Shown here: positions 1 through 64,000 of the stretch, one piece after another
Position numbering within the stretch: position 1 is the first letter of the stretch
How the letters are laid out: the number at the start of each line of letters is the position of its first letter
NCBI RefSeq assembly: GCF_039654945.1
Contig: NW_027361792.1
Location: 124,001 to 188,000, forward strand
Source of the DNA: Dendrobates tinctorius
Lineage: Eukaryota
DNA: 64,000 nt
Reading direction: 5' to 3'
Notes under the pieces: model-generated
The model's input: only the letters and a program-made list of their open reading frames with translations
Database searches by the model: none
What the model was told of the DNA's origin: nothing
Position numbers and translations under genes: made by a program

Positions 1-3000
1 ACCCCCCCGGTGTCCTCGCCCCCGGGTTCCAGGTCTGTCCCCCCCTCAGGAGGAACAGTACCCCCTGAGGGACGGACTCCGCCATCCCCTGAAGGACCCT
101 CCGGTGTTGCCCCCGGCCCAGCACCCTCGTCTGGCGGCTCATCATCTGAACCTCCGAGGGCGCTGAACCGGTTGGAGAGTCTGATCAGAGGGGGGTCAGC
201 GGGCCCTTCCGTGTGCACCCTGGTGGTCGGGGGCGGGGGAGACTTTGAAGGCTTGTCAGCCTTCTTCCCCCCCGTTTTGCGCTTGGCACGCCTGGTTTTG
301 CCACCTGATGCTGTAGGCTGCTCTCTGACATCCTCGTCGACACTTTCATAACGAGAGGAGTCGTCTGAGTCAGCCGCTTTCTCCTCTCTATCCATCCTCC
401 TGATCTCCTCACTCACCGCACTCTCCCCCAGGGCCTCAGAGGCTTTGGCCACGGGCCTGGAGGGAGGAGCAGGCATCACCCCGGTTGCCCGAGGCTCCAC
501 CTGTCCCCTACCTTCCTGGCGCTTTTCCTGCCTCCGCTGGTACGCGGGGCCCCTTGCAGCATTGCCCTTCCTCACTGGCCCCTCAGCCCTTCCTCCTCCG
601 CCACCACCTGTCACAGCAGAAGAAACGCCACCGGGGGTTGCCCCCCCCACGGTCTCCCCCCACAAGGCCTGCGGCGGCATTAGAGAAGGAGCGAGGGCAG
701 CGGCTGAGAGGGTGACCTAGGTCACCACACAGGTGGCACCGAATATCCTTACACAAGGCGGCCAGATGACCCACCACACAAGGCACATTTCTGCACCTTG
801 CAGTTGGCGCTGAAGTGGGTGGGGTCGCCGCACTTGTGGCAGACCTTCGGTTGCCCCTGGTAGAAGACCAGGATCCTGTCCCTTCCCAGGAACGCCGAGG
901 AAGGGATGTGGGTGACCGTGCCGCCTGAAACCTTCAATTTAACCATGAAAGTCCAGCCCCCCGACCAGATGCCGAATTCGTCCCTGTTCTTTTTTGGGAC
1001 CTCGGTGACCTCCCCGTAACGGGAAAGCCACGTCATGATGTCCATGCCTGCGAGTGACTCGTTACATGTAACCACGGTCACTCGCTTGACGGAATTTTGG
1101 CAAGACACCGCTTGAGCCACGAAGTCTCACCATCCGGGCTCTTCTCGCACCAGCTCGTAATTCGACCAAAAGAGCTCAAGCCCCTATGGCCGCACGAAGC
1201 TGACGTCGAAGAAGCGGGAAGCCGAAGGATGTATCAGGGCAAAGATGTCATTCGCCCCGAAGCCCATCTTAAGGAGGAGCTCCACCACCTTGCTCCTAGG
1301 TGGACAAGCTTCACTGCCCCCCCACCTAAGACGGACCACATTCCTTCTTGGCGGCCCCTGCCCGGCTGTGGGGAGAGACCAAACAGTCCCTCCCTCCCTT
1401 TGATTTTGGAAGGCAGCAAGGCCGTGTCTCTCTATCCAGAAAGACAAGTCCACCGTCCTCCCCTCTACCACTATTGATCTATCTCCCCTTTTGAGAGCCT
1501 CCAGGAAACGGCGGTGCGAAACGCCGTCCCTGGAGCCCGGAGGCGAGGAGACCCCCCAGAACCACCCCGACCCCCAGCCGCGGCCCCCGCATAATTGCGT
1601 TGGGGTCTCGCGGCCGGAGTGGCAGATGGGCCAGCCCTCACACCACTACCACCACTTGTGCCAGCACCCTCATTCGTCCTCCCAGTCACTCTCCCATTCA
1701 CTCTTTTATTATTTGCATTCACCCCACCATTCACTCCAGCACACTCACCCACATTCACAGTAGCACTCACTCCCTCATCCATGTCACTCATATCACCATT
1801 CACTTCAGCAAACATCTCCTCAAATATGTCCACTCCACTTTCGTACTCACTCTCACTCGCACAATTGGTGAACATAGCAACATTATTTACATTTTTTACA
1901 TTTCCCGAACCAGTGTAGTTCCTCTCTTTGCCTGCTGGGGGCCCTGAGCTCTCTTGCTGGGAGCTACTCCAGCTCCTGTCCAGGAGCGCTGCTGCCCCTT
2001 TAAATGCCTCAGTGCTGATGACATCATGCACTCTGCCCTGGCTGGGCCTAGGAGCAACAGCAGCTCCTGGTTTCAGCTCCATTTTTTTTTCTTTTTCCGA
2101 GTTTTGTTTACTCTGGGCAGGGACGGCCACTGGCACCGCTCCCTGCCCTGCACTTTTCTTCACCCCCGCTGCCGGCTTGCCAGGGAGCGCCAGAGTCCCC
2201 GCACCCTCAGATGAAGGTAGGTGGGCCGGGGACCCCGACAACTCCCCGCCAGCTTTTGGGGGCAGCACAGCATTACTTGGAAGGGTGGGTGGGACAGAGT
2301 ACAGCGGGCCCGCAGTGGCCACGCCCCCCCGCCGGTCGCAGCCACCCCAGGCAGAGCCCCCCCCGGGTGACGCGAGCACAGCGGGCGGAGCCGCGACCGC
2401 TGAGGCCACGCCCCCCGCCAGTCACAGCCACCACGGGCAGAGCAGCGACCCCTTGCGAGGCCACGCCCCCCGGGTGACGCGGACGCAGCGGGTGGGACGA
2501 CGGCCGAGGAGGACATGCCCCCCCCCGCACGGCACAGCCTTTGCAGGCCGGGCAACACTCGGGGAGGCCACGCCCCCCTCACGGACCACCGCCGCCACCC
2601 TATGCCCACCACTTGAGACAGGCAAGGCCGGCCACTCCCCCTCGTCGCCCAGCGGCGGCGGAGCCCCCTGCACGGACCCCTTTTTGGGTCGACGTGCCGG
2701 AGACCCCGCTCTCACCACAGGCGCCGACATGGGAGCGACCAGCACTTTGCACCGCCTCAGCTGCTGCTTGATGTTCTGTTCGCCCTTCCTAGGCTTCTGG
2801 ACCCCCACTAGCGATCCAGACTTAGCGGATCCGTACGTGGGGGGTCCAGAAGCCCCAGCACTCGCCGCCGGAGGTGCGGCCCTGGCTGTACCAACTTTAC
2901 CTGGTGCCAGGCCAGCCCCCCCTGCCACCGAGGGCTGAGCCCGGACACCACCACCACAACCAGCACCGACCTCCATGTCGCTGCCCTGGTCTGAACTGTC

Positions 3001-4216
3001 ACCAGATGCGACAGTCAGGTCACAACAGTCATCTCTCTCCCCGCTCCCTCGCTGCGGACCCACCACAGGGCCCGAGCCGGGGTGGGTAGCGGGTTCCACA
3101 CAGCGGGACAGAGGGGCCCCGGGAAGAGGAGCAAAAACCAGTTGTTCCTCCACGCCTTCAGAGGCCTTACGCCTGCGCCTCCTGTTTCTTCTCCTCCCGG
3201 TTGCCTCATCCTCCGGGCAGACTTCATCCCCAAACAACAGCGTGCCAAACCGTGCTGGGGATTCCGTCTGCCGTACTTGTTTAAGGATGAGGCAGCCCCC
3301 CTCAGAACTACTCCCGCTCCCTCCATCCTCCCCCTCGCTCCCGCTTTCCTCCGCGTTACTGGAGTCCAGCGGGAGGGCCACCTGCTCGGGGGCTATCCCG
3401 CTGCATGTTACCTGGCTCACGCTGGTGTCCGCCAGGTCTTCAGGTGGAGGTGGCCCGGATGTGGTGTGGGTGCCATCTTGCTCTTCCTCCTCCTCGCTTT
3501 CCTCCACCTGGATGGGGACTCCTGACCCCCCCAGGAGACCCACCGGCCATGGCCCTGAACCGGTCCTCGTTCTGCAGCTTCTCCTGGAAGGGGCCGCTGC
3601 CGGCCATGATGGTACTTCGCCGGTCCTCCAGGGCCCGAATCTCCCCTTTCAGCTGCTTGACCGTGGCGGTGACCTCCGCTCTCTTTGAGGCAGGGAGCCT
3701 GTTTTTACTGATGACCCAGGCTCCCTCCAACTCCCCCCGGAGTCTCCTGAGCTGCTTGCCGGCCTCCTCATACTCGGAGAGGTGGGCATGAATGCGGGAG
3801 GCGTAGGTGGTAGCTGGCTCTCCCGCAACCTTGGAGCCCCAGACGTTAAGGGGGGGCCCCGCCTCACCTCTGCCGGCTGCTGCACCTCCGGGGGAAGGGC
3901 CCGCCACAGCCTTCACTTCGGGGGTCCCGGACCCTGGAGCCTTGCGGCCCCCTGGGGTCCGCTTTTTCCCCATCCCTGGGACTGGCTGGCTGTGCCTTGG
4001 GCCTCCTGGTGGTGGATGAGGCCCCCCACCCCCAGCTGGCTTGCCGAAGGGTGGGAGCCAGGGGCACAGCCCCGGCGCTCAGTCCCAGGTAGAGTCCTCT
4101 TTCCTGGGAAGGGGGCAGATGGAAAGTCCTTGCAGGAAAAACCTCCCTTCCCAGGAGCTTAGCAAAAGCCTAGCCTGCAGAGCTCAGCCCAGACGCTCCT
4201 CCTCTTCCTGGGCGTG
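1..4216 (-). mobile_element. Tx1/L1-clade non-LTR retrotransposon, 5' part (5'UTR plus broken ORF1); ORF2 would lie left of the window. Lies in NDUFS3 intron 1
   Basis: Minus-strand ORF pieces 3440-3973, 2422-3543, 1471-2409, 1184-1471, 749-1120 and 583-786 join into a gag-like ORF1. It has three CCHC knuckles (CHKCGDPTHFSANC, CALCG/GHLAALC, CHLCGDLGHPLSRC), the preceding 'FFDVSF...WLSRYGEV...GIWSGGW...FYQGQPKVC' block typical of Tx1 ORF1/ZCCHC3-like proteins, and a C-terminal 'SNRFSAL' motif. In-frame stops (~1184, ~1127) and frameshifts show decay. Confidence 0.8.
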
Positions 4217-7200
4217 CCCAGAGCTGCACTCAGTATGCTGCTGGTGCAGTCACTGTGTACATACATTACATTACTGATCCTGAGTTACATCCTGTATTAT
4301 ACTCCAGAGCTGCACTCACTATTCTGCTGGTGCAGTCACTGTGTACATTACTGATCCTGAGTTACCTCCTGTATTATACCCCAGAGCTGCACTCACTATT
4401 CTGCTGGTGCAGTCACTGTGTACGTACATTACTGATCCTGAGTTACATCCTGTATTATACTCCAGAGCTGCACTCACTATTCTGCTGGTGCAGTCACTGT
4501 GTACATTACTGATCCTGAGTTACCTCCTGTATTATACCCCAGAGCTGCACTCACTATTCTGCTGGTGCAGTCACTGTGTACGTACATTACTGATCCTGAG
4601 TTACATCCTGTATTATACTCCAGAGCTGCACTCACTATTCTGCTGGTGCAGTCACTGTGTACATACATTACTGATCCTGAGTTACATCCTGTATTATACC
4701 CCAGAGCTGCACTCACTATTCTGCTGGTGGAGTCACTGTGTACATACATTACATTACTGATCCTGAGTTACCTCCTGTATTATACTCCAGAGCTGCACTC
4801 ACTATTCTGCTGGTGCAGTCACTGTGTACATACATTACTGATCCTGAGTTACCTCCTGTATTATACCCCAGAGCTGCACTCACTATTCTGCTGGTGCAGT
4901 CACTGTGTACATACATTACATTACTGATCCAGAGTTACCTCCTGTATTATACTCCAGAGCTGCACTCACTATTCTGCTGGTGCAGTCACTGTGTACATAC
5001 ATTACTGATCCTGAGTTACCTCCTGTATTATACCCCAGAGCTGCACTCACTATTCTGCTGGTGCAGTCACTGTGTACATACATTACATTACTGACCCTGA
5101 GTTACATCCTGTATTATACTCCAGAGCTGCACTCACTATTCTGCTGGTGCAGTCACTGTGTACATACATTACATTACTGACCCTGAGTTACATCCTGTAT
5201 TATACTCCAGAGCTGCACTCACTATTCTGCTGGTGCAGTCACTGTGTACATACATTACTGATCCCGAGTTACATCCTGTATTATACTCCAGAGCTGCACT
5301 CACTATTCTGCTGGTGCAGTCACTGTGTACATACATTACATTACTGACCCTGAGTTACATCCTGTATTATACTCCAGAGCTGCACTCACTATTCTGCTGG
5401 TGCAGTCACTGTGTACATACATTACTGATCCTGAGTTACATCCTGTATTATACCCCAGAGCTGCACTCACTATTCTGCTGTTGCAGTCACTGTGTACATA
5501 CATTACATTACTGATCCTGAGTTACATCCTGCACTATACTCCAGAGCTGCACTCACTATTCTGCTGGTGCAGTCACTGTGTACATACATTACTGATCCTG
5601 AGTTATATCCTGTATTATACTCCAGAGCTGCACTCACTATTCTGCTGGTGCAGTCACTGTGTACATACATTACATTACTGATCCTGAGTTACATCCTGTA
5701 TTATACTCCAGAGCTGCACTCACTATTCTGCTGGTGCAGTCACTGTGTACATACATTACATTACTGATCCTGAGTTACCTCCTGTATTATACCCCAGAGC
5801 TGCACTCACTATTCTGCTGTTGCAGTCACTGTGTACATACATTACTGATCCTGAGTTACATCCTGCACTATACTCCAGAGCTGCACTCACTATTCTGCTG
5901 GTGCAATCACTGTGTACATACATTACTGATCCTGAGTTATATCCTGTATTATACTCCAGAGCTGCACTCACTATTCTGCTGGTGCAGTCACTGTGTACAT
6001 ACATTACATTACTGATCCTGAGTTACATCCTGTATTATACTCCAGAGCTGCACTCACTATTCTGCTGGTGCAGTCACTGTGTACATACATTACATTACTG
6101 ATCCTGAGTTACATCCTGTATTATACTCCAGAGCTGCACTCACTATTCTGCTGGTGCAGTCACTGTGTATGTACATTACTGATCCTGAGTTACATCCTGT
6201 ATTATACCCCAGAGCTGCACTCACTATTCTGCTGGTGCACTCACTGTGTACATACATTACATTACTGATCCTGAGTTACATCCTGTATTATACTCCAGAG
6301 CTGCACTCACTATTCTGCTGGTGCAGTCACTGTGTACATACATTACATTACTGATCCTGAGTTACCTCCTGTATTATACTCCAGAGCTGCACTCACTATT
6401 CTGCTGGTGCAGTCACTGTGTACATACATTACTGATCCTGAGTTACATCCTGTATTATACTCCAGAGCTGCACTCACTATTCTGCTGGTGCACTCACTGT
6501 GTACATACATTACATTACTGATCCTGAGTTACATCCTGTATTATACTCCAGAGCTGCACTCACTATTCTGCTGGTGCAGTCACTGTGTACATACATTACT
6601 GATCCTGAGTTACATCCTGTATTATACTCCAGAGCTGCACTCACTATTCTGCTGTTGCACTCACTGTGTACATACATTACATTACTGATCCTGAGTTACA
6701 TCCTGCACTATACTCCAGAGCTGCACTCACTATTCTGCTGGTGCAGTCACTGTGTACATACATTACTGATCCTGAGTTATATCCTGTATTATACTCCAGA
6801 GCTGCACTCACTATTCTGCTGGTGCAGTCACTGTGTACATACATTACATTACTGATCCTGAGTTACATCCTGTATTATACTCCAGAGCTGCACTCACTAT
6901 TCTGCTGGTGCAGTCACTGTGTACATACATTACATTACTGATCCTGAGTTACCTCCTGTATTATACCCCAGAGCTGCACTCACTATTCTGCTGTTGCAGT
7001 CACTGTGTACATACATTACATTACTGATCCTGAGTTACATCCTGCACTATACTCCAGAGCTGCACTCACTATTCTGCTGTTGCACTCACTGTGTACATAC
7101 ATTACATTACTGATCCTGAGTTACATCCTGCACTATACTCCAGAGCTGCACTCACTATTCTGCTGTTGCACTCACTGTGTACATACATTACATTACTGAT

Positions 7201-8060
7201 CCTGAGTTACCTCCTGTATTATACCCCAGAGCTGCACTCACTATTCTGCTGTTGCAGTCACTGTGTACATACATTACATTACTGATCCTGAGTTACATCC
7301 TGCACTATACTCCAGAGCTGCACTCACTATTCTGCTGTTGCACTCACTGTGTACATACATTACATTACTGATCCTGAGTTACATCCTGCACTATACTCCA
7401 GAGCTGCACTCACTATTCTGCTGGTGCAGTCACTGTGTACATACATTACTGATCCTGAGTTATATCCTGTATTATACTCCAGAGCTGCACTCACTATTCT
7501 GCTGGTGCAGTCACTGTGTACATACATTACATTACTGATCCTGAGTTACATCCTGTATTATACTCCAGAGCTGCACTCACTATTCTGCTGGTGCAGTCAC
7601 TGTGTACATACATTACATTACTGATCCTGAGTTACATCCTGTATTATACCCCAGAGCTGCACTCACTATTCTGCTGTTGCAGTCACTGTGTACATACATT
7701 ACATTACTGATCCTGAGTTACATCCTGTATTATACTCCAGAGCTGCACTCACTATTCTGCTGGTGCAGTCACTGTGTACATACATTACATTACTGATCCT
7801 GAGTTACATCCTGTATTATACCCCAGAGCTGCACTCACTATTCTGCTGGTGCAGTCACTGTGTACATACAATACATTACTGATCCTGAGTTACATCCTGT
7901 ATTATACTCCAGAGCTGCACTCACTATTCTGCTGGTGCAGTCACTGTGTACATACATTACATTACTGATCCTGAGTTACCTCCTGTATTATACTCCAGAG
8001 CTGCACTCACTATTCTGCTGGTGCAGTCACTGTGTATATACATTACATTACTGATCCTGA
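4217..8060. repeat. Tandem satellite, 81/86-bp unit (ccagagctgcactcactattctgctggtgcagtcactgtgtacatacatt[acatt]actgatcctgagttacatcctgtattatact), ~46 copies
   Basis: Direct periodicity; unit length varies by an ACATT pentamer; it accounts for the many 'MYIHYITDPEL' ORFs. Confidence 0.97.
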
Positions 8061-8111
8061 CTTTCCAGTGAGCCGCCAGTGCTGAGACTTGTAGTACTAC
8101 GCTGCCCTCAC

Positions 8112-8157
8112 CTCCCCGGAGCAGACCCCGCTGCGCCGCCCGCACTGCAGTCAGCAT
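8112..8157 (-). CDS. NDUFS3: NADH:ubiquinone oxidoreductase core subunit S3, first coding exon (start of mitochondrial presequence, MLTAVRAAQRGLLRG-G)
   Basis: AAGATG start; Arg/Ala/Leu-rich presequence-like peptide with no acidic residues; phase-1 donor G|GTGAGG at 8111; head-to-head with KBTBD4, as in other vertebrates. Identity rests mainly on synteny because the later exons are outside the window. Confidence 0.7.
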
Positions 8158-8159
8158 CT

Positions 8160-8560
8160 TTCCACCTGACGGACAGACAAGGGCACACGAAATAGAGCGG
8201 AAGTCACTACAGCCTCTCCGGTCCTCCCAGTAAAGCGTTCCTGATAACTTCCGGTGTAGATTCCAGCGCTCTGGGTTCCTGACCTAGAACGTTCCGGTGT
8301 CAGACTGCGTGGGAAGGCTCGGGGAGCTCCGGGGCCGGTGAGTGATGGCTGCTGGGAGCTGACGCTGCTGAATCCCGTCCCGCGGTCTGTCGGTGCCTTC
8401 CTGACGCGTTCACAGCACGTTTCTCGGCTTTTTCCTCCATGAACCCTGGCGTATGACGTCACCCGACTACAATCCCCGTCACTCTCCCTTGTGACTCTTC
8501 TTTGTTGTTTTTCCTTCCATACTTTGTAGTCGGCGCGGTGTGACCCCGGCGGGTAATGCT
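8160..8560. promoter_or_regulatory. CpG-rich bidirectional promoter NDUFS3/KBTBD4
   Basis: ETS/GABP cores CGGAAGT 8198-8204, CTTCCGG ~8248 and TTCCGG ~8292; perfect CRE TGACGTCA 8454-8461; ACTACAATCCC (ZNF143/THAP11-type) 8466-8476; divergent first exons on both sides. Confidence 0.7.
8250..8337 (+). other. KBTBD4: Probable non-coding first exon of KBTBD4 (start approximate)
   Basis: Donor CCG|GTGAGT at 8338; no ATG upstream within the exon; nearest CpG promoter to the exon-2 acceptor at 12246. Confidence 0.55.
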
Positions 8561-8783
8561 GGGCGTGGGCAGTGTCAGTGCTGCCAGGTACCTGTGGCAT
8601 GGCGGCTGTGCCCTGGAGAGACGGTCACTGGCTCAGTGTAGTGCTCCGTCCATGGCTGGGTCACCTCTCCGGCCATGTATTTGGGGGTTTTACACCCCAG
8701 GGGCTCTGGCACCCGCCGACTCGTCCTTGGGGCGCCTGGTATTGTGCCCCCGTCACATATGAGGGACAAAACCATAACCACCA

Positions 8784-11499
8784 CCCCCAGCGTGCAGCGA
8801 CCCTGACCCCCCCCAGCGTGCAGCGACCCTGACCCCCCCCAGCGTGCAGCGACCCTGACCCCCCCAGCGTGCAGCGACCCTGACCCCCCCAGCGTGCAGC
8901 GACCCTGACCCCCCCAGCGTGCAGCGACCCTGACCCCCCCCAGCGTGCAGCGACCCTGACCCCCCCAGCGTGCAGCGACCCTGACCCCCCCAGCGTGCAG
9001 CGACCCTGACCCCCCCAGCGTGCAGCGACCCTGACCCCCCCAGCGTGCAGCGACCCTGACCCCCCCAGCGTGCAGCGACCCTGACCCCCCCCAGTGTGCA
9101 GCGACCCTGACCCCCCCCAGCGTGCAGCGACCCTGACCCCCCCCAGCGTGCAGCGACCCTGACCCCCCCAGCGTGCAGCGACCCTGACCCCCCCAGCGTG
9201 CAGCGACCCTGACCCCCCCCAGCGTGCAGCGACCCTGACCCCCCCCAGCGTGCAGCGACCCTGACCCCCCCCAGCGTGCAGCGACCCTGACCCCCCCCAG
9301 CGTGCAGCGACCCTGACCCCCCCCAGCGTGCAGCGACCCTGACCCCCCCAGCGTGCAGCGACCCTGACCCCCCCCAGCGTGCAGCGACCCTGACCCCCCC
9401 CAGCGTGCAGCGACCCTGACCCCCCCCAGCGTGCAGCGACCCTGACCCCCCCAGCGTGCAGCGACCCTGACCCCCCCCAGCGTGCAGCGACCCTGACCCC
9501 CCCCAGCGTGCAGCGACCCTGACCCCCCCAGCGTGCAGCGACCCTGACCCCCCCAGCGTGCAGCGACCCTGACCCCCCCAGCGTGCAGCGACCCTGACCC
9601 CCCCAGCGTGCAGCGACCCTGACCCCCCCAGCGTGCAGCGACCCTGACCCCCCCAGCGTGCAGCGACCCTGACCCCCCCCAGCGTGCAGCGACCCTGACC
9701 CCCCCCAGCGTGCAGCGACCCTGACCCCCCCCAGCGTGCAGCGACCCTGACCCCCCCAGCGTGCAGCGACCCTGACCCCCCCAGCGTGCAGCGACCCTGA
9801 CCCCCCCCAGCGTGCAGCGACCCTGACCCCCCCCAGCGTGCAGCGACCCTGACCCCCCCCAGCGTGCAGCGACCCTGACCCCCCCCAGCGTGCAGCGACC
9901 CTGACCCCCCCCAGCGTGCAGCGACCCTGACCCCCCCCAGCGTGCAGCGACCCTGACCCCCCCCAGCGTGCAGCGACCCTGACCCCCCCCAGCGTGCAGC
10001 GACCCTGACCCCCCCCAGCGTGCAGCGACCCTGACCCCCCCCAGCGTGCAGCGACCCTGACCCCCCCCAGCGTGCAGCGACCCTGACCCCCCCCAGCGTG
10101 CAGCGACCCTGACCCCCCCCAGCGTGCAGCGACCCTGACCCCCCCCAGCGTGCAGCGACCCTGACCCCCCCCCAGCGTGCAGCGACCCTGACCCCCCCCA
10201 GCGTGCAGCGACCCTGACCCCCCCCAGCGTGCAGCGACCCTGACCCCCCCCAGCGTGCAGCGACCCTGACCCCCCCCAGCGTGCAGCGACCCTGACCCCC
10301 CCCAGCGTGCAGCGACCCTGACCCCCCCCAGCGTGCAGCGACCCTGACCCCCCCCAGCGTGCAGCGACCCTGACCCCCCCCAGCGTGCAGCGACCCTGAC
10401 CCCCCCCAGCGTGCAGCGACCCTGACCCCCCCCAGCGTGCAGCGACCCTGACCCCCCCCAGCGTGCAGCGACCCTGACCCCCCCCAGCGTGCAGCGACCC
10501 TGACCCCCCCCAGCGTGCAGCGACCCTGACCCCCCCCAGCGTGCAGCGACCCTGACCCCCCCCAGCGTGCAGCGACCCTGACCCCCCCCCAGCGTGCAGC
10601 GACCCTGACCCCCCCCAGCGTGCAGCGACCCTGACCCCCCCCAGCGTGCAGCGACCCTGACCCCCCCCAGCGTGCAGCGACCCTGACCCCCCCCAGCGTG
10701 CAGCGACCCTGACCCCCCCCAGCGTGCAGCGACCCTGACCCCCCCCAGCGTGCAGCGACCCTGACCCCCCCCAGCGTGCAGCGACCCTGACCCCCCCCAG
10801 CGTGCAGCGACCCTGACCCCCCCCAGCGTGCAGCGACCCTGACCCCCCCCAGCGTGCAGCGACCCTGACCCCCCCCAGCGTGCAGCGACCCTGACCCCCC
10901 CCAGCGTGCAGCGACCCTGACCCCCCCCAGCGTGCAGCGACCCTGACCCCCCCCAGCGTGCAGCGACCCTGACCCCCCCCAGCGTGCAGCGACCCTGACC
11001 CCCCCCAGCGTGCAGCGACCCTGACCCCCCCCAGCGTGCAGCGACCCTGACCCCCCCCAGCGTGCAGCGACCCTGACCCCCCCCAGCGTGCAGCGACCCT
11101 GACCCCCCCCAGCGTGCAGCGACCCTGACCCCCCCCAGCGTGCAGCGACCCTGACCCCCCCCAGCGTGCAGCGACCCTGACCCCCCCCAGCGTGCAGCGA
11201 CCCTGACCCCCCCCAGCGTGCAGCGACCCTGACCCCCCCCAGGGTGCAGCGACCCTGACCCCCCCCAGCGTGCAGCGACCCTGACCCCCCCCAGCGTGCA
11301 GCGACCCTGACCCCCCCCAGCGTGCAGCGACCCTGACCCCCCCCAGCGTGCAGCGACCCTGACCCCCCCCAGCGTGCAGCGACCCTGACCCCCCCCAGCG
11401 TGCAGCGACCCTGACCCCCCCCAGCGTGCAGCGACCCTGACCCCCCCCAGCGTGCAGCGACCCTGACCCCCCCCCAGCGTGCAGCGACCCTGACCCCCT
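8784..11499. repeat. Minisatellite, 25-27-bp unit (agcgtgcagcgaccctga + C7-9), ~104 copies, KBTBD4 intron 1
   Basis: Near-perfect periodicity; the three ~950-aa minus-strand ORFs are its translations. Confidence 0.98.
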
Positions 11500-12275
11500 T
11501 GCTGGGCGAGCCACAGGCCGTGCATGGAATTAAAGGGATTGTCCAGACGTGATCTGACATCGGTGGGCACTAGCACCCGGACATGGTGCGCCGACGCCGT
11601 GCAGACCGCTGGAAGGGTGTGACGCCTGAAGCCCCCACCATGTCGGATTCTGATGACGGCGTGCCCCTTACGGACTCCTGTCAGGCGCAGTATTCCTTGT
11701 GTCTGACATCAGGCGCCTCAGTAGTGCAGCCTCAGGCTTCCAGCCTGTTAAGGAGAATCTCTCAATACGATCTCTTTTGGTCACACCTGGATTTTTTTGT
11801 GGCCCCCAAGTGTCAAACCTTTGTCCTGACTGTCTGGGGGCTGATTGCCGCGATGGGTAGGTACTAGTGATGCACCACACCGTCATCCATTGGACCCCCT
11901 ATATCCGCACAATTGGGCTCTCCTGACCCCGGCCTGTGCACAGTCAGGAGCTGATGGGCTGCAGATGTGCTTTAGGTTTTGGGGAGAGTGAGACCGTAAA
12001 TCTCATAAAGTACAAAGCAGGGAATCCTTCAGGGTCTCCCCCTTTCTGGGGTGTAAGTGCAGGGACCCGGCTCCACCTCCTGGACTCCTGCCTTCTGTGC
12101 TCACCGGGTGGAGGTGCGCTGTAAATCTACTCCGTCCATTCAGACTTGTGTAAATGTTTCTCGCGCCGTCATTGACACCTGGTTGATCACTGCGACTCGT
12201 AGATTCCATCACTAAGCCTTGTTTTTGCGTCTGCTTTGCTTCCCAGGCACTTGCATCTCAGGCGTATTGTAGACC

Positions 12276-12882
12276 ATGGACCCTTCTTCAGATGAAGCGG
12301 CGTCTCAGAACCTGGCCGGCACCTCTGAGGAGAATTACTTTGTGACGTACACGTTTACGGATCGCTCCCACAGCAGCCGGGTGGCTCAGAGCATCATGAA
12401 GCTGTGCATGGAGGAGCAGCTGTTTGCGGACGTCACCATCCTGGTGGAGGGGAAGGAGTTCCAGTTGCACCGGCTGGTTCTGTCGGCCCAGAGCTGCTTC
12501 TTTCGCTCCATGTTTGCGTCCAATCTAAAGGAGGGACGTAACCGCGTGATCCAGCTGCAGGACGTCAGCGCCCGCGTGTTCCAGTTACTGGTGGATTACA
12601 TCTATCATGGGACTGTGAAGCTGCGGCTGGAGGAGTTGCAGGAGACCTACGAGGTGGCGGACATGTACCAACTGATCTCTTTGTTTGAAGAATGCTCTCG
12701 CTTCCTGGTGCGGACGGTGCAGGTGAAGAACTGTCTGCAGATCATGTGGTTGGCGGATCAGCACAGCGACACCTCCCTTTACACTGCGGCGAAACACTGC
12801 GCCAAAACCCACCTGTCACAGCTGTGTGATAGCGAGGAGTTCCTGAACCTGCCACTGCGATTACTCACAGACATCCTAGCAG
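12276..12882 (+). CDS. KBTBD4: Kelch repeat and BTB domain-containing protein 4, coding exon 1 (BTB plus start of BACK)
   Basis: EENYFVTYTFTDRSHSSRVAQSIMKLC...FADVTILVEGKEFQLHRLVLSAQSCFFRSMF matches KBTBD4. Acceptor tcccag|G 12246; Kozak ACCATGG with in-frame upstream TAG; phase-1 donor CAG|GTGAGT. Confidence 0.95.
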
Positions 12883-12934
12883 GTGAGTGACTGCGCTCAG
12901 CCTGATCCCTAAGGGCTCATACTCATCTGCGAAG

Positions 12935-13560
12935 AAAACGGACGAGTGCAATCTGATAAAAAAAAAATCTGATTGCACTCGGACCAATGTTAATCTATGA
13001 GTCACAGCGAGGCACTTATGGATGCGCCTTTCTGGGGCGGCTGGGAGCTGATGTTTTACGTCTGGGAGGGGGTCAATATCCATGGCTCCTTGCTAGCCTA
13101 TTAATATTAGCCTGCATCTTTCTGCCTAGCCTTTGCTGGTTATTAATTGTAGTGGGACCCTGCTCCCTTTTTTTTTTTTTTTTTATTTATATATAGGGGT
13201 CCTCTATTTTAATACCCATTGAAGGCTAAGATACAGTTGTGAGCCGAAATTAATAGGAACCTCCATGGGTATTACCGCCATTCCCGGGCTATAAATACCT
13301 GCTCCTAGCTGTTGGCTTTCCCTCTGCTGGTTAACAAAATTACACAGGACCCCACAACATTTTTTTTTTTTTCAGAAGAATAATCATTTATTAAAAACTC
13401 ACAGTAAAATGCACAAGCACTGTAAATGACAGTAATTCTCTATGTAGATCTCATGTTAAACTCGCATTGCAATCGGATGCTAGGTGTGAAAAATTGTGTG
13501 GCGCTTGCATGTCACTAGTCCTACTTTTCTGGATGAAAATCATACCCTTTTTTTTTCCAC
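12935..13560. mobile_element. Degenerate non-autonomous DNA-transposon (MITE-like) fragments
   Basis: Short inverted repeat gagtgcaatc...gattgcactc and T-rich internal blocks resembling anuran MITEs; boundaries approximate. Confidence 0.4.
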
Positions 13561-13914
13561 TGTGATGGGTCACTGTGCAGTCGCTGCAAACATATAATTC
13601 TCAACGTGCCCCAACAACCAGGTGCATGCTGGGAATTGTAGTTTCCCCAATCTCAGGGATGATTGCGGTATAGGCAAAAAGTGACCTGTCCTGAGGCTGA
13701 AAACTGAATCGCTGCACTAAGTGATCTGCGGTCTCTCAACTCCCCCCTATACTGCTGCTTCATTAGGGGCATGTGCACACAATACACACAAGCTTATCCA
13801 CTGTGGAATTTCCAGACAGGAGAATCCCAGGACGTCCATTTTGGGTATCCATCGTCTTCCACCCCAGTGCATTCACGTAATGCCCCCCTCCCACACCCCA
13901 TACTCTTTATGCGT

Positions 13915-14365
13915 GCATGTAGCACTTTCAAAGACAAGTCCTGCAATATCTTTACATGGCCGGTCCAATCCTCAATTACTGGGAAATCAGGATTTGAATT
14001 GATATGCAAATGAGGCTGAAGGACTCTGGTAGATCTGAAGCTTCTGTCACTCCAGCTCTATTTTCTGCCTACTACCGCCACCTCCTTCTTAATTGATGGC
14101 TCCTCTTCCTGAAGTCACAGAGCATTGAGGATGTCAGCAAGCAGGAGGAGGCAGTGCTGGGTGAGGCTTAGAGCTGAAGTGACAGAGGCTTCAGATCTAC
14201 AGTAGCTCTTCAGCCTCATTTGCATATCAAGTTAAACGGTGATTTCTCATTAATAAAGGAATGGACTGGACATGTAAATGTATTGCTCGACTTGTCTTTA
14301 AGAGGACTACATCTGCATATAAGTAGTTTAATGGGGGACATCCTGCTCACAGATTCCCTTTTAAA
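13915..14365. mobile_element. Foldback MITE (T2/Kolobok-like)
   Basis: Long imperfect inverted arms (ttgatatgcaaatgaggctgaag...agatctgaagcttctgtcact versus agtgacagaggcttcagatct...cttcagcctcatttgcatatcaa); ends in ccct-tttaa. Confidence 0.65.
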
Positions 14366-14419
14366 GGGAGCCTGACAGCTGATGCATGCTGCCCGATCCA
14401 CGTGCACGCTGTCAGAATT

Positions 14420-14686
14420 CTCCAGTGCCTGCAGCGATCATGTGACCGCAGATATGCGATATGCATACTTCTGGCCACATTCCAACTAGACTTGCCTCAC
14501 TTAGTTCACTTCACTTGCACCGAGCGAGGCCGCACACGTCTAGTTGGAATGTGGCCGGGATTATACATTATCGCACAGCTGCAGTCACATGACCGCCTGG
14601 CCGCGCGCGCTGTGAGGCTTCACAAGTCTGTAGTCGTATAGAGTGACTTATAGACTATTGTGCTTGACCTGGACATCCCCTCTAAG
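14420..14686. mobile_element. Foldback MITE fragment
   Basis: Inverted arms ggccacattccaactagac / gtctagttggaatgtggcc; T2-like end ggacatcccctctaa. Confidence 0.55.
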
Positions 14687-15154
14687 TCCCCTATGGAGAG
14701 AAAAAAAAGTCAACTACTATTCCCCAGCTAAGGATAAAGAAATATATATTATATTTTATATCTCGGCCTCCATAAAAGTCCGATCAATTGAGATACAAAA
14801 TAGAGTACTCTGAAGGGGAAGTGTAAAGAACCGGCACAGAAAAGCCAGAAGTCTCAGAAAATGCTGACACAAACCAATTTTTTTTTTTTCCTATAGAAAG
14901 TACACCTTTTTTTTTTTTTTTTTCACCTTCTGAAATGGTAAAATAAAACGTGTATGTGGCTGGTTAATCGCAATTGCGCTGAGCTGGAGAAACAATAATA
15001 ATAATAATAATAGGGCATAAAAAGGAAGTTTCCGTTCACTGACGGAGTCGGAGTTCTTATAAAGTGTGAGCTGTTCCCTTCCGCTCGCTGTAAATTCCCA
15101 TCGTCCACAATGTCATCCTGTCAGGTTCTTCCTGATTCTTCTTCTTCCCACCAG

Positions 15155-15261
15155 ACGGCGTTCCCTGTTCTCAGAATCCGAGCGCGGCCATAAAGAGCTG
15201 GATCCACTACAATAAGGAGGAACGGGAGGGATTCTCCGAGGTGCTGATCTCCAGCCTGAAG
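15155..15261 (+). CDS. KBTBD4: KBTBD4 coding exon 2 (107 nt, DGVPCSQNPSAAIKSWIHYNKEEREGFSEVLISSLK)
   Basis: Pyrimidine tract plus ccag| acceptor, AAG|GTAGG donor, phases fit the flanking exons; not shown as such in the ORF track. Confidence 0.93.
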
Positions 15262-15340
15262 GTAGGAACAGTCCGCAGGGGAATCGCTGCAACACTACGG
15301 TTTACTTTTTGCTACATTTCAATAACGCCCATCCTCGCTG

Positions 15341-18321
15341 GTGCAGAGCAGCGCAGCTGTGATAGAAAGGGCTCGGGACACGCAGAGCATCGCAGCTGTG
15401 ATAGAAAGGGCTCGGGACACGCAGAGCATCGCAGCTGTGATAGAAAGGGCTCGGGACACGCAGAGCATCGCAGCTGTGATAGAAAGGGCTCGGGACACGC
15501 AGAGCAACGCAGCTGTGATAGAAAGGGGTAAAAACACGCGGCACATCGCAGCTGTGATAGAAAGGGCTCGGGACACACGGAGCAACGTAGCTGTGATAGA
15601 AAGGGCTCGGGACACGCAGAGCATCGCAGCTGTGATAGAAAGGGCTCGGGACACGCAGAGCATCGCAGCTGTGATAGAAAGGGCTCGGGACACGCAGAGC
15701 ATCGCAGCTGTGATAGAAAGGGCTCGGGACACGCAGAGCATCGCAGCTGTGATAGAAAGGGCTCGGGACACACGGAGCAGCGCAGCTGTGATAGAAAGGG
15801 CTCGGGACACACGGAGCAGCGCAGCTGTGATAGAAAGGGCTCGGGACACGCAGAGCATCGCAGCTGTGATAGAAAGGGCTCGGGACACGCAGAGCATCGC
15901 AGCTGTGATAGAAAGGGCTCGGGACACACGGAGCAGCGCAGCTGTGATAGAAAGGGCTCGGGACACACGGAGCAACGCAGCTGTGATAGAAAGGGCTCGG
16001 GACACACGGAGCAACGCAGCTGTGATAGAAAGGGCTCAGGACACGCAGAGCATCGCAGCTGTGATAGAAAGGGCTCGGGACACGCAGAGCATCGCAGCTG
16101 TGATAGAAAGGGCTCGGGACACGCAGAGCATCGCAGCTGTGATAGAAAGGGCTCGGGACACGCAGAGCAACGCAGCTGTGATAGAAAGGGGTAAAAACAC
16201 GCGGCGCATCGCAGCTGTGATAGAAAGGGCTCAGGACACGCAGAGCATCGCAGCTGTGATAGAAAGGGCTCGGGACACGCAGAGCATCGCAGCTGTGATA
16301 GAAAGGGCTTGGGACACGCAGAGCATCGCAGCTGTGATAGAAAGGGCTCGGGACACGCAGAGCATCGCAGCTGTGATAGAAAGGGCTCGGGACACGCAGA
16401 GCATCGCAGCTGTGATAGAAAGGGCTCGGGACACGCAGAGCATCGCAGCTGTGATAGAAAGGGCTCGGGACACGCAGAGCATCGCAGCTGTGATAGAAAG
16501 GGCTCGGGACACGCGGAGCATCGCAGCTGTGATAGAAAGGGCTCGGGACACACGGAGCAGCGCAGCTGTGATAGAAAGGGCTCGGGACACACGGAGCAAC
16601 GCAGCTGTGATAGAAAGGGCTCGGGACACACGGAGCAACGCAGCTGTGATAGAAAGGGCTCAGGACACGCAGAGCATCGCAGCTGTGATAGAAAGGGCTC
16701 GGGACACGCAGAGCATCGCAGCTGTGATAGAAAGGGCTCGGGACACGCAGAGCAACGCAGCTGTGATAGAAAGGGGTAAAAACACGCGGCACATCGCAGC
16801 TGTGATAGAAAGGGCTCAGGACACGCAGAGCATCGCAGCTGTGATAGAAAGGGCTCGGGACACGCAGAGCATCGCAGCTGTGATAGAAAGGGCTCGGGAC
16901 ACGCAGAGCATCGCAGCTGTGATAGAAAGGGCTCGGGACACGCAGAGCATCGCAGCTGTGATAGAAAGGGCTCGGGACACACGGAGCAGCGCAGCTGTGA
17001 TAGAAAGGGCTCGGGACACACGGAGCAGCGCAGCTGTGATAGAAAGGGCTCGGGACACGCAGAGCATCGCAGCTGTGATAGAAAGGGCTCGGGACACACA
17101 GAGCATCGCAGCTGTGATAGAAAGGGCTCGGGACACACGGAGCAGCGCAGCTGTGATAGAAAGGGCTCGGGACACACGGAGCAACGCAGCTGTGATAGAA
17201 AGGGCTCGGGACACACGGAGCAACGCAGCTGTGATAGAAAGGGCTCAGGACACGCAGAGCATCGCAGCTGTGATAGAAAGGGCTCGGGACACGCAGAGCA
17301 TCGCAGCTGTGATAGAAAGGGCTCGGGACACGCAGAGCATCGCAGCTGTGATAGAAAGGGCTCGGGACACGCAGAGCAACGCAGCTGTGATAGAAAGGGG
17401 TAAAAACACGCGGCGCATCGCAGCTGTGATAGAAAGGGCTCAGGACACGCAGAGCATCGCAGCTGTGATAGAAAGGGCTCGGGACACGCAGAGCATCGCA
17501 GCTGTGATAGAAAGGGCTCGGGACACGCAGAGCATCGCAGCTGTGATAGAAAGGGCTCGGGACACGCAGAGCATCGCAGCTGTGATAGAAAGGGCTCGGG
17601 ACACGCAGAGCATCGCAGCTGTGATAGAAAGGGCTCGGGACACGCAGAGCATCGCAGCTGTGATAGAAAGGGCTCGGGACACGCAGAGCATCGCAGCTGT
17701 GATAGAAAGGGCTCGGGACACGCAGAGCATCGCAGCTGTGATAGAAAGGGCTCGGGACACGCAGAGCATCGCAGCTGTGATAGAAAGGGGTCGGGACGCG
17801 CAGAGCATCGCAGCTGTGATAGAAAGGGCTCGGGACACGCAGAGCAACGCAGCTGTGATAGAAAGGGCTCGGGACACGCAGAGCAACGCAGCTGTGATAG
17901 AAAGGGGTAAAAACACGCTGCGCATCGCAGCTGTGATAGAAAGGGCTCGGGACACACGGAGCAACGCAGCTGTGATAGAAAGGGCTCGGGACACGCAGAG
18001 CATCGCAGCTGTGATAGAAAGGGCTCGGGACACGCAGAGCATCGCAGCTGTGATAGAAAGGGCTCGGGACACGCAGAGCATCGCAGCTGTGATAGAAAGG
18101 GCTCGGGACACGCAGAGCATCGCAGCTGTGATAGAAAGGGCTCGGGACACGCAGAGCATCGCAGCTGTGATAGAAAGGGCTCGGGACACGCAGAGCATCG
18201 CAGCTGTGATAGAAAGGGCTCGGGACGCGCAGAGCATCGCAGCTGTGATAGAAAGGGGTCGGGACGCGCAGAGCATCGCAGCTGTGATAGAAAGGGGTCG
18301 GGACGCGCAGAGCATCGCAGC
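15341..18321. repeat. Minisatellite, 39-bp unit (gcagagcatcgcagctgtgatagaaagggctcgggacac), ~76 copies
   Basis: Direct periodicity; 13-aa repeats in the 1000-aa ORFs on both strands. Confidence 0.98.
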
Positions 18322-19300
18322 TCACTGTCTGTGGAGCTGCAGACCGGTCTCATTGCCTGTGGAAAGCTGCTACAATGGACACCTGATCAGACGTGGAGCG
18401 ATGGATAAAGGTGCCCGTTCTGGTGAATCCGATTCTTCTTCAGGTGGAGCTCGGGTGCGGCGCTTCCCTGTGCAAGGTGTGGGAACACCTGGGTATGTAC
18501 AGATCCGCACGGCCTCACATAATGTAGTGGGTTCTCATGGCGTCCGACATCATATCCAGTAGCCACAATCCGCCTTGTGCTTCTTTTCATTTTTCATCTC
18601 CTCCTTTACACTTGGTGACGTCGTTGGCAGTGATTTCCGTACATAGCGCCATGTTCTTCTGCTAGGATCATTTTCACATCGATTTCCTGGGACTTCTCTC
18701 CTGGACAGAGAAGCGAGTGGATTTGCAGGACCCTAGTCCAGCGGCCATGTCAGTCATCAATGGCTGTCGTAAGAGGGAGCCCTGTTAGCCACCTTCTTCC
18801 TGCCCGTATGCCCCACTCCGCTTCGGATTTGTAGGTACGGCACAATGTCATGGTGGTGGCATGACGGCCATATGATGTAGCGCCAGGATGGCTAATCAAA
18901 AGAAGGATCGGGGATGCAGGTAGGAGGTGGATTCACAGGGCTCCCGTCCGTCGGCCATGGAGCACTGGCATGGCCGCTAGATGGAGGTCCGGCAAATTGA
19001 CTGGCTCCGCTATAGTAGGTGGTAAATGTAACCTCCATATAATGAAAAGCAAAACTGATGCTCTGCGCGTTGTGACTAATTTCTGTATTAGTTGCACTGC
19101 TCTGCGCGTTGTGACTCCTTTCTATCTTGGTTGCGATGCTCTGGGCGTTGACACCTTTCCTATAGTACCTGCGATGCTCTGCGTGTTCTGACACCTTTCT
19201 ATGATCGCTCGCAGTACATGTGTCACCGTCGCTCGTTTACCATATCTCCAAGGAGAAACGTTGCCCCTTAGACCTCAGAGGCCGCTCATACAGCTGAATT

Positions 19301-19363
19301 GGGTCTGTTGCCTTGCACTGAGGAGGGGCAAACGCCCCGAAACACTTGTCTGCATACAGATTC
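19301..19363 (+). ncRNA. Type-I hammerhead ribozyme motif (retrozyme/satellite-2-like) in the last KBTBD4 intron
   Basis: UGCA-CUGAGGA-GGGGC-AAAC-GCCCC-GAAAC-ACUU-GUC^UGCA: all core nucleotides present, stem II 5 bp, stem III 2 bp, stem I 4 bp plus internal loop plus 8-bp extension (GGGUCUGU/ACAGAUUC). Confidence 0.85.
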
Positions 19364-19519
19364 TGTACAAAAAGCCAAAAACGCATGCTAATTAATTTGA
19401 TGCATCTTTTAAGCGTTTCTGCAGCGTCTGATCCGGCTCAAACGCTGCGGAAACGCTTAACAAAACGCATCGTGGGCACACAGCCTTAATTGTTTCCATG
19501 TGTATTTTATGTCTTTAAG

Positions 19520-20380
19520 GAAATCGGGGAAAACGTGCACATCTATCTGATCGGGAAGGAGGAATCTCGCACGCACTCCCTTGCCGTCTCTCTCCATTGT
19601 GCGCAGGACGATTCTATAAGTGTAAGCGGACAGAACAGTCTGTGCCACCAGATCACTGCCGCGTGCAAACATGGTGCCGATCTCTACGTGGTAGGAGGGT
19701 CCATACCTCGTCGAATGTGGAAGTGTAATATGGAGACCATGGACTGGGAGCGATGCGCACCACTACCCCGGGACCGTCTGCAGCATACGCTGGTGTCCGT
19801 GCCCGGCAAGGATGCCATCTACTCCCTGGGGGGTAAGACCCTGCAGGACTCGCTCTCTAACGTGGTGATTTACTACCGAGTACCGGACAATGTCTGGACA
19901 GAGACTAGTCAGCTGGAGGTCTCCATCTCCGGGGCGGCGGGGGTGAACCTGAACGGGCTTATCTACCTAATGGGAGGCGAGGAGAACGATCTGGACTTCT
20001 TCACCAAACCCTCCCGTGTCATCCAGTGTTTCGATACCACCACAGAGAAGTGCCACGTCAAACCCTACCTGCTGCCGTTTGCGGGTCGAATGCACGCGGC
20101 CGTTCACAAGGACCTGGTGTTCATCGTAGCGGAGGGGGACTCGCTGGTGTGTTATAACCCGTTGCTGGACAGCTTCACCCGGCTGTGCCTGCCCGAGGTC
20201 TGGAGCTCACGGCCGGCGCTCTGGAAAATCGCCAGCTGCAACGGCTGCATCTACGTGTTTCGGGACCAATACAAGAAAGGGGACGCCAACACCTTCAAGT
20301 TAAACCCCGCCACCTCAGTGGTGACCGTCACCAGCGGCATTCGCTTTCTGCTTACCAATCTGCAGTTTTTATTGGCATGA
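19520..20380 (+). CDS. KBTBD4: KBTBD4 last coding exon (Kelch beta-propeller); total CDS 607+107+861=1575 nt, 524 aa
   Basis: EIGENVHIYLIGKEESRTHSLAVSLHC...LYVVGGSIPRRMWKC...LLTNLQFLLA*; acceptor ttttatgtctttaag|G; GG Kelch motifs. Confidence 0.95.
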   Translation, partial: EIGENVHIYLIGKEESRTHSLAVSLHCAQDDSISVSGQNSLCHQITAACKHGADLYVVGGSIPRRMWKCNMETMDWERCAPLPRDRLQHTLVSVPGKDAIYSLGGKTLQDSLSNVVIYYRVPDNVWTETSQLEVSISGAAGVNLNGLIYLMGGEENDLDFFTKPSRVIQCFDTTTEKCHVKPYLLPFAGRMHAAVHKDLVFIVAEGDSLVCYNPLLDSFTRLCLPEVWSSRPALWKIASCNGCIYVFRDQYKKGDANTFKLNPATSVVTVTSGIRFLLTNLQFLLA

Positions 20381-21115
20381 TGACTTGGGGAAAGCTGGAG
20401 ACGTCGCTCGTTGATTCGGTTCTTGGATCTGAAATATATGAAAATCTGGTCATAAAGAAGAAAGCTGGATGGGACCGCCAGCCTGAAATGGTGGCATTGG
20501 TGAAGCGTACTGAACCTGCCCATGTCCTCTGCCGTCTTCTGGCCACTGCTAAATCTATGCTTAGATACTTGTGTTTAGAGCCCCGTCAAGACAAACCAGC
20601 CCCATCCACATCCAAAAATATTGATTGTGGTGATACATCATAGTCTCCAATTGGTGGAGACGTCGGGATGCTGAAAAAAGGCAGAAACCTTCGGCTGGGC
20701 GCAGTTCCCCTCCGGCTCCACTAGGCGGCACATGGTTAGCGCGTGTGGACTTTCTGTAGGCCGCAGACATGAGCAGAGCCCATCACATCCTCCGCTGGTC
20801 ACTTCTGCCTTTTTCTGCAATCATTGGGGTCCTGGCACCCGAGTCCCCCGTAAAAACGTCTTGACAATTGGCACCGATGTATCTGACTGCTCCTCGTTAC
20901 CAGCAGCCATTTATGCCCGTCTGACAGTGACGCTCCATAGGGGAAATGCCAGAAGAAATATGAACTATTGTTTAGATCGGGATTTTGTGTTAAGTTTAAT
21001 GTTTTTTTTTTTAATATCACAATCCATATTAAAAAAGCAAAATCTGAAATCTTTGAAATATTTTGCCCACTGGGACTATTCCTGTTTTCAAGAAATCCAC
21101 ATGTACATGATCTGC

Positions 21116-21121
21116 AATAAA
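21116..21121 (+). terminator. Probable KBTBD4 polyadenylation signal
   Basis: AATAAA ~740 nt after the stop, at the end of an AT-rich UTR-like tract, followed by GT-rich sequence. Confidence 0.55.
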
Positions 21122-21179
21122 CAAACAGATCCTGTGCTTTGTATTGAGGCATCTAATGAGCGTGTGCAAAGGTCATTAT

Positions 21180-21930
21180 ACAGGAGGAGGTGAGCTGTGA
21201 CATCATCTATTGTGAATAGTGGATCCTGTTAACACTTACGGTATATATACAGTAGATATCAGTCATTGTACAGGAGGAGGAGGTGAGCTGTGATATCACC
21301 TATTGTGAATGGTGGATTGTGTGTTACCTACTGTATATAGCGGTGTGATCAGTCATTGTACTGGAGGAGGAGGTGAGCTATGATATCACCTATTATGAAT
21401 GGTGGATCCTGTGTTACCTACTATATATAGAGGTGTTATCAGTCATTGTACAGGAGGAGGAGGTGAGCTGTGACATCATCTATTGTGAATGGTGGATCCT
21501 GTTATCTACTGTATATAGAGGTGTTATCAGTCATTGTACAGGAGGAGGAGGTGAGCTGTGATATCACCTATTGTGAATGGTGGATCGTGTGTTACCTACT
21601 GTATATAGAGGTGTGATCAGTCATTGTACTGGAGGAGGTGAGCTGTGACATCATCTTTTGTGAATGGTGGATCCTGTGTTATCAGTCTTTGTACAGGAGG
21701 ATGAGGAGGTGAGCTGTGACATCACCTATTGTGAATGGTGGATCCTGTGTTACTGTATATAGAGGTGTTATCAGTCATTGTATAGGAGGAGGTGAGCTGT
21801 GATATCACCTATTGTGAATGACGGATCCTGTGTTATCTACTGTATATAGAGGTGTGATCAGTCATTGTACAGGAGGAGGAAGAGGTGAGCTGTGACACCA
21901 CCCATTGTGAATGGTGGGCCCTGTGTTACC
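21180..21930. repeat. Tandem repeat, ~85-90-bp unit (aggaggaggtgagctgtgacatcacctattgtgaatggtggatcctgtgtta...tcagtcattgtac), ~9 copies
   Basis: Direct periodicity, moderately diverged. Confidence 0.92.
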
Positions 21931-24509
21931 AATCCTTATAAACCTTATGATGATAATGAAACTGCTGACAACTCTTCCTGAAAGGACATGAAGTATTAGT
22001 ACAGCCACAGTAATCAGTGTGAAAATTGTCCAATTTATTAATTTATTTTTTTTTTCAGGATTATTAGTAAAAGCAAACCTCTTACAGAACCTTGATGTAA
22101 ACGGCCGGTCATTTTCTGAGGACACGTTCCCTTTGGCGTTGTTTGTTTGATGATGTATTGCTGCGGGGTCGGAGCCGTCAGGAAGCTTCATGATGGAAGC
22201 CGCGGGCTCAGAGCGGCAGGGATCCCGTGTGATCTGCCTGTATGGCGGGCGGTAGGACTTCACATCCATATCCTATATACCGCCTGCACTTCACTACATG
22301 GTACAGGCTGTAATAATGAAGGTTGGGGGCCACACGTGGGGTCTGCGCACAGGCTGGAGGCAGGGCAGACTTTCTGCTGTGTATTTGGCCATAGTTACAT
22401 GTAGAAATATCTGCGGCTTTATTCTGCACCACAGAACACAATGGTAAACTGCTCTGAATATTTTGCATTTTTGGGGCAGATTTTACAAGGATTTTTTTAT
22501 GCATTTGAAAGCAAAACTTTTTTTTTTTAATTTATTTTCCATTTTTAGGTTCCCCATAGAAGCCTACAATGAAAAAACACGCACTATAGACGCACGGTGG
22601 CAGGAGTTCTCATGAAATCGCATCCTCAGTGGACTTTCTGCACCAGAAATGCACCGTGTATGCTATGTGTGAACGCGGCCTTACAGTATTAGCACGATGG
22701 ATGAGGTTCCACCAGATCTCCGCAGCTTGAGAGATCCCCACGTGATCCAGCTCTAGCGCCAACTTCAGTCTGCACCCGATCAAATTTCCCCTGCGGATTT
22801 CAGGTCGGTTTTGAGCCTTTAGAAAACAGTGAAATCCGCACCAAAATATCGGCACAATTTCGTACGGGCCGAGACTACTGCCGATAAGGCTGCAGAAGGT
22901 TTGCATCGGGGTGTGGACTTTTACGGCTCTGCGTTGGGTCATAGGACGGCTGTCAATCAACCCTTTGCTTCTAGTAATCTAAAGTCAACGACCCTCAGGA
23001 AGAAATGTCCTGGTTGGTCAGACGTCTGCCTGTCCTAAGGGGCACTCGTGGCTCAGTCCCGGCCGTGTCCTTGGATATATGAAATCCTAACTAGTGCTTA
23101 TTATCTTCACTAACCACTTTAGGCTGGAGACCACCAGTGCACCCCCTCAGACGCTGGACTTGGCCTTTGAGCCGGACGTTCGGGTATTTGCCTCTCTGCA
23201 GATATCAGGACCTCCGGGTTTCTATAGATGACATCTGCTGATGCAATCTCCGGCGCTGCCCAGTGCTGATATGTCTCTGCAATCCCCGGCCCGGCTGACT
23301 GCGTGCTGTATACATTGGCGTCTATGGGTGTATTGCCTTCTGCAATGTTTCTTTATTATTAACACCATCTCTATAGAGTGGTGTTCCCCACCCTTGGCCG
23401 CGCCGGAGGATGCAGATCCACTGCTCCCAGCAGCCGCAGTTGTGTGGAAGTCCAGGGGATATGGACCACTGCCAAAAAAAACCCCCAGAACAGCCTGTGA
23501 TGTAGGATCAGTCACTGTTCTTAGGAAGTGATCGGGGTGGGGTGAAGGCTACATATGTGACCTGATCTTTAAAGGGGAAGAATTTCAATTAAAAAGTGAT
23601 AAAAGGAGTCACCCGTCTCATTCAGTGCCTGCCCGTATCCAGAGAAGCGCACGTTCACACCCAGGTGAAACATTCCGGGTATTAAAGGGATTGTCCACGA
23701 CGAAACATCTCTAAATGTGCTTATAATAAGCCACGCTCCCCCCACCCATCCCTGCTGCCCCGTCCCCCAACGATGGTTCAAGGTGGACAGACGTGACCGC
23801 TGCAGCCCATCAGAGACCACCCTTTAAAAATGCAGCTCCCCCTGCATATAGATGAGTGTGACGGTATGTCATGGCCTGGAGAAATGGAAAAGCGCCTGAA
23901 GCCGTTCAGATGACAAGTGCCCGTACAGTACAAGGGGGCAGGGGTCCATTCTGGCTCATACCCGGGGGTCCTGAGTGGGCTTTTCTGGATTTACGCTGAC
24001 CGTTGTTGGCCGCTCTCCTTGTGATAAACTTTGCCTACTTTTACAACTTTTGGCAACTGTGGTGCGAAAAGCGCAAACTTTAGTCAGATTGTGCATAGTT
24101 GGGGCGGCAGAAAACTGCGACTGGTAAATGTGAAAGTAACGGAGGGGCACAAGTATGGAAGACCCCAGAACACCTCACTGCAGGTTTTATCTAGCAGGTT
24201 CCTAGCAGCTTTTGGTGCAATACTGGCTCTAAACCATGGACCCAGCACCACAGCGTCTGTAGACCCAGAAAGGGAACCGGAGCGCTCTACCTATGGAAGG
24301 ATCGGTGCGGCTGATCGATGTGCCCGTCACAAGGAAGCCAGTGCAGACGCCGTATGCAAATCAGACTGGGAGTGCATCGAGGGTTGTGGTCTGCTGCCAG
24401 TACGCTGCCACGCCCCTAGTGCACTGCCAGTCTCATTTGCATATGGTGTCTACGCCAGTCTGCTACCTGTGTACGGAGCTGGGGCGGCACACTTAATACT
24501 GGGATCATG

Positions 24510-26182
24510 GTATCACCCTGCGACACCTCATCCAATCGTTCCCTATAGCGTCACCCTGCGACACCTCATCCAATCGTTCCCTATAGCGTCACACTGCGAC
24601 ATCTCATCCAATCGTTCCCTATGGCGTCACACTGCGACATCGCATCTAATAGCTCCCTATGGCTTCACCCTGCGACACCTCATCCAATCGTTCCCTATAG
24701 CGTCACACTGCGACATCTCATCCAATCGTTCCCTATGGCGTCACACTGCGACATCGCATCTAATAGCTCCCTATGGCTTCACCCTGCGACACCTCATCCA
24801 ATCGTTCACTACGGCTTCACCCTGCGACATCTCAATCGTACCCTACGGCGTCACCCTGCGACATCTCATCCAATTGTTCCCTATAGCGTCACTGCGACAT
24901 CGCATCTAATCATTCCCTATGGCTTCACCCTGCGACATCTCATCCAATCGTTCCCTACGGCGTCACCCTGCGACACCTCATCCAATCGTTCCCTACGGCG
25001 TCACCCTGCGACACCTCATCCAATCGTTCCCTATAGCGTCACACTGCGACATCTCATCCAATCGTTCCCTATGGCGTCACACTGCGACATCGCATCTAAT
25101 AGCTCCCTATGGCTTCACCCTGCGACACCTCATCCAATCGTTCACTACGGCTTCACCCTGCGACATCTCAATCGTACCCTACGGCGTCACCCTGCGACAT
25201 CTCATCCAATTGTTCCCTATAGCGTCACTGCGACATCGCATCTAATCATTCCCTATGGCTTCACCCTGCGACATCTCATCCAATCGTTCCCTACGGCGTC
25301 ACCCTGCGACATCTCATCCAATCGTTCCCTACGGCGTCACCCTGCGACACCTCATCCAATCGTTCCCTATAGCGTCACTGCGACATCGCATCTAATCATT
25401 CCCTATGGCTTCACCCTGCGACATCTCATCCAATCGTTCCCTATAGCGTCACACTGCGACATCGCATCTAATAGCTCCCTATGGCTTCACCCTGCGACAT
25501 CTCATCCAATCGTTCCCTACGGCGTCACCCTGCGACATCTCATCCAATCGTTCCCTACGGCGTCACCCTGCGACATCTCATCCAATCGTTCCCTACGGCG
25601 TCACCCTGCGACATCTCATCCAATCGTTCCCTACGGCGTCACCCTGCGACATCTCATCCAATCGTTCCCTACGGCGTCACCCTGCGACATCTCATCCAAT
25701 CGTTCCCTACGGCGTCACCCTGCGACATCTCATCCAATCGTTCCCTACGGCGTCACACTGCGACATCGCATCTAATCGTTCTCTACGGCTTCACCCTGCG
25801 ACATCTCATCCAATCGTTCCCTACGGCGTCACCCTGCGACACCTCATCCAATAGTTCCCTAAGGCGTCACCCTGCGACACCTCATCCAATAGTTCCCTAC
25901 GGCGTCACCCTGCGACATCTCATCCAATCGTTCCCTACGGCGTCACCCTGCGACACCTCATCCAATCGTTCCCTACGGCGTCACCCTGCGACACCTCATC
26001 CAATCGTTCCCTACGGCGTCACCCTGCGACATCTCATCCAATCGTTCCCTATGGCTTCACCCTGCGACACCTCATCCAATCGTTCCCTACGGCGTCACCC
26101 TGCGACACCTCATCCAATCCTTCCCTACGGCGTCACCCTACGACATCTCATCCAATCGTTCCCTACGGCGTCACCCTGCGAC
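24510..26182. repeat. Minisatellite, 38-bp unit (cgtcaccctgcgacatctcatccaatcgttccctacgg), ~44 copies
   Basis: Direct periodicity with interspersed variant units. Confidence 0.97.
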
Positions 26183-27126
26183 GTGTTGGTTTCTTTCACA
26201 GGTCGCACACAGTCTTGGATGTAAGTTGCCTGAGACTCTCCTGCGATTTGGCCATTTATTCACTTTGCAGTCAGATGAGCTGCAGAACTTTCGGTTACCC
26301 CTCAACATGTAGCCCCAACCTAAAGTGTTCAGCTGTCATGCGGAGCCCTCCTTATGTGAGTCACCCAGAAGTTACGGGGTACTCCTGTCTGACGTTACGG
26401 GGTACTCCTGTCTGACGTTACAGGGGGACCCTTCTGTCAGATGCGCCATATATGATACGTGGGGTCCACAATGTAGCAGCCAGAATGTAAAAGCAAGCGC
26501 ACCTCCCCACACTGAAATGTCTGCTAATTAGGGAATCAGCAGCCCCTCTCCTGCCTCTTCCTGTGTGCTCACCTTGCTGATTGGGGGGGGTGTTTCTGGC
26601 GCCCACCTATACACCCTTTATAGAATCTCCACTTTCACCAGGTCCTCTCTCATGGCCCATTACACCACGCATTGCACAAAACTGACCGGGGCAGTCACGG
26701 ATTGCTGGGGGTCCCCCACCAGTGGCTCCTTGCCCCCCACTCCGGATGGCTCCGGACCCCTGCGCAGCTGCTTATTGCCTGTACAAAGCGTCAGCGTAAC
26801 ACAATAGTTACACTTGTAAGTATCAGTGACTATTCTCTTCGTTTCCTTCTGTATTCAAGTTTCTTCCTTAAAAAAAATGTTCGGGGCCATGTTCTTATCT
26901 TAAATAAATGTGTTGTTTAATAAAATTTATTTTTATAATTTGGTTTCTTCACAAGTTTTGAACCTCGGTGGGGCAGTGTCTATTGCAGGCTGTAGAATGA
27001 GGTAACTGAGAATCTGTCAGTGAGCTCTTCTGACAGGCGTGGGGATGTGCACACAGTGGTTTTTGAGGCTGTGAGTAATTTGGAGCGTTCCCCATCAGCA
27101 GAAAAACACTAAAAAGACCGAACATA

Positions 27127-28720
<1,594 letters not shown>

Positions 28721-29439
28721 TATGCACAGCAAAATGGTCTCACAACAGGAATAAAAGGCAAGAGTCTCTCACATGATCTTACAGGTGTATTTTGGAGCAC
28801 ACCTACACCAAAATATCTAAAACTATGGGTACACATACCCCGACTCTTATCCTTGTGCCTCTCAGCTCCTTGCAGATGATTTGTGACTAGTTAATGCAGA
28901 ATAAGCTCACTGATTGCTTCCCAGTTGCCTCACTCTGCAGCCATCAATGATGCTGTAATTATTTATTTTTTTTTACATTTTTGGATAAAACTCCCCCGTC
29001 TTCTCCAGCCTCTATGTATATCAGTGCATAGCAGACTACGGAGTGTCTGTAGCCCTTATCGCCTCTTTAGGTCCTCAGGCTGGAAGAAGCACTAGCGAGT
29101 GCGAACCGGCCGTCACCTGCACGGGCATCGCAGGATTCCCCTTTCCCATCATGTGGGGAGCGCCGCTGGAAATTCTTCATCCCTGACATGAATGTCTGGA
29201 GGCTTTCTCTACGGCTGAGCCCCTCCTGAGGGAGGAAGATGGTGAGTGCAAATGGTCACGGAGAACGTAACGGATCGGAGAAGTTAAAGTGATTCACGTT
29301 AGTGCAAAGTGGGGGGGGGGCTTTCTCCTTTTCTGTGATCTTAGATCTCTTCTGAACCTTCTTCTAAGCTGATTTATGACAAGGTGAAAGTTAGAAGATG
29401 AATCAGTAGAAGAGATAAGGACTACAGAGCAGTGAATGA

Positions 29440-29790
29440 GCTCACTGACTGATCACTGGTAACTCATTCTGCTATGTACAGTGATACATAGAGGATGGAG
29501 AAGAGAATTACAGAGCTCACTGACAACTCATTCTGCTATCTACAGTGATACATAGGGGATGGAGAAGATAAATATGTATTACAGAGCTCACTGGTAACTC
29601 ATTCTGCTATGTACAGTGATACATAGGGGATGGAGAAGATAAATATGTATTACAGACCTCACTGGTAACTCATTCTGCTATGTACAGTGATACATAGGGG
29701 ATGGAGAAGAGAAATACGTATTACAGCGCTCACTGGCTGATCACTGGAAACTCATTCTGCTATGTACAGTGATGCGTAGAAGATGAAGAG
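29440..29790. repeat. Tandem repeat, ~62-75-bp unit (aactcattctgctatgtacagtgatacataggggatggagaag...), ~5 copies
   Basis: Direct periodicity. Confidence 0.85.
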
Positions 29791-30259
29791 ACAAAGATTA
29801 CAGGCCAGAGATTGCGCTCATTGATGGATGCAGTCTTTGATTAACCATTATACCTAGAGTATGCAGAAGACATGTTATAAATTTTGTAATGAAACCCTGT
29901 AACAATTCTCCTCCTCACATGTGCCTATCTGTGAATTTACACTGAAGAGGCAGGAGCACATGGCCCATCACTAATATGGGGGGGCTCCGGTCTGGGGGGC
30001 CAGTGCACGTCCCCCCTATGTCAGTGGACACCACAGTCGTCGGGTAATTGTGGGGTCAGGTATTCAGATTTGTCAGCAGATATATGCAGAAAATGCATTG
30101 TACCGGGAAGGATGTGGAACAGGTCGCACGTAACATCCAGTGTAGGGAGGAAGGTGGTGCCAGAAGGTGAGAAATGACAGCCAGACGGACCGTCTATAGA
30201 TCTGCACCACATGTACAATACACACATACACGACAGGCACACGTGGACCCAGAAACACG

Positions 30260-30265
30260 TTTATT
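30260..30265 (-). terminator. Probable PTPMT1 polyadenylation signal
   Basis: AATAAA on the minus strand 35 nt after the stop, followed by GT-rich sequence. Confidence 0.55.
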
Positions 30266-30299
30266 TAGAAAATCAACTCTAGAAAAGTTCAGCGTTGTG

Positions 30300-30443
30300 T
30301 CACCCTCCATGTCCCGGAGAGTCCGAATTAGTCACTAAGAGATAGAACCTCTCCAGCATTTGGTGCTGCCGACTGCGGATCAGGATATGGGGACGGATTT
30401 CTGCTATGAAGGCGCCGGCAACATCCGGTTTCCACTTATATCT
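30300..30443 (-). CDS. PTPMT1: Phosphatidylglycerophosphatase / mitochondrial protein-tyrosine phosphatase 1, exon 4
   Basis: RYKWKPDVAGAFIAEIRPHILIRSRQHQMLERFY...*; poly-T/cag acceptor; phase 0. Confidence 0.9.
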   Translation of the reverse strand, partial: RYKWKPDVAGAFIAEIRPHILIRSRQHQMLERFYLLVTNSDSPGHGG

Positions 30444-30674
30444 CTGCAAGAATAAAAAAAACAAAAAATGGTGGCAGTGCTCCAGAATCGTAACGTACAG
30501 AATCCAGTGTGCAATCTGAGAAAACAGTAACCGATAGCGCTCAATGCCAGGCGGCTGCAAGGAAAGCTTATCAAATTCATCGTCTAGCACAAGGTATATT
30601 CCTGAGATGTAATATGCGGGGTTACTATGATGGCTGCTGTAATCAGGACTCATGTCGTATTGCCAAAGGATATA

Positions 30675-31694
30675 CAGTGGCTTGTGAATGTATTCACCCC
30701 CTTTGTCATTTTTATGTGTTTTGCTACCTCGCAACCTGGAATTTGACTTTTTTTAGGGTTTACATCAGTTCATGTAAATTACATACCGACAACTGTGAAC
30801 ATTGGGTTTTCTTTTTGTGAAGCAAACAACAAATAGGACAAAATAACTGAAAACTTCAGTGTGCATAACTATTCACTCCCCCTAAACTCAGAACTTTGTA
30901 GATCCTCCTTTTGAAATAATTACAGCTGCAGTCGCTATGAACTTTCCACTGGGATTTTTGCCCATTCCTCAAGGCAGAACTGCTCCAGCTCCTTCAGGCT
31001 AGATGTTTCCTCTGGTGAACAGCGATCTTCACTTATGACCACAGATTCTCCACTGGACTAAGGTCTGGGCTGTGACTCGGCCGCTCCAGAACATTTACAA
31101 GTTTCCCCTTACACCCCTCCCGTGTTGCTTTAGCAGTATACGCTTTGGGTCATTGCCTTGTTGGAAGGTCCCAGGCCCAGTCTCACATCACTGACTGAAA
31201 CAGGTTTTGCTCTACAATATTCTGTGTTTCTCACCATCCATCTTCCCCTCAACTCTGACCCTTTTCCCTGTCCCTGCTGCCTAGAAACCTCCCAACAGCA
31301 TGATGCTGCCACCATGTTTCACTGTGGGGATGGTGTTCTTGGGGTGATGATCTGTGTTGGTTTGCCACCAGACATAGAGTTTACCTTGGTGGCCAAAAAG
31401 TTCAATTTTTGTCTCATGTGACCATACCACCTTCCTCCATACACTTGGGGAGACGCCCCCAACACGTGTTTTGACAAACTCAAAGCGACCCTTACTATTA
31501 TTGTGTGCAAGTAAAGGGTGTTTTCTGCCCTCTCTTCCATAAAGGCCGGCTCCATAGAGTTTTTGGTTTCTTGTAGTCGTATATTTCTAGTGCTGACGCG
31601 TCACACGCAAATCTGATTACAAAATATTTACACAGGTTTTAACGCAACAAAACAGGTAAAAAGCCAAGGGAGTGAATACTTTCGGAGGCCATTG
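30675..31694 (-). mobile_element. Internally deleted, decayed Tc1-like element in PTPMT1 intron 3
   Basis: TA|CAGTGGCTTGTGAATGTATTCACCCCC end and matching inverted end gggagtgaatactttcggaggccattg; minus-strand remnant [14 protein letters not shown]. Confidence 0.8.
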
Positions 31695-31764
31695 TGTAGA
31701 GAGGTGAGCATTAATGTAATGAGGACCCTAATGGGATAAATCCGGGATTAGTGGCAGGTCTTAC

Positions 31765-31956
31765 CTCTATCAGGTAAGCAGCCACCATTGTGGCGCTGCG
31801 GGAGCGGCCGGCCTTACAGTGGATGTAGACGCTGTTGCCCATTGTCCTATGCTTGTGAACAAACTCTACCCCCTTCTGTAGGTGCTCGAGGGTGGGAACC
31901 CCGGTGAAGTCAACGGTGCTGAGCCTCAGCTGTTCCACCCCCAAAGCTTCCCACTC
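31765..31956 (-). CDS. PTPMT1: PTPMT1 exon 3 (catalytic CX5R motif HCKAGRSRS)
   Basis: EWEALGVEQLRLSTVDFTGVPTLEHLQKGVEFV...VYIHCKAGRSRSATMVAAYLIE; ccag| acceptor, |GTAAGA donor, 192 nt. Confidence 0.96.
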
Positions 31957-32319
31957 CTGGAAAGAGAAGAGCGATTGAGAAACGCATGGAGGGGTACAAG
32001 TGGATAGCAGACTAATATGTGGGGGGCAAAGTCAAGGGTGAAGAGAAGACATCCATAGGATAAGGGATACGTTATTGATCGATGGAGGTCCGACCCCTGG
32101 GACCTGCACCATCTGGCAGAGCAGGACTCTTTTGTCCCAGTAGAATCGAGTGGTACACATGCTCGAGCGCCGCTGCATTCACGCTCTACGCGCTGCACCC
32201 TGCTGTCTCCAGCAGCTCCAGAGAGAATGAATGGAGCAGAGTCCGGGGGTCCGAACATTTTGTAACAGGGAGTACTGATCCTGAGAATGATGGGGATGCG
32301 AGGCTGGTAGAGCACTCAG

Positions 32320-35300
32320 CCCATCCAGCAGGAGACTGCAGCCGACCGACTGTGCAGGGGATACAGTGCAGAGAGTGCGCCCAGACTGTGCAGAGGATGC
32401 AGAGCAGTGCTCCAGTGTATCCAACTGTACAGGAGACTGCAGCCGACCCAACTGTGCAGGGGATACAGTGCAGAGAGTGCGCCCAGACTGTGCAGAGGAT
32501 GCAGAGCAGTGCTCCAGTGTATCCAACTGTACAGGAGAATGCAGCCGACCCGACTGTGCAGGGGATACAGTGCAGAGAGTGCGCCCAGACTGTGCAGAGG
32601 ATGCAGAGCAGTGCTCCAGTGTATCCAACTGTACAGGAGACTGCAGCCGACCCAACTGTGCAGGGGATACAGTGCAGAGAGTGCGCCCAGACTGTGCAGA
32701 GGATGCAGAGCAGTGCTCCAGTGTATCCAACTGTACAGGAGACTGCAGCCGACCCGACTGTGCAGGGGATACAGTGCAGAGAGTGCGCCCAGACTGTGCA
32801 GAGGATGCAGAGCAGTGCTCCAGTGTATCCAACTGTACAGGAGACTGCAGCCGACCCAACTGTGCAGGGGATACAGTGCAGAGAGCACGCCTAGACTGTG
32901 CAGAGGATGCAGAGCAGTCCTCCAATGTATCCAACTGTACAGGAGACTGCAGCCGACCCGACACTGCAGGGGATACAGTGCAGAGAGTGCACCCAGACTG
33001 TGCAGAGGATGCAGAGCAGTGCTCCAGTGTATCCAACTGTACAGGAGACTGCAGCCAACCCAACTGTGCAGGGGATACAGTGCAGAGAGTGCGCCTAGAC
33101 TGTGCAGAGGATGCAGAGCAGTCCTCCAATGTATCCAACTGTACAGGAGACTGCAGCCGACCCGACACTGCAGGGGATACAGTGCAGAGAGTGCACCCAG
33201 ACTGTGCAGAGGATGCAGAGCAGTGCTCCAGTGTATCCAACTGTACAGGAGACTACAGCCGACCCGACACTGCAGGGGATACAGTGCAGAGAGTGCACCC
33301 AGACTGTGCAGAGAATGCAGAGCAGTGCTCCAGTGTATCCAACTGTACAGGAGACTGCAGCCGACACGACTGTGCACAGGATACAGTGCAGAGTGTGCAC
33401 CCTGACTGTGCAGAGGATGCAGAGCAGTGCTCCAGTGTATCCACCTGTACAGGAGACTGCAGCCGACACGACTGTGCACGGGATACAGTGCAGAGAGTGC
33501 ACCCAGACTGTGCAGAGGATGCAGAGCAGTGCTCCAGTGTATCCAACTGTACAGGAGACTACAGCCGACCCGACACTGCAGGGGATACAGTGCAGAGAGT
33601 GCACCCAGACTGTGCAGAGGATGCAGAGCATTCCTCCAGTGTATCCAACTGTACAGGAGACTGCAGCCGACACGACTGTGCAGGGGATACAGTGCAGAGA
33701 GTGCAGCCAGACTGTGCAAAGGATGCAGAGCAGTGCTCCAGTGTATCCAACTGTACAGGAGACTGCAGCCGACACGACTGTGCAGGGGATACAGTGCAGA
33801 GAGTGCAGCCAGACTGTGCAGAGGATGCAGAGCAGTGCTCCAGTGTATCCAACTGTACAGGAGACTGCAGCCGACACGACTGTGCAGGGGATACAGTGCA
33901 GAGAGTGCACCCAGACTGTGCAGAGGATGCAGAGCAGTGCATCCAACTGTACAGGAGAATGCAGCCGACCCGACTGTGCAGGGGATACAGTGCTGACAGT
34001 GTGCCCAGACTGTGCAGAGGATGCAGAGCAGTGCTCCAGTGTATCCACCTGTACAGGAGACTGCAGCCGACACGACTGTGCACGGGATACAGTGCAGAGA
34101 GTGCACCCAGACTGTGCAGAGGATGCAGAGCAGTGCTCCAGTGTATCCAACTGTACAGGAGACTACAGCCGACCCGACACTGCAGGGGATACAGTGCAGA
34201 GAGTGCACCCAGACTGTGCAGAGGATGCAGAGCATTCCTCCAGTGTATCCAACTGTACAGGAGACTGCAGCCGACACGACTGTGCAGGGGATACAGTGCA
34301 GAGAGTGCAGCCAGACTGTGCAAAGGATGCAGAGCAGTGCTCCAGTGTATCCAACTGTACAGGAGACTGCAGCCGACACGACTGTGCAGGGGATACAGTG
34401 CAGAGAGTGCAGCCAGACTGTGCAGAGGATGCAGAGCAGTGCTCCAGTGTATCCAACTGTACAGGAGACTGCAGCCGACACGACTGTGCAGGGGATACAG
34501 TGCAGAGAGTGCACCCAGACTGTGCAGAGGATGCAGAGCAGTGCATCCAACTGTACAGGAGAATGCAGCCGACCCGACTGTGCAGGGGATACAGTGCTGA
34601 CAGTGTGCCCAGACTGTGCAGAGGATGCAGAGCAGTGCTCCAGTGTATCCAACTGTACAGGAGACTGCAGCCGACCCGACACTGCAGGGGATACAGTGCA
34701 GAGAGTGCAGCCAGACTGTGCAGAGGATGCAGAGCAGTGCTCCAGTGTATCCAACTGTACAGGAGACTGCAGCCGACACGACTGTGCAGGGGATACAGTG
34801 CAGAGAGTGCACCCAGACTGTGCAGAGGATGCAGAGCAGTGCATCCAACTGTACAGGAGAATGCAGCCGACCCGACTGTGCAGGGGATACAGTGCTGACA
34901 GTGTGCCCAGACTGTGCAGAGGATGCAGAGCAGTGCTCCAGTGTATCCAACTGTACAGGAGACTGCAGCCGACCCGACACTGCAGGGGATACAGTGCAGA
35001 GAGTGCACCCAGACTGTGCAGAGGATGCAGAGCAGTGCTCCAGTGTATCCAACTGTACAGGAGACTGCAGCCGACACGACTGTGCAGGGGATACAGTGCA
35101 GAGAGTGCACCCAGACTGTGCAGAGGATGCAGAGCAGTGCTCCAGTGTATCCAACTGTACAGGAGAATGCAGCCGACACGACACTGCAGGGGATACAGTG
35201 CAGAGAGTGCACCCAGACTGTGCAGAGGATGCAGAGCAGAGCTCCAGTGTATCCAACTGTACAGGAGAATGCAGCCGACCCAACTGTGCAGGGGATACAG

Positions 35301-37340
35301 TGCAGACAGTGTGCCCAGACTGTGCAGAGGATGCAGAGCAGTGCTCCAGTGTATCCAACTGTACAGGAGACTGCAGCCAACACGACTGTGCAGGGGATAC
35401 AGGGCAGAGAGTGCGCCCAGACTGTGCAGAGGATGCAGAGCAGTGCTCCAGTGTATCCAACTGTACAGGAGACTGCAGCCGACCCGACACTGCCGGGCAT
35501 ACAGGGCAGAGAGTGCGCCTAGACTGTGCAGAGGATGCAGAGCAGTGCATCCAACTGTACAGGAGAATGCAGCCGACCCGACTGCAGGGGATACAGTGCT
35601 GACAGTGTGCCCAGACTGTGCAGAGGATGCAGAGCAGTGCTCCAGTGTATCCAACTGTACAGGAGACTGCAGCCGACGCGACACTGCAGGGGATACAGTG
35701 CAGAGAGTGCACCCAGACTGTGCAGAGGATGCAGAGCAGTGCTCCAGTGTATCCAACTGTACAGGAGAATGCAGCCGACCCAACTGTGCAGGGGATACAG
35801 TGCAGACAGTGCGCCCAGACTGTGCAGAGGATGCAGAGCAGTGCTCCAGTGTATCCAACTGTACAGGAGACTGCAGCCGACCCAACACTGCAGGGCATAC
35901 AGGGCAGAGAGTGCGCCTAGACTGTGCAGAGGATGCAGAGCAGTGCTCCAGTGTATCCAACTGTACAGGAGAATGCAGCCGACCCTAATGTGCAGGGGAT
36001 ACAGTGCAGAGAGTGCACCCAGACTGTGCAGAGGATGCAGAGCATTCCTCCAGTGTATCCAACTGTACAGGAGAATGCAGCCGACCCGACACTGCAGGGG
36101 ATACAGTGCAGAGAGTGCACCCAGACTGTGCAGAGGATGCAGAGCAGTGCTCCAGTGTATCCAACTGTACAGGAGAATGCAGCCGACACGACTGTGCAGG
36201 GGATACAGTGCAGACAGTGCGCCCAGACTGTGCAGAGGATGCAGAGCAGTGCTCCAGTGTATCCAACTGTACAGGAGAATGCAGCCGACCCAACTGTGCA
36301 GGGGATACAGTGCAGACAGTGCGCCCAGACTGTGCAGAGGATGCAGAGCAGTGCTCCAGTGTATCCAACTGTACAGGAGACTGCAGCCGACCCAACACTG
36401 CAGGGCATACAGGGCAGAGAGTGCGCCTAGACTGTGCAGAGGATGCAGAGCAGTGCTGCAGTGTATCCAACTGTAAAGGAGAATGCAGCCGACCCGACTG
36501 TGCAGGGGATACAGTGCAGACAGTGTGCCCAGACTGTGCAGAGGATGCAGAGCAGTGCTCCAGTGTATCCAACTGTACAGGAGACTGCAGCCGACACGAC
36601 TGTGCAGGGGATACAGTGCAGACAGTGTGCCTAGACTGTGCAGAGGATGCAGAGCAGTGCTCCAGTGTATCCAACTGTACAGGAGACTGCAGCCGACACG
36701 ACTGTGCAGGGGATACAGGGCAGAGAGTGCACCCTGACTGTGCAAGAGGATGCAGAGCAGTGCTCCAGTGTATCCACCTGTACAGGAGACTGCAGCCGAC
36801 ACGACTGTGCAGGGGATACAGTGCAGAGAGCGTGCCTAGACTGTGCAGAGGATGCAGAGCAGTGCTCCAGTGTATCCAACTGTACAGGAGACTGCAGCCG
36901 ACACGACTGTGCAGGAGATACAGGGCAGAGAGTGCACCCTGACTGTGCAAGAGGATGCAGAGCAGTGCTCCAGTGTATCCACCTGTACAGGAGACTGCAG
37001 CCGACACGACTGTGCAGGGGATACAGGGCAGAGAGTGCACCCTGACTGTGCAAGAGGATGCAGAGCAGTGCTCCAGTGTATCCACCTGTACAGGAGACTG
37101 CAGCCGACACGACTGTGCAGGGGATACAGTGCAGAGAGTGCACCCTGACTGTGCAAGAGGATGCAGAGCAGTGCTCCAGTGTATCCAACTGTACAGGAGA
37201 CTGCAGCCGACACGACTGTGCAAGGGATACAGTGCAGAGAGTGCACCCTGACTGTGCAAGAGGATGCAGAGCAGTGCTCCAGTGTATCCAACTGTACAGG
37301 AGACTGCAGCCGACACGACTGTGCAAGGGATACAGTGCAG
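32320..37340. repeat. Tandem satellite, 102-bp unit (acaggagactgcagccgacccgactgtgcaggggatacagtgcagagagtgc...tccagtgtatccaactgt), ~49 copies, PTPMT1 intron 2
   Basis: 34-aa periodicity in the ORFs; 94- and 103-bp variants; block duplications (~604-bp period). Confidence 0.97.
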
Positions 37341-37341
37341 A

Positions 37342-39201
37342 CAGGGGTGAAAATAAGTATTTTATACGCTGCTGATATTGCACATTTTCCCACTTACCAA
37401 GAACGGAGAGGTCTGTAATTTTTATCATAGGTACACTTCACCTGAGAGAGACGAAATCTAACAATAAAAAACAGAAAAATCACATTGTAGGATTGTTACA
37501 TAATTAATATGTTTTTTGCATGAAATAAGCATTTGATCACCGACCAACCAGTGAGAATCCTGGCTCTCACAGACCTGATAGGCTATGTCCACACGGTCAG
37601 TAACCGGCAGCGCTTTGGATGCAGGTGATTCCGTATGTGTTCACTGAACCGTGCGAAATCCCCACCGCCTATCCATAGATTGAGCGTCTCCGCAAGATAA
37701 ATAGACATGCTGCGGTCTGGAAAAACGCACTGCATGTCAGTCTTCGCAGGGAAGCCGCGGGTGTCGGAGCATGCATAGTGGGCATAGGATTTCTTGAAAT
37801 CCCAATCACTATGTTTTAAAATCTGGCCGCTGCGGATGTACGCAGCGCCCAACCCACAGCATTTACTGACCCTTAGTTTTCTATAAGAAGCCTTCTAGTC
37901 TGCTCTCATTACCTGGATTAATTGCACCTGTTTGATCTTGTTACCCGTATAAAATACATCTGTCCACACAATCAAGCGCCAACCTCTCCACCATGGCCAA
38001 GACCAAAGAGCTGTCTAAGGACACCAGTGACAAAATTGTAGACCTGCATAAGGCTGGGATGGGCTACAGGACAATGGGTAAGCAGCTTGATGAGAAGGCA
38101 ACAATATTAGAAAATGGAAGAAACACAAGGTGACTGTCAATCTTCCTCGGTCTGGGGCTCCATGCAAGATCTCGCCCCGTGGGGTAAGGATGATTATGAG
38201 AAAGGTCAGGAATCAGCCCAGAACTACACGGGAGGCCCTGGTCAATGACCTGGAGAGAGCTCGGACCACAGTCTCAAACATTACCGCTAGTGACACACTA
38301 CTCCATCATGGATTAAAATTCTGCAGGGCAACCTAGGTCCCCCTGCCCGCGCCAGCACATGTCCAGGCCTGTTTGAAGTTCACTAGTGACCATCTGGATG
38401 AACCAGAGGAAGCATGGGAGAAGGTCATGTGGTCAGATGAAACCAAAATAGAACTTCTTGGTATCAACTCCACTCGCCATGTTTGGAGGAAGATGAAGAA
38501 GGATGAGAACAACCCCAAGAACACCATCCCAACCGTGAAGCATAGTGGGGGAAACATCATACTTTGGGGGTGCTTTTCTATAAAAGGGTTAAGACGACTG
38601 CACCGTAGTGAAGGGAGGTTGCATGGGGTCATGTATTGCGAGATTTTGGCCAACAACCTCATTCCCTCAGTAAGAGCATTGAAGATGGGTCGTGGCTGGG
38701 TCTTCCAGCATGACAATGACCCGAAACAGAGCCAGGGCAGCTAAGGAGCAGATACGCAAGAAGCATTTCAAGGTCCTAGAGTCGCCTAGCCAGTCTCCAG
38801 ACCTGAACCCAATAGGACATCTTTGGAGGAGCTGAAACTCAATGTTGTCCAGTGACAGCCGAGAAACCTGAAAGATCTGGAGAAGATCTGTATGGAGGAG
38901 GGGGCCAAAATCCCTGCTGCAGAGTGTGCCAACCTGATCAAGAACTACAGGAAACATCTGACCTCTGTAACTGCAAACAAGGTTTCTGCACCAAATATTA
39001 TTGTATCAAATACTTATTTCATGCGATAAAATGCAAATTAATTATGTAAAAGTCATACAATGTGATCTTCTGAATCTTATTGTTAGACTCTGTCTCTCAC
39101 AGGTGAAGTGTACCCACGAGAAAAATTACAGACCTCTCCATTCCGTGTAGGGGGGAAATGTGCAAAATCAGCAGTGGATCAAATACTTCTCTTCCCCACT
39201 G
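37342..39201 (+). mobile_element. Decayed Tc1 transposon with ~200-bp IR/DR-type TIRs
   Basis: Long diverged inverted ends; transposase pseudogene from ATG ~37993 ([11 protein letters not shown]...WSDETKIEL...[15 protein letters not shown]...FQHDNDPK) with stops and frameshifts. Confidence 0.92.
37581..37872. mobile_element. Harbinger-like MITE nested in the Tc1 5' region
   Basis: ggctatgtccacacggtcagtaa ... ttactgacc inverted ends; interrupts the Tc1 leader. Confidence 0.5.
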
Positions 39202-39357
39202 TTCAGTGCTCCCGTGTTTCCCACTGTACAGGAGACTGCTCCGGACTGCGCAGGGGATAAGCACTGCAGACGATGCACAGCGACGTCCCCTCCGCTCTCA
39301 GGATTAGTGGGGGTCCCAGCGCTTGGTCATACCTTACTGATTTCAGGACAGACGCAC

Positions 39358-39438
39358 CTGAGACGAGGGGCTGAGGAGTCTGGTTTCATATTCTTCATTC
39401 ATAGTGATGACTCCACGTACGTTCTCTTCTTTAATTAA
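39358..39438 (-). CDS. PTPMT1: PTPMT1 exon 2 (81 nt, LIKEENVRGVITMNEEYETRLLSPSSQ; EEYE loop)
   Basis: ttttgcag| acceptor, CAG|GTGCGT donor; characteristic VRGVITMNEEYETR; absent from the ORF track. Confidence 0.94.
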
Positions 39439-39538
39439 CTGCAAAAGACGTCACTGTCATTAGCAAATACAAAGAACCGAAGGTGGAAATGACCCCAGCA
39501 GCGCAGAGGCCACGGCGCCGATGAAGCAAATACAAACC

Positions 39539-39876
39539 TTAAAGAGGACCCGTCACCAGGTGAAAAGGGCCCTTTTTTACTCTTGTTATTCCCAACTCTC
39601 CTGAATATTCTGGGGTTTTTTTTATTTTTGAAATCTGCCATACAGTTCTAGAGATCTGGACTTTTTGTGTGGCGCCAATTTGTCTGTTTATACTAAAGAG
39701 GTGTGGCTAACAGGATCCTCAGGGGCGTGTCTTTAGACGGTGCTACATAATTACCCCTTTATCCATGACCCATTTGGAAAGCCCATAACAATTAGTAGCC
39801 AGTGAAAATGCCCGCATCTCTGGAGCCTGAATAGTAGAGAAGCAGGAGTAAAATAAAAGCTACATGGCCTCTTTAA
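39539..39876. mobile_element. T2/Kolobok-type MITE
   Basis: TTAA|AGAGG ... CCTCT|TTAA termini. Confidence 0.6.
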
Positions 39877-39890
39877 AACTATAACTGGAC

Positions 39891-40422
39891 CAGGGGTCTC
39901 AAACACTCGGCCCATGGGCCGCATGCGTCCCACAGGCACCAGAGATCCAGTGATGACTGCGGCCCGTTCCTGGCAGCCGCCAACATCAGTGATTTTTTTC
40001 AATTGACTGCGCGCCCTTGGATGCACATTCTATTGAAATGTACTGAGCGGCAGACAGATCTCTGTGCCACAATACCAATACTAGCCCCTGACCAATCAGA
40101 GGCCAGCGAGGACAGTGTATACCGTCACTGCCATCCGCCGTCCAGGCTGTGGAGGAGAAGAGGACGCTGCTCGCTGAGGGAGCGAGGTCAGGTGAGAAGG
40201 ATTTTTTTTAATGTGTAGGTGAAGTTTGGCAGAACTGAGGAAATTACTACAAGATGGGGCCCAGGATGGGGCGCGACTGCTACAAGACGGGGCCCAGGAT
40301 GGGGCGCGACTGCTACAAGACGGGGCCCAGAAAAACCAATTATCACTGAAAATGTCATCTCGGTCCCCCAAATTCACATTTTTTTCTATGTGCTGCGCAT
40401 ATAACCGAGTGTGAGACCCCTG
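39891..40422. mobile_element. Non-autonomous hAT-like element
   Basis: TIR caggggtctcaaacactcgg / ccgagtgtgagacccctg; internal short 36-bp repeats; 8-bp TSD only imperfect. Confidence 0.7.
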
Positions 40423-40687
40423 ACCCAGACAAGATGGGCTCACAGTAAATCACCGGGGTCTGAGTATTTTTTCCTCAAACTGAAGAACAATTTTGGTGAC
40501 TGTGATGGCAACGTTCTCCCTTGCTGACACGACAAGGAAACCCCGGAATGCCGTGCTCAGTTGGATTTTTTTTGTTGTTGCTTGTAGCAATGGCGGTATC
40601 GTGCGGGTCACCACGCGACAGTGGAGTGCAGAGTGTGAGAAACCTGCAGAAAATACCTCCACATACAGCTGGTGACAATCACAGGCA

Positions 40688-43041
40688 GCACAGGAGGCCT
40701 ACTCCTCTCTGGTGGCCATTTACGGCCCATATTCCCAATGCACAGGAGGCCTACTCCTCTCAGGAGGCCATTTACGGCCCATATTCCCATGCACAGGAGG
40801 CCTACTCCTCTCTGGAGGCCATTTACGGCCCATATTCCCAATGCACAGGAGGCCTACTCCTCTCAGGAGGCCATTTATGGCCCATATTCACATGCACAGG
40901 AGGCCTACTCCTCTCTGGAGGCCATTTACGGCCCATATTCCCATGCACAGGAGGCCTACTCCTCTCTGGTGGCCATTTATGGCCCATATTCCCAATGCAC
41001 AGGAGGCCTACTCCTCTCTGGTGGCCATTTATAGCCCATATTCCCAATGCACAGGAGGCCTACTCCTCTCTGGTGGCCATTTATGGCCCATATTCCCAAT
41101 GCACAGGAGGCCTACTCCTCTCTGGTGGCCATTTATGGCCCATATTCCCAATGCACAGGAGGCCTACTTCTCTCTGGTGGCCATTTACGGCCCATATTCC
41201 CATGCACAGGAGGCCTACTCCTCTCTGGAGGCCATTTACGGCCCATATTCCCATGCACAGGAGGCCTACTCCTCTCTGGAGGCCATTTATGGCCCATATT
41301 CCCATGTACAGGAGGCCTACTCCTCTCTGGAGGCTCTTTATGGCCCATATTCCCATGTACAGGAGGCCTACTCCTCTCTGGAGGCTCTTTATGGCCCATA
41401 TTCCCATGCACAGGAGGCCTACTCCTCTCTGGAGGCCATTTACGGCCCATATTCCCATGCACAGGAGGCCTACTCCTCTCTGGAGGCCATTTACGGCCCA
41501 TATTCCCATGTACAGGAGGCCTACTCCTCTCTGGAGGCTCTTTATGGCCCATATTCCCATGCACAGGAGGCCTACTCCTCTCTGGTGGCCATTTATGGCC
41601 CATATTCCCATGTACAGGAGGCCTACTCCTCTCTGGAGGCTATTTATGGCCCATATTCCCATGTACAGGAGGCCTACTCCTCTCTGGTGGCCATTTATGG
41701 CCCATATTCCCATGCACAGGAGGCCTACTCCTCTCTGGTGGCCATTTATGGCCAATATTCCAATGCACAGGAGGCCTACTCCTCTCTGGTGGCCATTTAT
41801 GGCCAATATTCCAATGCACAGGAGGCCTACTCCTCTCTGGTGGCCATTTATGGCCCATATTCCCATGCACAGGAGGCCTACTCCTCTCTGGTGGCCATTT
41901 ATGGCCAATATTCCCATGCACAGGAGGCCTACTCCTCTCTGGTGGCCATTTATGACCAATATTCCAATGCACAGGAGGCCTACTCCTCTCTGGTGGCCAT
42001 TTACGGCCCATATTCCCATGCACAGGAGGCCTACTCCTCTCTGGTGGCCATTTACGGCCCATATTCCCATGCACAGGAGGCCTACTCCTCTCTGGTGGCC
42101 ATTTATGGCCAATATTCCCATGCACAGGAGGCCTACTCCTCTCTGGTGGCCATTTATGGCCCATATTCCCATGCACAGGAGGCCTACTCCTCTCTGGTGG
42201 CCATTTACGGCCCATATTCCCATGCACAGGAGGCCTACTCCTCTCTGGAGGCTCTTTATGGCCCATATTCCCATGCACAGGAGGCCTACTCCTCTCTGGT
42301 GGCCATTTATGGCCAATATTCCCATGCACAGGAGGCCTACTCCTCTCTGGTGGCCATTTATGGCCAATATTCCCATGCACAGGAGGCCTACTCCTCTCTG
42401 GAGGCTCTTTATGGCCCATATTCCCATGCACAGGAGGCCTACTCCTCTCTGGTGGCCATTTACGGCCCATATTCCCATGCACAGGAGGCCTACTCCTCTC
42501 TGGTGGCCATTTATGGCCAATATTCCCATGCACAGGAGGCCTACTCCTCTCTGGTGGCCATTTATGGCCCATATTCCCATGCACAGGAGGCCTACTCCTC
42601 TCTGGAGGCCATTTACGGCCCATATTCCCATGTACAGGAGGCCTACTCCTCTCTGGAGGCTCTTTATGGCCCATATTCCCATGCACAGGAGGCCTACTCC
42701 TCTCTGGTGGCCATTTATGGCCCATATTCCCATGCACAGGAGGCCTACTCCTCTCTGGAGGCCATTTACGGCCCATATTCCCATGTACAGGAGGCCTACT
42801 CCTCTCTGGAGGCTCTTTATGGCCCATATTCCCATGCACAGGAGGCCTACTCCTCTCTGGTGGCCATTTACGGCCCATATTCCCATGCAAAGGAAGCCTA
42901 CTCCTCTCTGGAGGCCATTTATGGCCCATATTCCCATGCACAGGAAGCCTACTCCTCTCTGGAGGCCATTTATGGCCCATATTCCCATGCACAGGAAGCC
43001 TACTCCTCTCTGGAGGCCATTTATGGCCCATATTCCCATGC
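40688..43041. repeat. Minisatellite, 51-bp unit (gcacaggaggcctactcctctctggtggccatttatggcccatattcccat), ~46 copies, PTPMT1 intron 1
   Basis: 17-aa periodicity; near-perfect units. Confidence 0.98.
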
Positions 43042-43162
43042 AGTGCTTGTGCTGGAACAGGAACGGCTCCTTGAGCCATTTATGGCGGACCTACACTCCA
43101 CCACAACCACATCCCCAACTGCGCAGTCGCAGAAGCCACTCACACCGCGCATGCGCGCTTAC

Positions 43163-43315
43163 CTTGTCGCTCATTCCTCGGAAGGGCAACGCTCCAAGGA
43201 TAACGGCCTCGTCGATCCTGTCATACCATTTCCGTCGGGATATCTTCTCCATGACGACGTTATACAGCAGGGTCGGGTAGAATAAAACTCGCGTGGCCGC
43301 TGACTGCAAACTCAT
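43163..43315 (-). CDS. PTPMT1: PTPMT1 exon 1 (51 aa); total protein 189 aa
   Basis: [51 protein letters not shown]; donor AAG|GTAAGC. Confidence 0.95.
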
Positions 43316-43339
43316 GATCCTGGCAGAGCGTATTAAATG

Positions 43340-43560
43340 CAACCCGCGGAGACTGTAACCGCCATCTTTGTCGTTGGCACTTCCGCTTCAAGGTGAGAGT
43401 GAACGGAAGTGGAGAGCCGCCATCTTATGTAAGGGCAGCATCAAGTCGGCCATGTTTGATGCGGGAAATATGCAGTATTTGTAATGGCCGGGGTTTGGGA
43501 GAGAAGAGATTTCTGCACACAAATCATCACTGAAAAAAATGGCAGCGATGGCCGCAGGAT
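43340..43560. promoter_or_regulatory. PTPMT1 promoter (YY1/ETS cluster; NRF1 site GCGCATGCGC at 43147-43156 in intron 1)
   Basis: CCGCCATCTT 43359-68 and ~43417-26; CACTTCCG ~43378; CGGAAGTG ~43404; GGCCATGTT ~43448; AAAATGGC ~43536. Confidence 0.7.
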
Positions 43561-43699
43561 ATAGCTGAAGATCATGAGCTCCTGCATCGCCCACTATTAT
43601 ATCTGATAACACTGGGCAGAGGAGAGGGGTACATGAGGCGCCCACTGTACAGAAGGTGTGCAGTACCGGCTATGACCACCAGATGTCACTTCAAGGTCA

Positions 43700-46030
43700 C
43701 TCTCCTATCAGTCCCCACCATGGAGCCCCCTCCTATCAGTCCCCACCATGGAGCCCCCTCCTATCAGTCCCCACCATGGATCCCCCCTCCTATCAGTCCC
43801 CACCATGGATCCCCCCTCCTATCAGTCCCCACCATGGATCCCCCCTCCTATCAGTCCCCACCATGGATCCCCCCTCCTATCAGTCCCCACTATGGAGCCC
43901 CCTCCTATCAGTCCCCACCATGGAGCCCCCTCCTATCAGTCCCCACCATGGAGCCCCCTCCTATCAGTCCCTACCATGGAGCCCCTCCTATCAGTCCCCA
44001 CCATGGAGCCCCCTCCTATCAGTCCCCACCATGGATCCCCCCTCCTATCAGTCCCCACCATGGATCCCCCCTCCTATCAGTCCCCACTATGGAGCCCCTC
44101 CTATCAGTCCCCACCATGGAGTCCCCTCCTATCAGTCCCCACCATGGAGCCCCTCCTATCATTCCCCACCATGGATCCCCCCTCCTATCAGTCCCCACTA
44201 TGGAGCCCTCTCCTATCAGTCCCCACTATGGAGCCCTCTCCTATCAGTCCCCACTATGGAGCCCTCTCCTATCAGTCCCCACTATGGAGCCCTCTCCTAT
44301 CAGTCCCCACCATGGATCCCCCCTCCTATCAGTCCCCACTATGGAGCCCTCTCCTATCAGTCCCCACCATGGATCCCCCCTCCTATCAGTCCCCACCATG
44401 GATCCCCCCTCCTATCAGTCCCCACCATGGAGCCCCTCCTATCAGTCCCCACCATGGAGCCCCTCCTATCAGTCCCCACCATGGAGTCCCCTCCTATCAG
44501 TCCCCACCATGGAGCCCCTCCTATCAGTCCCCACCATGGAGCCCCTCTCCTATCATTCCCCACCATGGAGCCCCTCCTATCAGTCCCCACCATGGATCCC
44601 CCCTCCTATCAGTCCCCACTATGGAGCCCTCTCCTATCAGTCCCCACCATGGATCCCCCCTCCTATCAGTCCCCACTATGGAGCCCTCTCCTATCAGTCC
44701 CCACCATGGAGCCCCCTCCTATCAGTCCCCACCATGGAGCCCTCTCCTATCAGTCCCCACCATGGATCCCCCCTCCTATCAGTCCCCACCATGGAGTCCC
44801 CTCCTATCAGTCCCCACCATGGAGCCCCTCCTATCATTCCCCACCATGGAGCCCTCTCCTATCAGTCCCCACCATGGAGCCCCTCCTATCATTCACCACC
44901 ATGGAGCCCCTCTCCTATCATTCCCCACCATGGAGCCCCTCCTATCAGTCCCCACCATGGAGCCCCCTCCTATCATTCCCCACCATGGAGCCCTCTCCTA
45001 TCAGTCCCCACCATGGAGCCCCTCCTGTCAGTCCCCACCATGGAGCCCCCCTCCTATCAGTCCCCACCATGGAGCCCCCCTCCTATCAGTCCCCACCATG
45101 GAGCCCCCCTCCTATCAGTCCCCACCATGGAGCCCCCTCCTATCATTCCCCACCATGGAGCCCCCTCCTATCATTCCCCACCATGGACCCCCCTCATCAG
45201 TTCCCACCATGGAGCCCCTACTATCAGTCCCCACCATGGAGCCCCCTCCTATCATTCCCCACCATGAAGCCCCCTCCTATCATTCCCCACCATGGAGCCC
45301 CTCCTATCATTCCCCACCATGGAGCCCCCTCCTATCAGTCCCCACCATGGAGCCCCCCTCCTATCAGTCCCCATCATGGAGCCCCCTCCTATCATTCCCC
45401 ACCATGGACCCCCCTCCTATCAGTCCCCACCATGGAGCCCCTCCTGTCAGTCCCCACCATGGAGCCCCCTCCTAAAAGTCCCCACCATGGAGCCCCCTCC
45501 TATCAGTCCCCATCATGGAGTCCCCTCCTATCAGTCCCCACCATGGAGCCCCCTCCTATCATTCCACACCATGGAGCCCCCTATCATTCCACATCATGGA
45601 GCCCCCTCCTATCATTCCCCACCATGGATCCCCCCTCCTATCATTCCCCACCATGGATCCCCCCTCCTATCATTCCCCACCATGGAGCCCCCTCCTATCA
45701 GTCCCCACCATGGAGCCCCCTCCTATCATTCCACACCATGGAGCGCCCTATCATTCCACATCATGGAGCCCCCTCCTATCATTCCCCACCATGGATCCCC
45801 CCTCCTATCATTCCCCACCATGGAGCCCCCTCCTATGAGTCCCCACCATGGATCCCCCTCCTATCATTCCCAACCATGGAGCCCCCTCCTATCATTCCCC
45901 ACCATGGAGCCCCCTCCTATCATTCCCCACCATGGAGCCCCCTCCTATCATTCCCCACCATGGAGCCCCCTCCTATCAGTCCCCACCATGGAGCCCCCTC
46001 CTATCAGGCCCCACCATGGAGCCCCCCATA
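43700..46030. repeat. Minisatellite, 27-29-bp unit (tcctatcagtccccaccatggagccccc), ~82 copies
   Basis: Direct periodicity; source of the Pro-rich pseudo-ORFs. Confidence 0.97.
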
Positions 46031-46219
46031 CGTTCTGGCTTTGGGACATTTCATGGGGTCTGCTTGTACATAATCTTCTTTGCTACATGTATTACAATCC
46101 TGACCGTAGACGTAGCCCTGCAGCTATAGCCACAGTGGATGTAGGCATAGTGGACTGCTTCTGTGTTCCCAAATGTAAGAGCAGGTTACACGGCCCGCCT
46201 ATGTCTTCTTGAAATTTAT

Positions 46220-48410
46220 ATAAGCAGATAGTACTGCATCCTTGTCTCTAATATTAAATTATTCAATAATGATGAGACAGATAGTACTGCCTCAATGTCC
46301 ATATAGAAATAATGTAGGCACAGATAGTACTGCCTTCCTGCCCATATATAATGTATTATATAGGCACAGATAGTTCTGCCTCCCTGTCCATAAATACATA
46401 TTATAGGCATAGACAGTGCTGCCTCCCTGTCCTTAAATACATATAATAGGCACAGATAGTGCTGCCTCACTGTTCATAAATGCATATTATAGGCACAGAT
46501 AGTGCTGCCTCCCTGTCCATAAATACATAATTATAGGCACAGACAGTGCTGCCTCCCTGTACATAAATACAAATTACAGGCACAGATAGTGCTGCCTCCC
46601 TGTCCATAAAAACATATTATAGGCACAGATACTGCTGCCTCCCTGTCCATAAATACATACAGTATTATAGGCACAGATAGTGCTGCCTCCCTGTCCATAA
46701 ATACATATTATAGGCACAGATAGTGCTGCCTCCCTGTCCATAAATACATATTATAGGCACAGATAGTGATGCCTCCCTGTCCATAAATACATATTATAGG
46801 CACAGATAGTGCTGCCTCCCTGTCCACAAATACATATTACAGGCACAGACAGTGCAGCCTCCCTGTCCATAAATACATATTATAGGCACAGATAGTACTG
46901 CCTCCCTGTCCATAAATACATATTATAGGCACAGATAGTGCTGCCTCCCTGTCCATAAATACATATTATAGGCACAGATAGTGCTGCCTCCCTGTCCATA
47001 AATACATATTATAGGCACAGATAGTGCTGCCTCCCTGTCCATAAATACATATTATAGGCACAGATAGTGCTGCCTCCCTGTCCATAAATACATATTATAG
47101 GCACAGATAGTACTGCCTCCCTGTCCATAAATACATATTATAGGCACAGATAGTACTGCCTCCCTGTCCATAAATACATATTATAGGCACAGATAGTGCT
47201 GCCTCCCTATCCATAAATACATATTATAGGCACAGATAGTGCTGCCTCCCTGTCCATAAATACATATTATAGGCACAGTTAGTGCTGCCTCCCTGTCCAT
47301 AAATACATATTATAGGCACAGATAGTGCTGCCTCCCTGTCCATAAATACATATTATAGGCACAGATAGTGCTGCCTCCCTGTCTATAAATACATATTATA
47401 GGCACAGATAGTACTGCCTCCCTGTCCATAAATACATATTATAGGCACAGATAGTACTGTCTCCCTGTCCATAAATACATATTATAGGCACAGATAGTAC
47501 TGCCTCCCTGTCCACAAATACATATTATAGGCACAGACAGTGCAGCCTCCCTGTCCATAAATACATATTATAGGCACAGATAGTACTGCCTCCCTGTCCA
47601 TAAATACATATTATAGGCACAGACAGTGCAGCCTCCCTGTCCACAAATACATATTATAGGCACAGACAGTGCAGCCTCCCTGTCCATAAATACATATTAT
47701 AGGCACAGATAGTACTGCCTCCCTGTCCATAAATACATATTATAGGCACAGACAGTGCAGCCTCCCTGTCCATAAATACATATTATAGGCACAGATAGTG
47801 CTGCCTCCCTATCCATAAATACATATTATAGGCACAGATAGTGCTGCCTCCCTATCCATAAATACATATTATAGGCACAGATAGTGCTGCCTCCCTATCC
47901 ATAAATACATATTATAGGCACAGATAGTGCTGCCTCCCTGTCCATAAATACATATTATAGGCACAGACAGTGCAGCCTCCCTGTCCATAAATACATATAG
48001 ACACAGATAGTGCAGCCTCCCTGTCCATAAATACATATTATAGACACAGATAGTGCTGCCTCCCTATTCATAAATACATATTATAGGCACAGATAGTGCA
48101 GCCTCCCTATCCATAAATACATATTATAGACACAGATAGTGCTGCCTCCCTATCCATAAATACATATTATAGGCACAGATAGTGCTGCCTCCCTATCCAT
48201 AAATACATATTATAGGCACAGATAGTGCTGCTTCCCTGTCCATAAATACATATTATAGGCACAGACAGTGCAGCCTCCCTGTCCATAAATACATATTATA
48301 GGCACAGACAGTGCAGCCTCCCTGTCCATAAATACATATTATAGGCACAGACAGTGCAGCCTCCCTGTCCATAAATACATATTATAGACACAGACAGTGC
48401 TGCCTCCCTG
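46220..48410. repeat. Minisatellite, 43-bp unit (ataggcacagatagtgctgcctccctgtccataaatacatatt), ~50 copies
   Basis: Direct periodicity, degenerate left edge. Confidence 0.97.
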
Positions 48411-49063
48411 TTTATTCTGAATATTTCGGACGGTGCATAGGTTTTGCTATGCTGTACTGAGTTTCTATGAACATGTATTTCTCGGTGCACAGTTCAGAAA
48501 TCCTCTTTTCCTCCATAATTGCCCCATTTTCTGCCTTAATGGCTGATGCATGAATCCCGCGATGTCATTCATCTCAGTAGAACGGCACTAGAAGGAAAGT
48601 GAAAAAATCACCTCCGATCAATAAAACTCTAAAAGGCACTTAAGGTCTTGGCGAGAGGATTCTCGTGAGCGCATGGAGTAAACTCCAGCGGAAGAGGCGC
48701 CGCAGCGATCTGTGCGGTTTCCTCCTCAAGTAGTTGGAAAGCTAAATTGCTTCTCTATATTAAGCAGCAGCTTTAGTGCTGCGCTCCCCGGATCCATGGC
48801 AACTGGCGGACCCCCTCCATTCAGGGGCTCAATACGAAGACTCGATGACAAAGCTCCCGTCTCCGGCAGATCGTTATGTGCACAGCCGGCGGCAGCAACA
48901 CGAGTCACCGGCAGCGAGAGCCGGAGGCGGCAGGGTCTGAGGTGTGCGGAAAAACTGCCCCCGTACCGGCCTGAGACTATCACATCAGCACCAGAAAAGT
49001 AACTGGTGGGAGGATCACAGCAGCATAGCTCACCTGTGCCGCCTTCCTGGATGCAAATATACA

Positions 49064-51306
49064 CACTTCCTAGTAGTCACAGTGGTCTCCCACTTCCCAG
49101 TAGTCACAGCGGTCTCCCACTTCCTAGTAGTCACAGCGGTTTCTCACTTCCTAGTAGTCACAGCGGTTTCCCACTTCCTAGTAGTCACAGCGGTTTCCCA
49201 CTTCCTAGTAGTCACAGCGGTTTCCCACTTCCTAGTAGTCACAGCGGTCTCCCACTTCCTAGTAGTCACAGCGGTCTCTCACTTCCTAGTAGTCACAGCG
49301 GTTTCCCACATCCTAGTAGTCACAGCGGTTTCCCACTTCCTAGTAGTCACAGCGGTCTCCCACTTCCTAGTAGTCACAGCGGTTTCCCACTTCCTAGTAG
49401 TCACAGCGGTCTCCCACTTCCTAGTAGTCACAGCGGTTTCCCACTTCCTAGTAGTCACAGCGGTTTCCCACTTCCTAGTAGTCACAGCGGTCTCCCACTT
49501 CCTAGTAGTCACAGCGGTTTCCCACTTCCTAGTAGTCACAGCGGTTTCCCACTTCCCAGTAGTCACAGCGTTCTCCCACTTCCCAGTAGTCACAGTGGTT
49601 TCCCACTTCCTAGTAGTCACAGCCGTTTCCCACTTCCTAGTAGTCACAGCGGTCTCCCACTTCCTAGTACCCACAGCGGTCTCCCACTTCCTAGAAGTAA
49701 CAGCGGTCTCTCACTTCCTAGTAGTAACAGCGATCTCTCACTTCCTAGTAGTAACAGCGGTCTCCCACTTCCCAGTAGTCACAGCGGTCTCTCACTTCCT
49801 AGTAGGCACAGCGGTCTCCCACTTCCTAGTAGTAACAGCGGTCTCACTTCCTAGTAGTAACAGCGGTCTCCCACTTCCTAGTAGCAACAGCGGTCTCTCA
49901 CTTCCTAGTAGCAACAGCGGTCTTTCACTTCCTAGTAGCCACAGCGGTCTCTCACTTCCTAGTAGCCACAGCGGTCTCTCACTTCCTAGTAGCCACAGCG
50001 GTCTCTCATTTCCTAGTAGCCACAGCGGTCTCTCATTTCCTAGTAGCCACAGCGGTCTCCCACTTCCTAGTAGCCACAGCGATCTCCCACTTCCTAGTAG
50101 TCACAGCGGTCTCTCACTTTCTAGTAGCCACAGCGATCTCCCACTTCCTAGTAGTCACAGCGGTCTCTCACTTTCTAGTAGCCACAGCGGTCTCCCACTG
50201 CCCAGTAATCACAGCGGTCTCCCACTTCTGAGTAGTCACAGCTGTCTCCCACTTCCCTCTCACTTCCTAGTAGTCACAGCAGGCTCCCACTTCCTAGTAG
50301 ACAAAGCGATCTCCCACTTCCTTGTAGTCACAGCGGTCTCCCACTTCCTTGTAGTCACAGCGGTCTCTCATTTCCCAGTAGTCACAGTGTTCTCTTACTT
50401 CCTAGTAGTCACAGTGTTCTCTTACTTCCTAGTAGTCACAGCGGTCTCCCACTTCCTAGAAGTAACAGCGGTCTCTCACTTCCTAGTAGTAACAGCGATC
50501 TCTCACTTCCTAGTAGTAACAGCGGTCTCCCACTTCCCAGTAGTCACAGCGGTATCTCACTTCCTAGTAGTTACAGCGGTCTCTCACTTCCTAGTAGGCA
50601 CAGCGGTCTCCCACTTCCTAGTAGTAACAGCGGTCTCACTTCCTAGTAGCAACAGCGGTCTCTCACATCCTAGTAGCAACAGCGGTCTCTCACTTCCTAG
50701 TAGCAACAGCGGTCTTTCACTTCCTAGTAGCCACAGCGGTCTCTCATTTCCTAGTAGCAACAGCGGTCTCTCACTTCCTAGTAGCCACAGCGGTCTCTCA
50801 TTTCCTAGTAGCCACAGCGGTCTCATTTCCTAGTAGCCACAGCGGTCTCCCACTTCCTAGTAGCCACAGCAATCTCCCACTTCCTAGTAGTCACAGCGGT
50901 CTCTCACTTTCTAGTAGTCACTGCGATCTCCCACTTCCTAGTAGTCACAGCGGTCTCTCACTTTCTAGTAGCCACAGCGGTCTCCCACTTCCCAGTACCC
51001 ACAGCGGTCTCCCACTTCCCAGTACTCACAGCGGTCTCCCACTTCTGAGTAGTCACAGCTGTCTCCCACTTCCCTCTCACTTCCTAGTAGTCACAGTGGT
51101 CTCTCACTTCCTAGTAGTCACAGCAGGCTCCCACTTCCTAGTAGACACAGCGGTCTCTCACTTCCTTGTAGTCGCAGCGGTCTCCCACTTCCTTGTAGTC
51201 ACAGCGGTCTCTCATTTCCCAGTAGTCACAGCGGTCTCTCACTTCCCAGTAGTCACAGTGTTCTCTAACTTCCTAGTAGTCACAGTGGTCTCCCACTTCC
51301 TAGTAG
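49064..51306. repeat. Minisatellite, 27-bp unit (cacttcctagtagtcacagcggtctcc), ~83 copies
   Basis: 9-aa periodicity; block duplication within the array. Confidence 0.97.
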
Positions 51307-51310
51307 CCCC

Positions 51311-52266
51311 GTAGCATCAGAGGGGCACAGGGCGGCATCCGAGGGGCACGTGGTTGCATCAGAGGGGCGCAGGGCGGCATCGGAGGGGAGCAGGGCAGCA
51401 TTAGAGGGGCACGGGGCGGCATCGGAGGGGCACAGAGGGCGGCATCGGAGGGGCGCAGAGGGCGGCATCGGAAGGGCACAGGATGGCATCGAAGGGGAGC
51501 AGGATGGCATCGGAGGGGAGCAGGGCGGCATCAGAGGGATGTGGGGCGGCATCGGAGGGGCTCAAGGCAGCATCACAGAGGCACGGGGCGGCATCAGAGG
51601 GGCACGGGGTAGCATCAGAGGGGCACAGGGCAGCATCAGAGGGGGGCGGCATCGGAGGGGAGCAGGGCGGCATCGGAGGGGATGGCGGCATCGGAGGGAG
51701 GCAGGGTGGCATCGGAGGGGACGGCAGCATCGGAGGGGAGCAGGGCGGCATCGGAGGGGACAGGGCGGCATCGGAGGGAGGCAGGGTGGCATCGGAGGGG
51801 CACAGGGCGGCATTGGATGGGAGTAGGGCAGCAGAGAGCAGCATCGGAGGGGCGCGGGGCAGCATCACAGGGAAGCAGGGTGGCATCGGAGGGGCATGTG
51901 GTTGCATCAGAGGGGTGCAGGGGGGCACAGGGCGGCATCGGAGAGGCACGTGGTTGCATCAGAGGGGCGCAGGGCGGCATCGGAGGGGAGCAGGGCGGCA
52001 TCCGAGGGGCACGTGGTTGCATCAGAGGGGCGCACGGTGGCATCAAAGGGGGGAGCAGGGCGGCATCAGAGGGTCACAGGGCGGCATCGGAGGGGCATGG
52101 GGCGGCATCGGAGGGGAACGGGGCGGCATAGGAGGGGCGCAGAGGGCGGCATTGGAGGGGTGCAGGATGGCATCGGAGGGGCTCAGGGCAGCATCAGAGA
52201 GGCACGGGGCGGCATCGGAGGGGCACATGGTTACATCAGAGGGGTGCAGAGCGGCATCAGGGGGGT
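51311..52266. repeat. G-rich degenerate minisatellite, ~21-bp unit (gggcggcatcggaggggcaca); resumes at 55186-55260
   Basis: Recurring gcatc(g/a)gagggg core on both sides of the hAT insertion. Confidence 0.9.
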
Positions 52267-52467
52267 CAGGGCTGTGGAGTCGGAGTCGTGGAGTCGGAGT
52301 TGGTGCTCATTTTGGTGGAGTCGGTATAAAATGGACCGACTCCGACTCCTAAAATATATAATAAATTGGGTACAGTAGTTCAATGCAGAATATGCTGAAT
52401 ATTTTTTCATAGGAATTTGGGAAAGTTATGAAATGTCCTATAAATGGCTGTTCTATTCCTGATCTAA

Positions 52468-52953
52468 GGCTACATTCACACACAGCGTTTTTCCTGCGTT
52501 TTTTGAGGATACGTTTTTCAGCTGCAAAAGCAGATCAGCTTTTTAAAAAACCGCATCACCTGAAAGGTTTTTGAGCTCATAGATAATGTTTTCAATATCA
52601 AAAGCAGATTAGAAATCTGCTCTATCTATATATCCATTTATCCATATCTGTACCAAAAAGAACGAAAGCCGGGTAGCACACAGACTAACACTCCTTTTTT
52701 TTATCACCAGTCAGGGACACCTCATAGCTGCCCAAAAGGACGCCCAGGACAGGCATTGCTCGTCTTCAGTAACATCAACTGATAGTTGGAATAAATAGAC
52801 TGCATTCATCACCACATCTTCTTAAGGTGCAGGCTTTATTTTCAAGTGTAGGGGTGTGCAGTATGAGGTTCTGCAGCAGCTGAGGTGTGGAACAGTATGA
52901 GATTCTGCCCCCCTAGGTTTGATTCTGGCTACGCCCATAGTGTGAATGTAGCC
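52468..52953. mobile_element. Harbinger/Tourist-like MITE
   Basis: TIR GGCTACATTCACAC / GTGTGAATGTAGCC flanked by TAA / TGA. Confidence 0.7.
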
Positions 52954-52991
52954 TGAGGATCTAGGCTGCATCTTAGCCGAGATAAGTCATA

Positions 52992-53030
<39 letters not shown>

Positions 53031-53032
<2 letters not shown>

Positions 53033-54913
53033 GTACAGACAAAAAGTTTGGACACACCTCAATCAAAGCGTTTTCTTTATTTTCATGACTATGAAAATGG
53101 TAGCTTCACTCTGAAGGCATCAAAACTATGAGTTACCACATGTGGAATTATATAATTAACAAAAAAGTGTGAAACAACTGAAAATATGTCTTATATTCTA
53201 GGTTCTTCAAAGTAGCCACCTTTTACTTTGATTACTGCTTTGCACACTCTTGGCATTCTGTTGATGAGCTTCAAGAGGTAGTCACCGGAAATGGTTTTCA
53301 CTTCACAGGTGTGCCCTGTCAGGTTTAATAAGTGGGATTTCTCGCCTTATAAATGGGGTTGGGACCATCAGTTGTGTTGTGCTGAAGTCAGGTGGATACA
53401 CAGGTGATAGTCCTACTGAATAGACTGTTAGAATTTGTATTATGGCAAGAAAAAAAGCAGCTGAGTAGAGAAAAACGAGTGGCCATCATTACTTTAAGAA
53501 ATGAAGGTTAGTCAGTCCGAAAAATTGGGAAAACTTTGAAAGTGTCCCCAAGTGCAGTGGCAAAAACCATCAAGCGCTACAAAGAAACTGGCTCACATGA
53601 GGACCGCCCCAGGAAAGGAAGACCAAGAGTCACCTCTGCTGCGGAGGATAAGTTCATCCGAGTCACCAGCCTCAGAAATCGCAGGTTAACAGCAGCTCAG
53701 ATTAGAGACCAGGTCAATGCCACACAGAGTTCTAGCAGCAGACACATCTCTACAACAACTGTTAAGAGGAGACTTTGTGCAGCAGGCCTTCATGGTAAAA
53801 TAGCTGCTAGGAAACCACTGCTAAGGACAGGCAACAAGCAGGAGAGACTTGTTTGGGCTAAACACCACAAGGAATGGACATTAGACCAGTGGAAATCTGT
53901 GCTTTGGTCTGATGAGTCCAAATTTGAGATCTTTGGTTCCAACCACCGTGTCTTTGTGAGACGCAGAAAAGGTGAACGGATGGACTCTACACGCCTGGTT
54001 CCCACCGTGAAGCATGGAGGAGGAGGTGTGATGGTGTGGGGGGGCTTTGCTGGTGACACTGTTGGGGATTTATTCAAAACTGAAGGCATACTGAACCAGC
54101 ATGGCTACCACAGCATCTTGCAGCGGCATGCTATTCCATCTGGTTTGTGTTTAGTTGGACCATCATTTATTTTTCAACAGGACAATGACCCCAAACACAC
54201 CTCCAGGCTGTGTAAGGGCTATCTGACCAAGAAGGAGAGTGATGGGGTGCTACACCAGATGACCTGGCCTCCACAGTCACCACACCTGAACCCAGTCGAG
54301 ATGGTTTGGGGTGAGCTGGACCGCAGAGTGAAGGCAAAAGGGCCAACAAGTGCTAAGCATCTCTGGGAACTCCTTCAAGACTGTTGTAAGACCATTTCCG
54401 GTGACTACCTCTTGAAGCTCATCAAGAGAATGCCAAGAGTGTGCAAGATTGAGAGTCCTCAGTAGTTGATACCTTTTAATGGCTAACTGAAAAGATGGTA
54501 ACACATTGCAAGCTTTCGAGACTACTCAGGTCTCTTCATCAGGCTAGACCTGAGTAGTCTCGAAAGCTTGCAATGTGTTACCATCTTTTCAGTTAGCCAT
54601 TAAAAGGTATCAACTACTGAGGACTCTCAATCCTGAATATTTTTCTATCTACTGGCTAACACGGTACAAAGATATACATCTTTCCTGTATCAAGAGTGTG
54701 CAAAGCAGTAATCAAAGCAAAAGGTGGCTACTGCGAAGAACCTAGAATATAAGACATATTTTCAGCTGTTTCACACTTTTTTGTTAATTATATAATTCCA
54801 CATGTGGTAATTCATAGTTTTGATGCCTTCAGAGTGAATCTACAATTTTCATAGTCATGAAAAGAAAGAAAACTCTGAATGAGAAGGCGTGTCCAAACTT
54901 TTGGTCTGTACCA
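53031..54913 (+). mobile_element. Tc1 transposon with long (~190-bp) TIRs; transposase pseudogene
   Basis: TIR CAGTACAGAC-AAAAGTTTGGACAC next to a (TA)n tract. Transposase from ATG 53442 has an early frameshift and stop; 53536-54446 is open ([26 protein letters not shown]); the C-terminus is interrupted at 54447. Confidence 0.93.
54447..54690. mobile_element. Penelope-like (Neptune-type) retroelement 3' fragment in inverted-duplicated form, with a minimal hammerhead core
   Basis: Perfect 87-bp inverted arms 54447-54533 and 54546-54632; 13-bp TSD CAAGAGTGTGCAA (54434-46, 54691-703); minus-strand CUGAUGA-A-GAGAC-CUGAGUA-GUCUC-GAAAGCUU; GTTAGCC...GGCTAACACGG 3' signature. Confidence 0.8.
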
Positions 54914-55839
54914 TATGTATGTAATCGATATTATACAGTGTATTACATATTTACTATTTATTACAGTTTTTTGTGTTCTAAAGTTGTATTCCAATAAATA
55001 GATATTATGTTCTGTCTAAATATCTTGATTATTGGATCATAGAAATGATTAAATGTCTGATGTTCACATTGTACTACAATACATTATTCACTTAAATATG
55101 AGCAATATATGTGGGAGTCGGAGTCGGTGGAAGGGAAATTGAGGAGTCGGAGTCGCAGGTTTGGCGTACCGACTCCACAGCCCTGAGGGGGGCGCATGTC
55201 GGCATCGGAGGGGCGCGGGGCGGTATTGAAGGGACCATGGTGGCATTGGAGGAGGCAGTGATGGCTGATCTGGGAGCTCCAGAACTATATTGGACAGAGC
55301 TTGTAAGCGCTGCGCTCATTGTAAGCTCAGCCACCACTGAGACTGCAGAGGTGGCCGGTAACCTTGGCAACAAGCTGTAAACTATAGGATTAAAGATCCC
55401 ACTATTCTGGAGAACAGAGAATTTTAAGCAGGACGTAACAACGCAGGGGATCGCCACACACCTCACATTACACGACCAGAATGTCCTAGGTCGGGAGGGG
55501 GTGAAGTGATTCTTCAGCACAGGGGATCGGTGACGGTGAGCGGCCGACCCCTGACATCCCCCGCCCGAGCTCCGGCCGCCGCCGCCATTCCTGAGCACAG
55601 GACCCCGCTGTGCAACCAATCAGAGCGCAGCTTTCATTGCTCCGGAGCCGCTTCACACCTCACAGCTGAGCTCTGATTGGTTGCTATGGACATTTCTAGT
55701 ACAGAATCATCCTAACACTATAAGTCCCAGCAGTCCCGCTCTATTCCTGCCTGAGGCGAGGACCCCGGCCCATTACTATCGATCCCCGCGCACTCTGCGC
55801 CATAGTCGCTGTCTGATGATATTAGCGCTCAGCGCGTTG

Positions 55840-56290
55840 TTGTCGCTCCTGCTGTGACCTCCCCCTCCCCAGGGCTCAGTGGTCCGGCCCATTACTGGTC
55901 GCCTCATGCTTCCCCCTCTCCCCCCGCCCCCGAGACCGCCTGTGGATCCTCCCGGAAGTGCCGCCATTTTGGATTCTCTGCGCGTAGAGAGAAGACGAGA
56001 AGAGCGTGTGACCGGAGGCTGCGAGCGGTGAGTGACGGGAGGGCGGAGGGGAGGTCGGGGCCGCTCACCGGCCGGGGCGGGAACACTGAGCCCGGCGGCC
56101 GGGATGGTGACGGGAAGATTGCGTAAGCGGCGGGTAACGGGATCCTAGCGGCCGCCCCACCCTCTGCTCTCCCGGGCGGGGATAACGGCGCTCTGCAGCC
56201 TCGGGGAGGGGTGTGGGCTCCGGGGAGACGGCGGGGCAGAGGCCCGGGGAGCGGGGCAGACCGCGGGGTCATCGCCCGCATGCGTCCGCA
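55840..56290 (+). promoter_or_regulatory. CpG-island promoter and non-coding first exon (~55960-56027) of the next gene, by synteny probably CELF1
   Basis: Fused ETS-YY1 motif CCGGAAGTG-CCGCCATTTT 55952-55970, GC boxes, donor GCG|GTGAGT at 56028. No coding exon is in the window, so the gene name is inference only. Confidence 0.6.
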
Positions 56291-56374
56291 TACTTAATAT
56301 CTGGGGGGTCTGCATACGCCCCCCCCGATGGGGGGAGAGAGATGGGAGCATATGCTTCCCCAGTAATTCTATGT

Positions 56375-57028
56375 ACGCGCCCCTGAGGGGGGGACCGTGG
56401 TGGCCGCGCACGCGCCCCTGAGGGGAGGGACCATGGAGGCCGCGCACGCGCCCCTGAGGGGAGGGACCATGGAGGCCGCGCACGCGCCCCTGAGGGGAGG
56501 GACCGTGGAGGCTGCGCACGCGCCCCTGAGGGGAGGGACCGTGGAGGCCGCGCACGCGCCCCTGAGGGGAGGGACCGTGGAGGCCGCGCACGCGCCCCTG
56601 AGGGGAGGGACCGTGGAGGCCGCGCACGCGCCCCTGAGGGGAGGGACCGTGGAGGCCGCGCACGCGCCCCTGAGGGGAGGGACCGTGGAGGCCGCGCACG
56701 CGCCCCTGAGGGGAGGGACCATGGTGGCCGCGCACGCGCCCCTGAGGGAGGGACCATGGTGGCCGCGCACGCGCCCCTGAGGGGAGGGACCATGGTGGCC
56801 GCGCACGCGCCCCTGAGGGAGGGACCATGGTGGCCGCGCACGCGCCCCTGAGGGAGGGACCATGGTGGCCGCGCACGCGCCCCTGAGGGAGGGACCATGG
56901 TGGCCGCGCACGCGCCCCTGAGGGAGGGACCATGGTGGCCGCGCACGCGCCCCTGAGGGAGGGACCATGGTGGCCGCGCACGCGCCCCTGAGGGGGGGAC
57001 CATGGTGGCCGCGCACGCGCCCCTGAGG
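56375..57028. repeat. CpG-rich minisatellite, 35-36-bp unit (gcgcacgcgcccctgaggggagggaccatggtggcc), ~18 copies
   Basis: Direct periodicity. Confidence 0.96.
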
Positions 57029-57411
57029 GTAGATGGGGCCAGTGTACACTATGGAGGTGGAATGTGCCCCCTGAGTGCTGCTCTGCGCTGTCAACGTGGA
57101 TGGAGCAGAGATGGGCACGCTCCACCTCCATTCACGCCGTGGGCACAGCTCCAGTCCCGGCCCTGCAGGTGGTCGGGGCTCCAGCGATCAGGAAGTCATC
57201 GCTTGTCCTGTGTGTTCCCTGATTGTGAGCGCCCGTCACTCATGTGATCTGGATGCCGGTAGAGTTTCCTGTGAATGATCTGAGCTCGCTGTTTCCATGC
57301 CGTCACACAGAGGGGTGTCTGCGGGCGCCTCACTGCAGAGGCTCCGGAGGAGTCACAGCGTCTCCTCTCCCTGTTGGTGGTGATTGTTGTGACCGGTCCA
57401 ATGACGGGGTT

Positions 57412-57765
57412 GCTCAGCGTGACATTGTGCAGGATTTCATCGTTGATTGCGAATTCTGTGGCTACAAGCGACATTGGTGTTTGGCCTCTGGCGCCGTCCG
57501 GCTTCACCATTTTCCTTGTGCGGCCGTTATCCCTCTTCCTAACGGATTAATTATAATTCCGCCGCCTGCACAGAGCTGTTAATAAAGGCTCAGCGTGACA
57601 TTGTGCAGGATTTCATCGTTGATTGCGAATTCTGTGGCTACAAGCGACATTGGTGTTTGGCCTCTGGCGCCGTCCGGCTTCACCATTTTCCTTGTGCGGC
57701 CGTTATCCCTCTTCCTAACGGATTAATTATAATTCCGCCGCCTGCACAGAGCTGTTAATAAAGGC
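57412..57765. repeat. Perfect tandem duplication of 176 bp
   Basis: 57412-57587 is repeated at 57588-57763, with GC microhomology at the junction. Confidence 0.93.
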
Positions 57766-58015
57766 GCCGTCACTCATCTGTGGCCTCCGCAAAAGGGAAA
57801 ATTGGACGTCTTAAAGGGATTTTACCATCCTTCATTCTGACGGCTGATCTGTGAATGCCGTGGGTGTGCCAGGATTTCGTCATTGTTGAGGGTCTTCTCT
57901 GAGACCCCACAGATCTGGGACACAAATGGGCAGAGTTTCCTTGCGGGAGGCCTGGACATTCTAACCATAAGAGGATGTGGAATTGTCTGCTTTATGTCAG
58001 AAACCAATCAGAGAC

Positions 58016-58627
58016 TTAACCCCTTCTTGGCACTGCCAGTTTTTATTTATTTTTTTCCCAAAATCCATGACTTATTTGTCCCCATCGGTGTACAAGGGCG
58101 TGTCATTCGCAGGACAAGTTGTACTTTCGATGACACTGTTCATATTACCATGTAATGTACTGAAAATACGATGGGGGGAAAAAAATGCAGCTGCACTAAT
58201 GTTCTTTGGGTTTAGTTTGTGTTTTGCTGCACCCGGATTCTCCAGGTCAGTGCAGTCACCACGGGTTATACGGTTTTATTTCTTTGGGTTTTTCAATGGT
58301 AAAAAATAGTGGAAATTTGTAACTAGTCTTTGCGCTGCCATTGTTCTGTCGGTGGAGCCGCGTTGGGGCTTGTTTTTTCGCGAGGTGAGCTGATGGTTTT
58401 ATTGATAACATGTCGATTGATTTCATGTTGGATTTTTTTTTTTTCTGTTTACCCTGAGGATTGGATACTCGTATAGATCAGACATTCAGGGGACGATGGC
58501 GGCCAGTGAGGTCACACCATGCTGGTGATTGACAGCAGCATTTATATGGCGCACCGCAGATCAGAGCCATATCTTCTGAGCCCGCTCCATACATGGAGAC
58601 CCCATCCTACTTCTGGAATGGGTTAAA
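58016..58627. mobile_element. Decayed TTAA-flanked non-autonomous element (piggyBac-like ends)
   Basis: TTAA|CCCCTT ... GGG|TTAA termini; interior heavily diverged. Confidence 0.4.
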
Positions 58628-61600
58628 TGGCTCCACTGACTCCTATGACTGTCCTTGTACCGTCAGCGCTGCCAGTCTCCTGTCGGGCGAATTGGAGGAC
58701 CCCACATACATAGCAGTCGTTTGGGTCCCACAGAGCTATCGGCTTCACCTGTGGGTGCAGTGACATCGTCCTGCTGACCCCGTGTTCTGCCTCTCCTCGC
58801 CTCCCGGGCAGGGAGAGTTGATTCTGACTTCCTCTTTTTGGTTATGTCACAAGCAACTTCTGAAAAACAAAGCGTCCCCCCTTTCCTGCTCGCTCCGTTG
58901 TCATCTTCTGCTGCACGATCTCGCCTGCCTGTAGAGATACAAGTAGTTTTTGCAGCTTCTATGTGACTTTTTTTCCCCTCCAGTGTTTCCTCATTTCTCA
59001 CGGCAGATACTGAACACACCGGCCCCCTCCTGCTCCCTGCGGACAGCTGTTTGCCGTACATGGCACCCCTCCTGAGTCTCCCAGTGTTTGCTCAAATAAT
59101 GGCCGTGACGATGCCGTGTTCCTGTCCTGGCGCAGCACTGATAAGAGCTGGGAACACTGCAGAGCGGCAGAAGTAATGAGGGAACACATGGCTTCCCTGC
59201 AGCCCATTACTGGCCAGATGTACTGATTATTCCCCCAACATGTGATCACTTTCCAAGTCTTTGTAGCTGGCGTTGCATAAGCACATGTGTAGTGGTATGA
59301 AGCGCCAGCGGCTATTAGTCTGGGTGGGGTGGTGGGGTCATGCACCATTGAATGTATAACAAGGCAGGTAGGGCTGTTTATCGCTTTGTTTTACACCGGC
59401 CGATGCGATCAGTTGAGGGGCCATGCAGTTGGGTGCTGACCGTTACATTGGCAGATGCCACCTAACGTGCAAACCTCATGGCGCCTGCCTGGTGCCATGT
59501 CACCCGCTCCGCTTCCTCCCCAGATACAGCCGTGAGCGGGGCAGGTTGTTAGCCCACATCCCGCTGGCATATTGTCAGCAGTCGTCCCCTGGTGATTACA
59601 TGTGGAGACGTGAAGCCGACGACGATTATTTTTAGGCTGCATGAATGATGCAATAAATCAATCCATGAGCTTTTTGCTGCCCTGTTCACACGTGAGGCAA
59701 AGAGCGTTCTTGGAAGCATTCATCCTCCCGGTCACGGACCGTGTAACGGATTCTAAACCACTGAAGTGTCACATGAACTGCACATAATGGAGATGCATTT
59801 TATTAATTATTTTTTTTTTTACCCCTCAGGCACCACATAGGATATAAGGGTCTCACAAACTCCGGCCGCTGCTTGCCCTTTCAAGACACAGAACGTTAAT
59901 GTAAGTCTCCAATTTCTCTTACATGATTATATGAATGTATTTGGCACGTTGCGGGGCTTTATCTTTTCACTGTGGTGTTGGATTCGGACATGTTGTGAGT
60001 CTGTAGTGGAGCTTTATGGGCTAGGTGAAGACTGACGGCGTCACTCCCCTAATTCCTTCTCTTTCACATGGGTAGTGCGACTCGTGACACCTCGTCCTGA
60101 CCATGCACAGAAAAGGGTCAGGCCACAAATTCTCCTTGGCCAATCCTCTTCTGGGGGCTGTAAGCCTGCACCCACACTTGAGTGTTGAGCTTTTGGTTTC
60201 TGTTGCTGCTTCCCGTGTCCATTGTCTGCAGCGCTAATGTCAGATTGACAGCGCTGCATCCAGTCATTGAGCTCAGCGGTTCTGCCAAGTGGGCGGCGCT
60301 GATTGACTGCAGGGCTGTCAGCTTGACGTCAGTGCTGCAGACGGTAATGGACATCAGGAGCAGCAGAGGAGACTCACTGTTAGACCCGAGAAGAGTGAGT
60401 AGAGCCGCAAGCAGGGGGACACGGGCTTTCTGAAACCAGAAAATCCCTTTAAGATGGGTCACCAATCTGTGGCACTTAGGCTGCTGTAAAATTATCACTT
60501 CTATCATGGCCTGATGGCTGCAGCATGTTGGGAGTTGTCGTTTCACAAGAGCTGAAATTCCGCTTATATACAAATCTACAGAACTTCAGCATGTCTTATA
60601 CTAATGACTGCTGGAAATTGCAGCGCTGCAGCCGATCACAGGAAGGTGAGATAAGGCCACACATCAAGGCAAAAGTCTATCCATCTTTTTTTTTTTTTCT
60701 CCCCCCCCCCCCCGAATGGCATTGTTGTTCCAGATGGCAGCGGCTTTAGGCCAACTGGAGGCATTTACTAAGGGTGTGAAATTTGGGATCTTTTCAGCCG
60801 TGTGTCCGAGGTCTTCCTTTCTTTCTTGGCTGCCGTTTTATTCTTGCATATCTACAAGTGAATGCTTTATTTGGTTTGGAGGGATCTTGTGGGTTTTCAG
60901 GTGAGAAATTTGCTTGGTTAAAAGGTTTCTATGTCTGAACACAAGCAGTAGTTTCACTGATTGAGGTCAGATTACCCCGCATAGATTTATGCCCGTACAT
61001 TGCTTTGGTATGTGCTGCTCTCCGGTTACACTCACAGGTCCCCAGAGAATTGTGCCGCTGATCCCTGCACCCAACATTATGTAGCCTCCAGCAGAGCCCT
61101 AAATCTACACGCCGTATCCCCCCCGACCCGTACGTCCTCTACATAAATCCCAGCACGCTGACTGTTACTGGTCTCCATTCGGAGATCCTTCTATGATTGG
61201 GCCTTATAGCTCTCTTCATGGCCGGGCCAGGTTCCTGGAGCCCTTACTTTGGTCGTGTTGGACTTGGGATGGATAGGACGCTGTATGTAGTCTCAGCCTT
61301 TACACTGAGACCAGTGATTCAGAAATCGCCTTGTCTTTTTGGCTTGTATCATCTTTAATTTGTGAATTTCCTGGGTAAGGAGGATCAGCATTTAAAAATC
61401 TGAAGATTTGACGCTACTAAACACCTTGGAGTGAGACTGTCGGCGATCTGTACTGACTCCCACATAGACGTTCACGCTCCAAGTTACCAACCGTCGGAAA
61501 GGATATACAGGGGGGTTTAGGTCAACGGTGCCTGCATGCGCGGCATGTGACAGGAGCACCACTGTCAAGGGATGCAAGATTAAATTAGCCCCTTGATTCT

Positions 61601-61699
61601 CGGCCTCCCCGTTTGGTGTAATGTTTCCTGTCCAGTGCGGTGACGTTACTGTGGAAGTGATAATTTGCTGATAGGTTCCCTAATGGATGCTACTGATCA

Positions 61700-61912
61700 T
61701 GGTTAGCACTGTGCGGTGGCTCAGTGGTTAGCACTGTGCGGTGGCTCAGTGGTTAGCACTGTGCGGTGGCTCAGTGGTTAGCACTGTGCGGTGGCTCAGT
61801 GGTTAGCACTGTGCGGTGGCTCAGTGGTTAGCACTGTGCGGTGGCTCAGTGGTTAGCACTGTGCGGTGGCTCAGTGGTTAGCACTGTGCGGTGGCTCAGT
61901 GGTTAGCACTGT
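61700..61912 (+). repeat. 25-bp tandem repeat (tggttagcactgtgcggtggctcag), ~8.5 copies, derived from the SINE head
   Basis: Perfect units running directly into the SINE body. Confidence 0.93.
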
Positions 61913-62142
61913 TGCTTTGCAGCGTTGGGGTCCTGGGTTCAAATCTCACCAAGCACAACTTCTGCTAGGAGTTTGTATGTTCTCCCCGTGTTTTCCTGGG
62001 TTTCCTCCGGATTCTCCCAATTTTTCTCTCGCGCCCCAAAGACGAAGTGATGGAGCATATAGATAGTGAGCCCCAATGGGGACAGCAGTGATATTTGTAA
62101 AGCTCTGCAGAATATGATGGCGTTACATAAGCAAATAAAATG
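61888..62142 (+). mobile_element. tRNA-derived V-SINE-like element
   Basis: A box TGGCTCAGTGG 61892-61902; B box GGTTCAAATCT 61936-46; V-domain-like ggagtttgtatgttctccccgtg...tgggtttcctccgg; LINE-like 3' tail tgtaaagc...gcgttacataa...aaataaaat. Confidence 0.8.
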
Positions 62143-63424
62143 AATACGTGCGTTTTATATTTCTTTTTTTGCATGAAAACCTAATTGTTAAAGGGCCTTT
62201 TCAACATCATTTTGTGTAGAATTGCATCTTGCTTAAAAAAAATAAAAAATAAAATCAACTTCACAATTTACTTCCCAAGAGCGGAGGGATCTACAATTTT
62301 GTAGCCCACGGTTTATTAAATTCTCGTTTTATTCTTTGTTTTTGTTACATCAGGAGGGTTTAAATAAAAAAAGGTCATACATTGTAAAACCCCTTTTATT
62401 TCGGTCTCATGAAGCCGCTCTAACACATGCAGATGTGGGGGGTCCGTCTCCCGTGATCAGTGGTGATCGCCCCCATTTGCCATACGATCCCCCCCCCACT
62501 GTTCAGTATGTATTACACAGAGGAGCAGCTTGTTGTTATGGGGGGCCTCTATCATATTGACAAATGCAATAACATTGCCCACCCCATCTTTTCCACATAA
62601 ATAAAAAATATCCGTCCTCCTGAATTCCCCATTTTCCCACCTGCGTCCGGTCATTAAGGTGTTAAGTTGAGTCTGTTGGGAAAGAAATGCTAAGTTTCCA
62701 GTGTCGGAGGAATTGCCTGGTGCGGGTGGAGAAGGAAACGTGGCCTCGGGCGCCGCAAGGTTACATGTACCTGGCGAGCTGTGCAGGATCTGCAGGGAAC
62801 CTCGCGGACGGTGAAAGGGGCAGGAAATGGCTTTTTCTGATATACAGACCCTTTAGACTACGTTCCCACATTGAGCTTTTTGATGCGTTTTTGATGTTGC
62901 AGATTTTCCGCACCCTTTAAAGCAAACCGGTCATCAGGATTTTGCTAAGTAAGCTACAGGCACGGTCAGGTTGGCGCTGTAACACTGATTAAATTGATAC
63001 CTGGGGTGAAGAAATCCATCCTGTGGTGGTTGTTTAGTCTGTGTTTGCAGTTTTGAGTTAACGAGATTCTCGTGCTTCGGGGCGGTTCGTTTTTGGTGCC
63101 CTGGTCTCATCATCATCATTCTGGCTTAAAGGGGTTGTCCACTACTAGGGCAACCCCTTCTTAATCTAAACGTTTGGCTCCATTTAGGGAAAGGTAATGT
63201 AGACTACGGGACCCCCCCCCAATATGCATCAGGTCCCAAACCCGACCCTCCCAGTGCACCAGTACCATCTGATCCAGAAGGAACCAGTAAATACATCCTG
63301 TGACGTGCGGATCTGTCCACGTCTGGAGGCTGCACAGAAATGTAATCCTGGGGCGGCTCCGGTCACTCCGGGGTTCATGTCACCCATGAGTATAAATATG
63401 GGACCCACCTTCTGCAATCGGCGG

Positions 63425-64000
63425 GGGGGGGGGGGGATGTCTGACAACCGGCTGAGCGTGCAGACTGCTATCTGCAGTGTACGGGGCAGTCGGGGGCAAT
63501 GTCTGACAACCAGACGAGCGTGCAGACCGCTATCTACAGTGTATGGGGAGGGGGGGGATGTCTGACAACCAGACGATCGTGCAGGCTATCTGCAGTGTAT
63601 GGGGCGGAAGGGGGGGATGTCTGACAACCAGACGAGCGTGCAGACTTTCTGCAGTGTATGGGGCAGTCGGGGGGCAATGTCTGACAACCAGACGAGCGTG
63701 CAGACTATCTGCAGTGTATGGGGCGGAAGGGGGGGATGTCTGACAACCAGACGAGCGTGCAGATTTTCTGCAGTGTATGGGTCAGTTGGGGGGGCAATGT
63801 CTGACAACCAGACGAGCGTGCAGACTGCTATCTGACAACTAGACGAGAGTGCAGACCGCTATCTGCAGTGTATGGGTCAGTTGGGGGGGCAATGTCTGAC
63901 ATCGACGAGCATGCAGACCACTATCTTACAACCAGCTGAGCGTGCAGACCGCTATCTGCAGTGTATGGGGCAGTCGTGGGGCAATGTCTGACATCCAGAC
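63425..64000. repeat. Minisatellite, ~60-bp unit (atgtctgacaaccagacgagcgtgcagact...tctgcagtgtatggggc...), runs off the window
   Basis: Direct periodicity. Confidence 0.92.

What the first reader, a model, noticed from the sequence alone, without database searches (positions are those of the whole stretch)
19225..19366. Canonical hammerhead ribozyme in sense orientation in the last KBTBD4 intron
Seen: a complete type-I hammerhead. Core CUGAGGA 19318-24, stem II GGGGC/GCCCC, GAAA 19339-42, GUC cleavage triplet (cut after 19350), stem I UGCA/UGCA extended by an internal loop (UGCCU/U) and an 8-bp helix. It lies on the KBTBD4 pre-mRNA strand, 170 nt upstream of the 3' splice site. Known: type-I hammerheads with a very short stem III occur in amphibian satellite-2/non-LTR retrozymes, cleave best as dimers through a palindromic loop III, and use stem I internal loop-loop II contacts for activity. 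Inference: this is a solitary retrozyme fragment that could cut nascent KBTBD4 RNA and affect splicing or output. Its helix III (ACACTTGT) is one substitution from the palindrome ACACGTGT, which may attenuate it.
Basis: partly seen in the sequence, partly recalled or inferred. Interest (0 to 1): 0.85.

Follow-up and report, generated by a model that had tools for sequence, protein, structure and literature searches.

The report
Decayed lone hammerhead in frog intron
The hammerhead ribozyme motif in the last intron of this frog's KBTBD4 gene is real, but it is a single worn copy of a repeat family common in frog genomes and most likely does nothing to the gene.

Summary
On the + strand, 19301-19363 holds a type I hammerhead with an intact catalytic core (CUGAGGA 19318-24, GAAA 19339-42, GUC with C17 at 19350). 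It lies in sense in the last intron (15262-19519) of a KBTBD4 orthologue, 169 nt before the 3' splice site.

It is not a chance match. Contigs from this species and from a related one show that 19297-19354 belongs to a multi-copy family. With the family's majority letters the motif is the canonical animal hammerhead: helix I of 6 bp, helix II of 4 bp and a CAAACA loop.

This copy differs from that majority at structural positions:
- It appears to lack 2 nt in the 3' strand of helix I, leaving 4 bp instead of 6.
- It has C for U at 19312.
- It has G for A at 19334, which closes loop 2.

Folding gives the catalytic helix I register about 2% probability here, against 85-97% with the family letters. 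No second copy lies nearby to form a dimer. Published work shows that amphibian hammerheads are weak as monomers and that slow ribozymes in introns do not disturb splicing.

Verdict: an ordinary, decayed, solitary retrozyme-type fragment. Cleavage in the animal could not be tested because no raw RNA reads were available. The scan has already noted many hammerhead retrozymes elsewhere in this genome.

The parts
19301..19308 (+). Distal stem of helix I, 5' strand (GGGUCUGU)
   Evidence: Pairs with 19356-63 (pair probability 0.98). The family majority has C at 19307.
19309..19313 (+). Internal loop of helix I (UGCCU). Its UGC can also pair with 19352-54 in a slipped, inactive register.
   Evidence: Slipped-register pairs have P 0.87-0.96. 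The family majority has U at 19312.
19314..19317 (+). Helix I proximal, 5' strand (UGCA)
   Evidence: Catalytic-register pair probability is about 0.02 in this copy.
19318..19324 (+). Core box CUGAGGA (C3-A9, N7 = G)
   Evidence: Aligned to the Hammerhead_1 consensus.
19325..19338 (+). Helix II with loop 2 (GGGGC AAAC GCCCC). In the family majority it is a 4-bp stem with loop CAAACA.
   Evidence: G19334 is A in 63 of the family contigs of X1 and 59 of X8.
19339..19342 (+). Core box GAAA (G12-A15.1)
19343..19348 (+). Helix III, C-G pair closing the loop ACUU. Only 2 bp when A15.1-U16.1 is counted.
   Evidence: Pair probability is 0.004 in the thermodynamic model.
19349..19350 (+). U16.1 and C17. 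The predicted scissile bond is between 19350 and 19351.
   Evidence: Position within the motif. Cleavage itself was not tested.
19351..19355 (+). Helix I proximal, 3' strand (UGCA) plus the single loop base U19355. Two family letters (AA) appear to be missing after 19354.
   Evidence: 41 contigs in X1 and 41 in X8 stop matching after 19354 and continue with AAUGGAGUUUCUGG. Alignment; reading explained in the full report.
19356..19363 (+). Distal stem of helix I, 3' strand (ACAGAUUC)
   Evidence: It corresponds to the family's GGAGUUUC, with both sides changed at pair 19307/19357.
15262..19519 (+). Last intron of the KBTBD4 orthologue, host of the motif
   Evidence: Donor AG|GUAGGA at 15261/15262 and acceptor UUAAG|G at 19519/19520. 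Exon matches to KBTBD4.
19520..20380 (+). Coding part of the last KBTBD4 exon (kelch propeller)
   Evidence: Matches PDB KBTBD4 residues 231-518 at E 2e-180. Kelch Pfam families.
19203..19296 (.). Upstream flank inside the reported range. It is a repeat with 10-25 times more contig depth than the ribozyme piece, so probably another element.
   Evidence: Depth 2837-6713 (X1) and 7376-17341 (X8), against 547 and 716 for 19297-19335.
19367..19490 (.). Very high-copy hairpin repeat between the ribozyme and the 3' splice site. It is not part of the ribozyme.
   Evidence: Self-complementary over 19399-19471. Contig depth up to 59959 against a single-copy depth of 4.8. Weak miRNA-model hit below threshold.

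Best explanation
This is a solitary, partly decayed copy of the canonical type I hammerhead carried by amphibian non-LTR retrozymes, which are relatives of the terminal repeats of Penelope-like elements. It was left in the last intron of KBTBD4 by an old insertion, among other repeat fragments.

The catalytic core is intact, but three things make it a very slow or inactive ribozyme:
- The copy has lost the family's 6-bp helix I and its open loop 2.
- It folds preferentially into a slipped register.
- It has no neighbouring copy with which to form the dimer that such short-helix-III motifs need.

It is transcribed passively as part of the intron, removed with the lariat, and has no appreciable effect on KBTBD4 expression.

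Shown: the motif, its family membership, its differences from the family majority, the fold preference in a thermodynamic model, and the presence of the insertion in a related species. Inferred: low activity and no effect on the gene.
For: - Motif and core are complete.
- Family: 23, 48 and 63 contigs in X1 and 18, 48 and 59 in X8 overlap 19307, 19312 and 19334. The summed depth is about 110 times the single-copy depth.
- With the majority letters (C19307, U19312, A19334, and AA after 19354) the motif has helix I of 6 bp, an internal loop, a distal stem and a 4-bp helix II with a 6-nt loop. That is the published canonical animal architecture (PMC4209133).
- Catalytic-register pairs have probability 0.85-0.97 with the family letters and 0.02 in this copy. 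The hammerhead structure is 5-6 kcal/mol above the minimum-energy fold.
- No other copy in 64 kb.
- A depth-8 contig of the related organism B spans 18401-19365 with 67 differences, so the insertion predates the split of the two species and the locus has drifted by about 6-7%.
- Literature: weak monomer activity (PMC7229834, PMC7761336); 8 of 9 Xenopus dimers inactive, and 44% of X. tropicalis copies overlap introns (10.64898/2026.07.22.740005); slow intronic ribozymes do not affect splicing (PMC2995048, PMC10919898).
Against: - All core positions are intact, and helix II is stronger than in the family, so some cleavage cannot be excluded.
- Nearest-neighbour folding ignores the tertiary and core interactions that stabilise the active fold.
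- The distal stem is perfectly paired here (three 3'-strand differences from the family all keep or improve pairing). That could mean structural selection, or simply a subfamily.
- The family letters come from short contigs and from a loose-end consensus with only 0.68 agreement. 42 variant rows were not shown.
- No RNA data were available, so activity in the animal is untested.
Confidence: 0.8

Rival explanations
1. The motif is an active intronic ribozyme. It cuts the nascent KBTBD4 transcript 169 nt before the 3' splice site and so lowers or tunes production of the spliced mRNA, as proposed for the RECK hammerhead and the CPEB3 ribozyme.
For: The core is intact and helix II is strong. The motif is in sense in the intron. 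The insertion is present in a related species. There is precedent for domesticated intronic ribozymes (PMC6155905, PMC10919898, PMC3088659).
Against: - Helix III has only 2 bp, and there is no partner copy for a dimer.
- Helix I is shortened and a slipped fold is favoured.
- Loop 2 is closed by the private G19334.
- Only 169 nt separate the cut site from the splice site, so the polymerase reaches the exon within seconds. Related monomers cleave 6-22% per hour (PMC7229834).
- Slow ribozymes leave splicing intact (PMC2995048).
- The orthologous contig shows ordinary drift across the locus.
Confidence: 0.06
2. The piece comes from the terminal repeat (pLTR) of an autonomous Penelope-like element, not from a non-coding retrozyme unit.
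For: Penelope-like elements are present in this genome and window (earlier notes s1-376855 and s1-366882). Xenopus retrozyme families are sister to pLTRs (10.64898/2026.07.22.740005). Only about 70 nt are left, so the parent element cannot be read directly.
Against: Published pLTR hammerheads of animals are minimal. They have no helix III, a long helix II (about 6 bp) with a bulge, and no loop-loop contacts (PMC4209133). With family letters, this motif has the canonical 6-bp/4-bp architecture and a 2-bp helix III with a tetraloop, as in retrozyme units (PMC7229834).
Confidence: 0.1
3. The motif is a chance match to the short hammerhead consensus.
For: The Rfam score is far below the family threshold. 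A minimal descriptor is expected to match by chance about once in a genome of this size (my estimate).
Against: 0 matches in 400 shuffled windows. Dozens of related contigs in two species share the motif, and their majority letters give the canonical structure. An 8-bp distal stem sits at the expected place.
Confidence: 0.02

Closest known systems
Canonical type I hammerheads of amphibian non-LTR retrozymes (newt satellite 2; axolotl HHR_Amex1/Amex2; Xenopus retrozyme families)
   Same: The core is the same. With family letters, helix I has 6 bp followed by an internal loop and a closing stem, helix II has 4 bp with a 6-nt loop beginning CAAA, and helix III has 2 bp with a tetraloop (as in HHR_Amex2). 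It belongs to a multi-copy family in a frog genome that the scan has found to hold many 317-353-nt hammerhead units.
   Different: It is a single fragment of about 70 nt rather than a tandem unit. Helix I proximal is cut to 4 bp, loop 2 is closed by a C-G pair, and N7 is G. The helix III octamer is not palindromic, so a dimer would carry two central mismatches.
Minimal hammerheads in the pLTRs of Penelope-like elements
   Same: Type I topology, frog host, dispersed single copies, and a presumed shared origin with retrozymes.
   Different: Those motifs lack helix III and have a longer, bulged helix II. This one has the canonical helices.
Domesticated intronic hammerheads of amniotes (Rfam HH9 in RECK, HH10 in C10orf118/CTCL)
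   Same: A type I hammerhead in sense in an intron of a protein-coding gene, thought to descend from amphibian-like repeat hammerheads.
   Different: Those are conserved across classes of vertebrates and cleave efficiently as monomers. This one is shown only in two close species, with ordinary drift at the locus. It has a weak helix III and a disrupted helix I, and it gives no Rfam HH9/HH10 match.

Membership tests
Hammerhead ribozyme, type I | Conserved core: C3 U4 G5 A6 N7 G8 A9, G12 A13 A14, A15.1-U16.1, H17 | tested here: met
   CUGAGGA 19318-24, GAAA 19339-42, U19349, C19350.
Hammerhead ribozyme, type I | Three helices around the core, with helix I open and G10.1-C11.1 at the base of helix II | tested here: met
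   Helix I has 4 bp plus an 8-bp distal stem, helix II has 5 bp starting G19325-C19338, and helix III has 2 bp. The catalytic register of helix I is disfavoured in the model, at P about 0.02.
Hammerhead ribozyme, type I | Score at or above the Rfam Hammerhead_1 (RF00163) gathering threshold | tested here: not met
   14.6 bits against 34. The match is found only in a 77-nt search at E 0.34 and is absent.
Hammerhead ribozyme, type I | Site-specific self-cleavage after H17 | not testable with these tools
   Only assembled contigs were on offer, with no raw RNA reads.
Non-LTR retrozyme | Head-to-tail units of about 150-450 nt, each with a type I hammerhead | tested here: not met
   One motif only. 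There is no other copy of 19203-19366 in the window. At best this locus holds a fragment of a unit.
Non-LTR retrozyme | Multi-copy family in the genome sharing the ribozyme | tested here: met
   23-63 contigs in X1 and 18-59 in X8 lie over 19307-19334, and 41 contigs in each run continue with a common sequence after 19354.
Non-LTR retrozyme | Expression as linear and circular RNAs of unit length | not testable with these tools
   No run on record as RNA holds the stretch.
Domesticated intronic hammerhead (HH9/HH10-like) | Conserved at the same intron position across distant taxa, with the core under constraint | tested here: inconclusive
   The orthologous contig of one close relative reaches 19365 with about 7% differences over 965 nt. 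Differences inside the motif are hidden by the family contigs. No distant species could be examined.
Domesticated intronic hammerhead (HH9/HH10-like) | Stable monomeric fold that permits fast cleavage | tested here: not met
   Helix III has 2 bp, and the hammerhead structure is 5-6 kcal/mol above the minimum-energy fold.

The most novel reading that the evidence does not exclude
The worn motif still cleaves slowly and has been kept in two frog species because a low rate of intron scission just upstream of the branch site trims KBTBD4 output or speeds intron turnover. On this reading the perfectly paired distal stem, with both sides changed relative to the family, is a sign of selection on the structure after insertion. 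It would be an amphibian case of ribozyme domestication in progress.
Probability: 0.03. Interest if true: 0.6.

Novelty: already known. Interest (0 to 1): 0.1.

Why it matters
It matters little in itself. Frog genomes hold thousands of hammerhead motifs, and in Xenopus tropicalis about 44% of retrozyme copies overlap introns.

The case is useful in two ways:
- It is a worked example of telling a live ribozyme from a relic. An intact core is not enough. The comparison with the family's own majority letters shows which private changes break the fold.
- It is a caution that a complete motif in sense within a gene does not imply regulation.

If the copy were active and conserved, it would bear on how the amniote intronic hammerheads arose from amphibian repeats.

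Tried and rejected
- **Rfam.** Nothing at gathering thresholds over the whole window, and no hammerhead at E up to 10 over 801 nt. Only the 77-nt search gave a weak Hammerhead_1 match.
- **Public collections.** Exact-pattern scans for the core plus helix II found nothing in metagenome contigs or viral contigs. This is expected, as these collections are microbial.
- **Paper supplements.** Searches of two hammerhead papers for the helix II string found nothing. Two older papers (PMC2933863, PMC3334697) are not held.
- **Expression and cleavage in vivo.** All 24 runs are kept as contigs and none is on record as RNA, so starts and ends of RNA cannot be seen. Run X5 has very high depth on the exon and low depth on the intron. 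I could not tell whether it is RNA or a capture library, so I drew nothing from it.
- **An earlier reading of my own, rejected.** I first thought the family homology stops at 19354, 4 nt past the cut site, which would hint at a copy made from cleaved RNA, with the 8-bp distal stem being accidental. I dropped this for two reasons. First, the family continuation aligns with 19355-19365 once 2 nt are left out: 8 of 11 letters match, though the local alignment alone gives only p 0.09-0.14. Second, it forms the same distal stem, whereas an accidental perfect 8-bp stem at that spot would be about a 0.5% event by my estimate.
- **The hit at 62893-62937(-).** It has no helices and is a chance match to the loose pattern.

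Full report
**1. What is in the sequence**

- Helix I, proximal part: UGCA (19314-17) pairs with UGCA (19351-54).
- Core box: CUGAGGA at 19318-24.
- Helix II: GGGGC (19325-29), loop AAAC, GCCCC (19334-38).
- Core box: GAAA at 19339-42.
- Helix III: C19343 and G19348 close the loop ACUU.
- Cleavage triplet: U19349 and C19350 are positions 16.1 and 17, so the predicted cut is after 19350.
- Helix I, distal part: beyond an internal loop (UGCCU 19309-13 opposite U19355), GGGUCUGU (19301-08) pairs with ACAGAUUC (19356-63).

A descriptor requiring the core, G10.1-C11.1, at least 4 bp in helices I and II and at least 1 extra pair in helix III finds this site alone in both strands of the window. It finds none in 400 dinucleotide-preserving shuffles.

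Rfam is much less impressed. Nothing reaches gathering scores in the window and no hammerhead appears at E up to 10 in 801 nt. Only a 77-nt search returns Hammerhead_1, full length, at 14.6 bits against a threshold of 34.

**2. Gene context**

- The open frame 12276-12890 carries BTB and BACK domains, and 19520-20380 carries kelch repeats.
- Both match PDB chains of human KBTBD4, at E 3e-99 (residues 9-196) and E 2e-180 (residues 231-518).
- The missing 34 residues lie on a 107-nt exon at 15155-15261, which has a polypyrimidine tract and AG before it and GUAGGA after it.
- The last intron is therefore 15262-19519. The motif is in sense, and the cut site is 169 nt before the acceptor UUAAG|G.
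- About 3 kb of this intron is a 39-bp minisatellite (15302-18322). Three and a half inverted copies lie at 19057-19202.

**3. Is there a family?**

The window holds no other copy of 19203-19520, so I laid public contigs on 18400-19560. The runs were X1 (DNA, same species), X5 (nature unclear), X8 (a related species, organism B) and X17.

The stretch is a mosaic of repeats. Against a single-copy depth of 4.8 in X1, summed contig depths are:

| Stretch | Summed depth in X1 |
|---|---|
| 19141-19296 | 2434-6713 |
| 19297-19335 | 547 |
| 19375-19491 | 28683-59959 |

- The ribozyme piece is multi-copy. In X1, 23, 48 and 63 contigs overlap 19307, 19312 and 19334; in X8, 18, 48 and 59 do.
- Its upstream flank, 19203-19296, is 10-25 times more abundant, so it is probably another element.
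- From 19367 onward a different, very abundant hairpin repeat begins.
- The majority of family contigs differ from this copy at three places: C for G at 19307, U for C at 19312 and A for G at 19334.
- In both species 41 contigs stop matching after 19354 and go on with AAUGGAGUUUCUGG.

**4. What the family letters mean**

With U at 19312 and AA after UGCA, the proximal helix I becomes UUUGCA/UGCAAA, which is 6 bp. With A at 19334, helix II is 4 bp with the loop CAAACA. This is the architecture published for canonical animal type I hammerheads: helix I 6 bp, helix II 4 bp, and helix III 1-2 bp with a small loop (PMC4209133).

If two letters are left out, the family continuation aligns with 19355-19365 (U, then GGAGUUUC against ACAGAUUC, then UG), and it forms the same distal stem:

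| Pair | Family majority | This copy |
|---|---|---|
| 19307/19357 | C-G | G-C |
| 19304/19360 | U.U | U-A |
| 19308/19356 | U.G | U-A |

The sequence alignment alone is weak (p 0.09-0.14 against shuffles). An accidental perfect 8-bp stem at exactly that place would be rarer still, about 0.5% by my estimate. I therefore take the distal stem as a family feature, and this copy as having lost 2 nt of the 3' strand.

Under the other reading, where homology ends at 19354, the consequence is the same: only 4 of the 6 proximal pairs remain.

**5. Consequence for folding**

- *This copy.* Over 19295-19370, the explicit hammerhead secondary structure has -17.7 to -18.5 kcal/mol against a minimum of -23.9. 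UGC 19309-11 pairs with GCA 19352-54 at probability 0.87-0.96, stacking on the distal stem. The catalytic register has 0.02.
- *Family letters.* The 6-bp catalytic helix I has 0.85-0.97, the slipped register has 0.02, and the minimum-energy fold shows helix I, the internal loop, the distal stem and helix II.

The model ignores tertiary contacts, so this is an argument and not a measurement. It does locate the damage. The damage is in helix I and in loop 2, which G19334 can close with C19329, removing the two loop bases that flank the AAAC. It is not in helix III.

However, one search lists no majority difference at 19343-19350, although 42 rows were not shown. This is therefore probably how the family is. 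A dimer would have two central mismatches in any case, and no second copy exists within 64 kb.

**6. Age and conservation**

A depth-8 contig of organism B covers 18401-19365 with 67 substitutions and 28 gap positions. The insertion is therefore shared with a close relative, and the locus has drifted by roughly 6-7%. Differences inside the motif cannot be read, because family contigs swamp the 10% reporting threshold. I have no evidence for or against special constraint.

**7. How it most likely works**

Literature:
- Amphibian type I hammerheads cleave poorly as single motifs (6% and 22% in one hour for two axolotl units) and need dimers (PMC7229834, PMC7761336).
- Of nine Xenopus retrozyme dimers tested at 6 mM Mg, only one cleaved (preprint 10.64898/2026.07.22.740005).
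- The same preprint finds 43.9% of X. tropicalis retrozyme copies overlapping introns, so an intronic copy is commonplace.
- Hammerheads placed in introns do not impair splicing unless cleavage is fast (Dye et al. 2006 and Fong et al. 2009, as summarised in PMC2995048 and PMC10919898).

Here the polymerase needs only seconds to travel the 169 nt to the acceptor. At the published monomer rates, well under a few percent of transcripts would be cut before splicing (my estimate), and this copy is worse than an intact monomer.

The best-supported account is therefore a passive relic, transcribed with the intron and degraded with the lariat.

**8. Comparison and verdict**

- It works like, and descends from, the canonical type I hammerheads of amphibian retrozymes.
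- At this locus it fails the tandem-unit criterion of a retrozyme, and it fails the Rfam threshold.
- It is not the minimal Penelope-type motif, and it shows none of the properties of the domesticated amniote intronic hammerheads.
- The scan has already logged many hammerhead retrozyme arrays elsewhere in this genome.
- Verdict: a real motif of a known kind, ordinary, and probably inert. Confidence 0.8, interest 0.1.

Noticed in passing
window 15302-18322 and 19057-19202: A 39-bp minisatellite of about 77 copies fills 3 kb of the last KBTBD4 intron. It creates spurious open frames of about 1000 codons on both strands. Three and a half diverged copies lie in inverted orientation just upstream of the ribozyme. 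The unit is itself multi-copy in the genome.
   Followed up: partly
window 19367-19490: A hairpin repeat (arms 19399-19471) with roughly ten thousand times single-copy contig depth in three species ends about 30 nt before the 3' splice site, so the branch site probably lies at its edge. It gives a weak mir-722-like Rfam hit on the minus strand (29.7 bits, threshold 81). It looks like a MITE or SINE and not like a microRNA gene.
   Followed up: partly
Rfam gives only generic hairpin (miRNA-model) matches below threshold and no hammerhead match. Helix I next to the core would have mismatches at 1.1-2.1 and 1.3-2.3.
   Followed up: partly
window 18712-18803 and 18916-19006: A pair of inverted repeats, about 76% alike, inside the intron. 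Both overlap stretches of raised contig depth (up to 489 in X1), so they are pieces of another dispersed repeat.
   Followed up: no
window 19492-19560, run X5: Run X5 shows a summed depth of about 11900 on the first 30-40 nt of the last exon but only 3-5 on the intron. I could not tell whether the run is RNA or an exon-capture library, so its raised depth over the ribozyme piece (92 against 5) is left unexplained.
   Followed up: no
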